Positions 1 to 64,000 of a stretch of 64,000 nucleotides of DNA are shown piece by piece (positions within the stretch are counted from its first letter, which is position 1; every line of letters starts with the position of its first letter). A program made the position numbers and the translations under genes. Origin of the DNA: Candidatus Marinacidobacterales bacterium (GTDB taxonomy: Bacteria; Acidobacteriota; Vicinamibacteria; Marinacidobacterales; SMYC01); NCBI GenBank assembly GCA_965237955.1, contig OZ250169.1:1248001-1312000 (forward strand). The letters are read 5' to 3'. The notes beneath the pieces are model-generated. The model did no database searches, had not been told where the DNA came from, and saw nothing but the letters and a program-made list of their open reading frames with translations.

Positions 1-300
1 TCCTGTGCCATGGCGAGGGGAACGACCAGCGAGCAGGGCGAATCCCAGTCTGAGGCGCACGGTCATCAGCAATGAGTCGAGGGGTTATCGCCGGGCGAGC
101 TCCAGAGACAAGTGGTGCCCGACGCTACGGGCTCTTCTCGGGCGATGAGGAACGCTTCGGCGAGCTCGGACACTCGCCGAGGATATCATGGGCCTCGAGC
201 CGGCTCACGAGCTCTCGCACGGGCTCGGCGGCGATGCGGTTCGGAACGGAGCCTCTCATTTTGGCCACAGAGTCACAGCGCGGCGGAGCCGCAACCAAGA

Positions 301-468
301 ATCACCGCAAAGCGCAGAGGACGCAGAGATTTGCAGAGAAAAACAACACTAGGGCCCAAGGTCGAAAAAAAGCAAATCGGTACGGGGTGCTCTTCCGCGC
401 AGCGGCTCTCCACCCTTACGTTTTTTTCCTCTGCGTTTCCTTTGCGTCCTCTACGCCTCTGCGGTGAT
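301..468. repeat. Imperfect inverted repeat pair of CAGAG/CTCTG-rich units (REP/REPIN-like)
   Basis: atcaccgcaaagcgcagaggacgcagag (from 301) pairs imperfectly with ctttgcgtcctctacgcctctgcggtgat (to 468), around a spacer; intergenic. Confidence 0.65.
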
Positions 469-500
469 CTTTTCTTTTCCAGAAAAGAAGCTTTCGGGAG

Positions 501-1481
501 TTAGGGGTGGCGGCAAAGGATTCGCCTTTGTTCGCCGAGGGCGCGCAGGGCCGGGGCTTGTCGATCGTTGTCGGGAAAGAGGTTTCCGGGGAGGCGTTTG
601 AGCATCAGCGTCATCGCGAGACGCTCTCGCGGTGAGAACCCCTCTGGGGATCGCACGCGGCGCACGCCCATGACCTCGCTGCGATCGGGCGAGTGGTTGA
701 GCCCGAACGTATGGCCGAGCTCGTGTAGCGTCGTGTTGCTGCGAACGACTTCGACATCGCGGAACACGATCTCGCAGCGGGTGATGACGAGCCGGGTCAT
801 CCAGCAGCGGGTGAACGCCCGGAGGTTCTCGTCGACGATGGACTCGTTCTGGGGCTCGACGAGGAGCGTGATCGGCACGGCCCCGGGGTCTTCTCCCACC
901 GAGTAGACGACCGCGCCACCGAGCGCGTTGGTCATCTCGGCGGCAGCGTCTCTGAGGGTTTGCATCGCGCGGGGGTCCAGCGGGATGGCACCCGTGGGTA
1001 CGATCGCGACACGACCCACATCGAGACTCGGTCGATCGAGTGGCTCGAGCTCTCCTTGATCACCAAGAGACGCGCTCACGTACACCAGAGCTCGCGTGTA
1101 GTCGGAATCCAATCGTGTCGGGCTCTCGGACGGCCATAGCTCGAACGTCGTCTGCTCTCCTCGGCGGACGATGGTCTGGCGGTCGAGAAAACCGGGCGCC
1201 TTGATGTCGACGGAGACACCGTTGGACGCAAGCTCCTCGAGCGTGAGCTGTCCCGAGTCGTCGCTTACATGCTCCCGGCCCGCGATGACCACTCGAGCGC
1301 CTGCGACGGGCCGCCCCGTCTCGCCCGACATGATGCGAACCGTCGAGCCCGGCACGATACCGTTGGCCGTGTCCGCCGCGCTCAGATCGCGACGCACCGT
1401 CGTCGGCCCCGCGGGTCCGGTATCGGCGCAGCCGCTCAAAAGGCGCACTGACAAAACCAAGACCGGGGCCCGCCATTTCAT
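501..1481 (-). CDS. Secreted/lipoprotein zinc metalloprotease (matrixin/metzincin-like)
   Basis: Lipobox LSGC; HELGHTFGLNH zinc motif followed by Met-turn (EVMG); N-terminal carboxypeptidase-regulatory-like beta domain. Confidence 0.8.
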   Translation of the reverse strand: MKWRAPVLVLSVRLLSGCADTGPAGPTTVRRDLSAADTANGIVPGSTVRIMSGETGRPVAGARVVIAGREHVSDDSGQLTLEELASNGVSVDIKAPGFLDRQTIVRRGEQTTFELWPSESPTRLDSDYTRALVYVSASLGDQGELEPLDRPSLDVGRVAIVPTGAIPLDPRAMQTLRDAAAEMTNALGGAVVYSVGEDPGAVPITLLVEPQNESIVDENLRAFTRCWMTRLVITRCEIVFRDVEVVRSNTTLHELGHTFGLNHSPDRSEVMGVRRVRSPEGFSPRERLAMTLMLKRLPGNLFPDNDRQAPALRALGEQRRILCRHP

Positions 1482-1502
1482 AGGGCGGGGAGTCTACCCG
1501 AT

Positions 1503-1985
1503 CTAAAGCCTCAAGGCGAACCGTACCCGTCTCGGCTGTGGCAGGCGCCGTCCCAACAGACGCGAAGCGACCAACGTGCGCAAAACTTGCGCGGTTCCGC
1601 CACCGATGGTGAACATTCGCGCGTCTCGAACCATTCTCTCCAGCGGATTGTTTCGTGAATACACCGCAGCGCCGAATATTTGTAGGGCAAAGATCTTCGC
1701 CCGCGCCGCTTCCAGGCTGCCGGGAAAGCCGTCGGACGCGCCCGCCGCGGCTCCGTAGATGAGCCCGCGCGACGCCTCGAGCTGCACGTGCATGACGGCG
1801 AGCATCCACTGGAGGCCTTGAAACTCCGCGATCGGGCGGCCGAATTGCTGGCGTTGGCCGCTGAACTCGAGAGCCCAACGCGAACGCTCCCTGCGCGATA
1901 CCGAACGCGACCGTAGCCGCACCAACCCGCTGCGTGTTGTAGGCGTTCATCAAGTCGGCGAATCCCTTGGCGGGTCCGCGCGGCG
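1503..1985 (-). pseudogene. C-terminal fragment of an acyl-CoA dehydrogenase family gene, frameshifted
   Basis: FADLMNAYNTQRVGAATVAFGIAQGA in one frame, continuing as QRQQFGRPIAEFQGLQW...LERMVRDARMFTIGGGT in another; N-terminal part absent. Confidence 0.8.
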
Positions 1986-2225
1986 AGACGAGCCTCATGC
2001 TCGCGTGTCCCCACCGAGAGCCCCGGCGACTCACCGACGACGGCGAGAAAACCGCCGATGCCCTCCTCGACGCCATGCTCGTCGATCCCACGGGTAGGAT
2101 TCGGTGCGGTCAACCTCGGCCGCCCGCGGACGAACGACGGTGTCGGCGAACGCGCGCGCACGCACGTGAAGAGCTTCTTGTTCTTCCGTCAAGCTATATT
2201 ATGGTTTCGACGGATTGGAGGAAAG

Positions 2226-2624
2226 TTGGGTCTAGGATACGTCATCGTTCTCGAGCGGGAGCTCGACGGCATCGAGCCCAGAGACGTCGATGGCAGAACG
2301 CTTGCCAAACACCGCCACGCCCTCGATGCCGTCGCCCACGAGATGGACCTCCCGGGTCTCGGTGAGTTCGTCGCGTTCAGCCAAGCGGAGGCGGACGCAC
2401 TTGCGGACGATATGAAGTTCGACGCGCCGACTGCCGGAGGCGGCCGTTGGTTCGTGTCCGCCAACGGACTCGAGGTCGTCCGATCGATTCGAACGTACCT
2501 CCAGGAAAACCCGGATGAGATCGAGGACGCGGACGCGGTACTTCAAGGACTCCAAGAGATGCAGAGCGTGCTGGAAGCCGCGCACGCTGCGGACACTCGG
2601 TTTCGGTTGAGTATTGATTATTGA
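2226..2624 (+). CDS. Hypothetical protein
   Basis: GGAGG SD before TTG at 2226; acidic, globular, protein-like composition. Confidence 0.65.
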   Translation: MGLGYVIVLERELDGIEPRDVDGRTLAKHRHALDAVAHEMDLPGLGEFVAFSQAEADALADDMKFDAPTAGGGRWFVSANGLEVVRSIRTYLQENPDEIEDADAVLQGLQEMQSVLEAAHAADTRFRLSIDY

Positions 2625-2691
2625 ATCGCCACAGAAGAACGAGAAAATAGGCGGCCATCACCGCGAGATCGAGGGGGCGCAGAAGGGTCAC
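2620..2691 (-). pseudogene. N-terminal stub resembling a sodium:solute symporter
   Basis: MTLLRPLDLAVMAAYFLVLL resembles the first helix of SSS-family transporters; similarity is lost immediately afterwards. Confidence 0.4.
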
Positions 2692-2704
2692 GCCGACCGG
2701 AGGA

Positions 2705-3346
2705 TCACACGGACACGATGCCGTGTTTGATGGCGTATTGAGTCAGCTCGGCGGTGGTGCGAAGGCCGAGCTTTTCCATGACGTTGTACTTGTGGAACTC
2801 CACCGTGCGCGGGGAAATGTCGAGAACCGCCGCAATCTCCTTGACCGAGCGGCCCTCGGCGAGAAGTTGTAACACCTCGCGCTCCCGCGGCGTGAGCACG
2901 ACGGCGTGGCTTTCCGCCGCCTGATCGGCTTCGAGGAGATCATCGAGTAGATCTCGCGCGATGAGGGGGGTCACATAAGTCCGGCCCTCGTGCACCGCGC
3001 GGATTGCCGAGCGCAGCTCTTCTGCAGCGGATTGCTTCAGCACGTAGCCGGACGCACCGGCGCGAAACGCTTCGGCGACGTAGGTGATGTCAGCGTGCAC
3101 CGTGAGGAACACGACGCGTACATTGGGTTTCGTTTTCTTGAGCTGTCGCAGCGCTTCGATGCCGTTGAGAAGCGGCATCGAGATGTCGGTGACGATGACG
3201 TCCGGTGAAAGTTCGTCCGCCGCTCGCAGCAGGTCGCGACCGTTTTGCACGCGGCCAACGAGCTCGTACTCCGGCTCGAGCAAGCTCGCAAGTCCTTCGG
3301 CGACGATCGTGTGATCGTCGGCGAGCAGAACCCTCGTGCGCGTCAT
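2705..3346 (-). CDS. NarL/LuxR family response regulator
   Basis: REC domain (LADDH, DISMP) plus LuxR HTH (LTPREREVLQLLAEG...TVEFHK). Confidence 0.95.
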   Translation of the reverse strand: MTRTRVLLADDHTIVAEGLASLLEPEYELVGRVQNGRDLLRAADELSPDVIVTDISMPLLNGIEALRQLKKTKPNVRVVFLTVHADITYVAEAFRAGASGYVLKQSAAEELRSAIRAVHEGRTYVTPLIARDLLDDLLEADQAAESHAVVLTPREREVLQLLAEGRSVKEIAAVLDISPRTVEFHKYNVMEKLGLRTTAELTQYAIKHGIVSV

Positions 3347-3912
3347 GAACCCTCGAGCTCGAGCGGGATGCGCACGCTGAGCCGCGTCCCCACCGAAAGT
3401 TCCGAACGCACTTCGAGCTCGCCTCCAACGAAACGCACACGCTCCTCCATGCTCACCAAACCCAGGCGGCCGTTGTTCGAGGCACGCGCCACGTCGAAAC
3501 CCGAGCCATCCTGCTGCAATGCCTCTTGGGCCTTCTTGTGCTCGGTGAGATCGGTGAGCACCATGACGGCGGCCCCGTTTCGGCGGCGAAGCGGCGTGAC
3601 CGTGACTCGAAACCAGCTCTCGTGCGACGGCGCCGGTCGCGGGAACTCATGGGTGTAGACGTCTTGGGTGCCTTCGAGCACGGCCGCGACGCCCCCGCTG
3701 GTCGCACCTGAGCTATCGCCGACGAGAGTGTCACAGAGGATGTCGAGAGGCACGTCGGAGCTCACGTCGAGGCCGAGCTCCGCCCACGCGTCGTTCGAGC
3801 TGAGGATTCGACCATCGCAGGAGAGCACGCACACCGCGTCCCGGATGGAGGACAGCACGCCTTGGAGAAGCTCGTCCGTCCCGGTGACCGCGTGCGATAC
3901 TTCCGAGGTCAT
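3343..3912 (-). pseudogene. Sensor histidine kinase with in-frame internal deletion (PAS plus partial HATPase)
   Basis: PAS end DLTEHKKAQEAL joins directly to QDGSGFD...LGLVSMEERV (G1/G2 boxes); the HisKA_3 domain with the phospho-His and the N box are missing; overlaps the cognate regulator by 4 nt. Confidence 0.8.
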
Positions 3913-4014
3913 GACGAGAGCATCCTAACACTGGCCAGCCTAGCGCCGGGCAATCCGGATGTGCCTCGTGCGGAGGCGGACTGATAGAATGCGCGCCCGG
4001 GGAGGCTCGGTTCG

Positions 4015-4777
4015 ATGAAAAAGTCGATGATTCTGTTGCGCGTGGTGGTTTCCACGTCTTTCGCGCACGCCGCTCTTGCCGAGGACACAGCCGATCTCAT
4101 TCTCGTCAACGGCCGGGTGTATACGGTCGAGCAGAGCCAGCCGTGGGCGGAAGCCCTCGCCATCAAAGGCGAGTGGCTCCTCGCCGTCGGCACCAACGCC
4201 GAGGCGCGGGCGTTCTCGGGCCCGGACACCCGTGAGATCGACCTCGACGGCGCTTTCGTCTCCCCCGGATTCAACGACTCTCACGTTCACGTGGAAAGCA
4301 CGGCTAGATTGCTGAGCGGTGTGAACTTGCTCGACGTGCACGAACCGGCCGCTTTCCAAGAGCGCCTCCAAGCGACCGCGGAGAGGATTCCGGACGGGAG
4401 CTGGATCACGCGCAGCATGTGGGGTGCGTACGAGCAGTGGGGTGCGGGGTCAGCCGGAGAGGATCCGTCGTCGGGAACGTTGGCAAGCGGCCCGTTCACG
4501 CCGGACCGCGAGTTGATCGACGCCGTCACCCGCGAACATCCCGTGCTCGTCAGCCGGTTCGATCGCAGCATGCATCTCGCCAACAGCCTCGCGCTCGAGA
4601 TCGCCGGCATCGACGAGAGCACGCCCTCGCCGGCCGATGGCGAGATCGTGAAAGATGCGAGCGGCCGACTGACAGGAATTCTCAAAGGAAGCGCGTACGA
4701 AGAGCGATCTGAAGAAACTACTCGACGCGAAGGTGCTCTACACGATCGCCGGCGGCAAAGTCGTCTACGAGCGCTAG
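4015..4777 (+). pseudogene. Amidohydrolase (YtcJ/Amidohydro_3) with large internal deletion
   Basis: Signal peptide, DLDGAFVSPGFNDSHVH, ...TGILKG; then in another frame the family C-terminus KVLYTIAGGKVVYER*. Confidence 0.85.
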
Positions 4778-4921
4778 GCGTCGAAGACGGGGTAAGCCGT
4801 ATCCATCACGCTCGATGATCTCAGCGTGGGAAGTATCTGTTGTCATCATCACGAACCAACCGATTTTATGCGACGGATTGACAACTTGACAGGCGCTGCT
4901 CGAACGTTTATTACCGCTTGC

Positions 4922-7900
4922 ATGAAACGCACCATCACGAAGCTCGTTTTTGCCTCACTTCTACTCGCGCCATCGATCACTTCAGGGCGCGAGCTCGACG
5001 CCGATCTGCTAGGTAACTGGCAGTGGCGTCTGTTGGGACCGTCGACACCAGCCGGGCGCGCTTGGACCGTCGTCGGCGTCGAAAGCACGCCGAAGACTCT
5101 CTATGTCACGACCGCGAGCGGCGGCGTATGGAAGAGCGTCAACGCCGGCACCACCTTCGAGCCCATTTTCGACGATGCCCACGTCGCGTCGAGCTCGGTC
5201 GTCGCCGTCGCCCCGTCGAACCCCGATATCGTTTGGGTTGCTACCGGCGAGCCGGCCAACACCCGCGCCAACTCGTGGGGCGACGGCGTCTACAAATCCG
5301 AGAACGGCGGTGAGAGCTGGACCCACGCGGGACTTTCTGAGACGCGCATGATCGGCCACCTCATCATCCACCCCACGAACCCTGACATCGTCTACGTCGC
5401 AGCGATGGGTCGTCTATGGGGTCGGAACGAGGAACGTGGCATCTTCCGGACGTCGAACGGCGGACGTTCGTGGGACAAGGTCCTCTACGTCGATGACACC
5501 ACCGGATTCAACGACATCCAGATGCACCCGGAGAATCCGGACGTGCTCTACGCGGGCGCGTGGCAACGCTTTCGATACGGCGGTGGCGACATGGTCGAGT
5601 CAGGCCCGAGCAGCGGCCTGTACAAGAGCACCGACGGCGGAGACACCTAGACCCGTCTTGCGAACGGTCTTCCCACCGATTCGATGGGGAAAATTCATAT
5701 CGTGATCGCACGCGGGAACCCCGAGCTCGTCTACGCGAACATCCTCACCGGCGAGTCCGTACGGCCCGGGCGCACCAGTAGCCAGGGCGGGCTCTTTCGT
5801 TCGGAAGACGCGGGAGCGTCTTGGGTCCGGGTCAACGATCGGCAAACGAGCTACTACCTACGATCGCGTGTACGTGGATCCGAACGACGACGAGACCGTG
5901 TGGATGCCGGTATTCGAGCTCAACGTCTCTCGAGACGGCGGGCGCACGTTCGAGGAAGTCAACATGCGCCACGTGCACAACGACCTCCATTCGATGTGGA
6001 TCGACCCGAACGACTCGGACCATATCGTCGTGAAAACGGCAATAGTGCGCGGCGACCGTCCAGGCTCAGGTTCTCCCGCCGGGAAAGCAACGTGTAACGC
6101 TGCCCCTTGATATACGACCGGCGCCGCTGAGGCGTGTACTCACGGCGCCGGACCTCATCAGCCTTTGACGACGGATGAAACCGAAGATGATCCGCGCATT
6201 GGGTGCGTCACCGAGTTCCGGAAGGGCTTCCACATATCCATGGCGGCCAGCTTGATACGGGCGCTTTTCTTCCCGCCCAGCGCCTTGAAGAACCATGTCG
6301 GTTTCTTTGCGACCCTCACCGCCCACCCAGATGGGACGCGCCCGCTCCAGGTCGCTCTGACACGATAGTTATGTCCCTTGCGGATGGAGATCTCATCGAT
6401 ACCGATGGCCCGAGGCGCGGCAGCCCCGCCCGTCGACTTGCTCTTGCATGTAGAGCTTATCCAGGTCCTTCACCGTAGTGTGGTGCAGACGTTCCATCTC
6501 GGCCACCGCCTTGTTCGGCATATCCCGGACACGGGCCATTGGCGCGCGCCGGTTCGAACCTACGACGAAGAAGGCATCACCGCCCACGATTGGATCAAGC
6601 TCCGCTACACCGGCGACGGGATGGGGATCGCGGCGCTGACCCACGCGACGAGAACATTATTCATATGGTGCAGCAGGTCGGCAATACGTCGCGACTCGAC
6701 CTGAGAACATGGGACCGCATCGAGCTGCAACCGCGGGACGCCGACGCTCTGCGAGCACGGGGTGCAACCCACGATCAACGGTGGGACTGGTCGCCCGCGT
6801 TCACGCTTTCTCGCCACGATCCCGACTACGTCTACGTCGGTGGCAACTATCTTTTTCGGATTCACGCAGCCTCGGCGCAGTGGGAGCGCATCAGTCCCGA
6901 TCTGACGCGCCAACAGAACACGGAGCCTCAAGGCGCGACCGACGGCTACCACAGCTACGGCGCGTTGTTTTCCGTCGCCGAGTCTCCCGTCGCAGCCGAG
7001 ATGTTATGGGCCGGCGCGGATGACGGCCCGCTCTGGGTTACGACGAACGGCGGTCGCGATTGGACACGGGTCGATATCAACATCGATGGGCCGAGCCTCG
7101 GCTCGCCTCCGTATCCTCCGTCACGTTCGGCCCCCATCGCTGATCTTCCCGGCATGCTGCCGCTCGGGAACTGGCCGACACCGTGCGTCGTCGCCGAGAT
7201 CGAGCCGTCGCACTTCGACAAGCGCACGGCCTATATCGCGTACGACTGCCACAAGCTCGACGACGAGGCCCCCTATCTCTTCAAGACGACCGACACGGGG
7301 GCGAGCTGGTCGTCTGTCAACGGCGATCTTCCTATTGGCTCGACGTGGGTGGTGAAAGAAGACCCCGCGCACCCGAAAGTTCTCTACGCCGGCACCGAGT
7401 TCGGTATCTACGTCACCATCGACGGCGGCGAGCACTGGGAGCCACTGAAAGGAAACTTGCCTCGAGTAGGAACCCGGTCGCTCGCCATCCAGGCGCGCGA
7501 CAAGGACCTCGTTGCAGCAACTTACGGCCGCTCGATCTGGGTGACGGACATTGCACCGTTCGCGGAAATGGCAGACGGGGCGCTCGACAAACCACTGCAC
7601 CTTTTTGCTGCTGCATCGGCAACACTATTCAAAACTCACGTTACTTACGGCAACACGATCGAAGAGATGAACGGTGACATGTTCTTCCGCGCTGCCAATC
7701 CCCCCGACGGAGCTCTCCTTCGATACCACCTCGAGGACGACGCGTCGGACGTCCGCATCGAGATCCGAGATGCATCGGGAAGTCTCGTTCGTACCCTCGG
7801 CGGGCCGGCAACAGCGGGGCTCCACCAGGTGGAGTGGGACCTCAAAACCAACGAGACCGCCGGACGCAAGCGAGAGCGGCGAGCGCCGGTCACACCGAGC

Positions 7901-8014
7901 GAGTGGGAGTTCTCCCAGAAAGTGGCTCCCGGACGCTACGGTGTCCGCGTCATCGCGGACGAGCTGACGGACGAGGGCTTTGTCACGGTGCGCCCGCAGC
8001 CGCCGACAAAATGA
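4922..8014 (+). pseudogene. VPS10/BNR-repeat beta-propeller protein, disrupted
   Basis: Many SxDxGxTW (BNR) repeats; TAG at 5648 where TGG is expected; frameshifts near 5860 and 6635; foreign ISL3 fragment at about 6033-6535. Confidence 0.9.
6033..6535 (-). mobile_element. Degenerate ISL3-family transposase fragment
   Basis: Minus-strand frames give AVAEMERLHHTTVKDLDK, AIGIDEISIRKGH, GGEGRKE and MDMWKPF, all ISL3 motifs; several frameshifts; boundaries approximate. Confidence 0.75.
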
Positions 8015-8263
8015 CCTCGCCGAACAGAACGTTCCCGTGGACGGTAACTTCACATCCATGCCATTGTCTCTCCAGATCGGTGACTCGATAGTAGATGTGA
8101 TAGCGGACACGGCTAGATGAGTGTCTCGACCACGCTACAGGTAGCAGGCACAACAGTTTGACAGGAAAATGGTGTATACTGCTTTCCGTTTTCACTAGCC
8201 TTTCCCTGGACACCACGCATGCCTCCAGACATCGTGAGCTTCAGAGGACTGGAGGAAGTACCG

Positions 8264-8545
8264 TTGAAGATTTACGTGGGCAATTTGAACTTTACCACTT
8301 CTGAGGGAACGCTCAGAGACCTCTTCGCCGAGCACGGCGAAGTGGAAGAAGTCCGAATCATCACCGATCGCGATTCCGGCCGCTCGCGCGGTTTCGGTTT
8401 CGTGACGATGCCGGAGCGCGAGCACGCAGCCGCTGCCATCGAGACTCTGAATCGTCAAGAGTTCGATGGCCGCACCCTGGTCGTGAACGAAGCCCGACCC
8501 AAGAATGAGGGCGGCGGACGCGGCGGCGGCGGTCGGCGATATTAG
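8264..8545 (+). CDS. RRM-domain RNA-binding protein
   Basis: KIYVGNL (RNP2), RSRGFGFV (RNP1), Gly/Arg-rich tail; GGAGG SD before TTG. Confidence 0.95.
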   Translation: MKIYVGNLNFTTSEGTLRDLFAEHGEVEEVRIITDRDSGRSRGFGFVTMPEREHAAAAIETLNRQEFDGRTLVVNEARPKNEGGGRGGGGRRY

Positions 8546-8705
8546 CGCACCGCGATCACACCTTCCCCGAAAGCTCGCGGATTCAACGGTACCACTGCGG
8601 GCTCTTGCGTTTTCCGGTCTCGCCCCCTATCCTGAGATCATCGACTACAACTGAATCCAGACCGACCATCGCACGCCGACTCACTCCAACCAAGGAGGCA
8701 GAACG

Positions 8706-9200
8706 ATGTGGAAGAAATCGGAAGCAGCAGTTTCTTCTCAAACCACGACAAAAAACCCGACTCCCGCCCGCCCGGAGGGCACGGACACTCGCAAGGCCCG
8801 CATCGGGGTCGGGATCTTGCTCAAGGGCGAGCTCCACGGTGAAGAAGACGTCATCATCGAGGGACGCGTGGAAGGCAAGATCACGCTGAAACAACATGGC
8901 GTCATCATCGAAGAATCGGGGCGAGTCGATGCCGACATCACCGCGAGCAGTATCTGTGTCGCCGGCGAGGTGCATGGAAATCTCCACGGAACGGAGCAAG
9001 TCGTGCTGCTCAAGACCGGACGTGTCGAGGGCAATATCAACGCGAAGAGCGTGACGCTCGAGACGGGTGCGCAGTTCAAAGGAAGCATCGATATGGAGAC
9101 GGTGGAAGCCGCCTCCGGCGTGAAGCTTCACGCGAAGGCGGCTCCAGGCTCGAGTGATTCCTCCACGAAGATCTCGACTCACCGTATCGCCGCAAGCTGA
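8706..9200 (+). CDS. Bactofilin (polymer-forming cytoskeletal protein)
   Basis: Beta-helix repeats (LKGELHGEEDVIIEGRVEGKI...GRVEGNI...GAQFKGSIDM); AGGAGG SD. Confidence 0.92.
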   Translation: MWKKSEAAVSSQTTTKNPTPARPEGTDTRKARIGVGILLKGELHGEEDVIIEGRVEGKITLKQHGVIIEESGRVDADITASSICVAGEVHGNLHGTEQVVLLKTGRVEGNINAKSVTLETGAQFKGSIDMETVEAASGVKLHAKAAPGSSDSSTKISTHRIAAS

Positions 9201-9208
9201 GACGAGGA

Positions 9209-9823
9209 ATGCGGCTCGGGCTCCCTTGGCGATCCGACCCGAAACCACCACCACCGGTGGAGGCCGCGCGCTTCGAGCAAACGTCGATCGCACTCGAGCA
9301 CGTCATGAGACGACTCGAGGAAGCGCCGCGCTGCGGAGTTCTCGACCTGGGCGCCCCCATCGCCGCCAACGTGGAGCTCTACGCGCGCCACGGCTCGAGA
9401 ATCACGTTCGCCGACTTCTATCGTTTCTACGAGCCCACCCGGCCCGACGGCGCGAACGCGAAAAGCTTCGCTGAGTTGCTACCCGCTAGCGCGACCCGGC
9501 TCGACGTCATCTTCGCGTGGGACCTTCTGAACTATCTCACGCTCGAGGAGATTGGCTGGCTCGGCCAGAGCGTGAGCGAAACCTGCGCGCCGGGAGCGAT
9601 CCTGTTGGCACTCGTTTCGTGTCCGGGTTTGATGTCGGCTGCACCTTCGAACCATACGATCGTGGACGAGGGGACACTCCGAGTCGAAGCAACGGCTCCA
9701 CCCGCCAGGCCATCGCCGGCCTACTCCGAACACGCGCTTTTGGGTTCTCTTCCGGACTGGACGGTCAAAAGTCGATTCCAGTTGAGAAACTCCATGGTCG
9801 AATACCTCTTGTATCGGGAATAA
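9209..9823 (+). CDS. Class I SAM-dependent methyltransferase-like protein
   Basis: VLDLG motif and LDVIFAWDLLNYL; directly downstream of bactofilin. Confidence 0.65.
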   Translation: MRLGLPWRSDPKPPPPVEAARFEQTSIALEHVMRRLEEAPRCGVLDLGAPIAANVELYARHGSRITFADFYRFYEPTRPDGANAKSFAELLPASATRLDVIFAWDLLNYLTLEEIGWLGQSVSETCAPGAILLALVSCPGLMSAAPSNHTIVDEGTLRVEATAPPARPSPAYSEHALLGSLPDWTVKSRFQLRNSMVEYLLYRE

Positions 9824-9833
9824 TTCTTACCAA

Positions 9834-9955
9834 GGGATTCCGAGCCGGGACGTCTTCGCCCGTATCAACCCGCGGGTCGAGATCGAAGGACCGGTGATGG
9901 AAGACGAAGGGCTGCGAATCCACCGCGACTTCTGGCCCGACTTCCTGCGCTCTAG
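9834..9955 (+). pseudogene. C-terminal remnant resembling a nucleoside deaminase
   Basis: GIPSRDVFARINPRVEIEGPVMEDEGLRIHRDFW resembles the deaminase C-terminus; no upstream part. Confidence 0.35.
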
Positions 9956-11140
9956 TCCCCTGGATCTTTAATTACTGTCCAAATTCGATTTGCCATGTGT
10001 ATCGAGCGTTCGCTGGGCGAACCGAGCGATGGTTTCGAGGATTTGGTCGGCGGATTTCGTCCACTTGAACGGCTTTGGGTTCTCGTTGTGAGCATCGAGA
10101 TAGTCTTGTATCGCAACGCGGAGCTGAGGCACGCTCGTGTGCGAGCCTCGTCGCAAGGCGTGTTCGGTGAGCAAGCCAAAGAAGCGCTCAGCGAAGTTGA
10201 GCCAAGAGGCGTGTGTCGGTGTGAAGTGAAAGTGGAACCGAGGTCGCTTGGAAAGCCAGCGTTTGATCGCCGGTGTCTTGTGCGTGGCGAGATTGTCGAG
10301 CACGACGTGGATGTCCAACTCGCTGGGAACGGCTGCTTCGATCTCAGCGAGGAACTTCTTGAACTCTAGCGCTCGATGTCGCGCGTAGCACTTTCCGAAG
10401 ACTTCACCTGTTGCGGCGTCGAGTGCGGCAAACAGGTCAGTCGTTCCATGCCGAATGTAGTCGTGGGTTTGTCGCTCGGGCTGGCCCAAGCTCATGGGCA
10501 GGACAGGTTGAGCACGCTCGAGCGCTTGAATCTGCGATTTCTCGTCGACGCACAGGACGACCGCGTTATCCGGTGGGTTCATATACAGGCCAACAAGGTC
10601 GCGTACTTTTTCGACCAGTTGTGGGTCTTGCGAGAGACGAAACGATTCCGAGCGGTGCGGTTGAAGCCCGAACGTTCGCCAAATACGTCCAATCGTCGAA
10701 TGACTCAGCCCAAGATGCTTGGCCATCGAGCGCGTACTCCAATGGGTTCTCCCCTTTGGAGTCGTCTCCAGCGTCTTGGTCACGACTTCCTCGATCTGGT
10801 CATCGCCGATTTTGCGAGCCGCTCCCGGCCGAGGTTCGTCGTACAACCCTTCCATTCGTTGTTCTACAAAGCGTCTTCGCCACTTGCCCACCGTGCTCCT
10901 CATGGTGTGCATCTTCCTAGCAACTTCCATATTCGTCAGACCCGCCGCGCAATCCAGCACGATCTTCGCTCGGAAGGCTTGGTGCGGCGAACTACGGCTG
11001 CGTCGCGCCAGTCGCGTCAGCGCTTCGCTTTCTTGAGACGACAGCTTCAATTCGGCTTTTCGCCGGCCCTTGTGTTTCATGCATTTAGCAGATCACAGAA
11101 GGGCCGGTGTTGTCTAGCTTTTTCTGTTCCATGGGACTAG
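9952..11140 (-). mobile_element. IS630-family element
   Basis: Ends ctagtcccctgga / tccatgggactag (TIR with CTAG at both ends); contains an intact transposase. Confidence 0.92.
9968..11080 (-). CDS. IS630-family transposase
   Basis: HTH region ([16 protein letters not shown]) and DDE motifs VDEK, VLDN, WLNFAE. Confidence 0.95.
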
Positions 11141-14100
11141 CTAATGTGAGCCATCGCCGGCATCATCGGTGACACCCGTGAGCTCGTCGAGCTTCGCGAC
11201 CTGCTCGTCGAGATGGCGCCTCAGGCTCTGGTAGCGCTCGACCGCGTCCACGCCCGGGCGCTGGTCGGCGCGGTCGAGATTGCTGCAGAGATAGCTGAGC
11301 TGATCGATGAGCATCGGCTGCGAGTAGCGGCGGGGCGCAGTCACGATCTCTTTTCGGATTTCCGCGAGCGCGCTTCTCGTGGCACCGGTGGCGCTCTCGA
11401 GCGCGTCATCCAACCGCGCTGCAGCGAGCCGGGCGCTACTCAGCGCGTCCCGCGCTTTCAAGCTGAGCTCGACCTGCGCCGCAATATCTTCGCTCGACAC
11501 GAAGCCTTCCTTGGCCACGCGAGGATCGAGTCTCGCTTCGAACGATACCGTGCGGCTCCAATTCCCTAGCGTGAGTCGAGCGTGGTAGCTGCCCGGAGCG
11601 ACCAGCGGTCCGTTCCGCCCCGATCGCTCGGCGTCCTCGTGCCAAGGTCCTGGATATCGGAGCTGCCACGTAAAGCGATGCATCCCTGCGCTCTTGTCGA
11701 GCTTCGGCGTGCCCACGCGCTCGAGCCGCCACTCGCGCATGCTCGCTTCTCGGGGAAGAACGTTCCGTTCTCCGGAGTCGTGGCTCGAGAACGAGCGGAT
11801 GACATCGCCGTCCGCGTCGAGAATGTCGATCTTCAACTCCCCCTCCGACTCGTCCGGCTCGCTCGCGAGGTAGTAGTCGATGTTCGCACCCACCACTGGA
11901 TACTGCGGCTCGTCGGGTGCGTAACTCGATTTCACCAGTTGCCCAGGTGTCCGAATTCGATAGGGATCCTTGACCTCGAAGAGATGCGCGGGCGCCGCGG
12001 CAACGCTCCCGTCGATCTCGTGTAGCGGCGTCAGGTCGTAGAGGATCCAGAAGCTTCGACCCATGGTCGAGATAACGAGGTCTTTTTGGACGACCTTGAG
12101 GTCCGTAATCGGCGTCACCGGAAGATTCAGTTGGAACGACTGCCAGCTGTCTCCGTCGTCGAACGAGATGAACATCCCGAACTCCGTACCTGCATAAAGG
12201 AGCCCCTCGCGATCGGGATCTTCACGCACCACCCGCACCGGGTGGTCGTTGGGAATACCGTTCGTTCCCGTCGTGATGCGGTTCCAGGTTTCGCCATAGT
12301 CGGTGGTCTTGTATGCGTACGGTGTGAAGTCGCCAAGCTGGTACCGAAGGATCGCAGCATAAGCCTTGGACGGCTGGTGCGGAGAGACTTCGATGTTCTG
12401 CACGCGTCCGTAAGGCCCGATCCCGGGTGGGGTCACTTCCTTCCAATTCGCACCGTTGTCGCGTGAGATGTGGATGGGACCGTCGTTGGCCCCAACCCAG
12501 AGGACGCCCCGCTCGTGGGTCGATTCTTGAATCTCGTAAATGACACTGAAGTGCTCCTCGCCGGTCACGTCGATCGTGATCGGGTCTCCCGAAACAACCT
12601 GGGTCTCGGGCGTGAACACCGTGAGGTCGGTCGAGATCGTCTGCCACGAGCGCCCGCCGTCTTCGGTCGCGTGAACGTACTGAGACGTGTGATACACGCG
12701 ATTGGAATCGTGGGGTGAGACGTGGATGGGCGCCACCCGTTGAAACCGGAACATCAGGTCTTTGGGGTTGTGGCCGTAAAGGTTCTGGAAGCCTACATAA
12801 TAATGTTGCTCCTGACCGGTCCTGCGATTGAAGACCCCGAACCGGCCCTTGCAATTCGCGTAAACGATGTCGGGATCCCCCGGCTTGGGGACGACCGGAC
12901 CGGTCTCACACCCGCCTTGCGACTCCCACAGGGACTTATGACCTCCGGGCATGCGGCGCGGCGGAAAGCTCGGTACGGAGATCGTGGAGTTGTCCTGTTG
13001 CCCCGCGTACAACCGGTACGGGAACCCGTCGCTCACGTCTACCTGATAGAGCTCGGCGGTCGGCTGATTGAACTGGGTCGACCACGTCTCGCCGCCGTCG
13101 AGCGACACGTTCGCACCGCCGTCGTTCGATTGGATGAGGATGTTCGGGTCGTCGGGGTTTACCCACATGTCGTGGTTGTCGCCGCTAGGCGTCGGCTTGC
13201 GCGTCCACGTCTTCCCGCCGTCCTCCGACATGTAGTGACCCTCGGCCATACCCCAAAGGATGTCCGGATTAATAGGATGCGCTTCGAGGTTGCAGTAGTA
13301 GAACGGCCGATTACGAATGGGCTGAAAGTCCGTGACTTGGCGCCAGCCGGCACCACGATTATCGGAGCGATACACGCCACCTTCGGTGCCCGGCGCTTCG
13401 ATGAGCACGTAGACTCTGTCGGGGTCGGCGGGTGAGACCGCAAGGTCCGCTTTGCCGCGCAAACCGCTCGGAAGGCCACGCGTTAGCTGGTTCCAAGTGT
13501 CGCCGCCATCCGTGGTTTTGTAGACACCGCCTTCGTGGCCACCGCTTACGATGGTCCACGGCTTGCGCTCTGCGCGCCACATCGTCGCGTAAATCTCGCT
13601 CGGGTCGTCCGGTACGAACTCGAGATCGACGGCGCCGGTCTCGTCGGAGACGAACAGAACGTTCTCCCAGCTCTCGCCTCCATCTTTCGAGCGATACACG
13701 CCGCGCTCGGGATTGGAGATGAACGGGTTACCGATCGCGGCAACGTAGACGAGATCCGGATTCTCCGGATGGATGAGGATGGCGCCGCTGTTGCCGGTTT
13801 TCTCGAGACCGATGTGTGTCCACGTTTTCCCGGCGTCAGTTGATTTGTACACACCCTTGCCAATGATGACGTTGCTTCGAAGTGCGTCCGAACCGGTGGC
13901 GACGTACACGATGTTCGGGTTCGAATCGGCCATACGGATCGCGCCGATGGAGCCGGTCGCGAAGTAGCCGTCGCTTACCGGATACCAGATGTTGCCGTAG
14001 TCATCGGTCTTCCACACGCCACCGCCCACGGTGCCCATATAAAACGTCGACGGGTGCGCGCGATGCCCGGCAACAGCGGTTACCCGGCCGCCGCGCGACG

Positions 14101-14206
14101 GCCCCACCATCCGGTACTGAAGGCCGGAAAACAAACTCGGGGAATATTCAGCCGTCGCGGCTGAACCCACTCCCAGGACGATCATGATCGCGGCGATACG
14201 GCGCAT
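11141..14206 (-). CDS. Secreted VPS10/BNR-repeat beta-propeller protein (glycosyl hydrolase-like), intact
   Basis: Signal peptide, GPSRGGRVTAVAG, multiple SxDGGxTW repeats; 1021 aa open frame. Confidence 0.9.
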   Translation of the reverse strand: MRRIAAIMIVLGVGSAATAEYSPSLFSGLQYRMVGPSRGGRVTAVAGHRAHPSTFYMGTVGGGVWKTDDYGNIWYPVSDGYFATGSIGAIRMADSNPNIVYVATGSDALRSNVIIGKGVYKSTDAGKTWTHIGLEKTGNSGAILIHPENPDLVYVAAIGNPFISNPERGVYRSKDGGESWENVLFVSDETGAVDLEFVPDDPSEIYATMWRAERKPWTIVSGGHEGGVYKTTDGGDTWNQLTRGLPSGLRGKADLAVSPADPDRVYVLIEAPGTEGGVYRSDNRGAGWRQVTDFQPIRNRPFYYCNLEAHPINPDILWGMAEGHYMSEDGGKTWTRKPTPSGDNHDMWVNPDDPNILIQSNDGGANVSLDGGETWSTQFNQPTAELYQVDVSDGFPYRLYAGQQDNSTISVPSFPPRRMPGGHKSLWESQGGCETGPVVPKPGDPDIVYANCKGRFGVFNRRTGQEQHYYVGFQNLYGHNPKDLMFRFQRVAPIHVSPHDSNRVYHTSQYVHATEDGGRSWQTISTDLTVFTPETQVVSGDPITIDVTGEEHFSVIYEIQESTHERGVLWVGANDGPIHISRDNGANWKEVTPPGIGPYGRVQNIEVSPHQPSKAYAAILRYQLGDFTPYAYKTTDYGETWNRITTGTNGIPNDHPVRVVREDPDREGLLYAGTEFGMFISFDDGDSWQSFQLNLPVTPITDLKVVQKDLVISTMGRSFWILYDLTPLHEIDGSVAAAPAHLFEVKDPYRIRTPGQLVKSSYAPDEPQYPVVGANIDYYLASEPDESEGELKIDILDADGDVIRSFSSHDSGERNVLPREASMREWRLERVGTPKLDKSAGMHRFTWQLRYPGPWHEDAERSGRNGPLVAPGSYHARLTLGNWSRTVSFEARLDPRVAKEGFVSSEDIAAQVELSLKARDALSSARLAAARLDDALESATGATRSALAEIRKEIVTAPRRYSQPMLIDQLSYLCSNLDRADQRPGVDAVERYQSLRRHLDEQVAKLDELTGVTDDAGDGSH

Positions 14207-14264
14207 TAAAGGCTCCTTCGAATACAGGGCGGGATGTTAGTCGAACTGTGGCAGCAAGACAAAC

Positions 14265-16247
14265 TTACTCGGGCGCCACCATCACGATGTATTGGCTCGT
14301 TCCCTCGTCACCCCAATCACCGCCTGCGGCACTGTTACCCCCGAGCACAACGCACCCGGCAGGAAAGTCGCGACGGTAGAGCTCGAAAAACCTCATCGCG
14401 TCACCCTCGACCTCGACTCGCCCCTTCACCGCCTCCCATTCGTCGAGCCAGTACGGGAGGCGTCGAGCGCGACGGTCGAAACCAACGTAGATCGTCGCCG
14501 CCCGTGCGAGACGGAGCGATAGGAAACCCTCGCCGCGCGCGAGCTTGTCGTCGTTTGCGGTTCGCACTAGAAAGCCACCGTCGAGAACCGAGGGAAACGA
14601 CGCGAGCGTATAGGCACGATCGATGTAATACCGCTTCCCGACTCCGAGCGTCGTGAGCCCGTAGCTCGAAGGACGAAGCTCTGTTATCAAATTCGCGGTC
14701 GCAGCGCTCGAGACACGCCACGCTTCCGTGTAGCCTGTTGCGCCCCGAGTCGTCAGCGCACGCACGCGATACCAATACGTCGCTCCCGGCGACGCGTCGC
14801 GGTCGGTGAAGCGCGTCTCGCCTGGAGGAAGCGTAGCGATGATCTCGAAGGTGCCCGGGGTAACCCCTTCGCCTCGCGCGCGTTCGACCTCGAACCCGCT
14901 CGTGCCTTCGCTGTTATCGACCCAGACGAGCCTCGTGGCCCCATCATTGGTTGGGCGTACGGTGAGCTTCGAGGGTGCTTCGGTCTCGATCGCGCGACGT
15001 TTGCGATCTCGACGGAATGCACCGGCCGCGATCGCCCAGTCAGAGCGGTAGGGCGCGCGCCACTCGTGACGACCCGGCGCATACTTGCCAAGTTCGAGCT
15101 CCTCGTACGGCTTCGTGGTATCGACGGCGACGACCGCCAACGCGCTAACCGCGTTTTTCAGATCGAGATCGACGCGGTCAGTGTTCTCTCGGTAAAAGAG
15201 GTAATGCTCTCCGGCGTCACCCAGGCATAGGCTCCGGCGGCTCGGGTTCGTCTTCGCCGCGCTGCAGCGCTTCATCGGTTCCAGGAAACGACCTCGCACG
15301 AGCTCGAAGTAAGTGCGAATCTGGCCGCGGTTCGGAAACGGCGCGGAGCCGAGCTCGTGCGAGCCGCCGTCTTTTAGATGACCCCAGATGTTCGCGACAC
15401 CACCCGCGAACGTCGAGTGATATAGACCTCGCCGGATCTCTCGAGGTGAGTAGTGCTTTCTATCGCTCGACGGCAGCACGCGGAAGCGATCTTCGGACAT
15501 CACCGGTTTGTCCGGATTCGATTCGAGCGCGTCGACGTAAACCGCGTAGCTCGGTTTGTGATGCTCGTAGCTCGCGTAGTCGAGCCCGCGATTCCAAGCC
15601 GCGTAGCGTTCGTGGTTCCGACCGTTGTTCGGCCCTTGAGGTCTGCCACCCATGAAGCGGAACCCCGGTAGTAGCCGATGCATGCGATCGCGCCACGCGT
15701 GGATTTCAGACGCTTCGACCCACTCGTCGAGATCGAAGCCGTAGCCGAGCGTCCACCCCGGAAGGGGTCCGAGTCGCTCGGCGATCGCCGCTTCCACCTT
15801 CCGCGCAACCGGGCCGTCCAGTCCTTCCCAGTCGTCTCGAGCCGACGGGGTCTGACCGCGCTCTTCATCACCCCACATCCACAAGTGGACCATGCCGGTC
15901 GCGGCGTAGGTTTTGCGAATGAGCATTTCCAACGCTTCGAACGTGCGCGGGTCCAGCTCGGGATCGGTCCCCTCCGCTTCGCGACAATCCGGCTCCCCGA
16001 TGTCGAACCATCGACATGAGACGAAAACGTGAAACCCGTTGAAGCCGTACGTGTCCAGATACAGGCGCACGTCGGCATCGACCTTCCCGGGGTTCCCATA
16101 GAAGTTGGGCGGGGTCGCGTACATGACGAGCTGAGGGACGAACACCTCTCCGGTGCCGGCCCATCCCCACTTGTTGCCAAAGTGTGTCAGCTCGCCGCGA
16201 TCAGACGGTTGAACGAGAGCGAGCCACAAGAGAAAGCGCATCTGCAT
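14265..16247 (-). CDS. Secreted protein with putative glycoside-hydrolase-like N-terminal domain and fibronectin type III domain
   Basis: Short hydrophobic N-terminus; FN3 signature (LVWVDNS...GFEVER...FTD...ATYWYRVRA). The start may be the second ATG at 16241. Confidence 0.65.
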   Translation of the reverse strand: MQMRFLLWLALVQPSDRGELTHFGNKWGWAGTGEVFVPQLVMYATPPNFYGNPGKVDADVRLYLDTYGFNGFHVFVSCRWFDIGEPDCREAEGTDPELDPRTFEALEMLIRKTYAATGMVHLWMWGDEERGQTPSARDDWEGLDGPVARKVEAAIAERLGPLPGWTLGYGFDLDEWVEASEIHAWRDRMHRLLPGFRFMGGRPQGPNNGRNHERYAAWNRGLDYASYEHHKPSYAVYVDALESNPDKPVMSEDRFRVLPSSDRKHYSPREIRRGLYHSTFAGGVANIWGHLKDGGSHELGSAPFPNRGQIRTYFELVRGRFLEPMKRCSAAKTNPSRRSLCLGDAGEHYLFYRENTDRVDLDLKNAVSALAVVAVDTTKPYEELELGKYAPGRHEWRAPYRSDWAIAAGAFRRDRKRRAIETEAPSKLTVRPTNDGATRLVWVDNSEGTSGFEVERARGEGVTPGTFEIIATLPPGETRFTDRDASPGATYWYRVRALTTRGATGYTEAWRVSSAATANLITELRPSSYGLTTLGVGKRYYIDRAYTLASFPSVLDGGFLVRTANDDKLARGEGFLSLRLARAATIYVGFDRRARRLPYWLDEWEAVKGRVEVEGDAMRFFELYRRDFPAGCVVLGGNSAAGGDWGDEGTSQYIVMVAPE

Positions 16248-16392
16248 CCAAGCTTAGCAATTTCCATAGGGTTCAGGCTCAACTCACGTAATATCATACA
16301 GTTGCAACAACTAGCGGGGCGTTCATGGCGTGAATGTCCTTTCCGCCACCAGCTGGTACAATGAAAAGAAAAAGTCCCTCGCAGTCAAACAC

Positions 16393-17670
16393 ATGGGAAA
16401 AGACCGCATTTTGGTCGTCGACGACGACCCTGACAATCGGGCCATGATCGGCCACTTTCTCAGCAACTGGGGCTACGACGTCGACGACGCGAAAAACGGC
16501 AAAGTAGCACTCGAGAAGGTGGCGGCTCACCCGCCGAAGCTCGTCTTGCTCGACCTCGAGATGCCCGAGATGGACGGGTTCGAGACGTGCGAACACTTGA
16601 AGACCAATCCCGACACCGAGTGGATTCCCGTCATCATCTTCACCGGGCTCGAGAAAATGCCGCACCGCATCCGCGGTTTCCGCCACGGCGCCGACGACTA
16701 CGTCGTCAAGACGGTGGAGCCCGACGAGCTTCGAACCCGGATTGAGCTGGTGTTGAAGCGCACCAAGAAGTATTCGAGCCTCGCGGGTCTGAACACCGAC
16801 AACAACGCGGTTCCCGTCATCAATGCGGAATCTCACCCGCAAGATGCTCCCATCGAATCGTCACAATCTCAATCTCAACGCGACTTGGCGGTCTCGGTTT
16901 CGTTGGCGCGGATCCCGTTTCCCGAAGCGATGCGACTCGTCCTCGCCCACGGCGAGAACGGGATCGTTCACATCAGCGACGGTACTCGGATGGGTGCCGT
17001 TCACATCATGGCGGGCGAAGTCGTCCACGCGGTCGCCAGAAACGACCAGGGGGAGGAAGCTTTCTACGAGCTCGCTCTTTGGAGGAGCGGCCGCTTCGAC
17101 TTCCAGGAAACCGATCCGGGAACGACGCAATCGATCCGAACACCGGCCCGCAGCCTTCTCGTCGAGTCCAGCCGGCGCCAGGACGCATGGGCCATGATCT
17201 CGACCAAAGTGCCGAGCTTCGATTTGATCCCCAAGTGGGTGCCGCTCCAGGGAGCCTCTTCGATTCGGTTGACGAAGTCGGATTGGGCAGTGATTCGCCT
17301 AGTGGACGGTCGACGAACGATCCGAGAGATCGTCGACGTGCTCGAGACCGATATCTTCGAAGCCGGACGCGTCGTGTTCAGCCTCATCACCGTTGGCGTT
17401 CTCCGCCTCGACAATGCCGCGGATCAAAAAGACGATGCGTTCGATCTCGTCCCGCTCAGGGGCGACCAACTCGCGGTCACCGAACCGTTCGAGCTCAGCG
17501 CTGGCGAATGGGCGCTCTTGTCACGCGTCGATGGGCAGACAAACCTCGCGTCGATCCGGGAAGTCATGAACGTCGCACCGGCTGGTTTCATGAAAGCGGT
17601 ACGAACGCTGAAGGACAAAGGATTCATCCGACTCGCCTCGCGAGAACGACGAGCGCGTAAAGGGGCTTGA
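16393..17670 (+). CDS. Response regulator with DUF4388 (PatA-N-like) domain
   Basis: REC (ILVVDDD, LLDLEMPEMDG, GADDYVVK), then GEEAFYELALWRSGRFDF and two wHTH-like segments. Confidence 0.85.
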   Translation: MGKDRILVVDDDPDNRAMIGHFLSNWGYDVDDAKNGKVALEKVAAHPPKLVLLDLEMPEMDGFETCEHLKTNPDTEWIPVIIFTGLEKMPHRIRGFRHGADDYVVKTVEPDELRTRIELVLKRTKKYSSLAGLNTDNNAVPVINAESHPQDAPIESSQSQSQRDLAVSVSLARIPFPEAMRLVLAHGENGIVHISDGTRMGAVHIMAGEVVHAVARNDQGEEAFYELALWRSGRFDFQETDPGTTQSIRTPARSLLVESSRRQDAWAMISTKVPSFDLIPKWVPLQGASSIRLTKSDWAVIRLVDGRRTIREIVDVLETDIFEAGRVVFSLITVGVLRLDNAADQKDDAFDLVPLRGDQLAVTEPFELSAGEWALLSRVDGQTNLASIREVMNVAPAGFMKAVRTLKDKGFIRLASRERRARKGA

Positions 17671-17785
17671 TCAGCTTCCGGCTATCCGCTACCCGATGCC
17701 GCGGTCGAATTGTTGCTTTTTCCGACGAAATTGCGGATAATATAAACACCAACACAATTCGGGAACGCCGAACGGGGGAACGGCC

Positions 17786-18700
17786 ATGCGCCATCATTGG
17801 CCCATCTTGAGAACTGCGTTAGCGGCTCTTGCCCCATTGGTTCTAATCACCTGGATTCACTGGGACGCTGTCGCCGCCGTTACACTTTCGCTGACGAGCG
17901 TTACCTGGCTCCTCCTCGCCGGCGCCCTCTACACGCAGCTCGTCGAGTATTGGTGTCACCGCGTACCGATGCACCGCGGTCTTCCGTATCTGACCTACGT
18001 TCGATGGAATCATCTCGACCATCACCGTATTTTCCGCGGGACGAACTTCCAAACGCGGGATGTCGACGATCTCGAACACATCACCGGCCGGTTTTGGGTC
18101 TTTCCGATACTTTTTCTCGTCCACTACGCCGCACTCGTCTTCGTCATCGAAGCGCAGGCGCTCATCGTTTTCCTGCTCGGTACCGTGCTCCACTATCTCG
18201 TGTTCGAGGCTACGCACTGGCTCACCCACATCGAGGACAACCCTGTCGACCGCATGCTCGCGCGCATTCCGCTCGTCTCCGAGCTTCGTGCGTATCAAAT
18301 CGAGCACCACCGCATCCATCATGAAGTGCCCGAGATGGCTTTCAATTTCAATCCGCCGTACCTCGGCGACCGTATCGCCGGCCATATGCCCAACCGAGCG
18401 GAAGCGTGGGCAGGCGGAGTCGCCTTCGAAACGCCAGAGGCAGCGCTGGTGCCAACCGTCGCGCCACAACCGATCGTCCCGGTCGTCGAGGCACGATTCG
18501 GCGTTTGGCGTCGGCGACTCGTTCGCTACGGCTCCGCCGCCGCCGTCGGCGTCGCGCTCGTCGGTGCCGTCGTCGTTGCACACGGCCTCCTCACTAAGGG
18601 CCGCCGACAAAATAACTGTCTAGTTTTGAGCACACTCTTCCTGTTTCAGGTCGTGATCGCGATGTCGTCTGGCATCACGAGAGCCTGGCAAGCTCCCTAG
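17786..18700 (+). CDS. Fatty acid hydroxylase/sterol desaturase family membrane protein; native 3' end displaced by ISAzo13
   Basis: His boxes HRVPMH, HLDHH, HWLTH, HHRIHH. Removing the IS restores ...LTKGPSPEQTA* ending at 20554. Confidence 0.8.
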   Translation: MRHHWPILRTALAALAPLVLITWIHWDAVAAVTLSLTSVTWLLLAGALYTQLVEYWCHRVPMHRGLPYLTYVRWNHLDHHRIFRGTNFQTRDVDDLEHITGRFWVFPILFLVHYAALVFVIEAQALIVFLLGTVLHYLVFEATHWLTHIEDNPVDRMLARIPLVSELRAYQIEHHRIHHEVPEMAFNFNPPYLGDRIAGHMPNRAEAWAGGVAFETPEAALVPTVAPQPIVPVVEARFGVWRRRLVRYGSAAAVGVALVGAVVVAHGLLTKGRRQNNCLVLSTLFLFQVVIAMSSGITRAWQAP

Positions 18701-20523
18701 AAACGGAACATTTGTAGATCTTCAGCAACCAGCGCGTGTTTGACAAACGGTCCTCATTTTAGGGAGGATTACGCCTATCAAGGAGCACTTCTCCTATTAT
18801 GAGACCTACGAGCTATCAGTCTGAAGATCTCGACCGCCTGTTGAGGAAGCACAAAATAGCTACCCTCGATGATTTGAAGGCAGTGTTGGGTACCGATGTG
18901 GACTCGACCGTCTTCCGAAAGCTCAATGAGTTGGCGTATCGGACAAGCTACTCCCACCGTGGTAGCTACTACACGTTGGACGAGATCGCCCAGTTCGATC
19001 GAAAAGGTCTTTGGTCGTTGCGCTCAGTGTGGTTCTCGAAGTACGGGACGTTGCTTGCGACGGTAAAAGCGTTGGTCGCGGCCTGTGAGGCAGGCTACTA
19101 CGTCGACGAGCTCGAGGACGTGGTGCAGGTTGACGTCAAGGCTCCTCTGTTGAAACTGGTCCGAGAGAAAAGATTGGCGCGCGAGCAGGTGTTCGGCCGA
19201 TATCTGTATCTGGCCACCGATGTGAGCACGCGCAAGCAACAGCTCTCGGCCCGCCAGGTACATGAGGCGTCACCTTCCACGTTGGGCTGGGTCGGGGGAG
19301 TCCGCGTGCTCCCCGTGGAGTTGAAGGCTGCGATCGTTCTTTTCTACAGCCTGCTCGATGAAAAGCAGCGCCGTCTCTACGCGGGAGTCGAGGCCATGAA
19401 GCTCGGTCACGGTGGCGACCAACAGATTGCCGAACTGCTCGGGATGGATCCGAGCACGGTAGCCAGAGGTCGTAGGGAATTGCTAATGAGAGATGTTGAG
19501 CTCGACGGAGTTCGGCGAAAGGGTGGCGGACGGCGCGCCGTGCAAAAAAAACGCCAGAAGTCATCGCCAAGATCGAAGAACTCATGAAGCACGACACCGC
19601 GGGCGATCCGATGACGGGAGTGAAATGGACGCGGCGGACCACCGACAAGATTGCTTGCGAGCTAAGAAGCCTTGGTGTGAACGTCAGCAGCAAAACCGTC
19701 GGTCGACTGCTCAAACAGCTCGGCTTCTCGTTGCGGGTGAACCACAAGAAGCTGTGCGGTGCCACGTCCGAAGATCGCGATACCCAATTCGCGTGTATCG
19801 CCGAACTGCGCGAGCGTTTTGCCGCAGCTGGTCATCCCATCATCAGCGTAGACACGAAGAAACGGGAGCTGGTGGGATTATTCAAAAACGGCGGGCAGGC
19901 CTGGAACCGCGAGCCGACTCTCGTCAAAGACCATGACTTCCGTTCCGAATCGAACGGCATCGCAATCCCCTACGGCGTCTACGATCTGCTCGCGAACCGC
20001 GGGACAGTGTTCATTGGTACCTCGTACAACACCCCGGACTTCGCCGTGAATGCCATCGAGAAGTGGTGGCGAACGGAAGGACGGCGACGCTATCCTGCAG
20101 CCCGTGACCTCGCGATATTGGCAGACGCCGGGGGCAGCAATGGCTATCGGTGTCGGGGTTGGAAGCACGGGCTTCAAACGCGGATTTGCAATCGCCACGA
20201 CATCGCTATCACCATAGCCCACTATCCGTCCGGTACATCCAAGTGGAATCCAGTGGAGCACCGTCTGTTCAGCGAGATCAGCAAGAACTGGGCGGGCAGG
20301 CCTCTCGACAGCTACGAAACCATCCTCAAATACATCCGCACGACCACCACCTCTTCCGGTTTGCGAGTACGCGCACACCTTATCCGGCGTCGTTATCCGA
20401 AGGGCGTCAAAATCACTGACGAGCGGATGCAGGCGCTTTCCGTTACAAAGGACCAGACTCTACCCAAATGGAACTACACCATCCGACCGTCTTGAAAACG
20501 GGAACTTATTTTGTCGCCGGCCC
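18598..20523 (+). mobile_element. ISAzo13-family element
   Basis: TIR gggccgccgacaaaataa / ttattttgtcgccggccc; 3-bp TSD TAA (18595-18597, 20524-20526). Confidence 0.9.
18799..20495 (+). CDS. ISAzo13 transposase in two ORFs (18799-19587, 19584-20495), probably joined by a -1 frameshift
   Basis: A8 slippery run at 19544-19551; motifs LDEKQRRLYAG, GDPM, ISVDTKKRE, DAGGSNG, SKWNPVEHRLFS. Confidence 0.88.
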
Positions 20524-20550
20524 TAAGGGCCCGTCTCCCGAGCAAACCGC

Positions 20551-20683
20551 CTAGTCCCCCGGATCTTTGATTACTATACAAAGTTAGGCTTTTCGCCAGC
20601 CCATAAGATTCATAAGATTCATGCACTTAGAATGGTTTCGGCAAGCTCTGCTTTATCTAGTTTGTTCTGATACAGGGGACTAG
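20551..20683. mobile_element. IS630-derived MITE, copy 1 (133 bp including flanking CTAGs)
   Basis: Near-identical to 56459-56591; ends ctagtcccc / ggggactag match the IS630 ends. Confidence 0.92.
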
Positions 20684-20731
20684 CGCACCCGCCGCTTTTG
20701 CGGTGGAAAACGTCGGGTTTCCCCAACTTTA

Positions 20732-20986
20732 AACACGCTGAAGATCGACAAGTTCTTCACTCGGGGCATCGCCGTCGACGGCAAGGATGCCACCATCAAG
20801 AAAGCCCTGCTCGCGATGGGACACCGACTCGAGTTGAACGTCGTTGCGGAGGGCGTCGAAAACGAGGCACAGATGTCGTTTCTCGGCGAGCACCACCGGG
20901 CCGAAGTACAAGGCTACCTTTTCGGGAAGCCCATCCCGGCTTCGGAGCTCGCGAGAACGTTGGAACAATACGCCATCGCGGTCTGA
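20732..20986 (+). pseudogene. C-terminal fragment of an EAL phosphodiesterase domain
   Basis: LKIDKFF...NVVAEGVENEAQ...VQGYLFGKP; no N-terminal part. Confidence 0.85.
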
Positions 20987-21067
20987 CCCTTAGGGTCCTT
21001 ACACCCGCCCGCTGAATCCGGTACCATGGATTCATCCGCATTTCGCCGGATGTTGATTTGCTGTCCA

Positions 21068-21877
21068 ATGCCCTATACCGGACGTCTCGAGGCGACTCCC
21101 CTTCTGGACATCGTGCAGATCATCGCGTACTCGCAGCAAAGCGGTCTTCTCTCCGTCAAAGGGAGCAACACCAAAGGGCTTCTGATTTTTCAGGCTGGGA
21201 ACATTATCTGCGCCTACTCGCCTACCGCATTGCCGCTCCTCGTCAAAGCCGCCAAAGAACAAAATCCTGACAATCGCCTCTCGCTCAGACGCATCCAGGT
21301 GCTCGCCGCTCTCCGAGAGCTATTCGACGTCGGCGAAGGCGACTATCGTTTCGTCAAGAAAGCCGAGCCCATCACCGAGCTCGAGGGGCTCGATATGAGG
21401 TTGTTCTACGCGAGCGGCCCACTGGACACCGGCGATCTCCTGCTCGTCCTCGAGAACGCGATGGACGAGCAGCCGCAGGATATCCAAGTCACCCGCGTTT
21501 CTCCGCCGGAATCGCGCGTGGCCACCGAAGGCCGTGTGCATCCTCGCTACGGGCCGATCGTCGTCCAAGCCACCCTCGAGTTCGCCGGCACCACCGTCGT
21601 CGGTTATTTGACTAATCTGAGCGAGGGCGGTACTTTCTTCCACGCGGACGAGTTTCCTGGACCCGATAGCGAGTGTGAGCTCGGTTTCGAGCTTCCATGG
21701 GAGCTAGGGTACTGTCAGGCGAAAACCAAAGTGGCCTGGCTCCGCTCCGAGGGGCCCGACACCCGACGAGGCGTCGGGCTGACTTTCCTCGAGGTCTCCC
21801 CCGACAGCAAGGGAAGAATCGCCGCCTATTTGGAGCGATTCCAGGAGCTCGCCGCAGATGTGGATTTCGAGGCCTAG
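21068..21877 (+). CDS. DUF4388 plus PilZ domain protein
   Basis: N-terminal GRLEATPLLDIVQII...SGLL; C-terminal RVHPR and NLSEGG PilZ motifs, GVGLTF. Confidence 0.85.
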   Translation: MPYTGRLEATPLLDIVQIIAYSQQSGLLSVKGSNTKGLLIFQAGNIICAYSPTALPLLVKAAKEQNPDNRLSLRRIQVLAALRELFDVGEGDYRFVKKAEPITELEGLDMRLFYASGPLDTGDLLLVLENAMDEQPQDIQVTRVSPPESRVATEGRVHPRYGPIVVQATLEFAGTTVVGYLTNLSEGGTFFHADEFPGPDSECELGFELPWELGYCQAKTKVAWLRSEGPDTRRGVGLTFLEVSPDSKGRIAAYLERFQELAADVDFEA

Positions 21878-21977
21878 AAGCCCGAATCCCCTGATAATTA
21901 ATAAATGATGAATTTCCGGCGAAAGCCGGATAATCCAGTTTTGTGCCCGCAACGGGGCTTGGTAGCAAGGAGAAATA

Positions 21978-23693
21978 ATGTCAGCGCATTTGATCGAGCC
22001 GCATGGTGGAGCCCTGACGAACCTCGTCGTCGAGCCGGAGCGGCAGACCGAGCTCAAGGCGAACTCGACCGACTGGCCGTCCTGGGACCTCACCCCACGC
22101 CAACTCTGTGACCTCGAGCTCGTGCTGAACGGCGGGTTCTCGCCACTCACGGGTTTCCTCGGCCGCTCGGACTACGAGTCCGTGTGCTCGGACATGCGTC
22201 TCGAGAGTGGGCTCCTGTGGCCGATACCGATCACCCTCGACGTGACCGAAGAACGTGCCAAAGAGCTGGACTCCGACGCCAAGCTAGCGCTTCGCGATCC
22301 GGAGGGCGTCATGCTCGCTGTCCTTCACGTCGATGACGTGTGGCAGCCCGATCGCGAGGCGGAAGTCGAGGCCGTGTTCGGCACGACCAATCCAGAGCAT
22401 CCCGGAGTCGGATACACGTTGAACCAGGCTCATCCTTACTACGTCGGCGGACGGCTCGAGGGAGTGCAGCTACCGATCCACCATGACTTTCGTGCGCTCC
22501 GCTTCGCCCCCAAGAGGCTTCGCGAAGAGTTCGGCCGGCTCGGGTGGCGGAAGATCGTCGCGTTTCAAACGCGCAACCCCATGCACCGCGCTCATCACGA
22601 GCTGACGCTGCGTGCCGCGAAGAAAGTCGAAGCGAATCTTCTGATTCACCCTGTCGTCGGCATGACCAAACCCGGCGACCTCGATCACTACACACGAGTG
22701 CGTTGTTACCAAGCCATCGCGTCCCACTACCCGCGGAACACCGCGCGTCTGTCGCTCCTGCCGCTCGCGATGCGCATGGGAGGGCCGCGCGAAGCGGTGT
22801 GGCACGCGATCATCCGCAAGAACTACGGTTGCACCCACCTCATAATAGGGCGCGACCACGCCGGCCCGGGAAGCGATTCGAGCGGCAAACCGTTCTACGG
22901 TCCGTACGACGCTCAGGAGCTCTTGCAGAAACACGAAAAAGAGAGCGGCGTGGCGATGGTGCCGTTCAAGATGATGGTGTATCTCGAAGACAAAGATACC
23001 TACATGCCGCAGGACGAAGTCGAGGAAGGCACCCGCGTGCTAAGCATTTCAGGGACGGAGCTCCGTGAACGCCTCGCGGGCGGCAAAGATCTTCCCGAGT
23101 GGTTCACGTTTCCCGCCGTCGCCCAAGAGCTCAGAAAAACGCATCCGCCGCGAGAACGTCAGGGCTTCACCGTGTTCTTCACCGGCCTATCGGGTTCCGG
23201 CAAATCGACGATCGCCAACGTGCTCCTCGTCAAGCTTCTCGAAATGGGCGGCCGTCCGGTGACGATCCTCGACGGCGACCTCGTGCGCAAGAACTTGTCG
23301 TCGGAGCTCGGTTTCTCCAAAGAGCACCGCGACATCAATATCCGCCGTATCGGCTACGTGGCGTCGGAGATCACCAAAAACGGCGGCATCGCCGTGTGTG
23401 CGCCGATCGCGCCGTACGCCTCCGTGCGCAAGGAAGTCGAGGCGATGATTGCCCCCCTCGGCGGCTACATCCTGGTCCACGTCGCGACTCCCCTCGAAGT
23501 TTGTGAGAAACGCGATCGCAAGGGGATGTACGCCAAAGCACGCGCGGGAATCATCAAAGAGTTCACCGGCATCTCCGATCCTTACGAGGAGCCCGAGAAC
23601 GCGGCGTTGACGATCGACACGACCGACAAGAGCCCGGAGGAAGCCGCGCAGGAGATCATCCTCCACCTCGAAAGCCTCGGGTTCATCGGGTGA
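21978..23693 (+). CDS. sat: Bifunctional sulfate adenylyltransferase / adenylyl-sulfate kinase (PAPS synthase)
   Basis: FQTRNPMHRAH and GRDHAG (ATP sulfurylase); FTGLSGSGKST, LDGD, FTGISDPYE (APS kinase); AGGAG SD. Confidence 0.97.
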   Translation: MSAHLIEPHGGALTNLVVEPERQTELKANSTDWPSWDLTPRQLCDLELVLNGGFSPLTGFLGRSDYESVCSDMRLESGLLWPIPITLDVTEERAKELDSDAKLALRDPEGVMLAVLHVDDVWQPDREAEVEAVFGTTNPEHPGVGYTLNQAHPYYVGGRLEGVQLPIHHDFRALRFAPKRLREEFGRLGWRKIVAFQTRNPMHRAHHELTLRAAKKVEANLLIHPVVGMTKPGDLDHYTRVRCYQAIASHYPRNTARLSLLPLAMRMGGPREAVWHAIIRKNYGCTHLIIGRDHAGPGSDSSGKPFYGPYDAQELLQKHEKESGVAMVPFKMMVYLEDKDTYMPQDEVEEGTRVLSISGTELRERLAGGKDLPEWFTFPAVAQELRKTHPPRERQGFTVFFTGLSGSGKSTIANVLLVKLLEMGGRPVTILDGDLVRKNLSSELGFSKEHRDINIRRIGYVASEITKNGGIAVCAPIAPYASVRKEVEAMIAPLGGYILVHVATPLEVCEKRDRKGMYAKARAGIIKEFTGISDPYEEPENAALTIDTTDKSPEEAAQEIILHLESLGFIG

Positions 23694-24490
23694 GCGATCC
23701 GATCCTCGCGCGCATCGCAGAAGCGCTTCGAGCATCCGCGGAGATCTTCCGGGACTACGAGCCGGGAAAAGTCGAGGCGAAGGAAAAGGCCGGTGGCGAC
23801 CCCGTCACCGAAGCGGACAACGCCGTCAACGAGGTGCTCCACAAGCTGTTGCCCCGCGACGGCGAGGGCTGGCTTTCCGAAGAGACGACGGATGATCTTC
23901 GTCGTCTCGAGGCGCGTCGCGTTTGGGTCGTCGACCCGCTCGACGGCACCAAGGAGTTCGTTTTGGGCATTCCGGAATGGTGCGTCTCGATCGGCTACGT
24001 CGAGGACGGCGTCCCGACGGCGGGTGGTATCTTCAACCCGCAGAGTGGCGAGACGATCCTCGGCGGACGCGGCGAAGGGGTTCTCTACAACGGCGAAGCG
24101 GCAACGATGAGCCAGCGCGACCGTCTCGAAGGAGCCGTCGTTCTCGGAAGCCGTAGCGAGTCCAAGCGCGGCGAATGGGATCTCTTCGACGACGCGCCCT
24201 TCACCGTACGCCCCATGGGCTCGGTGGCGTACAAGCTCGGCCTCGTCGCCGCCGGCAAGGCGGACGCTACCTGGACGGTCATTCCCAAGAACGAATGGGA
24301 CGTCGCAGCCGGCGTCGCCCTCGTGCTCGCGGGCGCAGGCGTTGCCTACGAGCCCGATGGAACACCGCGCACGTTCAACAGCCGCGATCCACTTCTGAGC
24401 GGTCTCGTCGCCCACCCGACGGCGCTGGCCACGGACGTCAAACCCGTGGTCGAACGCCACCGACTCTCCCAGGCAGCGCGGGCGCGCTAG
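23690..24490 (+). CDS. cysQ: 3'(2'),5'-bisphosphate nucleotidase (inositol monophosphatase family)
   Basis: PVTEAD, LSEE, WVVDPLDGTKEF, EWDVAAG; translationally coupled to sat. Confidence 0.9.
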   Translation: MSDPILARIAEALRASAEIFRDYEPGKVEAKEKAGGDPVTEADNAVNEVLHKLLPRDGEGWLSEETTDDLRRLEARRVWVVDPLDGTKEFVLGIPEWCVSIGYVEDGVPTAGGIFNPQSGETILGGRGEGVLYNGEAATMSQRDRLEGAVVLGSRSESKRGEWDLFDDAPFTVRPMGSVAYKLGLVAAGKADATWTVIPKNEWDVAAGVALVLAGAGVAYEPDGTPRTFNSRDPLLSGLVAHPTALATDVKPVVERHRLSQAARAR

Positions 24491-24744
24491 CGAAGCTTCA
24501 GCAGTGCAATCACTCACCAGTGCCACGTCGACGTCGCTGGAGCGATCATGGTCTCGCCTTTCCTTTCATTGATGAGCGTTTCGTAACCACGGCCGCTCGA
24601 GCGCATTTTGAAATAATCCCCAACCGCATTGTCCAGCACGTAATTGACCCTGGTCTTTCTTCAGGAACATCGTTCGACAGAGTCTTATCTTGGGGTGGTA
24701 CAAGTTCTTAATGGAGAATTATCGTGTTATGATATTATCGTATC

Positions 24745-25035
24745 GTGATACAAGACTTCGGCAATCGACTGGCGGAGGATCTCTATGACGACAAAAATAC
24801 AAAGGCGGTCAGGCGAATTCCGAAAGAGTTACACCGAAGAGCTCGACGCAAGCTGTTGTATTTACATGAAGCGGCAGAGCTCCAAGATTTGCGCGAACCA
24901 CCCGGTAACAGGTTGGAAGCCTTCAAGGGTGATTGGAAGGGCTTTCATTCCATTCGCAGTAATGATCAGTGGCGAATCGTTTTCCGGTGGCAAAGTAGCA
25001 ACGCTTATGATGTGCATGTCATCGATTATCACTGA
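24745..25035 (+). CDS. higB: HigB-type RelE/ParE toxin
   Basis: LREPPGNRLE...HSIRSNDQWRIVFRW...IIDYH signature. Confidence 0.9.
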   Translation: MIQDFGNRLAEDLYDDKNTKAVRRIPKELHRRARRKLLYLHEAAELQDLREPPGNRLEAFKGDWKGFHSIRSNDQWRIVFRWQSSNAYDVHVIDYH

Positions 25036-25054
25036 TGACGGGGGTTATTTTTAT

Positions 25055-26770
25055 GCCTCTCCTGCCATTTCAGTGGATCCTCTCGAGGGTGAGACCGCCA
25101 CAGTTTAGGTAGACGAGACTGATGAGAGCTTCGGCAGAGTGGAGTCCAAAGCTGCGGTGGCTCAGCAGCCTGATTTTGTTGTTCATTCCTTCGAGTCGGC
25201 CGTTGCTGAGTCTCCACGTGACCCACGCGATGACGCCATCGAAGTGGCTGCTCATCTTCGCCGCGCGTTTGACGGGCTCTATCCTCGAGCTCATAGCGCG
25301 CCGCAGCCATCCTCGGAGAAACTTCTTGGCCCATGTCTCGGTTTTGTAGGTGTAGAGGTCCATGAAGTCGTCGCGCAGAAGCATGGCGCGGTAGAGGCGA
25401 CGATTAGCTCGCACCTGCTCGCGGAGCACCCGTTTGTCTTTCGCGCTGCGGTTGTGTTTGGCCTTGAGAAGGGGAAACTTGGTGTTCTTGAGGTTGCGCC
25501 GGGCAGTCCCTTTGAGCTCGCGCACCAGCTCGCGCCGGGTCTTATCCACGGCCTCGTTCAGATGCTTGACGATGTGGAAGCGGTCAAAGATCACCCGTGC
25601 CTGAGGAGCCTTTTTGCCGACGACAGTTATGTACGGCTCCCACATGTCCATGCTGACCGCTTCGAGCTCCGCGGCTCTTTGTGGTCCGAGCTTGCGGAAA
25701 AACCGCAGCAGCGTCTTGGCCTTGCGCTCCTTTCCCGCCCAGACGACCCGGCCGCTGAGATGGTCTATTACCACTGTTAAGTACTTGTGGCGTTTGCGGT
25801 AGCTGATCTCGTCCATCCCAATCACCCGCAATCCATCGAGCTCGCGCCGCTCATCCCGCTGCTCGGCAACCACTCGCTGGATGATCCGTCGCACCGAACG
25901 CCACGTCACTCGGAAATAGTTCGCTACGGCGCTGACGTCCGTCCTCTGTGCCAGCCACGCTACCTCTTGTTCGAAGCTTTTGGTAAAGCGGCTTCCCTTG
26001 TCTGCCCAAGGCACCTTTTCTCTGACCACTCCACACCGCCGACATACCACTCGTCGGATCGAGTAGCGAAGATAGGTCCGGACTCCGAACAGGTCCAAGT
26101 GCCGCCAGTAGCGATTGTAGCGATCTTTGTTCTTGCGGACCTTTCGTCCGCAAATCCCGCACAGAGGCTTCCTCCTCCGTGGTACTACATCCACCACCAC
26201 TCTGGCTTTGTCCGCCTGGAAGTAGAAACCTCGGACCCACAGGCCTTGCAATCCGATGAGCTTGTTGACTAACGTAGTAACGCGCATCGCGGGAACGCTC
26301 TTTTCTCTTTCGGAAAAAAAGATTCTAGCGTTCTCGCCGATGCGCATCTACACATGGCTTACCCTCTCAACCCACGGGCCTCACCAAATGCCACTGCCCC
26401 TCAGCGAGAGACGAGGCTGTGGGAAACGCCCCCACGGTTCTGGTCGTTCAGACCTTGCTCACGACTGAGTTCTCTTCGAAGCCTGGAAGGGCGTTTTCCA
26501 TAGCCTCCACTAATCGAGCCCCCCCTTCCTTATTCCATATGAATTAATCTTTCTTGTATATATATCAGGAGGGGCCTGTGGGCGCTCGTGGGAAACGCGA
26601 AGCGTTTTCCAAGCGATTGTGGAAAACGCCGCTCCACGTTTGTACGTGCTCACAACCTTTCCCTAAACGCCTCTCTCGCCCGGAGTTTCCGGCGTTTTCC
26701 ACAATCGCGGCAGCGTCCATAGGCCATGCCCTCCAACACAAATCAGATCCCCCGAAACGACAGGAGAACC
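25055..26770 (-). mobile_element. ISL3-family element inserted between higB and higA
   Basis: 8-bp TSD ATTTTTAT (25047-25054, 26771-26778); TIR gcctctcctgccatttc / gaaacgacaggagaacc. Confidence 0.93.
25070..26287 (-). CDS. ISL3 transposase
   Basis: Zn finger (CGICG...CRRCG), GMDEISYRK, SMDMW, FDRFH, SNGRLEGMNNKI. Confidence 0.93.
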   Translation of the reverse strand: MRVTTLVNKLIGLQGLWVRGFYFQADKARVVVDVVPRRRKPLCGICGRKVRKNKDRYNRYWRHLDLFGVRTYLRYSIRRVVCRRCGVVREKVPWADKGSRFTKSFEQEVAWLAQRTDVSAVANYFRVTWRSVRRIIQRVVAEQRDERRELDGLRVIGMDEISYRKRHKYLTVVIDHLSGRVVWAGKERKAKTLLRFFRKLGPQRAAELEAVSMDMWEPYITVVGKKAPQARVIFDRFHIVKHLNEAVDKTRRELVRELKGTARRNLKNTKFPLLKAKHNRSAKDKRVLREQVRANRRLYRAMLLRDDFMDLYTYKTETWAKKFLRGWLRRAMSSRIEPVKRAAKMSSHFDGVIAWVTWRLSNGRLEGMNNKIRLLSHRSFGLHSAEALISLVYLNCGGLTLERIH

Positions 26771-26776
26771 ATTTTT

Positions 26777-27046
26777 ATGAGGCAGCCAACTAATCCGTTT
26801 CATCCTGGGGAAATTCTCGCTGAGGAGTTTTTGAATCCGGCAGGAATCACGCAAACTGCTTTTGCGGAGAAGATAGGCTGGACGCGGGCCCGTCTCAACG
26901 AGCTCATCAACGGGAAGCGCGGAATAACGGCTGACGCAGCGTTGGACCTCGCTGAAGCGTTGGGCACCACCGCCAAATTATGGATGAATCTTCAGACCAC
27001 CTATGACCTAAATCGCGCTAAGAAACGAAGAGAGCAGGTCGCTTGA
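26777..27046 (+). CDS. higA: HigA-family antitoxin
   Basis: HPGEILAEEFL...ELINGKRGITAD.ALDL...WMNLQ..YDL. Confidence 0.93.
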   Translation: MRQPTNPFHPGEILAEEFLNPAGITQTAFAEKIGWTRARLNELINGKRGITADAALDLAEALGTTAKLWMNLQTTYDLNRAKKRREQVA

Positions 27047-27121
27047 TACTATCCTGAACTCCCACCGGATTTTGCAATCTGTTCTCCGGGACTTGCGATC
27101 CTATGAGGTCCCGTTTGCGTC

Positions 27122-27202
27122 GAGGTGCCGATCGACTTCATCGAGCTTCTGAGCATCTACCACTTGTTCGGCGATCCCGCGCTCACCCTTCGTCCCAACT
27201 AG
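27122..27202 (+). pseudogene. C-terminal remnant of a C25 (gingipain-like) peptidase gene
   Basis: IELLSIYHLFGDPALTLRPN* matches the typical C25 end motif (LxGDP). Confidence 0.5.
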
Positions 27203-27819
27203 CCGCGGTTGCGGTAGAGCTTTTCGTCGACGGCCCCGGCCATCTTCTCGGGGGCGAGTGGAAGGCCCAAGAACTCCTTGATGCGACGGGCCTGCTCGAG
27301 CGGATTGGCCACAGCATCCTTATACGGAATCTCGAGAGACTCCAGGTGGTCGGCGTGTTTCAGGAGGTAGTTGACCTTCCACAAGTGGTCTTTCCAGAGC
27401 TCGAGCATTTTCTCGTCCTCGATCTCATTGGCCTCCCCCCGACGATCGAGCATTTTTTGCTGGGACGCGAGCACCTCCGGTAGGTCTCGCCGCATGAAGA
27501 TGACCTTGTAGTTGTTCGTCTCCGGAAGGTCCTTGAGAAGAAAGGAGATGATCTTGACCGCCTTGCCGCGCGCCTCGCGAAGCCAGCCACGGTCTTTGCC
27601 ATCCTTATCGGCCTTGTGGAGATCCTTGACCCGCTCGTCCTCGAAATAACCCTTGGGGTTGTCCTCGCCGGCTTTGCGCACGCCGTCGGTGATGGCGCTG
27701 ACACCTGCGGCCGCCAGCATTTGCATTGCCATCGAGGTACCCGAGCGCGGAAGCCCCGAGACCACGATCACGGGCTCTCCGTAGCGGATCCTTCGATAGA
27801 GGCGATAAAGTCTCTTCAT
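27199..27819 (-). CDS. PAPS-dependent sulfotransferase family protein
   Basis: 5'-PSB loop VSGLPRSGTS; NPKGYFE; 3'-PB-like IFMRRDLPEVLASQ. Confidence 0.88.
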   Translation of the reverse strand: MKRLYRLYRRIRYGEPVIVVSGLPRSGTSMAMQMLAAAGVSAITDGVRKAGEDNPKGYFEDERVKDLHKADKDGKDRGWLREARGKAVKIISFLLKDLPETNNYKVIFMRRDLPEVLASQQKMLDRRGEANEIEDEKMLELWKDHLWKVNYLLKHADHLESLEIPYKDAVANPLEQARRIKEFLGLPLAPEKMAGAVDEKLYRNRG

Positions 27820-27870
27820 CCCAACAGAGCATGCTACACTATCCCGTCCTCCCCTTTTGAGATAGACTAA

Positions 27871-29982
27871 TTGGTTCTGTTTCGTCTCGTCGTTTTGGTA
27901 GTGGGTCTGGTGCTCCTCGTGGCCCCACAACCGGCCGAAGCCTACATCGGCCCCGGCGCCGGCTTCGCGCTACTGTCGTCGTTTCTGATCGTATTCACCA
28001 CGATCCTGATCGCGATGGCGTCGCTCCTCATCTGGCCCTTGCGGATGGCGTGGCGCTTTTTCGGGAGGAAGACGCAAGCGAAGCCCCTGGTCAAGAGGCT
28101 CATCATCGTCGGCTTCGACGGCCAGGACCCGAAGCTGACCGAGAAGTTCATGAAGCAAGGGATTCTGCCCAATATGGAGAAGCTCGCTAAAGCGGGCTGC
28201 TACACGAAGCTGGGGACGACTTACCCGGCCATCTCTCCGGTCGCGTGGTCGTCGTTCGCAACCGGCACGAACCCCGCACGGCACAACATCTTCGACTTCC
28301 TCGATCGGGATCGCCGAACCTATCTTCCGCTTCTATCGTCGACGCACATCGGTAGCGTCGAACGCTTTCTCAAGATCGGCCCCTACCGGATTCCTTTGAA
28401 CAAGCCGGAGGTGAGGCTCCTTCGGAAATCGACACCGTTCTGGTCGATCCTCGGCGAGCACAACATCTGGAGCACGGTGCTTCGCGTGCCCATAACCTTC
28501 CCACCGGACAAGTTCTATGGCGCTCAGCTCTCCGCGATGTGCGTCCCCGATCTCCTTGGCACGCAGGGCACGTTCCTTCTGTACACGACGCGACCCGCGG
28601 AGCAGAAGTTCAAAGAAGGCGGCCTCAGGTTCCAGCTCGAGAAAAACGGCGACCGGATGGAGACCACTCTCCAGGGTCCCGAGAATATGTTTCGTGACGG
28701 CAATCCTCCTCTCGAGGTCCCGGTTGTCATCGACGTGGACCGCTCGTCCGGAAAGACTCGCGTGAGCGTCGATGGCGAGACGATGGAGCTCGAACCGATG
28801 AAGCTATCGGATTGGATTCCGATATCGTTCAAGGCCGCGCCTACCATCAAAGTCTCCGGCATCTGCCGCATGATGGTGACGGAAATGGACGATCACTTCT
28901 CCCTGTATGTCACGCCGATCAACATCGATCCCGACAAGCCGGCGATGCCGATCTCGCATCCTTCTTATTACGCAACCTACCTGTCGAAGAAGGTAGGACA
29001 TTTTTGCACGCTCGGCTTGGCGGAAGACACGTGGGCGCTCAACGAAGGGGTCACCGACGACGGCACGTTCCTGCAGCAGACCTACGACATCGACCGCGAG
29101 CGCCAGGACATGTTCTTCACGTCACTCGATCATCTGCGACGAGGGTCTCTCGTCTGTGTCTTCGACGCCACCGATCGCATCCAGCACATGTTCTGGCATT
29201 ACCTCGAAAAGGATCATCCGGCCAATCACGGAAACGGAATCGAAGATGCCGAGCACAAAGACGCCATCGAAGCCATCTACAAACACAACGACGTCCTCGT
29301 CGGCAAAGTCATGGACAAACTGAGAGACGGCGACGTGCTCATGGTGCTCTCCGACCACGGGTTCAATTCCTTCCAGCGCGGCGTCAACTTGAACCGGTGG
29401 CTGCAACAAGAAGGCTTGCTCGTGTTGAAGGACGGGGCGAGCGGCGAAGAGGAATGGCTCCAGGGTGTGGACTGGTCAAAAACCAGAGCCTACTCGCTCG
29501 GACTGACCGGCATGTTCCTCAACATGAAGGGTCGCGAGGCCCAAGGCATCGTCGAGCCCGGCAAGGAAGAAAAAGACGTCAAGGAAGAGATCATCGCCAA
29601 GCTGAGTGGCCTGAAAGACGAAGAGCGCGGCGCCGTCGGCATCAAAGAGGTCTTCGACACCAAGAAGATCTACGACGGTCCCTATTCGGAGAACGCACCC
29701 GACCTCATTATTGGGTACGACAACGGCTATCGAATCTCGTGGGATTGCGCCACCGGCATGGTCGCAGGAGCGGTGTTCGAAGACAACGTCAAAGCGTGGA
29801 GCGGAGATCACTGTGTGGATCCCAGGCTCGTACCCGGTGTCTTGTTCTCGAACTACCCCGTCGATTCCGAAGACCCGACCCTGCTCGACGTCGCGCCGAG
29901 CGCGTTGAAAATGTTCGGGCTCACGCCACCCAAGTACATGGAAGGCTCGTCGCTCTTCACCGAGGCGACGTTTCTAAAATGA
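27871..29982 (+). CDS. Alkaline phosphatase superfamily (type I phosphodiesterase-like) protein with signal peptide, YIGPG motif and TM helix
   Basis: IIVGFDG, PAISPVAWSSFATG, DRIQH, LSDHGF, WSGDH; N-terminal AEA|YIGPGAGF then a hydrophobic helix and basic patch. Confidence 0.88.
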   Translation: MVLFRLVVLVVGLVLLVAPQPAEAYIGPGAGFALLSSFLIVFTTILIAMASLLIWPLRMAWRFFGRKTQAKPLVKRLIIVGFDGQDPKLTEKFMKQGILPNMEKLAKAGCYTKLGTTYPAISPVAWSSFATGTNPARHNIFDFLDRDRRTYLPLLSSTHIGSVERFLKIGPYRIPLNKPEVRLLRKSTPFWSILGEHNIWSTVLRVPITFPPDKFYGAQLSAMCVPDLLGTQGTFLLYTTRPAEQKFKEGGLRFQLEKNGDRMETTLQGPENMFRDGNPPLEVPVVIDVDRSSGKTRVSVDGETMELEPMKLSDWIPISFKAAPTIKVSGICRMMVTEMDDHFSLYVTPINIDPDKPAMPISHPSYYATYLSKKVGHFCTLGLAEDTWALNEGVTDDGTFLQQTYDIDRERQDMFFTSLDHLRRGSLVCVFDATDRIQHMFWHYLEKDHPANHGNGIEDAEHKDAIEAIYKHNDVLVGKVMDKLRDGDVLMVLSDHGFNSFQRGVNLNRWLQQEGLLVLKDGASGEEEWLQGVDWSKTRAYSLGLTGMFLNMKGREAQGIVEPGKEEKDVKEEIIAKLSGLKDEERGAVGIKEVFDTKKIYDGPYSENAPDLIIGYDNGYRISWDCATGMVAGAVFEDNVKAWSGDHCVDPRLVPGVLFSNYPVDSEDPTLLDVAPSALKMFGLTPPKYMEGSSLFTEATFLK

Positions 29983-31952
29983 TGCGAGCTCTCGGTCTTG
30001 TCACGATCGCACTGATGGCGTCGACGTCGAGTGTCGGCTGTGGCACCGGCGACGACGCCAAGGCCTCCGGACCGCGCGTCATCGTCCTCGGGCTCGATGG
30101 CATGGACTACGCTCTCACCAAGAAGCTCATGGACGAAGGGCGCATGCCCAACTTCTCGAAAGTCGCGCAACAGGGCAGCTTCGCCCCTCTCGAGACCTCG
30201 GTGCCCCCTCAAAGCCCGGTAGCATGGTCGAACTTTATTACTGGCCTGGATTCCGGCGGCCACGGTATCTACGACTTCGTTCACCGCGATCCCGATACGA
30301 TGATCCCGTACCTCTCGACGAGCCGCACGAGCGGAGGCGGCAGGACGCTCGAGATCGGCAAGTATCAGTTCCCTCTCTCCGGAGGCTCGATCGAGCTTCT
30401 ACGAAAGGGCCGTGCCTTTTGGGAGGTCCTCGAGGCCCAGGGCATCCAGACCACGATCCTGCGCATGCCCGCGAACTTTCCGCCGTCCGGAACGGCCACC
30501 TACGAGCTCTCCGGTATGGGAACCCCTGACATCACCGGGACCTACGGCGAGTTCTCTTTCTACACGTCGAAGCTCTTCGCGTTCGTGGGACAAGACATCG
30601 CGAGCGGCGAGGTTTACGAAGTGGACATCTTCGACGGTGTCGTCGACGCCAGATTGTACGGCCCGGACAACCCGTTCCTGAAGGAGGCGGAGAAGCTCAC
30701 GTCGGAGTTCACCGTGTACCTCGATCCGGTGGACCCCATCGTCAAGCTGGTGGCAGGGACCGAGGAAGTAATCCTCAAAGAAGGCGAGTTCAGCGACTGG
30801 GTGCCGGTCGAGTTCCCGATGATCCCAACCCAGGCGCTCGCCGGCGTGGTTCGCTTTTATCTGCGCTCGGTACGCCCCGACTTCGAGCTCTATGCATCAC
30901 CGGTGAACTACGACCCACTCGACCCAGCACTTCCGATCTCGACCCCAGACGACTACGCTCGCGAGCTCGCTCGAGCGACCGGACGCTTCTACACGCAAGG
31001 CATGCCCGAGGACACCAAAGCCTTGGAGGGAGGTGTTCTCCATCCAGACGAGTTCCTGGCGCAGGCCGAGATCGCGGGCCAAGAGATCCTCGACCAATAC
31101 GAGTACGTGCTCGATCAGTTCAAAGGCGGCTTCCTCTTCTACTACACGGGGAACATCGATCAAATCAGCCACATGATGTGGAGGACGCTCGACCCCGAGC
31201 ACCCAGGCTACGACCCCGACGTCGACCCTCAGTACGCCGGGCTCATCGAAAGCCTCTACGTCGGCCTAGACGATGTCGTCGGTTACACGCTCGAGCGCAT
31301 GGGCGACGACACGACGTTGATCATCATGTCGGACCACGGTTTCACCTCGTGGAAGCGATCGTTTCACTTGAACGCGTGGCTGAAAGAGCACGGCTACCTC
31401 ACCGTCAAGAATCCCGACATGAAAAACGATCCCGGCATGTTCGTAAACGTCGACTGGGCGCACACCCAAGCGTACGCACTCGGAATGAACGGACTCTACT
31501 TGAACATGCGGGGGCGCGAGAAGAACGGGATCGTCACCGAGGGCCAGCGGGACGATCTCATGGAAAAGATCGCGCAGGACCTGCTCGCCGAGATCGATCT
31601 GGTCACCGAAATGCCCGCGGTGACGAAAGTCTACAAGCGCGAAGAGATTTTCAAAGACCGAGGCCACCTCGATATCGGCCCCGACATTATCGTCGGCTAC
31701 GCGAAAGGAACCCGGGGCTCGGGTCAATCGGCACTGGGTGCAGTAGGAAGCGAGCTCATCACCGATAACACCGGCGCCTGGAGCGGCGATCACACCATGG
31801 ACCACGAGGCCGTTCCTGGAATCCTGCTGACGAGCCGCGCTCTCAAAAAGCCGGCACCGAGGCTGCTGGATTTGGCGGCGGCCATTCTCGCCGAGTTCGG
31901 CATCGACACACCGATCAACCCAAGCGTCGACTTGGGACCTACGGACGACTGA
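29979..31952 (+). CDS. Alkaline phosphatase superfamily lipoprotein (paralog of the upstream gene)
   Basis: Lipobox SVG|C; VLGLDG, PPQSPVAWSNFITG, DQISH, MSDHGF, WSGDH; ATGA overlap with the upstream gene. Confidence 0.88.
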   Translation: MMRALGLVTIALMASTSSVGCGTGDDAKASGPRVIVLGLDGMDYALTKKLMDEGRMPNFSKVAQQGSFAPLETSVPPQSPVAWSNFITGLDSGGHGIYDFVHRDPDTMIPYLSTSRTSGGGRTLEIGKYQFPLSGGSIELLRKGRAFWEVLEAQGIQTTILRMPANFPPSGTATYELSGMGTPDITGTYGEFSFYTSKLFAFVGQDIASGEVYEVDIFDGVVDARLYGPDNPFLKEAEKLTSEFTVYLDPVDPIVKLVAGTEEVILKEGEFSDWVPVEFPMIPTQALAGVVRFYLRSVRPDFELYASPVNYDPLDPALPISTPDDYARELARATGRFYTQGMPEDTKALEGGVLHPDEFLAQAEIAGQEILDQYEYVLDQFKGGFLFYYTGNIDQISHMMWRTLDPEHPGYDPDVDPQYAGLIESLYVGLDDVVGYTLERMGDDTTLIIMSDHGFTSWKRSFHLNAWLKEHGYLTVKNPDMKNDPGMFVNVDWAHTQAYALGMNGLYLNMRGREKNGIVTEGQRDDLMEKIAQDLLAEIDLVTEMPAVTKVYKREEIFKDRGHLDIGPDIIVGYAKGTRGSGQSALGAVGSELITDNTGAWSGDHTMDHEAVPGILLTSRALKKPAPRLLDLAAAILAEFGIDTPINPSVDLGPTDD

Positions 31953-31961
31953 AGGGTCATT

Positions 31962-32153
31962 ATGTTTGGTTCGAAAATCAAGCTCGACAAAGAGCTCATC
32001 GCACGCGTGAAGAAGGTCTCCGACATCGCAGGCTACTCCAGTCCCGAAGAGTTCATCACCCACGCGCTCGAAAAAGAGCTCGCCAAGCTCGAGGATGCCG
32101 GCTCCGAGGAAGAGATCAAGAAACGATTGAAAGGTCTGGGCTACATCTCGTAG
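31962..32153 (+). CDS. Small ribbon-helix-helix (CopG-like) protein with C-terminal EEEIKKRLKGLGY motif
   Basis: Strand-helix-helix pattern (KIKL / DKELIARVKKVSDIAG / SPEEFITHALEKEL); tight operon spacing. Confidence 0.75.
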   Translation: MFGSKIKLDKELIARVKKVSDIAGYSSPEEFITHALEKELAKLEDAGSEEEIKKRLKGLGYIS

Positions 32154-32168
32154 CCGGCTCGCCGCCGC

Positions 32169-32999
32169 ATGTCGTTCATCAACGCACTCCTGCGCACGCT
32201 AATAGACGGGCTCCTCTACCCGTTCCGCGACCTTTCACCGATCGTCGGCCTGACCGTGGTGTCGCTTCTGACCGCGATTGGCCTTCTGATCGTCTTCAAG
32301 CACACGTCGAACCAAAAGGCGCTCAAGGACGTGAAGCGGAAGATCCACGCCGGGCTCTTCGAGATCCGTCTCTACAACGACGACTTCCGGTTGATGGTGA
32401 GGGCCCAGTCCGGGATCCTACGCGCGAACCTGACCTACATGCGCTACTCGATGGCACCGATGATTTGGACCCTCCCACCGCTCATCCTTCTCATCGCGCA
32501 GCTTCAGTTCCACTACGGCTACAGCGGCCTTACGCCCGGCCAGGAAGTGCTGCTCAAAATCGAGTTTTCGGAAGGAGCCTACGGCGGCGACGAAAAGCCT
32601 CCCTACGCGGTGACGACCCCGGAGGGCTTACAGCTCGACGACCTTGCGGTATGGATCCCAACCCTCGGCGAGATGGCGTGGCGCCTCACCGCGGACGCGC
32701 CGGGCGACTACGAGCTCGAGATTCGAAACGGCACTGGGAGCGCCACCGCCACCAAGACGGTGAGGGTCACCGATAGCGTCGTCCGGCGCTCACCGTTCAA
32801 AGTCCGCGGCTTTCTGAATGAGCTCATCTACCCAGCCGAGGCGTCACTCCCGAGCGACGGAGCCATCGAGTCGATTACGGTGACCTACCCCGACGCAAAC
32901 GTGGACGTCTTCGTCGAGCTCCATTGGATGATTGTCTACTTCGTGTTGTCGATCGTATTCGCCTTCATCCTCCGCGGCCCGCTCGGTGTCACGCTGTAG
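32169..32999 (+). CDS. Membrane protein resembling the Oxa1 superfamily (DUF106/EMC3/TMCO1)
   Basis: Amphipathic N-helix, TM1, charged helical hairpin, TM2 with PM...PP, soluble beta insert, final TM with W..YF..S. Confidence 0.6.
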   Translation: MSFINALLRTLIDGLLYPFRDLSPIVGLTVVSLLTAIGLLIVFKHTSNQKALKDVKRKIHAGLFEIRLYNDDFRLMVRAQSGILRANLTYMRYSMAPMIWTLPPLILLIAQLQFHYGYSGLTPGQEVLLKIEFSEGAYGGDEKPPYAVTTPEGLQLDDLAVWIPTLGEMAWRLTADAPGDYELEIRNGTGSATATKTVRVTDSVVRRSPFKVRGFLNELIYPAEASLPSDGAIESITVTYPDANVDVFVELHWMIVYFVLSIVFAFILRGPLGVTL

Positions 33000-33096
33000 G
33001 GATTCCCACATAGCGAAGCGCGCAGCCCCCGAACATCGAGCTCTAAGCGGTGCATTCAAAGGCACTTAACCCCTGTCTCCGTCGCCCGAGTCCGGC

Positions 33097-35140
33097 ATGG
33101 GACTTGCTACGCATGGAGGTATGGACGGAGATCTGCGTGCGTGGGCGAGAGGATCGATTCTCGCGTCTGCGCTCATGGCGCTAGGAGCACCAGCGTCCGC
33201 GCAAGTCGCTACCGGCACGTACGACGGCAATGGTAGTGCCGGCCGGTCCATCACTGTAGGGTTCCGCCCCAACTTCGTGTTCATCAAAGTAGACTACGAG
33301 AACATCGCCGATAATGACTTGTCGTCCGGCGTCATCCGGACAGCCATGATGACGGGCGACAACGCCAAACCGTTGACGGGCATTCAGGCCCTGATGTCCG
33401 GGCTCATCACCTCGCTCGATGTGAACGGGTTCACCGTCGGAAACGACCTGCGGGTCAACGCCGCCGGTGCAAGCTGCGGGGGCACGTGCACCTACTATTG
33501 GACCGTGTTCGGCGCCGATCCCGATTTCGCCATGGGCAGCTACACCGGCAACGGCACCAGCGTCGGCGACCCACAGTCCATCACCGGGCTCGGCTTTTCA
33601 CCGGAATACGTCATGGTGCTGCCCGCCACGACGAGACGAGCCGGCCACCGCACCACCGCTGGCGGCACCTTCAGCCGGCGCATGAGCCCGAATGGAAGCG
33701 CGCTCACGGACGCGATCACGTCCATGGATGCCGACGGCTTTACGGTGACGGTGAGCTCGAGCGCCGGTGACAACCCGAACGAGAACAGCCAGACCTACTA
33801 TTACGCCGCGTGGAACGCTGCACCGGGGAAGATGGTCATCGGCGAATATCTCGGCAACGGCGTCAACAACCGGCAGATCATCGGTACGAGCTTCTCCCCG
33901 AGTTGGTTGATCCTCTCCGCGTACGACGACGGGAAAGACCCGATTCACCGCACGAAAGACATGCCGACAGATGCAGGAAGCAGCTTCCGAAAGGATGTAC
34001 AGACCGGATACGTGCGCGCGCTCTTGCCGAACGGGTTCCAGATTGGCAGCAACAACGTCGTCAACGAAGCCGGCTTCAACTTCTTCTGGGTCGCGTTCGG
34101 CAACCAAGCAGCATGTCCCCCCATGACCGTTTCAGAATCAGGCGGCACGATTACGACCACCGCGGCTGGCAGCTTCGAGCTTCGGTTCAACTCGTCCGTC
34201 GGCGGCAGTATCGACCAGTGGTACGAGTTGAATCGCGATCCAGATCGGTCGACCAACTTGATGAACAACACGGGCGCGAACAACGAGTACGCTTTGAACG
34301 ATTTCGCGCTCTACAACGCGCCGACGACCTATCAGCTCAATGCGGAGACTGCTGCCGCACTCGAGCTTTTGGAGGTCACGCCGCTTCGCACTTTGGTGCG
34401 CGCCGAAGGCGAGCTTGGTAACGTCGCCGGTTTCGACTACCGCCAAAAGACCACCGCCTACAGCTCGGGGAAACTCTACAACCGGATGCAGTTCACGAAC
34501 AACACCGGTGGGCCACTTTCGACGTATCAAGTGAACTGGTACGCCGGCGCTGACTACTCCGTAAACTGGTTGGGGTTGACGGATCCCGAGGGAACGCTCA
34601 GCGACGCGACCGAGCCGAACGCGTACACCGACGATTACGCGCTCAAGTACGCCAACGCCGCCTCGCCCGGTGACGAGCATTTCGGAAACATCCTCTTCAT
34701 TCCGTCACGAGACTACAGCGAGTTCTCCGAAACCGGTTGGGAATGGAAGAACGACTCAGGTGACGACGGCGGCTACATCAAGCTCATGGGAACCGAAACG
34801 TTTGGCGTCGGCGGCGGTATCATCGTCACGCACAACACGGTCTTGAAATCCGACGCTATCGAGTCGATTGCCGAGGCTCGACCGTTCGCCGACGACTACC
34901 GTTTGCCCGACGTTCTCAACGTGACGACGGGAAGCGAGTGGTTCCACGCGTCCGAGAGTACGTCGTCGCCATCCGATTCTTTCAACGAAGCCGAAGGTGC
35001 CTACACGCTCGACTTCGATCCCACCAATGGCCTCGTGTTCGATATCGACGGTGGGACGACGGAACGCCGGCTTCCTGTCTATAAGATTCGCCAATGGCGG
35101 TCTCTCGGCGGCGCGAGCTCGGTGAGCTTCACCGGGACGC
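33097..35140 (+). pseudogene. Large secreted repeat protein truncated by IS5
   Basis: Signal peptide (PASA|Q); three GxYxGNG...GF/SFxP repeats; the reading frame runs into the IS terminal repeat at about 35137. Confidence 0.75.
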
Positions 35141-36231
35141 TGCCTTGGTGCACAACTCCGATAGAGGCCGATAGCTCGCTTGGCCCCGACTCCCATCATC
35201 CGATCATCTCGCTATCAGGCATCCCGAGCGCCGTCATGGTGTTGAGAATCTTGCACCCGATCCTTGCCTCGACTCTCTGTGCCGCCAACCCTCTCGCTCG
35301 CATCGCTGAGCCCACGATAGCCTTGTAGCGATGGAACGTTGTCTCGACTTTGCTCCGTTTGCTGTAGCCCGATTCTGTGTGCCACTTTCGTTTGCCGAGC
35401 CGAGCTTGTGCTGCAATGTTGCGATTGCGCTGTCGGCTGCTCGCCGGCCCCGATGCGAGCTGGGCGCCCTTGCGCGGCGGTATCAGCACCCTCGGCGAGC
35501 AATGAGCGCTGTGATTCTCGATTGCCTCATAGACGCCGCCGGCGTCGTATGCGGTGTCAGCTCTGGCCGATGAGATGGGACTGTCGATCTGTCCGACAAG
35601 CGATGCAACCCGCGATGAATCGCGGGCTCTTTTGCTCGTCAGCTCGCCGGCGACGACTTCGCCACTCTGCTCGTCGACACACAGATGGAGCTTGCGATAG
35701 TCCCTGCTCTTTGGTGCTCTGCGCAGCTGGCCGGCGTGGACAGCGAGACCGCTGCTGTCGATCAAGATGTGCAACGGCGTCTTCTGCTTGTCTTGGTAGA
35801 AGGGGACCTTACCCAGCTTCGCCTTGCGCCTCGAGATCGTGGTGTGATCGGGCACATCATTGTCTAGCTTCATCAGAGCGAACAACGATCGCATCAATCC
35901 CTCGCTCTGCCTAGATGACAGATGAAACACCATGCCCAGGGTGACAGCCGTCTCGATGGCGTGGTTCGAGTACTTGCGTTGACGGCCCGGTTTCCTCCTC
36001 CTCGGCCGGGGCGCGTCCCAGTTCACAAGCTTGCCGGCGGTGAGCGAGATCCAGACGGTCAGGCTCCCACGGTTGCGTAGACCCGCCTCATATTCACGCC
36101 AATTCCTCACGCGATAGGCCTTCTTCACATACTTCCGCTGAGTGCGTTTGAAAATGCTCATGGGGAACCTCGAATCCGTGAGTAAAGGACAATTGTGGAC
36201 CGAGATCGCGAGTTGTGCACCAAGGCAGCGT
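35137..36231 (-). mobile_element. IS5-family (IS903 group) element without TSD
   Basis: Perfect inverted repeat acgctgccttggtgcacaactc / gagttgtgcaccaaggcagcgt (exact tips uncertain); flanked by pieces of two unrelated genes. Confidence 0.88.
35196..36161 (-). CDS. IS5/IS903-group transposase
   Basis: NWREYEAGLRNRGSLTVW, PDHTTISRR, IDSSG, RKLHL, ADTAYD, YSKRSKVET. Confidence 0.92.
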   Translation of the reverse strand: MSIFKRTQRKYVKKAYRVRNWREYEAGLRNRGSLTVWISLTAGKLVNWDAPRPRRRKPGRQRKYSNHAIETAVTLGMVFHLSSRQSEGLMRSLFALMKLDNDVPDHTTISRRKAKLGKVPFYQDKQKTPLHILIDSSGLAVHAGQLRRAPKSRDYRKLHLCVDEQSGEVVAGELTSKRARDSSRVASLVGQIDSPISSARADTAYDAGGVYEAIENHSAHCSPRVLIPPRKGAQLASGPASSRQRNRNIAAQARLGKRKWHTESGYSKRSKVETTFHRYKAIVGSAMRARGLAAQRVEARIGCKILNTMTALGMPDSEMIG

Positions 36232-36932
36232 GCCTTCGGAACTTCGGGACGTGGTACGGCGCCTATCCCTACGGTCACGTTACCATCGTCGATCCCGCCT
36301 ATGGAAGTGGCGCCGGGGGGATGGAGTACCCGACGTTTTTCACCGCGGGCACACGCTTTTTCAACACAGTCGGAACGGGATCGCCCGAAAGCGTCACCGT
36401 GCACGAGTGCGGCCACCAGTTCTGGTACGGCATCGTGGGGAACAACGAGTTCGAGCACGCGTGGCTCGACGAAGGGTTCACCACGTTCTCCACCGCGCGC
36501 ACGATGGACGTGACCTATGGAAATCGAACCCTCTCGCGCCGGTACTTGAATCCGCGGGGCGCACGCCGCATGACCGGTTTTCTGCCGGTTCTGTTCGAAG
36601 GTATCGAGCGGGATCGCATCATCGGCGGCAACCGCCTCGATGGCTATCGCGCCGCCGCCACCGCGGACGCACAGTCGACACCGACGTTTCAGTACTACCC
36701 GGCCACCGGGAGCGCGCACAGCTACAACAAGACCGCGCTCTGGCTAACGACGCTCGAGCGCTACCTCGGATGTGCCACGCTTCAGGAGATCATGTCGACG
36801 TACTTCGAACGCTACAAGTTCCGACACCCTAGCCCGCAGGACTTCTTCGACGTCGCGAACGAGGTGAGCGGCCAGGATCTGACGTGGTTCTTCGACCAAG
36901 TGTATCGAAGCTCGAACGACTTCGACTACGCG

Positions 36933-38544
36933 TGTTCCGCTTCAGTGGAAATGAGACTTTCTGCAAGTGACGGGTTCTCTCCCCTGCCTGGGTGAACTGC
37001 CATGGTATCGCCACCGGGAGGATAGGGCACTGCTGGGAAGCAACCCGAGCGCCCGGTGGCCGGAATACGGTTGGCATTATTACGCACTGTGTTCATGCTC
37101 CCGGGCTCCGGTATGAGCCAAACCGGATCCGCTCAAAGCGGAAAATCCCGGGGGTTCGGGGGCAGAGCCCCCGTTCGCTATGTGACAACTGGATTCTCCG
37201 AGCCGTTTGAGGTTTTCTTCGCGGCGATGCTTGCGTGCGTTCTCGAGTTTGTCGAGACGTACCTGCTTGCGCTCTTCGTGACGGAGGAGAAACCGGTCTT
37301 CGGGCGTGAGGTATTCGATTCCTGCGTGGAGCCTCTTTGCGTTGTAAATCTCTATCCATTCTCCGATGATGTCTTTCGCGTGAAGCTGATTGCGAAGCTC
37401 CTTGTCGGAGAGGCCCTCCTCGCGCAACGTGCGATGAAATCGCTCGATTGCACCGTTGGACTGCGGATGATGAATGCGAATACGAATCTGCTTCAATGAG
37501 AAGTGCTTGATGAGTTTGCGGAAGTCCTTGCTGGTAAATTGGCTGCCGTTGTCGTTGACAATCTGGGGCCGTTCTCCAGGGTAGCGCTCCAGTGCTGCAT
37601 GGACCACATCCGTCACTTCGGCGGCGGTCATGCGCGACAGCAGTTCCCAGTACACGATGTAGCGCGAGAAGCCGTCCAGCACTCCGATGAAGAAATACCA
37701 CCGTCCCGCGATCCACAGGTACATCAAGTCCGTATGCCAGCGTTCGTGGGGGCGTTTCGGAAGTTCGGGCTTGCGGCCTACGGACGGTGTGGCATTCCAC
37801 CTTGCGAGCAAATCGTTCCGGTCCAGAATGCGGTACACGCTGCTCGGGCTCAGGCAAACGACATCCTCGTCCACCATCATCCAGCACAGCCGCCGGTAGC
37901 CGTCCCGTGGGTGTGCTAAAGCATAGACCGTCACCGCCTCCTCCTCTTCGGCAAGCACCTGGTCCAAGTCTGGTGCCTTGGGCTTGATGTCCTCCAGCGC
38001 TCCCTCCTTGCGCCTCTTTTGCCAGCGGTAGTACAGCGAGCGAGAGAGCCCGAGCTTCGAGACAACCCATTCCAGCTTCACCCGGCTTCTCTCCATCGTC
38101 TGCTCGATACAATCCAAAATCCTCAACTTCTCGTGCGGCTCGAAACGACACCGGTCGACTAGCTTCCAAGCGTTTTTTTTAGGTCCAGATTCTCCATGGT
38201 GATCTCTACCACCACCGATTTCATCCTCTCAAGCTCTTGACGCAGCTTCTCCTCGCGGCGAGACGCCTTCTCCTTCTTGCCATTCTGAAATGATTCCAGT
38301 GTCGCCTCCTCCGATTGTTTCAGCCACTGATAGTACTGCCCTGTATTCAATGCGTGGCGCCGACACACCTCGGACACCGTCGCACCACTCTCCTGGCACT
38401 CCTTGAGTATCTGCAGCTTCTCCTTCGCTGACCAACGTTTCCTGCCGTCCATCTCTGCCTTCTCCCTTCGTTGAGTATAAGACAGAGGCGAAAACCGTCA
38501 CTTACTACGACCCCCAAAAGTCTCATTTTGGCTGAACCAATACA
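36933..38544 (-). mobile_element. IS3-family element
   Basis: TG...CA ends; TIR tgttccgcttcagtggaaatgagacttt / aaagtctcattttggctgaaccaataca; 5-bp TSD ACGCG (36928-36932, 38545-38549). Confidence 0.93.
37080..38452 (-). CDS. IS3 transposase OrfA (38159-38452) and OrfB, joined by a -1 frameshift
   Basis: OrfA HTH; A8 slippery run (T8 at 38173-38180); OrfB WHTDL, DNGSQF, NGAIERFH. Confidence 0.92.
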
Positions 38545-38998
38545 ACGCGATCGGGCGTGTCGCCAGTGATCCGGTCGAGCTCGCGGGCTATGTGAAGCAG
38601 GGTTCGGATTTCGTGCACCAGACGGGTCACGATGGTGATGACGAGGCCGAGCTCTATCGTACCGAGGTCGTCGTTCAGCGACGAGGCGCAGCACGTTTCC
38701 CCGTCGAAGTTCTCATGGTGTTCGAGGACGGCTCGGAAGTGAAAAAAGAGTGGGACGGCCAGGCACGATGGAAGCTCTACGTCGAAGAAAGAGGCTCGAA
38801 GCTCGCGTATGCGGTCGTCGACCCCGAGCGCAAGCTCATGCTCGACCTCTACTACACGAACAACTCAAAACGCCTCGAGCCCGATGCGAAGCTTCCGGCC
38901 CGCAAGTGGGCCTCGAAGTGGATGATTTGGTTTCAGGACCTCTTGACCACGTTCGCTTTCTTCAGTTAGCCGTACAACAAACGGGGGAGTCACGAAAA

Positions 38999-39936
38999 AT
39001 GTCCGCGACCGGAGCAGCGTTCACAGGCCTTGGTAAAGTTCTCGGCTCGCCGAGCGTCGTTTTGTGGCTATGGCTTGCCAACGTTGTGGTGGCGCTGCCG
39101 GCGGCCATGGTGCTCACAGGCTCGATCCGCGAGTCGGTGGGCGGCAGCCTCGTTGGCGAGAAACTCCGTGACGGCTTCGACATGGGCTGGTACGGAGAAT
39201 ATCTAGCGAACGCCAAGGGGATCGAAAGCTCGTTCACGCCGACGATAGTAGGTGCGGGCGCGTTCTTCAACAATATCGAGGCTTGGCTCAACGGAAACCT
39301 CTTCGAGGTGCACCCGGGTCTATTGGGTCTCGGGATCCTCTACGCGCTTCTGTGGTCACTGTTTCTCGGTGGCGTCCTGCACCGCTACGGCGAAGCCGCC
39401 GGACTCTTCCGTCTGGGAGAGTTCCTATCTCATGGTGGCGAACTTTTTTTCGTTTCGTGCGACTCGCGGTGCTCTCGGGAGCGCTTTATTACGGGGTCTA
39501 CCGCTTTTCCGGATGGCTCTTCCGGCGGATCGAGCGTGCGACTCAGGACGTGACCGTCGAGGAGTCGGTGTTCGCGTACGTGGTCGTGGCGAGCTTCGTC
39601 GTCGTGTTCCTCCTCACGTTCGTCAACATGGCTTTCGATTACGCTAAGATCGCTACGTTTCGAGAGAACCGGCGCAGCATGGTACTCGCGTCACTGAAAG
39701 GATTCGGCTTCGTGCTCTCCCACATGAGACGAACGATGACTCTCTACTACGGGCTCGGGTTCGTGGGGCTCGTCATGCTGTTCGTGTACCACGCGATTGC
39801 GCCTGGCCCCGGGCAGTCGACGATGTTGGGCGTCGGTGCTGCCTTCTTCGTGGGGCAGTTGTACCTGCTTGCGAAGCTCGTGCTGCGCCTGACGTTCTAC
39901 TCGGGTCAGATGGCGCTCTTCGACGCGAGACGCTGA
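38999..39936 (+). CDS. Integral membrane protein downstream of the M1 peptidase; frameshift in a T7 run (possible sequencing error)
   Basis: Hydrophobic ORFs in two frames join if one T is added at 39444-39450. Confidence 0.7.
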
Positions 39937-39992
39937 GCAGAAGACCCTACCTTAAATTAATAGAGTCGTTCTTTTCCAGGCTTTTCCAGGCG

Positions 39993-40450
39993 CTAGGACT
40001 CGAGACTGCCGGCGCCGGGGAGCGAGCCGTACACCTCGTTCAGTCGTTTGGCGAGGTATTCTCCCGCCTGGATCGGCGGGGAGCGAGCGGGTCGCTCGGG
40101 CCCACAGCATGGTGGAAGGCATTCGATCCACGTGTCGTAGTTCGTCCCGAAGAAAAACGGGATCGTGTAGCGCTCCCGTCCGCTCTTGTTGAGGACGCGG
40201 TGGGGTGTAGCGCGGAAGACGTCGTTGGTCCACCGCGCGAGCATTTCCCCGAGGTTGACGACGAACGTGCCTGGGACGAGGTCGACGTCGAACCACTCGT
40301 CGTTTCGTTGAATTTGTAAACCGCCGACCTCGCCCTGATCGAGGATGGTGAAGCACTCGTAGTCGCAGTGAGCGCCGATCCCGAGGGTCATTTCCTTATT
40401 CGGCTCTTGGGACGGGTAGTGAAGGAGCCGTAGCTGCGCGATCGGCCGGT
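39993..40450 (-). pseudogene. 2OG-Fe(II) oxygenase (IPNS family), C-terminal half only
   Basis: QLRLLHYP, GAHCD, VNLGEML..WTND, HRV, RYTIPFF; N-terminal half missing. Confidence 0.85.
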
Positions 40451-40454
40451 CGGG

Positions 40455-40786
40455 CTTGTCTATCGCGGTCTGTACCTCCTGTGCTACCTGATGAAGAGCT
40501 TGGTGTTCCTGCAGTTCTGGTTGATTGCGGAAGAGGTGTGCGACATCCGCCAGGCGAAGCGTCTCTTTCCCATGCTCCTTGGCTTCAGCCTTGTCGGCGG
40601 CGTCACCGCGTCGATCCCTACGAGTTGGTGCGACTCAACGCCATCGAAGGCCTCGGCCGGCTCGCGTCGGCGAGCAGTCTCGTGCTGCTGCAGAAGATTG
40701 CGCGCGAGCAGACGGGACGCACCCGGCAGTATGCGGCCGCAGCCATCGAGAGAATCCTGTCTCGAACCGACCTCGCGGTCGAATGA
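40455..40786 (+). pseudogene. Fused remnants of an ADP/ATP-translocase-like transporter and a HEAT-repeat C-terminus
   Basis: QFWLIAEEVCDIRQAKRLFP followed in another frame by DPYELVRLNAIEGLGRL. Confidence 0.55.
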
Positions 40787-40842
40787 GGCCGGTGGAGAAT
40801 CCTGATAAGCTAGCGCTCGATTTTCGTTCGGGAGAGGCAATT

Positions 40843-41724
40843 ATGAAAAAGACAGTGCATCCAACAACTTCTTTTGTTCTGGCAGCGGTGCTGATTGTGA
40901 TCGGCGCGCATTTCGCAACCGCCCAAGACTTCGACGCCGTGGAGATGAAGGTGCATCCGGTTGCCGGCCAGGTGTACTACATCGAAGGCAGGGGCGGGAA
41001 CATCGGTCTTTTTGTCGGTGATGACGGTGTGTTTCTGATCGACGATCAGTTCGCTCCGTTGACCGACAAGATCGTCGCCGCGGTCAGGACCGTCTCCGAT
41101 AAGCCGATTCGCTTTCTCGTGAACACCCACATGCATCCGGATCACACCGGTGGCAACGAGAACTTCGGCAAGATGGGGACGCTGATCTTCGGCCACGAAA
41201 ACGTCCGCACCCAGATGGAGCTCGCCGGGTACGAGCAAGCACCGCCGCTAGTGACGTACGGTGATGACATCACTTTCTATATCAATGGAGAGACTGTCTA
41301 CGCGTTCAAGACACCCGACGCGCATACGAACAACGATTCCTACATCGTCTTCAAAGGCTCGAATGTCATCCATACCGGTGATATCTACCGAACGACGAGC
41401 TATCCGTACGCTGATACCACCAACGGGGGCACTTTTCTCGGTACGATCAAAGCCCTCGATCTCCTGATTGAAATTTCGAACGCGGACACGAAGATCCTTC
41501 CGGGCCACGGAGTCCTCTCGAACGTCGGCGAGGTAAGAGCGTGGCGCGACATGCTTCTGACCATCCGCGATCGCGTCAGCTCGGCCATCGCTGCGGGAAA
41601 GACGTTGGAGGAAATACAAGCGGCGGGGTTGACGAAAGAATACGACGAGCGCTGGGACAGCGGCCGGCGCATTGGTAGCGCGGCCACCCTGCTCGAAGCC
41701 GCCTACAAAGACCTTGCACCGTAG
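40843..41724 (+). CDS. Secreted MBL-fold metallo-hydrolase (cyclase-like)
   Basis: THMHPDHTGGN, AHT, HTGD, PGHG; signal peptide; GGAG SD. Confidence 0.92.
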   Translation: MKKTVHPTTSFVLAAVLIVIGAHFATAQDFDAVEMKVHPVAGQVYYIEGRGGNIGLFVGDDGVFLIDDQFAPLTDKIVAAVRTVSDKPIRFLVNTHMHPDHTGGNENFGKMGTLIFGHENVRTQMELAGYEQAPPLVTYGDDITFYINGETVYAFKTPDAHTNNDSYIVFKGSNVIHTGDIYRTTSYPYADTTNGGTFLGTIKALDLLIEISNADTKILPGHGVLSNVGEVRAWRDMLLTIRDRVSSAIAAGKTLEEIQAAGLTKEYDERWDSGRRIGSAATLLEAAYKDLAP

Positions 41725-41747
41725 GAAACGCGATCACGAAGGCCCGA

Positions 41748-43067
41748 TCACTGCGAAACGACGCGCTCGAGATCTTCGAACCAATTGACGACGACGCGCA
41801 GTCCCGCGGCACGCCCTCGTCTCGTTGCACGAAGATGAAACGCTCCCCGTCCAGCGATACGTCGTAGTTTTGATTGCGCCCGCCCCCGCCCACGACGAAG
41901 CGCGCGGTGACCACGGTCCTGGGCGTCCCCGCTTCGAGGTTGTCTCCGGTCTCGACATCCACCGCGAGGAGCTCGTCGCCGTGGCGGTAGAAGAGCTCCG
42001 TTCCGTCTCTCGACCACACTGGCTCGCGCCCGCCGTCCGTCGAGATCACCTGTTTGCCTTCTGGACCGGGAAACGCTTGAACGTAGATTTCGTCTCCGCC
42101 CGTTTCATCGGAGACGTAGGCGAGCCAACGTCCGTTCGGCGAGAGCCTCGGCGAGCGCTCGCTCGCGTCCGTCACCACCAAGGGTACGGGCTCGCCATCG
42201 AGAGGAAGCATCCAGATGTCGCCTCCCGTCGAGGGATGCATCTCGTAAAACACGAGGCTCCTGCCGTCCGGCGACCAAGACGTCGGCCATTGACTTCCCT
42301 CGCGCACGGGAAGAACGAGCTCTGCCTCGCCACTTCCGTCCGCTCGACGCGAATACATGCCTGTGTCGGTCGTATACGTGACGCGACGGCCGTCGGGGGT
42401 CCACGTTGGCGCACTTCCTCCGACGCGCGTCCGGGTCCCGCGCACGACATCGAAAATCCAAGCCTCCTCTTCTCCCAAGTCGCTGATGCTCACCGCTAGC
42501 TGAGACCCATCCGGCGACAGACGCGGGGCGTCGTACGCGGCGGGCTCGGCCGCGACGGGCGTGACCCGACCTTCGCGATCGACCCAGGCTAGCGTCAATC
42601 CACCCCCAACTTTGGTTTCCCCGGCTGCGTAAACCAACGTTCCGACCTGTGATATCGCGACATAGTCGATTCGATCGCTGGAATAGATATCCTCGAGCAC
42701 GATAGTGGGAGAGCTCGTCGACTCGAGTGTTTCTAGATCGAAAGCCACTGCCCACAGACCTCCCGATTGCGTATAGACGAGGTGTCCTGATGGCACATGA
42801 CCCACCAGGGTCGCGTTGGCCGCCCTCTGAACCGACGTCGTGAAGCGTGCAAATGTGAGGATGGTTCAAGCTGGAGACAGCACGCGCCTCGCGCTCGAAA
42901 CGCTCGCGAAAGGCTGGATCGGACGAGACGAGTCGGTGGAGCACCTTGATGGCGACGGTGCGATCGAGGCGAGTATCGCGGGCTTTGTAGACTTCGCCCA
43001 TGCCGCCCTGGCCGATCGCACCGACCACTTCGAAGTGACCTAACTTGTCGCCGGCAGAAAGTGGCAT
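41748..43067 (-). pseudogene. Ser/Thr protein kinase-PD40/TolB propeller fusion with large internal deletion
   Basis: GQGGMGEVYKARD...VAIK...FEREARAVSSLNHPHI stops near 42820, lacking HRD and DFG; joined to SPDG propeller repeats; further frameshift near the 3' end. Confidence 0.88.
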
Positions 43068-43215
43068 GAATGGCACTCGCGAGACAACACCCGGGCCCGT
43101 CCCGAGTCGAGCCCGAGTCGAAACGCGCGATTGTATCGCGGTAACCAGGCTTGGGTCACGTCGGGTGCTCGGATACACTTGGGCATCTTGTGGCCTACAT
43201 ACAGAGGAAACGCGC

Positions 43216-45360
43216 ATGAGCTCTTCTAGTTCTTCTTCCGTACCTTGTGGGTTGGCGCTCGCCATCCTGACGTTCTCGGGTTCGCTGGGTATGGCGCAGC
43301 CGGTGACGACGTCGGAACTCGAGAACGCTGCTGACGACAACTCGTCGTGGCTCACCTATGGTCGCGACTACTACGGGCAGCGCTTCGTTCGGCTGGACCA
43401 AATCACGCCGGCCAACGTGAACCGGCTGCACCCGGCGTGGGTGTTCGCGACCGGTGGTGAAAACCGCGGTCTGCAGGCGACGCCGCTGCTTCACCACGGC
43501 GTGCTCTACATCTCGGCCGACGGGTCGCGCGTGTTTGCGCTCGACGCACGTACCGGTAAGAAGATCTGGGGCTACGACCCGGAGATTGGTAAGGAAGTCG
43601 AGCGCGTGTATTGCTGCGGCGCGATCAACCGTGGCGTCGCGCTTGGGGGTGAGCTCGTGTTCATCGGCACGTTGGACGCCCGTGTGGTCGCCCTTAATAA
43701 GGAGACGGGCACGGTTGTTTGGGACACCCAAGTCGTCGACTGGGCGCAAGGCTACAGCATCACCGGAGCGCCGCTCGTGGTGAAGGATATGGTGCTCACC
43801 GGAGTCGCCGGCGGCGAGTTCGGCATTCGTGGTTTCGTCAAAGCATTCGACGCCAAGACCGGCGCATTGCGCTGGACGGCCTACACGATCCCCGGCCCAG
43901 GTGAGCCCGGGAACGAGACTTGGCCGGGCGACACTTGGAAAAACGGAGGCGGCCCCACGTGGACGACGGGCGTCTACGATCCGAGCTTGAACCTCGTCTA
44001 TTGGAATACGGGGAACGCCGCACCATGGAACTGCCAGGTAAGAAAAGGCGACAACAAGTGGACGGCGTCAACCATTGCAATCAACGCTGATACCGGCGAG
44101 ATCGACTGGGGATTCCAGTACACACCGTGGGATTGCTGGGACTACGACGCCGTGAGCACGCCGCTCCTCGCCGACGTCGAGCTCGGTGACCGCGGACTCG
44201 TCAAAGCGCTCTTCCATCACGACAAGAACGGTTTCTTCTACGCGCTCGATCGCACCGACGGTCAGTTCATCTACGGCGAGCCCATCGTTCCCGGTATCAA
44301 CTGGGCGTTCGGTCTCGACCCCGTGACCGGTCGTCCCGACGTGAACCCGGATATGATCGGGGTATCGGGTGGCCCGGAGGTCGGACCGATTATTCCCAGC
44401 CTCGAGGGCGCGATCGATTGGCAGCCTCTCGCCTACAACCCGGACCTCCAATACCTCTTCTTCATGTCCAATCAATGGGCGATGGGATACAAGTTTTGGG
44501 CCGAAGACACGTTCGAGCCGCCTATTACCGGCGAATGGTATTTGGGCGCCGATTACCAGCTGTACCTGACGAGCGACAATCCCGGTAACTTCGTTGCGTT
44601 CGACGTCGTGAATCGGAAGGTGGTATGGCGTTCGGCGAGTCCGGCGCCATTTTGGGCCGGTGCAGTAGCCACTTCGACCGGGCTCGTCTTCACCGGAGAC
44701 ATGCGCGGCTACTTCATGGCGTTCGACGCCTACTCGGGCACGTTGCTGTGGCAGTTTCAAACCGGCTCGGGGATCATCGGAAGCCCGATCACCTACGAGC
44801 TCGACGGCACGCAATACATCGCTGTTCCTTCAGGCGGCATCGGCGGCGACATGACGTTCTACTACACCGAACCGAAGGCCGGGAACTTCTGGGTGTTCGC
44901 GCTCGATGGCGGCGGTCCAGCACGTGTGCCACCGGGGACGAATCTGACGAAGCTCGAGGGCGGGTTACCGAGAGTCGGCGAGCCGGGCCACACGCTCGGC
45001 GGCCGCGTCCTTCCCGGTTACGGCTTCACGCCGAGAGAAGGCGGCGAGCCCATCAGCGGAGCGTCCCCGCCCCAGCCGACCGCAGCGCAATCGCAAGCGC
45101 AATCGAGTCCATTCTCGGGCGACGCGGACGCGATCGCGCGCGGCGAGCAGATCTATCGCGCCCGTTGCGTCGGGTGCCATCAATCTGCCGGCGGTAGCGG
45201 TTCGAACCTGTTCAGGACGACGATGAGTCCGTCGCGGTTCCACCAGAGTGTCGCCGATGGTACCGAGGGCACGACGATGCCGGCGTTCGGCTCTCTGTTG
45301 ACGACCGATCAGATCTGGGAGGTCCATGCCTTCGTCCTGTCGCGCGATCGCCTCGATTGA
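43216..45360 (+). CDS. PQQ-dependent alcohol dehydrogenase with C-terminal cytochrome c
   Basis: Signal peptide; vicinal CC (YCCGAINRG), GGEFG, TGNAAPW, WDYDA, Trp-docking repeats; heme motif CVGCH and distal MPAF. Confidence 0.92.
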   Translation: MSSSSSSSVPCGLALAILTFSGSLGMAQPVTTSELENAADDNSSWLTYGRDYYGQRFVRLDQITPANVNRLHPAWVFATGGENRGLQATPLLHHGVLYISADGSRVFALDARTGKKIWGYDPEIGKEVERVYCCGAINRGVALGGELVFIGTLDARVVALNKETGTVVWDTQVVDWAQGYSITGAPLVVKDMVLTGVAGGEFGIRGFVKAFDAKTGALRWTAYTIPGPGEPGNETWPGDTWKNGGGPTWTTGVYDPSLNLVYWNTGNAAPWNCQVRKGDNKWTASTIAINADTGEIDWGFQYTPWDCWDYDAVSTPLLADVELGDRGLVKALFHHDKNGFFYALDRTDGQFIYGEPIVPGINWAFGLDPVTGRPDVNPDMIGVSGGPEVGPIIPSLEGAIDWQPLAYNPDLQYLFFMSNQWAMGYKFWAEDTFEPPITGEWYLGADYQLYLTSDNPGNFVAFDVVNRKVVWRSASPAPFWAGAVATSTGLVFTGDMRGYFMAFDAYSGTLLWQFQTGSGIIGSPITYELDGTQYIAVPSGGIGGDMTFYYTEPKAGNFWVFALDGGGPARVPPGTNLTKLEGGLPRVGEPGHTLGGRVLPGYGFTPREGGEPISGASPPQPTAAQSQAQSSPFSGDADAIARGEQIYRARCVGCHQSAGGSGSNLFRTTMSPSRFHQSVADGTEGTTMPAFGSLLTTDQIWEVHAFVLSRDRLD

Positions 45361-45460
45361 GCGGAACCCACACACCGGTGTAGGCAAAAGCCCACGAATT
45401 GCTCGAGCCGGCTCCGTCTAACTTTATTAATGGTAATGGTTTGGCCTGGCTCGCCTTCGA

Positions 45461-45476
45461 CGGAACGCCCTTTGCA
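45461..45476 (+). promoter_or_regulatory. Possible sigma-54 (-24/-12) promoter
   Basis: cGGaacgccctttGCa has GG-N10-GC spacing, downstream of an AT-rich tract and upstream of the PilZ gene. Confidence 0.3.
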
Positions 45477-45488
45477 ACGGCTATCGAC

Positions 45489-45961
45489 ATGGCGCTGGAG
45501 GAAAAACGCGTAGACCGGCGGATCGAACCGAGGGTCAAGACGGAGGGATGTTGAGCGTCACCCTGCGTATGGGTGACCAAGTGGCCGAGGGTCACCTCGT
45601 CGACATCAGCACGCGCGGAGCCTACATCGCGACCGGCGCCACTCTGGATCGAGGTATCTACGTGACGTTGGTGTTCGAGCTCCCTGGCCCGAAAGGTGCT
45701 CAAGAGATCAAAGCTCAGGTCGCGCGGTCGAAGTCCGGGCTCGACGGTGAGTTCGACTCGATGCCGTCAGGGCTCGGCGTCATGTTTCTAGCGAACGAGC
45801 TCGAGGAACGACTTCGCATCGAGCGCTTGGTGGCAGCGCTGGTGTCGCTCGACCTGCTCAGCTATGACAAACGACAGAGCGAGTGGATGGAAAGCGCCGA
45901 GTCGATACCCGGCGACGACCGAACGGATCCTTCGAACTCCGACACCCGCCCCGGCACTTGA
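45489..45961 (+). pseudogene. PilZ domain protein, frameshifted near the N-terminus
   Basis: RRIEPR motif (from ATG 45489) is out of frame with DISTRG...GLGVMF (45548-45961). Confidence 0.7.
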
Positions 45962-46002
45962 ATCCAGCCGAACGAACGCCGGCGACAACCGGGGTCAGTG
46001 GT

Positions 46003-46365
46003 TCAAATCGAGCAACACTTGCAAAGATTCTTGCGGCAGTGACGCTTGCATTCGTGCGACTCCGTACCATTGCACTCGGTGTGCTCGTAGCATTTGCAAG
46101 CGACGGAGCCCTCGGGCTTGTGCACTAGCCCATCCTGGACGCAGACGCCTTTCTCTTCTTCGGCTTCGCTCTGAGCGTTTTGCAAGGGGGCCGCTTGCGC
46201 CATCGCCTCACCGAGGGTTTCGCCGGGCTCGACGACGTAGGCACAGCTATCTTCTTCCGCGATCATGATGATCGGGTCGCTGCCCTTTTCTTCTCCCGTT
46301 TGGACGCCCGATGGCAGCGCGGTACCGAAGAGCGCGAGGATCAACATCACCGTTTGGATACGCAT
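46003..46365 (-). CDS. Small secreted cysteine-rich protein
   Basis: GGAGAGGA SD, signal peptide, acidic middle, 10 Cys of which 9 are in the C-terminal region. Confidence 0.7.
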   Translation of the reverse strand: MRIQTVMLILALFGTALPSGVQTGEEKGSDPIIMIAEEDSCAYVVEPGETLGEAMAQAAPLQNAQSEAEEEKGVCVQDGLVHKPEGSVACKCYEHTECNGTESHECKRHCRKNLCKCCSI

Positions 46366-46496
46366 GGTGGTCCTCTCCTAATCGTTTTCGTTGGCGATAA
46401 GGGCGAGGCGAGTGGATCCTACGATTGCGCTCTTGTATTTAGTCTACCAGGAAACGTGCCATGGTGGAATCACGGCCCGGAAGCGTGGGTAGTGTC

Positions 46497-47312
46497 CTAA
46501 TTTGCCGCCGCGACGAGATCCCGTAGTTCCAGGGGCTCATTCGCGATCCCCGCTTCCATCGCTGGTGTGACGCGAAGGCTCTTGTGGATGCGGCAGAAAT
46601 TGTAGTGCGCGAAGTGAAGGCTCACCGCTGCCTTCAAGTTCTCGACCTTTTTGCTGAAGGCGTTCGTGAGCCGGGTGAAGCGCCTCATCGACATTCGCAT
46701 GGTTAGATTCTGCCTCTCGACGTGCGACGTACATATACCCTTCGGGTTACCGACGATTTGCTCTGTACTGATGCTGGCGACCTTTGGTGGACTGTACCTA
46801 CCGGGGCCGACAGGCGTCGCTTCGAAGTGCTTTACGATTCGACCGTAATCAACATCTGAGCCGAAGCCTTGTTCAACGGCATCCACGTAGGCTTCCATCG
46901 CATCTGTAGACAGTTGCACGCGGCCTGCCAAGCGCGAAGCCAGATCACCAACAAAGGCTCGGGTGTTTGCGCCGTCGCGTTTTCCCACTCGATACGAAGG
47001 GACAAGCTTGCTGTCGGTATCGAGTGCAACATAGGTCCAGAAGTCACCATTCTGAGCTGGATCATCGGTAGGTCTCATGTGGCGCTGCTTCTTTCCGACG
47101 TAGCACCAGATCTCGTCCATTTGGAGGTGACGGCATTCGAGCCCGCGCATCTCCGAGTCCATGAATAGCGCTGAGATATCGCCGACCCGGACCATGAGGC
47201 GCATGATCGTGTCGCGATGAATGCCGGTCATGCGCTCGACCGAGCGGATCGAGCATCCTTCGACGAGCGCGGAAATGGCCGCCGTTCGCTTGTCAAGACT
47301 GAGCTTATTCAT
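46497..47312 (-). CDS. IS1-family transposase (single ORF)
   Basis: HTH EGCSIRSVERMTGI; MDEIWCYVGKK, STD, VERQNLTMR...RRFTRLTNAFSK, HYNF. Confidence 0.9.
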   Translation of the reverse strand: MNKLSLDKRTAAISALVEGCSIRSVERMTGIHRDTIMRLMVRVGDISALFMDSEMRGLECRHLQMDEIWCYVGKKQRHMRPTDDPAQNGDFWTYVALDTDSKLVPSYRVGKRDGANTRAFVGDLASRLAGRVQLSTDAMEAYVDAVEQGFGSDVDYGRIVKHFEATPVGPGRYSPPKVASISTEQIVGNPKGICTSHVERQNLTMRMSMRRFTRLTNAFSKKVENLKAAVSLHFAHYNFCRIHKSLRVTPAMEAGIANEPLELRDLVAAAN

Positions 47313-47352
47313 TCGCTTTCCCTCTCACTTCTATGCTACGTTCCTCTTCAGT

Positions 47353-47426
47353 TGGTGGAGCTGCTGGGAATCGAACCCACGTGGGGCAGGCTGTAAATAC
47401 CGCCCTGGGCACCAGCCCACAGCCCC
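47353..47426 (-). ncRNA. tRNA-like RNA with Ala/tmRNA-type acceptor stem, in the transposase leader
   Basis: GGGGCTG pairs with CAGCTCC (G3-U70), then ACCA; T-loop TTCGATT; short hairpin in place of the D-arm; non-canonical anticodon arm. Confidence 0.75.
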
Positions 47427-47435
47427 GAATAGACG

Positions 47436-47471
47436 AAGCCCTCCGAGGGTGTTGCCTCGGAGGGCTTTTTT
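47436..47471 (+). terminator. Intrinsic terminator-like hairpin, antisense to the transposase leader
   Basis: 13-bp perfect stem aagccctccgagg / cctcggagggctt with a T-run on the + strand. Confidence 0.6.
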
Positions 47472-47488
47472 GTCTCTCATTAAGTATT

Positions 47489-47516
47489 ATTATCTCCATC
47501 CTCAGCATTTTGTCAA
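47489..47516 (-). promoter_or_regulatory. Sigma-70-type promoter for the tRNA-like RNA and transposase
   Basis: TTGACA (47516-47511), 16-nt spacer, GATAAT in an AT-rich tract. Confidence 0.5.
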
Positions 47517-47606
47517 GGTAAAATAGAGACAACAAATGATAATATCGAGTTGTTTTATCCGCCACAAAGTGTTATCTTGTCGGCACAGAAAGAAGGGACC
47601 TATATT

Positions 47607-48386
47607 ATGGCCAACGAGACCGGGAAGCCTATTAGAAAGCGGAGCCCGAACCATCCAGCAATCAATCTCAAGATCGCGACCGCCAAGATCGAGCAAATTT
47701 ATGAGAACGAGAAGGGCCAACACTTTGTCCCGTCCGAGACGATTTTCAGTCACTGGGGGTACAACGCGAAAAGTAGCGCGGGCAATACAACTCTTGGGGC
47801 ATTGAAGCAGTTCGGGCTATTGGACGCCGGGAGCAAGGAAGGCCGCCCAGGAGAGTCTAAGCTCAGTGACCTAGCAATGGAGATTCTGCTGGACAAAGAT
47901 GGCAGTCTCGGGCACAGAGACGAAGCACTCAAGAAGGCAGCGATGAAACCTCCCCTGTACGCCAAGATTTTGGGGGATTCGGGCGGTAGCCTGCCATCCG
48001 ATAAGACGTTGTGCTATCAGTTGATTAGAGACCATGGGTTTTCAGAGAGTCGAGCGACGGATTTCATTAAAGAATTCCAATCCACTTTAGCCTTTGCAGG
48101 AATTACAGAAGACGATACACTACGCAATGGGAGTGAGGATGGTGAGGCTGCTTCTAGCGGCCCGCAACGCTCGCTAGATGAGAAAAACGCCCTGCCAAAT
48201 ACTTCCAAAGCGAGGCCAGGAATGAATCAGGATACATTCACTCTCGACGAGGGGCAGGTTGTGTTGCAGTGGCCGGCAAGCTTCAGTCCGGAGAACTACG
48301 AAGATCTAAAGGATTGGTTGGAGCTCATGGCAAGAAGAATGAAACGGGCTGTGCGCGAAGCCAAAGAAGAGACTAAACAGGAGTGA
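47607..48386 (+). CDS. Passenger protein of unknown function, probable winged-helix DNA-binding fold
   Basis: RSPNHPAINL...WGY...LGALKQFGLL; lower GC than host genes. Confidence 0.7.
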   Translation: MANETGKPIRKRSPNHPAINLKIATAKIEQIYENEKGQHFVPSETIFSHWGYNAKSSAGNTTLGALKQFGLLDAGSKEGRPGESKLSDLAMEILLDKDGSLGHRDEALKKAAMKPPLYAKILGDSGGSLPSDKTLCYQLIRDHGFSESRATDFIKEFQSTLAFAGITEDDTLRNGSEDGEAASSGPQRSLDEKNALPNTSKARPGMNQDTFTLDEGQVVLQWPASFSPENYEDLKDWLELMARRMKRAVREAKEETKQE

Positions 48387-48667
48387 ATGAGTTACCAATC
48401 TCTGAGTTCGAAAAGGCCATCCGTGAAACTCACGGTGCCGTTGCACGCCTAGACGTCAGGACACTCGTTGAGGAAACATTCCAAGGGGAAACCGTTTGGA
48501 CGGGCGAGGTGCTCGCCTTTGAACTCCAAGACCACCCGACCGCAACCCAGTGCTACGCATGGTCCGTTGGCGGTCGCGTAACTGCCGTTCTTCACGAAGG
48601 CCCTATCGACTCGCCCGAAGCTGCCGTCCGAGCAGCTATCGCTGCTGAACACCGAACGAAATCCTGA
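48383..48667 (+). CDS. Small hypothetical passenger protein
   Basis: GTGA overlap with the upstream gene; FQGETVWTGEV..F.L..HP...YAWS...SP.AAVRAAI; ends just before the right TIR. Confidence 0.75.
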   Translation: MNELPISEFEKAIRETHGAVARLDVRTLVEETFQGETVWTGEVLAFELQDHPTATQCYAWSVGGRVTAVLHEGPIDSPEAAVRAAIAAEHRTKS

Positions 48668-48717
48668 AGCGCCTCCGGTCAAATTAGGACACTACCGAAG
48701 CGTGGCGCGAGCACTGG

Positions 48718-48731
48718 TGGTGCCGAAGGGG
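48718..48731. repeat. 14-bp direct repeat of the tRNA-Leu 3' end (att-like)
   Basis: tggtgccgaagggg is identical to 51881-51894. Confidence 0.65.
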
Positions 48732-48947
48732 ACGGTACCGGATCCGGCAGGCGTTGATGCATGAATCAGTTCGGGACATGCACCACGGCGGCGGCCGTTC
48801 TTGGGCGGTGTCCAAGCTTCGCGCGCCTCCTCGGAAAACCGAACGGTGATGTCGCCACGGCTCCTGAGGCCACGCTCGCACTCCCGCCAGTTGGTCACGC
48901 GATACTTCGTCTTGTATTTGCGGTTCACTCGGCTGGACTTGCGCGCG

Positions 48948-50392
48948 GGAGGTGCCCCCACCATAGTTGAAGGTTCGAGGTGGTGGCGGCTCCTGACACA
49001 AGGTTTACCCGACTTTGGCGTGCTTGTCGAGCGCTTGATTCTCAGTGACCTCCGCTAACTTCGCTTCGAGGATCGGTAGCGATTGGTATCCAATGATACG
49101 ACGGAAATTTTTCTCCGTGGCGAGCAGAGCCGAAGCGGCCCATCTCAGAACCATCTTGCCATTGCGCCAGCGGGTGACGCGACGGGTACGACCTCGCGCA
49201 CCGCTGAAGCACGACTCGATGATGTTCGTCGATCCAAGGCAGCGTTTCAGAGATGCGGGGAGGTCGAGCTCGTCGATGGTGAACATCTCGTCGAGCCCCT
49301 CCCGGATGCTCTCCGCCGCCGAGGGGTAGTCGTCCTCGAGCCACTTCGCCTGTTGCTCCAACCGCGCTTTGCCCTTCTTTGCTGGGAGCTGCCAGGCCGA
49401 ACGCAGGCTCGCTTGCACTTGCGGCTTCAGCTCCTGCGGCAGATAACCGAGCACATTGCGCTCCTTGTGCTTCCTGCAACGCTGGACCTTGTTGTGGGTA
49501 CCGAACACAGCGTCGACGGCGACCCGTAGCGCCTTGGAGCCATCGATCACGAACAGCCGACACCGCTCTGGGCTCAGGCCTCGTTCGACCAGGTCCTCCA
49601 GCAGCGCCTTGCACACTATCTGGTTCTCCGATGCTCCATCCCGAAGCCCCAGAACATGCTTGTATCCCTCTGTATCTACGCCGATTGCCGCCAGCGCGTG
49701 GTGCTCGCCGAAGCGAATCCCGTCCAGGTACACGACCGCGATCTCCAGCTCGTCCAGCGGACGCTCCATCAGCCCCTGCAACTGCTCCGCGCTTGCTTCC
49801 ACGAACTCACGGCTCACCTCGCTCTTGCTAACCCCTACCGTCTCCGCCATCTCGGGAAGAACCGACGCGTACTTGCGCGTCGACACACCCAGCATCAGGA
49901 TTTCCCAGATGCGTTGGCTCAGCCGAGACGAGTTGTTCACCGCTTCGTAGGCAGGAATCGCAACCTCCCCTCCCTCTGCCTTTCCCTTACGCCGCAGACG
50001 TGGCCGGCTCACTCTCAACTTCCGCTCCGCAAGGCTTACTACGCCACCCTGCCGGCCGTGCCAGCGAACATCGCTACCCTTCTTCCCCGGGTGTTTCTCC
50101 CCAGCCACACTTTGGGCTGACAGATCCAAGACCGCTTCGATCGTCGCTCGGCCAGCAACGTCGATCACTTCGTCGATCGCTATCTCGGTTCGCTCAATCG
50201 CATCCAAGAACGGCAACAGAGCTTGCCCCTTCGAGCTCAGTATCTCTCGAAGCTTCTTCCTGTTCTTCGCATCGATGATTTGGTAATTTGACATCGTGGT
50301 GGCTCCTTTCTTTTTCCTTCACAGCCGGATTCTATCGAACCCGGCCTTAGGAGCCGCCACTCCTAACCTTCAACTATCTCAGGGGCATCTCC
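48948..50392 (-). mobile_element. IS256-family element
   Basis: TIR ggaggtgcccc..atagttgaaggtt / aaccttcaactat..ggggcatctcc; 8-bp TSD TGCGCGCG (48940-48947, 50393-50400). Confidence 0.93.
49005..50294 (-). CDS. IS256 transposase
   Basis: GVSTR, VYLDG, DLVERGL, VIDG, QRCRKHK, STNIIES. Confidence 0.94.
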   Translation of the reverse strand: MSNYQIIDAKNRKKLREILSSKGQALLPFLDAIERTEIAIDEVIDVAGRATIEAVLDLSAQSVAGEKHPGKKGSDVRWHGRQGGVVSLAERKLRVSRPRLRRKGKAEGGEVAIPAYEAVNNSSRLSQRIWEILMLGVSTRKYASVLPEMAETVGVSKSEVSREFVEASAEQLQGLMERPLDELEIAVVYLDGIRFGEHHALAAIGVDTEGYKHVLGLRDGASENQIVCKALLEDLVERGLSPERCRLFVIDGSKALRVAVDAVFGTHNKVQRCRKHKERNVLGYLPQELKPQVQASLRSAWQLPAKKGKARLEQQAKWLEDDYPSAAESIREGLDEMFTIDELDLPASLKRCLGSTNIIESCFSGARGRTRRVTRWRNGKMVLRWAASALLATEKNFRRIIGYQSLPILEAKLAEVTENQALDKHAKVG

Positions 50393-50580
50393 TGCGCGCG
50401 GCCATGGTTCATCTCCTCGATATTCGATGTATCGAGAAGCTGAGTCGAAGCGGTTGCCGGAGTCAAGAGCTATTCGTGCACCAAAGCCCATCGGAGGAGT
50501 GAGCGTTCGCTACTAGATGCATCAACCACGACCAGACGAACTGTTGCCGCTTCGGATGCGGTGGTCTAAGATTCGAGGCT

Positions 50581-51522
50581 ATGCTAGCTAGCGGAGATTT
50601 GAATATTCCGTGGATCGACTTGCCGCACTTCGAGAAACTTCTCGACGAGAGTGCGCTGGACGCCGGCATGCGAGAAAAAGAGAAATTCTTCGCTCGGGAA
50701 GGATACCTGCTGATCGACCTCGAGATCTCCGATTTCGACGATGTCGCTGCCGAGATTGTGACGGCATGTTCGAAACAGCCCGACTACGACGTCCGAGTGA
50801 CAGACGCCTGGGAATCTATTCCTGGTGTGAAGCGTCTGGCGCTTCTGCCGAGTGTGCTGTCGCTACTGCAAGCTCTCTATCGCCGCACACCCGTTGCCAT
50901 GCAGACGCTCAACTTTGCACGCGGCACGGAACAAAAGCCACATTCGGACGCTTTTCACTTCAACTCGGTGCCGCCTGGTTTCATGTGCGGTGTCTGGATC
51001 GCACTCGAAGAGATCGATGACCGCAATGGCCCGCTCCTTTACTACCCCCGTAGTCACAAACTTCCGTACCTCGAGCACATGCATTATGGTTTGACCGCGA
51101 GCCGCCAAAGCGGGCACGAGCTCTATCCGGCCTATGAGGAACAGCTCGGCCGCGTGCTCGACAAAGCTGGTCTCGAGCCGCTTACTATTTCGATGCCCGC
51201 GGGACACGCGCTGGTGTGGTCCGCGAATCTCGCGCATGGTGGCGCACCGATCGTCGATAGGCAGCGAACTCGCCACAGTCAGGTCACGCATTACTTCTTC
51301 GAGGATTGTCTCTACTACCAGCCGCAGAAATCGGACGTTTTTCTCGGTAGGATCGAGTGGCTCGACAAAAAGAGTGTCGCGACCGGAGACTACTTGCCGC
51401 AGGTCTACAACGGGCGCAGCGTACGGGTGCCGATGGGAGTCCTCGAGAGGCTCAAACGAACGGCGCGAAGGAGCGCACTTGCCCCGGTTCTACGTCACGT
51501 GAAGCGCAGAATATCTCCCTGA
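50581..51522 (+). CDS. Phytanoyl-CoA dioxygenase (PhyH) family 2OG-Fe(II) enzyme
   Basis: HSD motif, GVWIALE, NGPL.YYP.SH, AHGG, RHSQVTHY. Confidence 0.88.
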   Translation: MLASGDLNIPWIDLPHFEKLLDESALDAGMREKEKFFAREGYLLIDLEISDFDDVAAEIVTACSKQPDYDVRVTDAWESIPGVKRLALLPSVLSLLQALYRRTPVAMQTLNFARGTEQKPHSDAFHFNSVPPGFMCGVWIALEEIDDRNGPLLYYPRSHKLPYLEHMHYGLTASRQSGHELYPAYEEQLGRVLDKAGLEPLTISMPAGHALVWSANLAHGGAPIVDRQRTRHSQVTHYFFEDCLYYQPQKSDVFLGRIEWLDKKSVATGDYLPQVYNGRSVRVPMGVLERLKRTARRSALAPVLRHVKRRISP

Positions 51523-51880
51523 GCCCTCGACTCGCAAAAGTCTGGTCTCGCGTGTAGCCGTACCCCATGGAAAGATTCGCCGAAGCCGATCACCTTTGGA
51601 GAGGCAAAAGCCACCTGCCCGACACTCTTACTCGACGACGTCTCGGCGATGCCGTTTCTCGTCAAGATCGCCGGTGTCGAGGAGCATCAGCACCGGGCGC
51701 GTGTTCGCGCGGAGTCAAGCGCGGTTTACACGCAGTGACCCGCCGAACCAAGCCCGCTCGGTAGCGTCTTCGACTGCCACCTTTCCTCAGGGCTTTTTGG
51801 CCAAGTTCCGTTGGCTCCTTGTTGGTTTTGGTCGAGCCGAGGCCGTGCAAGTTATTGACTTCGCTGGATTTAGAGTTTGT

Positions 51881-51966
51881 TGGTGCCGAAGGGGGGATTT
51901 GAACCCCCACTCCCCGAAGGAAACTGCGCCCTGAACGCAGCGCGTCTGCCGTTCCGCCACTTCGGC
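51881..51966 (-). tRNA. tRNA-Leu (CAG)
   Basis: Cloverleaf with long variable arm; anticodon arm ctgcg-ttCAGgg-cgcag; GTTCAAATC; encoded CCA. Confidence 0.97.
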
Positions 51967-52025
51967 ACTAGGGCAGTGAAGCTAGGAATGGTACAAAGAC
52001 GAGACCCCGTTTTCAAGACCGAGCT

Positions 52026-54179
52026 ATGGAAGACAAACAGATTCGAAGTCAGGTCCGAGAACGCTTGAAGCGTTTGGCCCGCCCCACGACGGAAAAAGAC
52101 CTCCTGAAGCAGCTTCGCTTGAAAGGTGGGGACCGCCAAGCGGCGAAGCGGGTCATCGAGGAGATGGTCGCAAAGGGCGAGCTCGTTCGAACCCATGCCG
52201 ACCGGATCGGGCTTCCGGAAAAGATGGACGCCGTTGCCGGGCGGCTCGAGGTGAAACGGGGCGGCTTCGGCTTCGTGGTACCGAACGAGCGCGGGCTTCA
52301 GGATGTCTACGTCGCGGGGCCGAACCTCGCCGACGCGCTGCACGGGGATCGCGTGCTCGTGCATATCGAGCGCACCGGAAGCGAAGGAAAACCCGAAGGA
52401 CGCATCGTTCGGGTGTTGGAGCGGCGCACGAAGGCCATCGTCGGTCGCCTCGAAGTCGATGCGGGTGGCACGCGCGTCGTCCCGTTCGACGCGCGCATGC
52501 TCTATGAAGTCTTTCTTCCCGCGAAAGACCTCCAAGGTGCGGTGCCCGGTGACATGGTGGTGGCGGAGTTCACTCGATTCCCGTCTCCTTATCGAGCTCC
52601 CATGGGCCGCATCGTGGAGGTGCTCGGGAGCGTCGACGAGCCTGGCGTCGACGTCGCGGTCATCGTGGCCAAGCACGGGATTCCCGATGAGTTTCCGGTC
52701 GACGTTCTCGACGAGGCGAACGCGATTGCGACCGAGGTGAGCCCCGACGCTCTCGAAGGCCGGGAGGATTTTCGCGATCGAGAGATCGTCACCATCGATG
52801 GGGAAACAGCGCGTGATTTCGACGACGCGGTCGAAGTCGAAGTGCTCGACAACAGTAACTACCGTCTCGGCGTTCACATCGCCGACGTTTCTCACTATGT
52901 GCAAGAGGGCACCGAGCTCGACGAGGAGGCGTTCATCCGAGGGACGTCCGTCTACTTTCCCGATCGCGTGGTGCCCATGCTTCCCGAGCGTCTTTCGAAC
53001 GGCATCTGCAGTCTCAACCCGGGGGTCGATCGCCTGGTACAGAGCGTGTTCGTCGAGGTCACTCCTTCGGGTGAGGTTGTGGCTAGCCGGTTCGCGGTTG
53101 GCGTCATCCGTTCCGCCGCTCGGATGACGTACACGAAAGTAAGGCAGATTTTGGTCGATCAGGACGCGACTCTCCGCCGCGAGTACGAGCATCTCATTCC
53201 TGGTTTCGAGCGCATGCTCGCGCTCTACAAGATCCTGCGTGCCCGGCGCGAGGCTCGGGGCTCGATTGACTTCGACCGCCCGGACGCAGAAATCGTTCTC
53301 GATGACTCGGGAGGCGTTTCTGATATTTGCGCCGAGGAGCGTAACGTTGCGCATCGCATCATCGAAGAGTTCATGCTGCTCGCTAACGAGACCGTCGCGC
53401 TCCACTTCTCGGAGCGTGAGGCACCATCGATTTACCGCATCCACGAGGAGCCAGATGAAGATCGTGTCGAACAGTTCGAAGACTTCATTCTCGGGTTCGG
53501 CCATCGCTTGCGCGCGGCGTCGGAGCCGCTTCACCCCAAAGCGTTCCAAAAGCTGCTTGCACGCATCGAAGGAAAGCCCGAGGAAAAGCTCATCTCGTTC
53601 GTGATGCTCCGCGCGATGAAACAAGCCGTGTACTCGGCGGAGAACTCCGGGCACTACGCGCTAGCGGCCGGTTTCTATACTCACTTCACATCGCCAATTC
53701 GGCGCTACCCCGACCTCATCGTGCATCGTCTGCTGCGAAAACTCCGCGATCACAACGAAATCGTCGTCGACGGGCTCGAAGATATTGCCGAGCATTGCTC
53801 GGTGACGGAGCGCCGCGCCGTCGACGCCGAACGCGAGCTCGTCGACTGGAAGAAAGTGCGCTTCATCGCGGACAAAGTCGGTGACGTCTTCGACGCCGTC
53901 GTCAGCGGTGTCACGGGCTTCGGGCTCTATGTGGAGCTACTCGACTATTTCGTCGAGGGCCTCGTGCACATGAGCACACTCGTCGACGACTACTACCACT
54001 ACAACGAGACCACGCACACGCTCTCAGGCGACGCGACCGGCCGGATGTTTCGCCTTGGCGATGAAGTTTCGGTCCAGCTCGTGCGTGTGAACCTGACGGA
54101 CCGGCAGTTGGATTTTTCGATTGAAGGCCTCGAGCCAAGACCAACCCGCGGCGGCCCACGCCGCACCCGCCACGCTTGA
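52026..54179 (+). CDS. rnr: Ribonuclease R
   Basis: CSDs, TIDGETARDFDDA, HIADVS, IEEFML, HFTSPIRRYPDL, S1 domain. Confidence 0.96.
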   Translation: MEDKQIRSQVRERLKRLARPTTEKDLLKQLRLKGGDRQAAKRVIEEMVAKGELVRTHADRIGLPEKMDAVAGRLEVKRGGFGFVVPNERGLQDVYVAGPNLADALHGDRVLVHIERTGSEGKPEGRIVRVLERRTKAIVGRLEVDAGGTRVVPFDARMLYEVFLPAKDLQGAVPGDMVVAEFTRFPSPYRAPMGRIVEVLGSVDEPGVDVAVIVAKHGIPDEFPVDVLDEANAIATEVSPDALEGREDFRDREIVTIDGETARDFDDAVEVEVLDNSNYRLGVHIADVSHYVQEGTELDEEAFIRGTSVYFPDRVVPMLPERLSNGICSLNPGVDRLVQSVFVEVTPSGEVVASRFAVGVIRSAARMTYTKVRQILVDQDATLRREYEHLIPGFERMLALYKILRARREARGSIDFDRPDAEIVLDDSGGVSDICAEERNVAHRIIEEFMLLANETVALHFSEREAPSIYRIHEEPDEDRVEQFEDFILGFGHRLRAASEPLHPKAFQKLLARIEGKPEEKLISFVMLRAMKQAVYSAENSGHYALAAGFYTHFTSPIRRYPDLIVHRLLRKLRDHNEIVVDGLEDIAEHCSVTERRAVDAERELVDWKKVRFIADKVGDVFDAVVSGVTGFGLYVELLDYFVEGLVHMSTLVDDYYHYNETTHTLSGDATGRMFRLGDEVSVQLVRVNLTDRQLDFSIEGLEPRPTRGGPRRTRHA

Positions 54180-54192
54180 GATCGTCGAGAAG

Positions 54193-55689
54193 CTAACTGG
54201 CAACGAGCTCGTAGCCTACCTTTTTCAGCAACTTTGCTTCGGCTTCTAGATCGGCGTGGGTCAGTGGGTGCTCGTCGAGCCAATCGGGTGGAAACGCGAT
54301 CGAGAGGCTCTTCTTCGTGCCCGCCACGGCGACCGGAGGCAGCGGGCGGGGGCTTCGGTGGCGGTTCAGGAGTACTGCGATACGGAGAAGGATCGCGAGT
54401 CTGAGTGCCGTCTCTTCCTCGATCAAGGTCAGATCTTGGAACGACGTCCGGGTGAGCTTCCGCCGGTGGGCGCCGATGAGCGCTGCCAAAAGCGTCTGAT
54501 CGTCTCGTGAGAATCCGGCGAGCTCGGAATTGGCGGCGATGTAGGCGCCGTGGCGGTGGTAACCGCTGTACGAGATGGTGATGCCGATTTCGTGAAGTCT
54601 CGATGCCCAGGTGAGCAGGTGCCGGAGATCGGGGTCTTCGAGGTTCCAAGCGTTTTTCAGCTGCTTCAATCCAGCGAGGGCGGTGCGCTCTACGCGATTC
54701 GCTTGCGTAGTGTCGATGCGGTATTGCTCCACCAGCCTGTGAATTGTTCGCTCGCGAGTATCTTCATGGCGGCTTCTGCCGATGAGGTCGTAAAGGACGC
54801 CTTCCCGGAGAGCACCGTTGGCGCGATCCATCGAATCCACTTCGAGACTCTCGAACACACTCTTCAAAATCGCGACGCCGCCAGGAAAGACCGGCGCCCG
54901 CTCAGGATTCAGGCCCGGGAGCGCGAGCTTGCTCGCTTTGCCGGCGTCGACGAGTGCTTTGGAAAGCTTCTTGATACCTTTGCGAGTGATGTTTTGGCCC
55001 CATCCGTTTTCCCGCATCACGGTAGACACGGACAAAATCGTCCCCGACGCACCGTAAGCACCCTCCCAGCCGTGGTTTTTGAACTGATCTTCGACAGTCT
55101 CTAGCTCGACGCGCGCGGCCGTCTCCGCGCGCTTCATGTTCTCGACCGAGATTTCGCCCTCCGGAAAGAATTGCTGTGTGAACGACACGCACCCCATGAA
55201 CAAACTGGCGACGCGTTTCGATTCGAAGCCCTCGCCAATGATGATCTCGGTGCTGCCTCCTCCGATATCCACGACGAGTCGACGTTCGTCTTCAAAAGGC
55301 AGGGAGTGCGACACCCCGAGGTAGATGAGACGGGCTTCCTCCTGTCCCGAAATGATCTCGCTGTGGTGGCCGAGCGCTTTCGATGCCTTCTCGAGCACGG
55401 CGCGCGGGTTTCGGACCTGGCGTAGCGTGTTCGTCCCCACGGCCCGCACTTGCTTCGCAGGGATGTCGCGGATGCGCTCGCCGAATTTCTCTAGTGCGGC
55501 GTACGCGCGCTCGAGTGCTTCGTCGCTCAGAGTTTTATCTTCGGTGAGGCCGCCGGCGAGGCGGACGCGCTCGCGCAACCGGTCCACATCGTGGATGTCG
55601 TCGTGGACCGCGCGAGCGATCTTCATGTGGAAACTGTTGGAGCCGAGATCGACGGCAGCGAACGTGTCGGCAAGATTGCTGTCGCTCAT
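54193..55689 (-). CDS. ppx: Exopolyphosphatase (Ppx/GppA) with HD domain
   Basis: AVDLGSNSFH, SGQEEARL, DIGGGSTE, ALREG, LHEIG. Confidence 0.93.
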   Translation of the reverse strand: MSDSNLADTFAAVDLGSNSFHMKIARAVHDDIHDVDRLRERVRLAGGLTEDKTLSDEALERAYAALEKFGERIRDIPAKQVRAVGTNTLRQVRNPRAVLEKASKALGHHSEIISGQEEARLIYLGVSHSLPFEDERRLVVDIGGGSTEIIIGEGFESKRVASLFMGCVSFTQQFFPEGEISVENMKRAETAARVELETVEDQFKNHGWEGAYGASGTILSVSTVMRENGWGQNITRKGIKKLSKALVDAGKASKLALPGLNPERAPVFPGGVAILKSVFESLEVDSMDRANGALREGVLYDLIGRSRHEDTRERTIHRLVEQYRIDTTQANRVERTALAGLKQLKNAWNLEDPDLRHLLTWASRLHEIGITISYSGYHRHGAYIAANSELAGFSRDDQTLLAALIGAHRRKLTRTSFQDLTLIEEETALRLAILLRIAVLLNRHRSPRPLPPVAVAGTKKSLSIAFPPDWLDEHPLTHADLEAEAKLLKKVGYELVAS

Positions 55690-55705
55690 GTCGTATGATG
55701 CTGGT

Positions 55706-56452
55706 ATGGCCACCTACGTCATCGGGGACGTGCAAGGATGTTTTATCACGCTCGAGCGACTTCTGATGCGCATCGATTTCGACCCGTCACACGATCGCCT
55801 CTGGTTCGTTGGCGATATCGTGAACCGCGGGCCGAACTCGCTCGACGTTCTTCGTTTCATCCGCGAGCTCGGCGATCGCGCCGTCGTCGTGCTCGGGAAC
55901 CATGATTTGCATCTGATCGCGCGAAGCCGCGGCACTCGCGAACGAAAGCCGCGAGACACTTTCGATGACGTTCTCGAGGCGCCCGATCGGGACGCGCTCA
56001 TCGAATGGCTCCTGAGTCAGCCGCTTCTTCACCGTGAAGGCGATCACGTCATGGTCCACGCCGGTCTACTCCCGCAATGGAGCCTCGAGGAAGCGGAAGC
56101 CTTGGCCCGGAAAGCCGAAAAGAAACTGCGAGACGACCGACTCGGTAAATCGTTACGGACCGCTGTCGACGCCTTCACACGACTGCGTACCTGTACTGAG
56201 TCGGGTGAGATGTGCTTGGATTTCGCCGGTCCTCCGGAGCAAGCCCCGGCGGGATGTCGCCCATGGTTCGAGCTCGCGGAAATTCCAGGCGCCACCACGA
56301 TTTTTTTCGGCCACTGGGCGAGCCTCGGTCTGCACTTGGGCACGAACGCGATCGGTTTGGATACCGGTTGCGTGTGGGGAGGTGCCTTGACCGCGCTGCG
56401 GCTCGAAGATCGAAAGCTCGTCCACGAGCCGAGCGAGCTCTCTAGTGCTTAG
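55706..56452 (+). CDS. apaH: Symmetrical bis(5'-nucleosyl)-tetraphosphatase
   Basis: YVIGDVQGC, GDIVNRGP, LGNHDLHL, FGHWA, LDTGCVWG. Confidence 0.95.
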   Translation: MATYVIGDVQGCFITLERLLMRIDFDPSHDRLWFVGDIVNRGPNSLDVLRFIRELGDRAVVVLGNHDLHLIARSRGTRERKPRDTFDDVLEAPDRDALIEWLLSQPLLHREGDHVMVHAGLLPQWSLEEAEALARKAEKKLRDDRLGKSLRTAVDAFTRLRTCTESGEMCLDFAGPPEQAPAGCRPWFELAEIPGATTIFFGHWASLGLHLGTNAIGLDTGCVWGGALTALRLEDRKLVHEPSELSSA

Positions 56453-56458
56453 CCCTGG

Positions 56459-56591
56459 CTAGTCCCCTGGATCTTTGATTACTATACAAAGTTAGGCTTT
56501 TCGCCAGCCCATAAGATTCATAAGATTCATGCACTTAGAAGGGTTTCGGCAAGCTCTGCTTTATCTAGTTTGTTCTGATACAGGGGACTAG
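56459..56591. mobile_element. IS630-derived MITE, copy 2
   Basis: Near-identical to 20551-20683; CTAG at both ends. Confidence 0.92.
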
Positions 56592-57992
56592 GGCTTCGGG
56601 CTCGTACTTCTTGACGCCAGTGACTTCCCGCAATAGCTCGCGCTGGATCGGCTCGGGAATGGGCGCATCGGCGCTTCCCTCGACGACCGCGAGGACGATC
56701 TTGTGCTCGGGAATGCTGATGACGCTCCACGAGCGCGAGCCGTCTCTAAACTCGTAGCGGCGGCATTCGAGGCGGCGGCCTTCGGTGAGGGACCAGAATG
56801 CGTCGAACCCGCGGCGCGTCAGTTGCTCCTCTTCGGGCACATGTCCGTTCCGCTCGACGAGACGCGCGTAGCGAACGCTTCGGCCTTCACGGGTCGCCCG
56901 CACTCGCTCCCGAATGTCCTTTCCGGGAAGCCAACCTTCGCGCACGAGCCGGCTCTTGTGCTTGCGGATCTCCGGCGGCACTTGCGCGAGAAGGAAGCGG
57001 CGCTTCGGAAGCTCGCCCCCGGGCCAAAGGAGTAGCTGCTCGACGAAACGCTCTACCAGAGCAAAATAGGCATGAGCGGCGTTACCGGTCCAAGCCACCG
57101 CGAGGTCGGTGAACGCACGGTCGCGGCGCGTGCGCTGCGCTTTCAAAAGCGCGAGAAGTCCGGGATTCTGCGGCGGGTAGGCTTCAGGGAGCTCTCTCTC
57201 GGCGAGTGCGAGATCGCGAAGTTTCCGGGCTTCGTCGAGAGCTGAGTTTTCGAGCGTGCTCGAGATTTCTTCGGTCATGACGCGCGTGTCCTGCAGATCG
57301 CCGAGGCAATCCTGTAACGACTTCATCCGTTTGATGAGCGGACGAGCGTCGTCGAGCTCGTTTTGAAGAGGCTCGAGGATGTAGCGCAGTCGTTTCGCTT
57401 CGATACGGGCTCGATGGAGAAGATCCGCATCTTCGGCAGAACGCGCGGCGGTGAGGCTCGCCTTCAGGGCATCGGCGTGCTCTTGGATGAGCCTCCCGGT
57501 AGCGCGGACGAAATCCGACGAGCTGTGCTCGTCGACAAGGCACAGGCGAGAAAGCGCCTTCGTCAAATCTCTACGAAGCGGACGGAACGCGCGCCGGAGC
57601 GTCTCCGGAGTCGGCGTCGTCGCTTGCCGCGCACCGAGAACGGCGATGAGGTAGTTCGCTCCACTCACGCCCGGCTCACCGAGCTTGTCCCCCTCCTTCG
57701 TGAGCCACTCGATTTGGACTTCGGCGTCACGAGCTACGTTCGTGGATCCCGCGAGCGTTTTGACGCGAGCCTGAAGCCGCTTCGAGGCCGACCCGCGAAG
57801 ATGTCGCCGGTAGGCGCGCATGAGGCTTCTGAGTCGGCGGAGCGATACCCGGAAGTCGTGCAGGGCCTCGGTGTCGTTCGGGTCGTCCATGCGCTCGAGC
57901 GCGGAGGAGGTCTCGTCCACGAGAGCCAAGCACAAACGTCTCGCCGTCTCCTGGGGAGATCGCTCGAGCAAGTGCCGCGGAAGCTTCGCCAT
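56565..57992 (-). CDS. CHAD domain protein with C-terminal CYTH-like domain
   Basis: LHDFRVSLRRLRS, LHRARIEAKRLRY, LQDCLGDLQD; C-terminal RRFLL...RERVR...REVTG. Confidence 0.85.
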   Translation of the reverse strand: MAKLPRHLLERSPQETARRLCLALVDETSSALERMDDPNDTEALHDFRVSLRRLRSLMRAYRRHLRGSASKRLQARVKTLAGSTNVARDAEVQIEWLTKEGDKLGEPGVSGANYLIAVLGARQATTPTPETLRRAFRPLRRDLTKALSRLCLVDEHSSSDFVRATGRLIQEHADALKASLTAARSAEDADLLHRARIEAKRLRYILEPLQNELDDARPLIKRMKSLQDCLGDLQDTRVMTEEISSTLENSALDEARKLRDLALAERELPEAYPPQNPGLLALLKAQRTRRDRAFTDLAVAWTGNAAHAYFALVERFVEQLLLWPGGELPKRRFLLAQVPPEIRKHKSRLVREGWLPGKDIRERVRATREGRSVRYARLVERNGHVPEEEQLTRRGFDAFWSLTEGRRLECRRYEFRDGSRSWSVISIPEHKIVLAVVEGSADAPIPEPIQRELLREVTGVKKYEPEALVPCIRTN

Positions 57993-58058
57993 TGTGCTAG
58001 CATGATTGTAATCCACAACAACCGGAAACATTGACCATTGACTCGGGAGGGCTCTCTC

Positions 58059-58598
58059 ATGGTAGGGCGTGTTTCGCGCGGAGCGTGCTTCGTTTTGGGT
58101 CTGATATTGTTTGCGTGCGGCGGCGGCGATTCGGACAAGGCTGCACCAGCGCGAGCGGCGGCGAGCGCGTCCGCCGGGAGTTCGAGACCGAGCGGAAACG
58201 GCGCCTGCGGTCTCATGTTGCAGTCTGAGGTGGATGAGCTCTTCGGGACCGGTGTCGGCGCCGGTGTCGACGAAACCCTCGAGGGAGATGTTTCGATCTG
58301 CTCGTGGCCGTCGGGTGACGAGCCGAGCCTGTTGCTTCAGGTCTCGCCGGGAAGCTCTGATATTCGGGTCGCCGTCGATCTCGGCGATGGCTATCGTGTC
58401 GTCGAGATCGCCGGGATGAGCGGGCCCGCTGCCGCCGCAATCGAAGAGGCGGACGGACCCGAGACCGTCGTCGTCTTCGCGCTTGCCGCCGGTGACACGA
58501 CGGTCACAGTGAGCCCTTTCGGACTCGAAATCGCGGCGGACTCACCCCAGTTCGATACCCTAAAAATGCTGATGGACCGTATCGCCGCGAGGTTGTAA
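58059..58598 (+). CDS. Putative lipoprotein
   Basis: GGAGG SD; lipobox LFAC; ACGL...CSW cysteine pair. Confidence 0.7.
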   Translation: MVGRVSRGACFVLGLILFACGGGDSDKAAPARAAASASAGSSRPSGNGACGLMLQSEVDELFGTGVGAGVDETLEGDVSICSWPSGDEPSLLLQVSPGSSDIRVAVDLGDGYRVVEIAGMSGPAAAAIEEADGPETVVVFALAAGDTTVTVSPFGLEIAADSPQFDTLKMLMDRIAARL

Positions 58599-58643
58599 CG
58601 AATCCCTCTCCGACCACACTTGTTCCGTGAGCACGTTGAAAGG

Positions 58644-59496
58644 CTACGGCGATATCGCTCGGCGTTTCGCTCGGCGCTCCTTCATGTCGAACGAGTCTCC
58701 GGGGCGCAGAAAATAGAACCGTCCTTCGCCGGCTACCGTTTTGTTGTAGTCGTAGATCGCCACCACGCTCTGTCCGATGACTTCGAATTCGTTCCCGTGG
58801 ACGACGATGGCGGTGTCCTCCGCGATCCCGATACCCAGCAGATGTGGATACTTTTCGATCAACGGGATCAAATCGAAGTGACGGTTGCGTGCCAGCAAGT
58901 GCTGGTCGATCGCGACGTTCTCGAGGAAATTGAAGCCTTCTTCGTGATCCCCCATCATGATCGCGTTCGTCTCGGTGTCGCCCCGCACCAGGTACGAGCC
59001 TTGGATGCTGGCACCCGCTGAGGACCCGCCGATGACGCCGCCACGCTCCAAGACCTTGTGCAACTCCTGCTCGGTCCGCGTGTCGAGGTAGGTCTCCGCC
59101 AACCGCCACTGCCGGCCGCCTGGAAACCAGACGCCTCTCGTTTTCCGGATGGGCTCGATGAAAGCCTCGCTGTCGGCCTCGACCCGGTCCCGCGTGTGTA
59201 CGACGGTGATGGATTCGGTCCCGAGCTCCCGCCAACGCCGGGTGCCGGGATAGTCCCCGTCGTAGTAGTCGGCTGCTCCCGCGCTCGGGATGATGACAAT
59301 GGGCGCCTCCGGCCCCCCGGCGAGCTCGATGAAGCGCGCCATGATGGCGGTGTCCTTCATCGCCCCCCCCGACGATGACGAGCGATCCACGAGCGGGACC
59401 GACGTCTTGGGCCCCGTCTTGAGCCCCTTCTTGAGCGATGACGAGTGCATGGCTGAGGACGAGCGGAGTGACCGCTCGGAATAAGTTCTTCCACAT
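58644..59496 (-). CDS. Secreted cyanophycinase-like peptidase S51; frameshift in a G8 run (pseudogene or sequencing error)
   Basis: GSLVIVGG (frame 1) then WFPGGRQ, GGSSAGA, IDQH..RNR (frame 2); shift at 59363-59370. Confidence 0.8.
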
Positions 59497-59604
59497 GATG
59501 ACGTTATCCCCTTATCCACGTATTAAGTAGTATCAAAGCCGTTGGGGTACTAACGATCTAACACAGCTACGGGGACCGGTGCGAACTGCTATCATCCCCA
59601 CGAA

Positions 59605-61509
59605 GTGGACAAGGCCAGCCACGTTGTCATCGGTACCGCCGGGCACATCGACCACGGCAAGAGTGCCCTCGTGCGTGCTCTAACCGGAACCGACCCGGAC
59701 CGCCTCAAAGAAGAGAAAGAGCGCGGCATCACCATCGACCTTGGCTTCGCGTTCCTCGCCAGTGAGAACAACATATCGCTTGCGTTAATAGACGTTCCGG
59801 GTCACGAAAAATTCGTGAAGAACATGCTCGCCGGCGTGGGGGGGATCGATCTCGTCATGCTCGTTGTTGCCGCGGACGAGTCCGTCATGCCGCAAACACG
59901 CGAGCATTTCGAAATCTGCCGGCTACTCGAGATCCCACGGGGCATCATCGTCCTTACTAAGTGCGACCTCGTCGACTCGGATCTGCGCGAGCTCGCGGTG
60001 CTCGAAACGCGCGAGCTTGTCGCCGGGAGCTTTCTCGACGACGCTCCCGTTGTCGAGGTGTCGTCGACGAGCGGTGAGGGCATCGACGCGCTGAAACAAA
60101 CATTATTCGAGCAAGCCGAAGCGGTACCCGTACGGAAGGCTAGTGGCCTTTTCCGTCTGCCTGTGGATCGCGTGTTCTCGATGAAAGGGTTTGGCACTGT
60201 CGTCACCGGAACTCTTGTAGCCGGTGCCGTGCGCCAAGACGACGAAGTCGAGATCCTTCCGCGAGGATCGAAAGCGCGTGTTCGCGGGCTTCAAGTGCAC
60301 GGGGAGAAACGAGAGCTCGCATCCGCCGGTCAGAGAACGGCAGTGAATCTGCAAGGCATCGACACGGACGACGTTGCTCGTGGCGATATGCTGACGATCC
60401 CGGGTACTTTCGTTCCCACGATGATGCTCGATGCCGAGCTCGACGTTCTCGAGTCGTCGCCCGTCCCCGTCAAGGATCTCACGCGCGTTCACTTGCATGT
60501 CGGCACCGCGCAGGTTCTCGCCCGCGTCCGCACTCTCGGAGGCAGAAAGGCGTTGGCGCCCGGGGATAAAGGGATCGTGCAGCTTCGATTGGAGAGTCCC
60601 GTCGTTGCCGCGCGCGGCGATCGCTTCATCCTGCGCCGCTACTCTCCGCTCGAGACGATTGCCGGTGGTCTGGTGCTGGACGCTCGTCCCGAAAAACACG
60701 CGGTCACGAGCGCCGCCGCCATCGCCCGCGTCGAAGCGCTTCTCGCCGGCGACAACCTCACCGCCGCGGTCCAATTCGTCGCGGAAGCGGGCGTGGCCGG
60801 CCTCACCGAGGGAGACCTTGCGCGGCGTCTCGGCCTCGACGCGGAAGAGATGACCGACGTGTCACGGGCGGCATCGCTCGTAGCGGTTTCGGAGAAACCG
60901 CGCATCTACATTGGGCCTGATGTGGTCGACTCGCTCGCGAACCGTCTGAACGACGAGCTCGCGCGCTTTCAAAAGAAGAACCCTCTCCTCGACGGCATGC
61001 CCAAAAGCGAGCTGCGGGAGAAAACCGCGGCGCGCGCGCCGCAGGAAGTCTTCGAGTGGGTTCTCACCAAGCTCGTCACCGAGGGCGGGCTCCGGAGCGT
61101 GCACGACTTGGTGGCCACGGCGGATCACAGAATTCAGATGAGCCCGGAAGAAGCGCAGGCGCGGGACTTTCTCGTCGCGGAATACCGCGAGTCGGGCTGC
61201 CGACCGAAAAACCTCAGCGAGGCGGCGACGAACGGTAAGCAGGACCTGCGCCTGCTCGAGCGCGTGCAGCGCGTGCTCTTGAAAGACGGCACCTTGGTTC
61301 AGATCGCCGACGGCATGGTGTTCCACCGCGACGTCCTCGAGGAGCTCAAAGAAACCATCCGCGGTTACAAGACGAAGCGCGACAGCATCGACGTCGGCTT
61401 TTTCAAAGAAATGGCGGGCGTTACCCGCAAGCACGCCATCCCGCTCCTCGAATGGCTCGACCGCGAGCGCGTCACCCAAAGATCTGGGAACGCCAGAAGG
61501 ATCCTGTGA
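59605..61509 (+). CDS. selB: Selenocysteine-specific elongation factor
   Basis: [28 protein letters not shown]; C-terminal w[16 protein letters not shown]. Confidence 0.96.
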
Positions 61510-61512
61510 TTT

Positions 61513-61707
61513 AGCTCCCAGTCACCAGCTCCCAGCTATTGCCTTTTTTCGATGTGGCGAACGTCTCGTTCCAGTCGTTGGTTATCCTGTCAGTCAGGAG
61601 GTCCCAGCTGCTGTCAGCTTCCCCCGTCGTTGTCATCGGCTGGTAGCTAAGGCAGCTGGAAGCTGGCGACTGGAAGTTTGCCACGCCTGATGCTGGTGAC
61701 TAGAAGC
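61513..61707. repeat. Degenerate 7-nt tandem repeats arranged as inverted blocks
   Basis: agctccc/agtcacc/agctccc/agct units face agctgga/agctggc/gactgga and gctggtgactagaagc units. Confidence 0.55.
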
Positions 61708-61783
61708 CATCAGCGTGCTACGATCTAAGTAACACTTCCCCAAAAACTGAATATCTACACACTCACCGAACAAGGAGGAGCTC

Positions 61784-62383
61784 ATGCAGCTCGGGTGCAT
61801 CGCTGCGATCGGCGCGCTCTATCTGATGTGGATGGGCGGCCAAGGCCTGTACACGTCCGTCAAGAACCGTGCGCCCATGGAGTTGGCCTGCGAGCATTAC
61901 GATGACGTCAAGCCCAATAAAGAGTGGCTCCGACTCACCGGATGCGAGCTGAACCTCATGGAAAGCTCGTACATGGAGTAAAACGGCAAAGCCGTCGAGC
62001 TGTTCATCCCCGCGCGTGGCCCCGGTGAAGACGAAGGGGACCCGATTTACGTGCTGGTAGCGACGGATGACAAGGAGCTTCTCGCGCTCACGAACGAGAT
62101 GATGAATTTCGAGACCGAGCGGGAGCTCATGAGCTACTTCGCGAGGAATCGTTCCAAGCTCCACTTGAAGCGCGACGTGTAGGGGTTGGTCCGCTACGGT
62201 GTCGATCTCGACGACAGTGACCGCGCCGAGCTCGCCGGGCTCGATGCCGCGCTGGCTTCCGATTTCGTCATCGTCGATGACGGCAAAGATCCCGGCTTCG
62301 CGAAGTCACTCGGGTTTCTCGGCGGGGGCATCGTGTTGCTTTTGGGCGTCGGCGCGGTTGCAGCCGGCAATGAGGATGGCTGA
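61784..62383 (+). pseudogene. Membrane protein gene with two in-frame stops
   Basis: AGGAGG SD; one continuous frame interrupted by TAA (61979) and TAG (62180); TM segments at both ends. Confidence 0.75.
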
Positions 62384-62494
62384 CGGCTGACTGGCGGCCG
62401 TTTGCCTTTCCTTGCCGACTTAGAATAGTTTGGGGTATCCACCGCGTGAGGCCTGGCCACTACCTCCGCCCGCGACGGCTGGTCGTGGAACGAG

Positions 62495-63043
62495 ATGAGC
62501 AAGGCATTCACCAAAGAGTCTGACGAAGGTCCTTTCGACGAGGTCATCCCCGAGCCGAAAGACCTTCTCCCGCCGGGCGCGAAGAACTATGTCACGCCCG
62601 AAGGTGCGGATGCGCTTCGCGCCGAGCTGAAGCGACTCAAGGAAGTGGTGCGCCCGCAAGTGGTTGGGGCCAAGGGCGGCGGCAAAAAGGCCTCATCCGT
62701 GGTGGAGGGCAAAAGCCTCTCCCCTAAGACCCGCCTCGCCGCCATCGATCGGCGCATCCAGTTCTTCCGTGACCGCGTCGCCAACATGGCCGTCGTCGAT
62801 CCCAAATCCCAGGACCAAGACAGCGTGCACTTCGGCGCCACCGTCACCGTGGCCGACGCCGAAGGCAACGAGAGAATCTACAAAATCGTGGGCGTCGACG
62901 AGAGCGAGCCCTCGAAAGGTCGCGTCAGTTTCATCTCCCCGATAGGCAAAGCGCTGATCTCCGCCCGCGAAGGTGACGCCGTTCGCATCGAGCTTCCGGA
63001 CGGAACGATCGAGCTAGAAGTTCTAGAAATCGAATACGTCTAA
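62495..63043 (+). CDS. GreA/GreB family transcription elongation factor
   Basis: NYVTPEG..ALRAEL, VHFGATVT, IVGVDE, SFISPIGKAL. Confidence 0.9.
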   Translation: MSKAFTKESDEGPFDEVIPEPKDLLPPGAKNYVTPEGADALRAELKRLKEVVRPQVVGAKGGGKKASSVVEGKSLSPKTRLAAIDRRIQFFRDRVANMAVVDPKSQDQDSVHFGATVTVADAEGNERIYKIVGVDESEPSKGRVSFISPIGKALISAREGDAVRIELPDGTIELEVLEIEYV

Positions 63044-63089
63044 AGTCGTTGCTCGTGTCGGATAGCGGATGGCGTCCACAATCGAATGA

Positions 63090-63531
63090 CTACTTGTGGC
63101 GGACGCCGAGGATGGTGAACCCGATGAGCGCTGTCTTTACGACGTAGATCAAGCGATTGTTCGATTTCGGATCGCCGGGCCAAAAGAAAAAGCCCGGGTT
63201 GACCAAAAGCTCCAACGAATTCTCGGTGACCCCCCTCCAAGGATTCGTTGTCTTCGAACCGGATCCGGGCCCTCAGACCACGCCGGCCAGGATCGGTATT
63301 GAGCGTTTTCTCCTCGAGGTAGTCGCGGTCGCCCGTGAAGTCGCGCACGAAGAACAAGCCCTTCAGCTTGTGCAAATCGACGGGTAGCGGCTCGCCGTTC
63401 ACATCGCTCATTTTCAGTATGCCGCGTACCAGTAGCCGTCCCTTGTCGAGATAGCCGGGAATCAGCTGTCCTTGTTTCGTGCGGGCGATGACCGCGGGCC
63501 GACTGTTGAGGAGCTCTTTGAGGGAATCCAT
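63090..63531 (-). CDS. Conserved hypothetical protein; frameshift in a G6 run
   Basis: LKGLFFVRDFTG...RIRFEDNESLEG continues as VTENS...GFFFWP.DPKSNN in another frame (shift at 63230-63235). Confidence 0.6.
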
Positions 63532-63559
63532 GGTTGGGTGATGATAGGATGCTTGTGCC

Positions 63560-63640
63560 GTGCCGGACAAGACCGTAGGGGTCATTCTCGGGGGAGGCGT
63601 ACGGACGCGGCTTTTTCCGCTGACAAGATCGTCAAGGAAT
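63560..63640 (+). pseudogene. glgC: N-terminal stub of glucose-1-phosphate adenylyltransferase
   Basis: GVILGGGVRTRLFPLT resembles the GlgC N-terminal motif; similarity is lost afterwards. Confidence 0.55.
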
Positions 63641-63766
63641 CTGTCGACGGCCCGACGCTCAGGCGCGCCTGGCGCGCCGGTCCGCTTATTTACGTGCGTT
63701 TCGTCGGCTCCCAAGAACGCGTCGGGTGAGGGAGGGCGCACGCCCCCGATTTCGTCTATCTAGGAT

Positions 63767-64000
63767 GTGAGCATCGACCGCATCCTGCCCATTGATCGGC
63801 CCAGGGAGAAACTTCTCGAGAGGGGCGCTTCTACGCTCGGGGTCAACGAGCTTTTGGCCGTTGTCCTGGGCTCGGGCACGAAGAGCCTGTCCGCCCTGGA
63901 GCTTGCGAACGAGCTCCTCTCCCGTGCCGGTGGCCTAGAAGGGTTGAACGAGGCGAGCCCGTCCGCGCTCGCGAAGCTCCGCGGCCTCAAAGACGCGCGT
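63767..64000 (+). CDS. radC: RadC family protein (partial, runs off the window)
   Basis: DRPREKLLERGASTLGVNELLAVVLGSG...ELANELL..GGLEGL. Confidence 0.88.
   Translation, partial: MSIDRILPIDRPREKLLERGASTLGVNELLAVVLGSGTKSLSALELANELLSRAGGLEGLNEASPSALAKLRGLKDAR

Follow-up and report, generated by a model that had tools for sequence, protein, structure and literature searches.

The window analysed here is a 64,000-nt stretch of DNA from Candidatus Marinacidobacterales bacterium (GCA_965237955.1 OZ250169.1:1248001-1312000), and positions are counted along the whole stretch; the locus under study covers 21978-32999. A preliminary description had placed there a PAPS synthase, cysQ, a sulfotransferase, two AP-superfamily enzymes, a small protein and a membrane protein, and all of them were found at the claimed positions. 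The first gene (21978..23693, plus strand) encodes a bifunctional ATP sulfurylase/APS kinase, Sat-CysC, that is, a PAPS synthase (NCBIfam NF004040, 923.7 bits, above the cut-off). Its end, LESLGFIG, was considered as an LGY-like tail and not counted, being read as an ordinary last helix. On the same strand follows an inositol-monophosphatase-family enzyme (23690..24490; PF00459, E 1e-44). Since its best NCBIfam match, CysQ TIGR01331, gave 106 bits, below the cut-off of 228.8, the family of the claimed cysQ was retained and its name was kept to CysQ-like. By family and context it is likely a PAP phosphatase; the gene is present in 17 of the 78 AP1 loci described below. The absence of PAPS or sulfite reductases nearby was true locally, but a PAPS-reductase-family (CysH-like) gene is located at 3.99 Mb. 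Considering that the Sat-CysC of the locus is the sole Sat/APS kinase found in the genome, in single copy, and that a CysH-like gene exists elsewhere, this PAPS synthase must also serve assimilation, and the idea that it is dedicated to the system was rejected.

The PAPS genes are not contiguous with the sulfotransferase, a point absent from the preliminary description. Between them lie three passengers: a HigB-like toxin of a toxin-antitoxin pair (24745..25035, plus strand; PF05015, E 7e-18), which is outside the system, an ISL3 element (about 25050..26775, minus strand; NF033550 above the cut-off) with its transposase at 25070-26347, and a HigA-like antitoxin (26777..27046, plus strand; PF01381, E 1.5e-11). 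The ISL3 element, inserted between higB and higA, occurs in more than 50 near-full copies genome-wide, and in close relatives (e.g., loci L001, L005, and L021) the PAPS genes are contiguous with the sulfotransferase. No sigma-70 promoter was found at the locus. RNA-library contigs overlap parts of the AP2 and membrane protein genes, an overlap that cannot show transcription.

The sulfotransferase (27199..27819, minus strand) is a protein of 206 aa with no membrane helix, divergent from AP1, the two gene starts being 51 bp apart. Its assignment as PAPS-dependent is based on PF13469 (above the cut-off), the 5′-PSB loop and the 3′-PB Arg/Ser pair; in the alignment SGLPRSGTS and R111/S119 were invariant. 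The profile matched SULT1 and TPST structures distantly, with phenol SULTs outscoring TPST, to which only the PAPS loop was matched (E about 1e-3). The protein shares with SULT1 and TPST the motifs binding the 5′ and 3′ phosphates, and differs from the PAPS-dependent sulfotransferases, of which RaxST is a bacterial example, in its length of about 200 aa and in having no solved close relative.

AP1 (27871..29982, plus strand) and AP2 (29979..31952, plus strand) are paralogues, 35% identical, with overlapping gene ends; both match PF01663 and belong to the NPP/PhnA branch. The predicted catalytic residues are Ser122 (28234..28236, plus strand; Thr in one clade), D83, D435, H439, D495, H496, and H647 in AP1, and Ser79, D40, D394, H398, D452, H453, and H605 in AP2. 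The ligands of the two-metal site (D, D-x3-H, D-H, H) were invariant in 35 AP1 and 32 AP2 sequences, and Ser or Thr occupies the nucleophile position. Foldseek matched AP1 to 1ei6 and 7mw8 (E 1e-10), and its fold matches are phospho-hydrolases (PhnA, NPP, PafA). By comparison with NPP, phosphonoacetate hydrolase and PafA (1ei6, 7mw8, 2gsn, 5tj3), the fold, the six ligands and the nucleophile are common, whereas AP1 and AP2 are only 10-13% identical to them, bear large insertions and are paired on opposite faces. TIGR02335 gave 18 and 12 bits for AP1 and AP2 against a cut-off of 407. SPVAW is found in both enzymes, and S/T-P-V-A-W stands in the place of the formylglycine (S1) sulfatase motif C/S-x-P-x-R.

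The signal peptide, YIGPG motif, membrane helix and basic patch ascribed to AP1 were all recovered, with AEA/YIGPG at the predicted cleavage site followed by a long hydrophobic helix. Tyr25 directly follows the signal-peptidase site and opens the peptide YIGPGAG (27943..27963, plus strand) at the predicted mature N-terminus, a candidate outer tyrosine carrier. Y, G, P, G, A, and G were invariant in 35/35 sequences, as was the distance of 33 residues from the Tyr to the first K/R of the basic patch; AxA/YxGPG was read in 69 of 72 rows and in 36/36 loci picked via the membrane gene. AP2 is a predicted exported lipoprotein: Cys21 follows a modest h-region, but SVGC is not a textbook lipobox here. 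On inspection by eye, 55 of 56 orthologue N-termini had the Cys, and AP2 orthologues have lipoprotein, Tat or Sec signals. In natural AP1-AP2 fusions a hydrophobic helix was kept between the domains (8/8, and also in L049). The proposal that the two enzymes work on opposite faces thus agrees with their opposite export signals, and a predicted topology with the AP1 catalytic domain cytoplasmic and AP2 external is well supported at the sequence level.

The small protein (31962..32153, plus strand) has 63 aa, is ribbon-helix-helix-like and ends in LKGLGYIS. Its C-terminal LxGLGY is invariant, and Tyr61 (32142-32144) is a candidate inner tyrosine carrier. Its match to NikR was weak (E 0.08; PF01402 at 0.87 in the atlas). 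The last gene (32169..32999, plus strand) encodes a membrane protein with three helices, the first followed by a coiled coil, and with an Ig-like domain as an insert. Pfam gave only EMC3_TMCO1 at E 0.093; the alignment profile reached archaeal MJ0480 at E 1.6e-11, and the model (pLDDT 94.7) matched 7tut_8, a eukaryotic multipass-translocon chain which we take to be TMCO1 (Z 12.8, rmsd 3.8, 135 aligned). These features and the homology to solved members confirm the Oxa1/DUF106 family proposed before. Structural matches to Get1, YidC and EMC3 (Z 7.4-7.7) were within background, and Foldseek with the model returned Ig-like domains only. The three-helix core and cytoplasmic coiled coil are common to the DUF106/Oxa1 members (MJ0480 = 5c8j, 7tut_8, EMC3, Get1, YidC); the present protein differs in being bacterial, in its Ig-like insert, in its operon with enzymes and in being additional to the canonical YidC also encoded in the genome.

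The order of the four co-oriented genes, AP1-AP2-RHH/LGY-DUF106, recurs across Acidobacteriota, and the DUF106 gene is present in 88 of 301 genomes, which are kin and mostly MAGs, so that the counts of these carriers overstate independence; for this reason Fisher tests were computed and not relied on. Co-occurrence was far beyond chance in 78 AP1 loci, where the sulfotransferase was found in 70, the small protein in 65, the membrane protein in 65 and AP2 in 57. Of 40 loci picked via the membrane gene, all had the small protein adjacent, 39 had AP2 and 36 had AP1. Sixteen of the 78 loci have AP1, small and membrane proteins without AP2; its dispensability was rejected, as AP2 occurred elsewhere in 5/5 of the genomes tested for it, intact in 3 and in pieces in 2. 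More generally, AP2 or AP1 lying outside the operon was kept elsewhere in 5/5 genomes tested and in 4/4 of a second set. The tie to PAPS-based sulfation was borne out by an APS kinase in 82/88 carriers versus 103/213 other genomes, while two near-complete carriers, G234 and G250, have neither APS kinase nor Sat. Recurrent neighbours of the cassette are sat/cysC, cysD, the CysQ-like gene and LGY-tailed sulfatase-fold genes, with no glycosyltransferase among the conserved ones. The cassette was found in 2 of 81 genomes of a Gemmatimonadota-titled sample, a plasmid search gave no match, and no paper describing it was found in the literature.

At the flank of the cassette the sulfotransferase was adjacent in 35 of the 88 carriers, a cytoplasmic AP enzyme, AP0, in 23 and both in none; in the other 30 neither was adjacent, 6 of them lacking both in the whole assembly. 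The sulfotransferase was not found in 28/88 carriers, and 22 of those 28 have AP0. It was therefore rejected as a core gene: it is frequent in the AP1 loci but replaceable by AP0.

In this genome, LGY tails were found in 13/18 Thr-type (non-formylglycine) versus 0/12 Cys-type sulfatase-family rows, and the tailed exported-type proteins have Thr at the nucleophile position without Arg. The fetched loci gave 0/188 LGY ends for AP1/AP2/AP0/APb versus 26/28 for non-formylglycine neighbours. One chain, L162, fuses AP, LGY, TPR and the sulfotransferase family of the cassette; in two others, P0399 and P0400, an AP-LGY domain is fused to an exported AP2-like domain, and no helix separates the two. For one of the exported LGY enzymes, orthologues occurred in 16/88 carriers but also in 17/213 non-carriers; 6 of these 33 genomes have no APS kinase match, and in 4 of 5 such genomes tested an AP2-like gene stands alone next to an M23 peptidase, without the small protein. 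The AP-fold proteins Agl30 (VNG1056C) and Agl31 (VNG1057C) are required for N-glycan sulfation in Halobacterium salinarum, in a paper that names neither donor nor mechanism (PMC11980604). Their C-termini, HLEDLGYL and LEELGYT as read from the Table 1 primers, are LxxLGY, like those of the small protein and of the exported Thr-type enzymes. They share with the cassette enzymes the AP-superfamily core, acting there in sulfation in vivo. Agl30/31 are sulfatase-like terminal enzymes on the cytoplasmic side, whereas AP1/AP2 are NPP-like, tailless and straddle the membrane; elsewhere in the present genome, the 13 exported-type proteins combine an AP core free of the formylglycine motif with an LxxLGY tail of their own. 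This precedent was absent from the preliminary description.

The best reading of the locus, to which we give a little more than even weight, is a relay that carries sulfate outward on Tyr and Ser residues and supplies exported sulfotransferases with LGY tails. It builds on features established by sequence comparison, namely the gene content, the complete two-metal sites with Ser/Thr as the presumed nucleophile, the opposite export signals, the two invariant terminal tyrosines and the tie to PAPS. An outward relay would explain how these bacteria could sulfate their surface although PAPS is a cytoplasmic product; no paper was found in the literature on how bacteria sulfate molecules outside the cytoplasm. 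Sat-CysC would supply PAPS and the CysQ-like enzyme would remove PAP; Tyr61 of the small protein would be sulfated by the sulfotransferase or, in other genomes, by AP0. The sulfate would then pass to Ser122 in the cytoplasmic domain of AP1 and on to Tyr25 in an N-terminal peptide of AP1, which would shuttle between faces via the DUF106 protein, a member of a family that moves short peptide ends through thinned membrane. The passage through AP1 and the shuttling are the weakest steps; the whole width of the membrane separates Tyr25 from Ser122, so that the transfer to Tyr25 would need a large motion. Outside, Ser79 of AP2 would take the sulfate, and AP2 would charge exported Thr-type proteins of the sulfatase fold at their LGY tails; these proteins may then sulfate envelope glycans or proteins, cf. 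the archaeal Agl30/31. Several observations count against the relay: the phospho-hydrolase fold matches of AP1, the poor sulfuryl transfer of two-zinc AP sites, the LGY-enzyme orthologues and lone AP2-like genes outside carriers, the carriers with no APS kinase or with neither sulfotransferase nor AP0 adjacent, the lack of a conserved glycosyltransferase neighbour, the sulfatase-like rather than NPP-like nature of Agl30/31, the assimilatory duty of the PAPS synthase and the passengers that split the locus. The earlier interpretation was thus partly supported, in its co-occurrence, topology signals and PAPS link; the acceptor it named, a surface glycan or protein, gives way to the LGY-tailed exported enzymes as likelier direct recipients.

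A precedent for a Tyr carrier exists in the tyrosine shuttles of the Dlt/Pat systems (PMC12148441). The proposed logic is like that of DltB/DltX/DltD and PatA/PatB, with a cytoplasmic donor, an invariant terminal-peptide Tyr, an outer Ser enzyme and an envelope acceptor. It is an analogy of logic only, as no MBOAT, SGNH protein or FxYxxF motif is found among the locus genes; here sulfate would be the group transferred, the peptide lies at an N-terminus and an Oxa1 relative forms the membrane part. If true, the relay would be the sulfate counterpart of these acyl shuttles built from unrelated parts, would provide AP-fold sulfotransferases, Agl30/31 among them, with the donor and mechanism they lack so far, and would give a bacterial DUF106 protein a role beyond membrane-protein insertion. 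More tentatively, and with rather less than even confidence, LxxLGY may be a general sulfate-carrying tyrosine tag of bacteria and archaea. Thousands of LxxLGY-ended "sulfatases" and "phosphodiesterases" would then be tag-charged sulfotransferases, and the cassette their trans-membrane charging machine, in which a repurposed Oxa1/YidC-family insertase flips a tethered sulfotyrosine peptide to and fro. The relay, if true, would also call for re-annotation of Thr-type "sulfatases", a large class whose members are taken for degraders in marine and sediment genomes.

It is unlikely, in our view, that sulfate crosses instead on a lipid or small aryl carrier, loaded by AP1, scrambled by DUF106 and unloaded by AP2, with Tyr25 serving for docking only. 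LtaS and EptA do use lipid donors, which counts for such a carrier, and no long reach from Ser122 to Tyr25 would be required. Oxa1-family insertases scramble lipids, according to the available text of PMC11047089. Thirteen loci without adjacent AP2 have an EamA transporter gene after the cassette, but they form one clade that keeps AP2 elsewhere in the genome; no carrier-synthesis gene is conserved near the cassette, and the invariant Tyr at the cleavage site and the fixed 33-residue spacing would be left unexplained. We consider it quite unlikely that AP1 and AP2 are hydrolases on the two sides, NPP-type enzymes that act as phosphodiesterases or phosphosulfatases on APS, PAPS, PAP or similar nucleotides, with DUF106 only aiding AP1 insertion and the small protein being a DNA-binding regulator or structural lid. 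The NPP/PhnA fold and metal ligands, the lone AP2-like genes and the weak NikR match speak for it. The exchange of sulfotransferase and AP0, the AP-LGY-sulfotransferase fusion, the invariant outer Tyr and the partition of LGY tails find no account there; a canonical YidC is already present, and the upstream regions of AP1 in 76 loci showed no conserved operator-like repeat or palindrome.

The many exported sulfatase-fold proteins of the genome (50 Pfam matches), together with the few carriers and LGY-enzyme genomes without APS kinase, could suggest that the relay runs inward, from outside sulfate esters onto PAP, regenerating PAPS. This is very unlikely, as APS kinase is enriched rather than depleted in carriers (82/88), a PAP-removing gene lies upstream and PAPS is the higher-energy donor. 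We give still less credit to the transfer of a phospho-group such as phosphoethanolamine or phosphoglycerol to the envelope, the sulfur genes being neighbours by history. EptA and LtaS are Ser/Thr two-metal AP enzymes transferring such groups, and an exported LGY enzyme weakly matches their models, all far below cut-off; against this, no cytidylyltransferase or lipid gene recurs with the cassette, and the sulfur-activation genes do recur, in several arrangements.

The genome from which the window derives is a single contig of 8.13 Mb. The sat-cysC gene of the window matched NF004040 above the cut-off, and the CysQ-like gene matched its family below the cut-off. The sulfotransferase (206 aa) is encoded on the minus strand, and the four genes of the cassette, namely those of the AP-superfamily enzymes AP1 and AP2, a 63-aa RHH-like protein and a 276-aa membrane protein, share a common orientation. 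The PAPS genes are separated from the sulfotransferase by higB, an ISL3 element and higA. This higB-higA pair interrupted by the element occupies 24745-27046, and the insertion may have uncoupled the toxin from its antitoxin. More than 50 near-full copies of the element were counted in the genome, and the higB/ISL3/higA insertion is missing from the close relatives L001, L005 and L021. Upstream of sat-cysC there is a DUF4388-PilZ gene (21026-21877), present in 11 of the 78 AP1 loci analyzed, all of them close relatives. The region 33097-35328 holds a protein of the secreted type that carries three DUF7483 stretches; a minus-strand ORF resembling a transposase comes next, and the protein is not conserved beside the cassette. 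Judging from translations, transposase-like ORFs of various kinds are also located at 9968-11080, 18799-20495, 35196-38169, 46497-47312 and 49005-50294.

The search with AP1 gave relatives in 529 stretches, the closest of which carry Acidobacteriota titles. Among the best 78 of these 529 loci, which include some cut contigs, the sulfotransferase was present in 70, the small protein and the membrane protein in 65 each, AP2 in 57, sat/cysC in 29 and the CysQ-like gene in 17. AP2 was absent from the operon in 16 of the 78, and it was located elsewhere in the five such genomes tested; the same was seen for AP1 in four of four genomes. In an even sample across the phylum, the membrane-protein gene was detected in 88 of 301 genomes (mutually related MAGs, including one unpublished genome, G049, on which alone no claim depends). 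Loci of 40 of the 87 remaining carriers, mostly the most distant ones, were examined, and the membrane gene was adjoined by the small protein in 40, AP2 in 39, AP1 in 36 and the sulfotransferase in 18. The co-occurrence anticipated in the preliminary description was borne out. The membrane-protein family comprises 1,392 clusters at 50% identity (E up to 1e-30), and outside Acidobacteriota the cassette was confirmed only in a Gemmatimonadota-titled sample (2/81), L168 being a full operon. L043 (4946-5908) and 12 other loci carry an EamA transporter gene behind the membrane gene; they belong to the clade in which AP1 has Thr and AP2 is relocated elsewhere. Second small RHH genes were seen as well: L095 (8884-9234) has a tail-less paralogue adjoining the LGY protein, and at L108 (14662-14898) an RHH-LGY gene of another type lies between cysC and the sulfotransferase.

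AP1 and AP2, aligned over 625 columns, keep all six two-metal ligands, and the nucleophile is Ser, or Thr in one clade. The AP1 model resembles PhnA, NPP and PafA with 10-13% identity. LtaS and EptA are AP-fold transferases acting on phospho-groups, and AP enzymes have weak sulfatase activity. Both PAPS motifs are retained in the sulfotransferase, which shows distant similarity to phenol and tyrosylprotein sulfotransferases; RaxST is a bacterial PAPS-dependent sulfotransferase. The membrane protein, which contains an Ig-like insert, belongs to the Oxa1/DUF106 superfamily (MJ0480, E 1.6e-11; 7tut_8, Z 12.8, a chain that we take to be TMCO1), and the genome encodes YidC besides. Lipid scrambling by Oxa1-family proteins has been described (PMC11047089).

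In AP1, YxGPG begins immediately after the signal-peptidase site in 69 of 72 rows and in 36 of 36 distant loci; the three rows without it belong to two frameshifted contigs. The Tyr and GPGAG are invariant across 35 aligned sequences, in all of which the first Lys/Arg stands exactly 33 positions after the Tyr and is followed by 6-10 basic residues. AlphaFold gives mature residues 4-40 as a single helix. By the positive-inside rule, the catalytic domain would then lie in the cytoplasm. In AP2 a hydrophobic stretch followed by Cys was seen by eye in 55 of 56 close orthologues, and a script sorted 39 distant ones into 15 with strict twin-arginine signals, 11 with a lipobox and 13 with other signal-like N-termini. 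A search for longer forms returned ten proteins. Eight are AP1-AP2 fusions (one, P0392, possibly a frameshift artefact), all with a hydrophobic helix, mostly preceded by basic residues, between the domains; the other two join an exported AP2-like domain to an LGY-motif AP domain with no intervening helix. At the level of sequence prediction, the opposed N-terminal signals and the helix-linked fusions agree with the earlier prediction that AP1 and AP2 would lie on opposite membrane faces.

Regarding sulfate activation, 82 of the 88 carriers gave an APS kinase match vs 103 of 213 other genomes, and the sulfotransferase was seen in 60 of 88 vs 13 of 213. Four of the six carriers with no APS kinase match are 55-81% complete; the near-complete G234 and G250 lack both APS kinase and Sat, in a search limited to these two proteins. 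A cytoplasmic AP enzyme of 430 aa, AP0, often replaces the sulfotransferase. After removal of four weak AP0 matches, within 10 kb of the membrane gene of the 88 carriers there was a sulfotransferase in 35, AP0 in 23, both in none and neither in 30. In cassette-free genomes (L144-L148, for example L147, 1647-11514), AP0 belongs to a cluster that includes APS kinase, a polysaccharide flippase, a second RHH-LGY protein, and cytoplasmic AP and sulfatase-fold proteins with LGY tails. These clusters look like an all-cytoplasmic version of the system and are probably polysaccharide sulfation loci. The tail-less AP enzymes of these clusters number two, their APS kinase is LGY-tailed, and a PHP phosphatase is present as well. 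Stand-alone APS kinases with an added acidic linker and LxxLGY tail occur at L047 (4890-5492) and in L149-L153.

LxGLGY does not vary among 32 small proteins. In the genome 26 ORFs end in LxxLGY, and the 19 fetched were 17 AP/sulfatase-fold proteins, one broken gene and one methylase. Of 50 Pfam Sulfatase matches, 33 were aligned at the nucleophile: the tail was present in 13 of 18 Thr-type and 0 of 12 Cys-type (CxPxR) proteins, and three were unclassifiable. Insertion elements are abundant in this genome, and several LGY-tailed genes elsewhere are fragmented. Among fetched loci, AP1 (0/88), AP2 (0/84, the exception being the AP2 part of P0392), AP0 (0/12) and APb (0/4) lacked an LGY end, and 28 non-formylglycine neighbours had LGY at the terminus in 20 and internally in six. 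L162 (4912-7665) encodes a single 917-aa chain with an AP domain, an internal LGY, TPR repeats and a sulfotransferase of the family in the window. Agl30 and Agl31, AP-core proteins located at the cytoplasmic face (PMC12624080), are required for N-glycan sulfation according to deletion and heterologous expression (PMC11980604). In the portions consulted, the latter paper does not name a sulfate donor or remark on LGY ends; its cloning primers (Table 1), translated by hand, give LxxLGY ends.

As judged from sequence, the cassette is genuine, tightly conserved, two-sided and tied to PAPS, and no description of it was found in the open-licence literature, supplements aside. It is quite likely that the cassette acts on sulfate in one way or another. 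Among the narrower readings, an outward tyrosine/serine sulfate relay is the most likely, at moderate confidence; tyrosine shuttles are documented for Dlt and Pat (PMC12148441). Against the relay, Tyr25 and Ser122 of AP1 lie a membrane width apart. The absence of a PAPS reductase near the locus, noted in the preliminary description, holds locally, but a CysH-like gene is nonetheless present at 3.99 Mb and the PAPS synthase is the only one found in the genome, which also speaks against the relay. No acceptor-making gene conserved next to the cassette was found in the neighbourhood comparison of loci. Also against it, orthologues of the exported LGY enzyme of L134, sought among only three scored candidates in each genome, occur in 16 of the 88 carriers but also in 17 of the 213 other genomes, and an APS kinase match is missing from six of these 33. 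Five of the 17 cassette-free genomes were tested; four had a solitary AP2-like gene next to an M23 peptidase and none had the small protein, so exported LGY enzymes can exist without the cassette. At L164-L167, in genomes without the cassette, the lone exported AP2-like genes have an M23 (EnvC-like) peptidase as their neighbour, and an S41-like protease is encoded nearby.

Follow-up and report, generated by a model that had tools for sequence, protein, structure and literature searches.

Apart from a transposase, insertion sequences are generally regarded as having little cargo. Members of the IS1 family have terminal inverted repeats beginning GGT and target duplications of 8–9 bp, and classical IS1 limits its transposase output by a programmed −1 frameshift (InsA/InsAB′). 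Small RNAs are known from other mobile DNA: phages carry suppressor tRNAs together with recoded phage genes, IS110 has a bridge RNA, and IS200/605 has an omega RNA. Among tRNAs, the identity set for AlaRS comprises G3:U70, G1-C72, G2-C71, G4-C69 and A73. Mukai et al. (Nucleic Acids Res 2017; PMC5389517) described allo-tRNAs and irregular tRNAs of Acidobacteria, some with G3:U70 and some able to decode in E. coli, and a review (PMC7609411) repeats their account of the irregular tRNAs. In allo-tRNAs, the acceptor branch of 12 bp is divided 8/4 or 9/3, and the variable arm is long (PMC5389517). In the portion of that paper available to us, neither an IS1 element nor a matching transposase codon is described, and CTTTACA occurs once, outside any anticodon loop, in the one supplementary table that was searched. 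Full-text literature searches returned nothing on tRNA-like or tmRNA-like genes with IS1 transposases, with insertion sequences or among IS1 passenger genes, in agreement with a preliminary description of the present locus, which knew of no described IS1 system of this kind.

The locus lies in an IS1-family insertion sequence of 2,209 bp (46488–48696, no strand assigned) within the window, by which we mean the whole 64,000-nt stretch of DNA that was analyzed. G+C content is 54% in the element versus 60% in the window. The element ends in 17-bp perfect inverted repeats, GGTAGTGTCCTAATTTG on the left (46488–46504, plus strand), which overlaps the transposase stop codon, and CAAATTAGGACACTACC on the right (48680–48696, plus strand). 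It is flanked by an 8-bp direct duplication of the target, GAAGCGTG, at 46480–46487 and 48697–48704 (both plus strand). These GGT-type repeats and this duplication are the end features of the IS1 family. The end sequence past the transposase stop, …AAATTAGGACACTACC, recurs in inverted orientation 2.2 kb away, after the small ORF. Inside the element, the order is transposase gene (minus strand), 40-nt spacer, tRNA-like gene (minus strand), 14-bp hairpin, promoter (minus strand) and then the divergent ORF_A and ORF_B. Because it is enclosed by the inverted repeats and the target duplication, the tRNA-like gene is an internal gene of the insertion sequence. A chromosomal gene hit by an insertion sequence is thereby ruled out, and a leftover island attachment site at a nearby tRNA-Leu gene was rejected for the same reason.

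The transposase (46497–47312, minus strand) is a protein of 271 aa in one open frame. It matches Pfam DDE_Tnp_IS1 with 32.3 bits (cut-off 24.1), over residues 193–227 only, and NCBIfam transpos_IS1 with 59.8 bits, under the cut-off of 100; nucleotide identity with the copy in genome G015 is 94%. The spacer between the tRNA-like gene and the ATG (47313–47352, minus strand) contains an A/U-rich TAGCAT motif and a predicted ribosome-binding site, GAGAGGG, and by eye a similar TA...T motif stands 8–14 nt past the RNA in relatives. In the 5′ leader of the RNA, the G+C-rich 14-bp hairpin (47435–47468, no strand assigned) is terminator-like on the plus strand, with a T run; relatives have a hairpin and a preceding A-rich run at the equivalent position. 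A predicted sigma-70-like promoter, TTGACA-16-GATAAT (47489–47516, minus strand), with 11/12 positions matching, was assigned to an RNA–transposase transcript, and similar promoters were recognized by eye upstream in L032, L090, L095 and L097. Thus, the placement originally proposed, 40 nt before the transposase ATG at 47312 and downstream of a TTGACA site, here at 47516–47489, is borne out. A single transcript is suggested by these features together: promoter, leader hairpin, A/U-rich motif and the short distance from the RNA to the ATG.

The rest of the element is taken up by ORF_A (47607–48386, plus strand; 259 aa), a divergent passenger gene, and ORF_B (48383–48667, plus strand; 94 aa), a conserved companion of this transposase group. 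Neither has a family match (Pfam, NCBIfam, PADLOC; PHROGs for ORF_A) or a solved relative. Atlas leads consisted of unnamed clusters for both, plus a weak DUF5343 hint for ORF_A. With a profile from 5 homologues, ORF_A was found in 18 of 80 related loci.

The tRNA-like gene itself spans 74 nt (47353–47426, minus strand), and its sequence on that strand reads as first quoted. A 7-bp acceptor with G3:U70 is followed by a 5-bp D-like hairpin with a UGGU loop, a 6-bp stem with a 10-nt loop (UAUUUACAGC), a T arm, A73 and CCA. ARAGORN called a 74-nt tRNA at exactly 47353–47426, but only by forcing the sequence into a tRNA-Cys(ACA) cloverleaf whose D stem has 3 bp and which contains mismatches. The Rfam tRNA model (RF00005) gave no gathering-score match there and listed only a tRNA-Leu at 51884–51966; in a permissive scan the best family was the tmRNA model (RF00023), with 32.6 bits (41.1 bits in a second search) against a cut-off of 47. 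Of the detectors named in the preliminary description, ARAGORN thus recognizes the gene at its exact coordinates, and the Rfam tRNA and tmRNA cut-offs are not reached. Like a canonical tRNA, the RNA has a 7-bp acceptor, a 5-bp T stem with a TTCGA-type loop, a discriminator and CCA. Two canonical features are absent: no two-base linker precedes the D arm, because columns 8 and 31 pair with each other, and there is no 7-nt anticodon loop with a closing base pair. Folding of the single sequence was only mildly better than that of shuffles (z −2.06; 6/200 shuffles as stable), and the structural case therefore rests on relatives. Their common anatomy is a 7-bp acceptor, directly on it a 3–5-bp hairpin with a UGGU-type loop, a 4–7-bp stem with a loop of about 10 nt (9–13 nt in the model-fitted alignment, 10 nt in the window), a variable region of 0–3 nt, a T arm, A73 and then CCA or other letters.

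The acceptor, GGGGCTG/CAGCTCC followed by ACCA, presumably matches that of E. coli tmRNA and is identical to that of the host tRNA-Ala(GGC). One explanation would make the RNA a tmRNA mimic active in ribosome rescue, or else a nuclease decoy or sensor whose loop UACA is bait for a MazF-type toxin, UACA cutting being a specificity of such toxins. The tmRNA family is indeed the best Rfam match, and odd tRNAs have been noted near toxin–antitoxin genes (PMC5389517, in the portion available to us). However, the alignment to the tmRNA model covers the acceptor and T arm only, with 35 nt standing for 326 model positions, and its score stays under the cut-off. The tag frame and pseudoknots are absent from the 74 nt, ARAGORN found no tmRNA in the tRNA-like sequence, and a search of the element's proteins for a toxin or defence family found none. 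Nor would this explanation account for the fixed GTA codon described below, and we regard it as very improbable. The earlier label of a tRNA/tmRNA mimic accordingly survives in its first half, as does the observation that there is no tag ORF; the tmRNA half does not, in view of the anticodon-type arm, the missing tmRNA parts and the tRNA-Ala(GGC) acceptor. The host's own tmRNA lies elsewhere in the genome and is normal (191 bits, tag ADNQLALAA, acceptor GGGGGCG/CGCCTCC). Its acceptor and T arm are unlike those of the tRNA-like gene, and a deletion derivative of it was rejected on this basis.

A first model (R1), built from 3 sequences, yielded 20 distinct RNAs (first set); a second set consisted of 14 sequences outside the building of the second model (R2). 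In the host genome, R2 found the single copy at 84.5 bits, with tRNA-Ala(GGC) as runner-up at 40.5 bits. Across the first set, 92.5% of cells were paired versus 68.5% in shuffles, rising to 99.3% in the acceptor stem and 98.0% in the T stem; the covariation score was 0.521 versus 0.125 in shuffles, and 0/500 shuffles scored as high. Pairing in the second set was 92.0%. Both alignments were fitted to a model and lean towards structure, but a model-fitting artefact is unlikely because partners slid by 1–3 columns in the first set paired far less (50–61%). The preliminary description had considered that homologues might lack the structure or its covariation; instead, both partners had changed in 17 of 23 pairs, in the first set and again in the second. 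The covariance model that it had suggested recovered the RNA from homologous elements with a covarying fold, and its proposal of a structured tRNA-like RNA tied to an IS1-family transposase is confirmed.

The pattern of change was uneven along the acceptor. G1-C72, G2-C71 and G3:U70 were invariant (34/34; 20/20 and 14/14), G4-C69 was found in 19/20, and pairs 5–7 varied freely. The RNA thus has the sequence features of an AlaRS substrate, G3:U70 and A73 in a regular acceptor helix, and the alanine identity elements noted at the outset prove to be a conserved property of the family. This invariant set speaks for charging by AlaRS. We also considered a captured, decaying pseudo-tRNA without function, in keeping with the failure of the Rfam tRNA model and the existence of related elements without the RNA. 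Covariation in both sequence sets led us to reject it, and the invariant identity pairs, the occurrence of the elements in many phyla and the recently moved copies described below also stand against it; we hold it to be the least probable of all the explanations considered.

When 61 related genomes were searched at the DNA level, two extended matches emerged. In G015, the RNA is present with the same transposase leader. In G021, the promoter, the hairpin and the RNA up to its T arm are present, where the match is cut off and an inverted tRNA-Sec-like gene comes next. G000 and G015 share a 942-nt stretch (94% identity) that begins 3 nt ahead of the RNA and reaches the end of the element; in it, the RNA is less well conserved than the coding part, and pair 6:67 shows a compensated change. 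ORF_A and ORF_B adjoin the RNA in G021, G126, G139 and G320. Using ORF_B as a handle, we found 117 relatives among 145 candidate stretches of genome contigs, from which 80 loci were fetched, and 307 relatives on metagenome contigs, of which the best 80 were taken as loci. The genome-contig loci came from Acidobacteriota, Myxococcota, Chloroflexota, Planctomycetota, Verrucomicrobiota, Pseudomonadota, Gemmatimonadota and others. An IS1-like transposase was present in most of the listed genome-contig loci and in 51/80 metagenome loci, with ORF_B either divergent from it, as in the window, or directly after it. R2 detected 21 RNAs at ≥41 bits in 20 of the 80 genome-contig loci, and 12 RNAs at ≥44.9 bits in 11 loci of the best 80 of 307 metagenome relatives, mostly in the window's layout. 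Among 150 sampled genomes of the phylum, 5 matches reached E ≤ 1e-6; these were 3 such RNAs and 2 ordinary tRNAs. The 3 RNAs had no transposase within 1.5 kb, and 2 of them had other loop triplets.

The mobility of these elements can be read directly from their copies. L084 and L085, in the same genome, show 100% identity across exactly the repeat-to-repeat span, which extends for 2,418 bp between GGTAGTGT and ACACTACC and includes the RNA. Perfect end repeats and 8-bp duplications enclose the RNA in L084, L085, L092–L095, L098, L110 and L113, and 8-bp duplications also flank L086 and other relatives. The tRNA-like RNA is therefore a conserved internal gene of a mobile element, neither a leader oddity nor a one-off capture. 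A gap of 40 nt separates it from the transposase ATG in the window; the corresponding gap is 15 nt in L090 and 27–35 nt in L171, L187, L168, L176 and L175. In L087, L088, L105, L139, L157 and L158 the RNA lies 250–370 nt from the transposase, which there has a promoter-like site of its own, and in L129 it lies beyond ORF_B. To place the RNA in the transposase leader, as was done originally, is thus correct for the window but incomplete as an account of a gene internal to a 2.2-kb element with two other ORFs.

These distances bear on another explanation, in which the RNA would be a processing signal acting only in cis. The tRNA shape would recruit RNase P and a 3′ endonuclease, the transposase mRNA would thereby receive a 5′ monophosphate and decay fast, and the freed RNA would be idle. 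In most relatives the RNA sits about 15–45 nt before the ATG, leaving no room for a full promoter, and the one conserved promoter upstream of the RNA and the A/U-rich motif after it fit such a signal. The distant positions in the seven loci just named do not. Moreover, RNase P does not require G3:U70, so that the invariant G3:U70 set would be unexplained, as would the invariant UACA and the fixed GTA codon. We consider this explanation unlikely, although it deserves more weight than the other rivals.

The loop of the anticodon-type arm carries the second conserved feature. TACA was present in 16 of 20 listed loops and in 8/12 metagenome RNAs, with a variable preceding letter. Other central triplets occur as well, such as UAG in L129 and L243, CGG in L170 and GAC in L139. 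The loop of the host tRNA-Val(UAC), TTTACAC, is a 7-mer that was also present in 5 of the 20 listed loops, and the window loop contains TTTACAG. The preliminary description had stated that there is no 7-nt anticodon loop, which is true of the best fold with its 10-nt loop, but TTTACAG lies inside that loop. Its further conclusion, that the RNA is unlikely to decode, is challenged by the match between the invariant UAC+A and a rare GUA codon at a fixed position of the transposase. In the window, this codon is the GTA of Val160 (46833–46835, minus strand), complementary to the UAC of the RNA loop. It is the only GTA codon of the transposase; ORF_B has 1 and ORF_A has 0, and GTA makes up 9% of valine codons in long frames of the host.

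In order to follow this codon through the family, we used an alignment of 92 distinct transposases, in which codon 160 is column 173 (one row, L041, comes from the unpublished genome G209). Column 173 was GTA in 20/22 rows with a short alanine-type RNA nearby and in 6/6 rows with a longer Sec-like tRNA-like gene having the same UACA loop; in all, it was GTA in 26/28 rows with any tRNA-like gene versus 16/64 rows without one assigned. The two exceptions were L113 (GTC) and L243 (ATC), and in L243 the RNA loop is of the UAG type and the adjacent transposase codon is CTA. A class-blind script run on the 92 rows counted 24 with GTA and a TACA tRNA-like gene, 18 with GTA alone, 4 with a TACA gene without GTA and 46 with neither. 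Of the 4 rows with a TACA gene without GTA, at least one (L041) has an ordinary tRNA-Val, and several of the 18 GTA-only rows either represent short contigs or escaped the strict scan. A Sec-like RNA with UACA was found in both L153 and L227; when L153, L227 and L226 were moved after the fact, the counts became 29/30 with the RNA versus 13/62 without. GTA at column 173 is also kept in 13–16 elements where no such RNA was found.

Flanking codons vary synonymously in the same rows (ATC/ATT, AAG/AAA, GAT/GAC), and of the 4 columns in the RNA-bearing set where one codon accounts for ≥85% of a conserved residue, column 173 alone is held by a rare codon. General enrichment of GTA in the transposases was not seen (0.082 of valine codons with the RNA versus 0.104 without), and ORF_B has no fixed GTA column, at most 6/19 valines in RNA-bearing rows being encoded by GTA in any one. 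The lysine after Val160 is present in all rows with a tRNA-like gene. In other lineages, position 160 itself is occupied by V, I, T, H, Q, N, M or A. RNA-bearing rows are spread across deep branches of a quick tree, and a test of independent pairs had only 5 pairs to draw on, of which about 2.5 agreed with this trend and about 0 ran against it (1 in 3/200 random pairings), with a median p of 0.25.

Several other readings of the loop were tried. As a stop-codon anticodon (UUA or CUA before CA) it was dropped, as the first letter of the triplet varies (U, C, A, G) and U-A-C-A is fixed. A promoter reading, in which TTTACA would be the −35 box and the T loop the −10 box, was also dropped; judged by eye, there is no conservation of the TT, and the key A of the −10 is missing. 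Pairing of the loop with the start-codon region was seen in the window only, not in G015. For a four- or five-base reading (GUAA, GUAAA), the fourth letter is complementary in only part of the family, and in the window the shifted frames end after 42 and 10 codons.

An antisense-type pairing off the ribosome makes use of the same complementarity. Here, the open 10-nt loop would pair with GUAAAG (codons 160–161) and block the transposase mRNA or cause its cleavage. The commonest loop core, CUUUAC, complements GUAAAG, and the constancy of the lysine after Val160 fits as well. In contrast, pairing beyond UAC is not kept: G015 has CAUAC, L084 and L032 have CCUAC, and L092 and L098 have UCUAC, all facing GUAAAG. 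Three conserved base pairs would probably be too few without a ribosome. This explanation seems to us improbable, more so than the processing signal.

Only the ribosome gives three base pairs a meaning, and we therefore take the RNA to be a private decoder of codon 160. An invariant UAC+A equal to that of the valine anticodon loop, together with one fixed GUA codon, points to a codon–anticodon relation. It also counts in favour of decoding that published irregular tRNAs of Acidobacteria with G3:U70 are able to decode in E. coli (PMC5389517). The explanation that we prefer, which we would put at even chances, is that a conserved tRNA-like gene, 40 nt upstream of the transposase in a 2,209-bp IS1-family element, encodes an RNA that tRNA-processing enzymes are predicted to excise; this RNA is probably alanylated and probably decodes the single conserved rare GUA codon for Val160. 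We infer every step that goes beyond the conservation of sequence features. One promoter would give a single transcript containing the leader hairpin, the tRNA-like RNA and the transposase mRNA. Cleavage by RNase P and a 3′ endonuclease would free the RNA and at the same time give the transposase mRNA its 5′ end. Once charged with alanine by AlaRS, the RNA would compete with the host tRNA-Val(UAC) at codon 160. Its amount and charging would set the outcome, with transposase made faster, slower or with alanine in place of valine. In this way, a private tRNA–codon pair would limit transposase output. The odd loop length, the absence of a U33 equivalent in some members (the letter before UAC is not U in G015, L084, L032, L088, L092 and L098), the host's possession of its own tRNA-Val(UAC) and the tolerance at residue 160 weigh against efficient or consequential decoding. 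Since residue 160 varies in other lineages, alanine at this position may change nothing. Further points against decoding are the missing D-arm linker, the lack of a match to the Rfam tRNA model, the retention of GTA in elements where no such RNA was found and the placement of the RNA outside the transposase leader in some relatives.

A bolder version of decoding at codon 160 would be programmed missense recoding. The alanine-carrying RNA would read the valine codon GUA, a set fraction of the transposase would receive Ala160 beside Lys161, which is invariant, and activity would be confined either to that isoform or to the valine isoform. Such recoding would replace the classical IS1 frameshift switch and make transposition depend on the cell's charging state. 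Many IS1-type elements, differing in their anticodons, would follow this principle of pairing an odd tRNA of their own with a single fixed rare codon, and the second class of these RNAs would perhaps insert serine at residue 160. We offer this as a speculation that has a modest chance of being right.

The RNA is a real, conserved tRNA-like gene on an insertion sequence and belongs among the irregular tRNAs linked to mobile DNA. Its proposed task at codon 160 is specific and testable. If true, it would represent a novel means by which a transposon sets the amount or the make-up of its own enzyme through the translation apparatus of the host. The irregular tRNAs of soil bacteria, puzzling to date and, in the available portion of the report on them, only loosely linked to mobile DNA (PMC5389517), would thereby gain a function. 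One RNA, one codon and one protein make a small, directly testable pair, which may find use as an orthogonal tRNA–codon pair.

In comparison with known systems, the RNA combines parts that are usually found apart. With tRNA-Ala it shares the host tRNA-Ala(GGC) acceptor, the invariant G3:U70 (34/34), the T arm and an encoded CCA; it differs in having no alanine anticodon, a D-like hairpin directly on the acceptor and a 10-nt loop. It shares U-UAC-A in the loop with tRNA-Val(UAC), but has an alanine-type acceptor (G3:U70) and three extra loop letters. Allo-tRNAs are likewise odd tRNA-shaped genes of the same phyla, some with G3:U70; in contrast to what the available portion of the report gives as their criteria, our RNA is 7/5 (acceptor/T stem) with a variable region of 0–3 nt (PMC5389517). 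The tRNA-like domain of tmRNA (RF00023) has the acceptor with G3:U70, the T arm and the ACCA end in common with it, but the RNA has only 74 nt, without tag frame or pseudoknots, and scores 32.6–41.1 bits versus 47. As with phage suppressor tRNAs, IS110 bridge RNA and IS200/605 omega RNA, a mobile element's own small RNA would act on the element's own genes; unlike the phage tRNAs it would address a sense codon, not a stop codon, and unlike the bridge and omega RNAs it is not a DNA guide. Like the frameshift of classical IS1, it would be a translational device within the transposase frame that sets the amount of full, active transposase. Here, however, the frame is a single open one without a frameshift, and the device would be a private tRNA–codon pair.

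The transposase of the IS1-family element contains a second rare codon. At the column of codon 172, the Arg of GPGRY (window 46797–46799, minus strand), the rare codon AGG was present in 22 of the 30 transposases associated with a tRNA-like gene vs. 4 of the 62 without one. We found no RNA matching this AGG. In the leader, the hairpin at window 47435–47468 has its T run on the plus strand; it resembles a terminator that would act on antisense transcription crossing the transposase in the direction of ORF_A, the element's divergent passenger gene. Relatives commonly have an A-rich run ahead of this hairpin.

In related elements, other proteins occupy the position of ORF_A: a DUF5343 protein (30.3 bits; L084:2965–3681, minus strand), a P63C-domain protein (L090:1836–3065, plus strand), and a P63C-domain protein with a Cro/CI-type helix-turn-helix (L094:2766–3860, minus strand). 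Their genes are oriented divergently from the RNA or lie upstream of it on the same strand. The stretch to the right of the element is rich in mobile DNA: 300 bp past the element's right end is a Mutator/IS256-type transposase (window 49005–50294, minus strand; Pfam Transposase_mut, 128 bits), and a tRNA-Leu(CAG) gene (window 51881–51966, minus strand) lies 3 kb from the element.

Another IS1-like subgroup, which lacks the companion gene ORF_B and has a GCTTGAGCGCTCAAGC palindrome inside its promoter, also has tRNA-like genes upstream of the transposase. They lie ~80–100 nt (L047:2393–2466 and L048:2408–2498, both minus strand), ~250 nt (L046:1182–1252, plus strand) or ~1 kb (L036:3323–3392, minus strand) upstream; those of L047 and L048 may sit just beyond the element's end.

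Alanine-type tRNA-like genes also occur in tandem pairs, with central loop triplets GAC and UAC (L139:2641–2793, plus strand) or CGG and UAC (L170:177–331, minus strand). Three free-standing, alanine-type mini tRNA-like genes with G3:U70 have no transposase within 1.5 kb: L163:1501–1573 (minus strand; loop CUUUACA), L164:1501–1572 (plus strand; CUUUGGA) and L165:1501–1570 (plus strand; CUCUAAA), the last of which ARAGORN called as a tRNA with a CUA anticodon.

In the related genome G021 (L010:1545–1760), the homologous RNA is truncated after its T arm and is followed by an inverted tRNA-Sec-like gene. A second copy lies 1.5 kb away, and a similar GGCCGTCA(A/T)T(C/G)AACGTGG sequence follows both, a pattern that would fit the insertion of another element at this site. 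Related IS1-type elements also carry a second, ~95-nt class of tRNA-like gene, at L030:1242–1337, L112:4470–4564 and L118:4369–4462 (minus strand) and at L031:2401–2496, L116:3098–3193, L137:3090–3185, L100:3029–3123, L161:2223–2317 and L153:4964–5052 (plus strand). All six transposases whose elements had been classed as Sec-like beforehand have GTA at the codon-160 column. This class shares the UACA loop motif with the alanine-type genes, starts with GGAAGGTG or GGAGGGTG, and has a long variable arm and a body resembling tRNA-Sec and allo-tRNAs.
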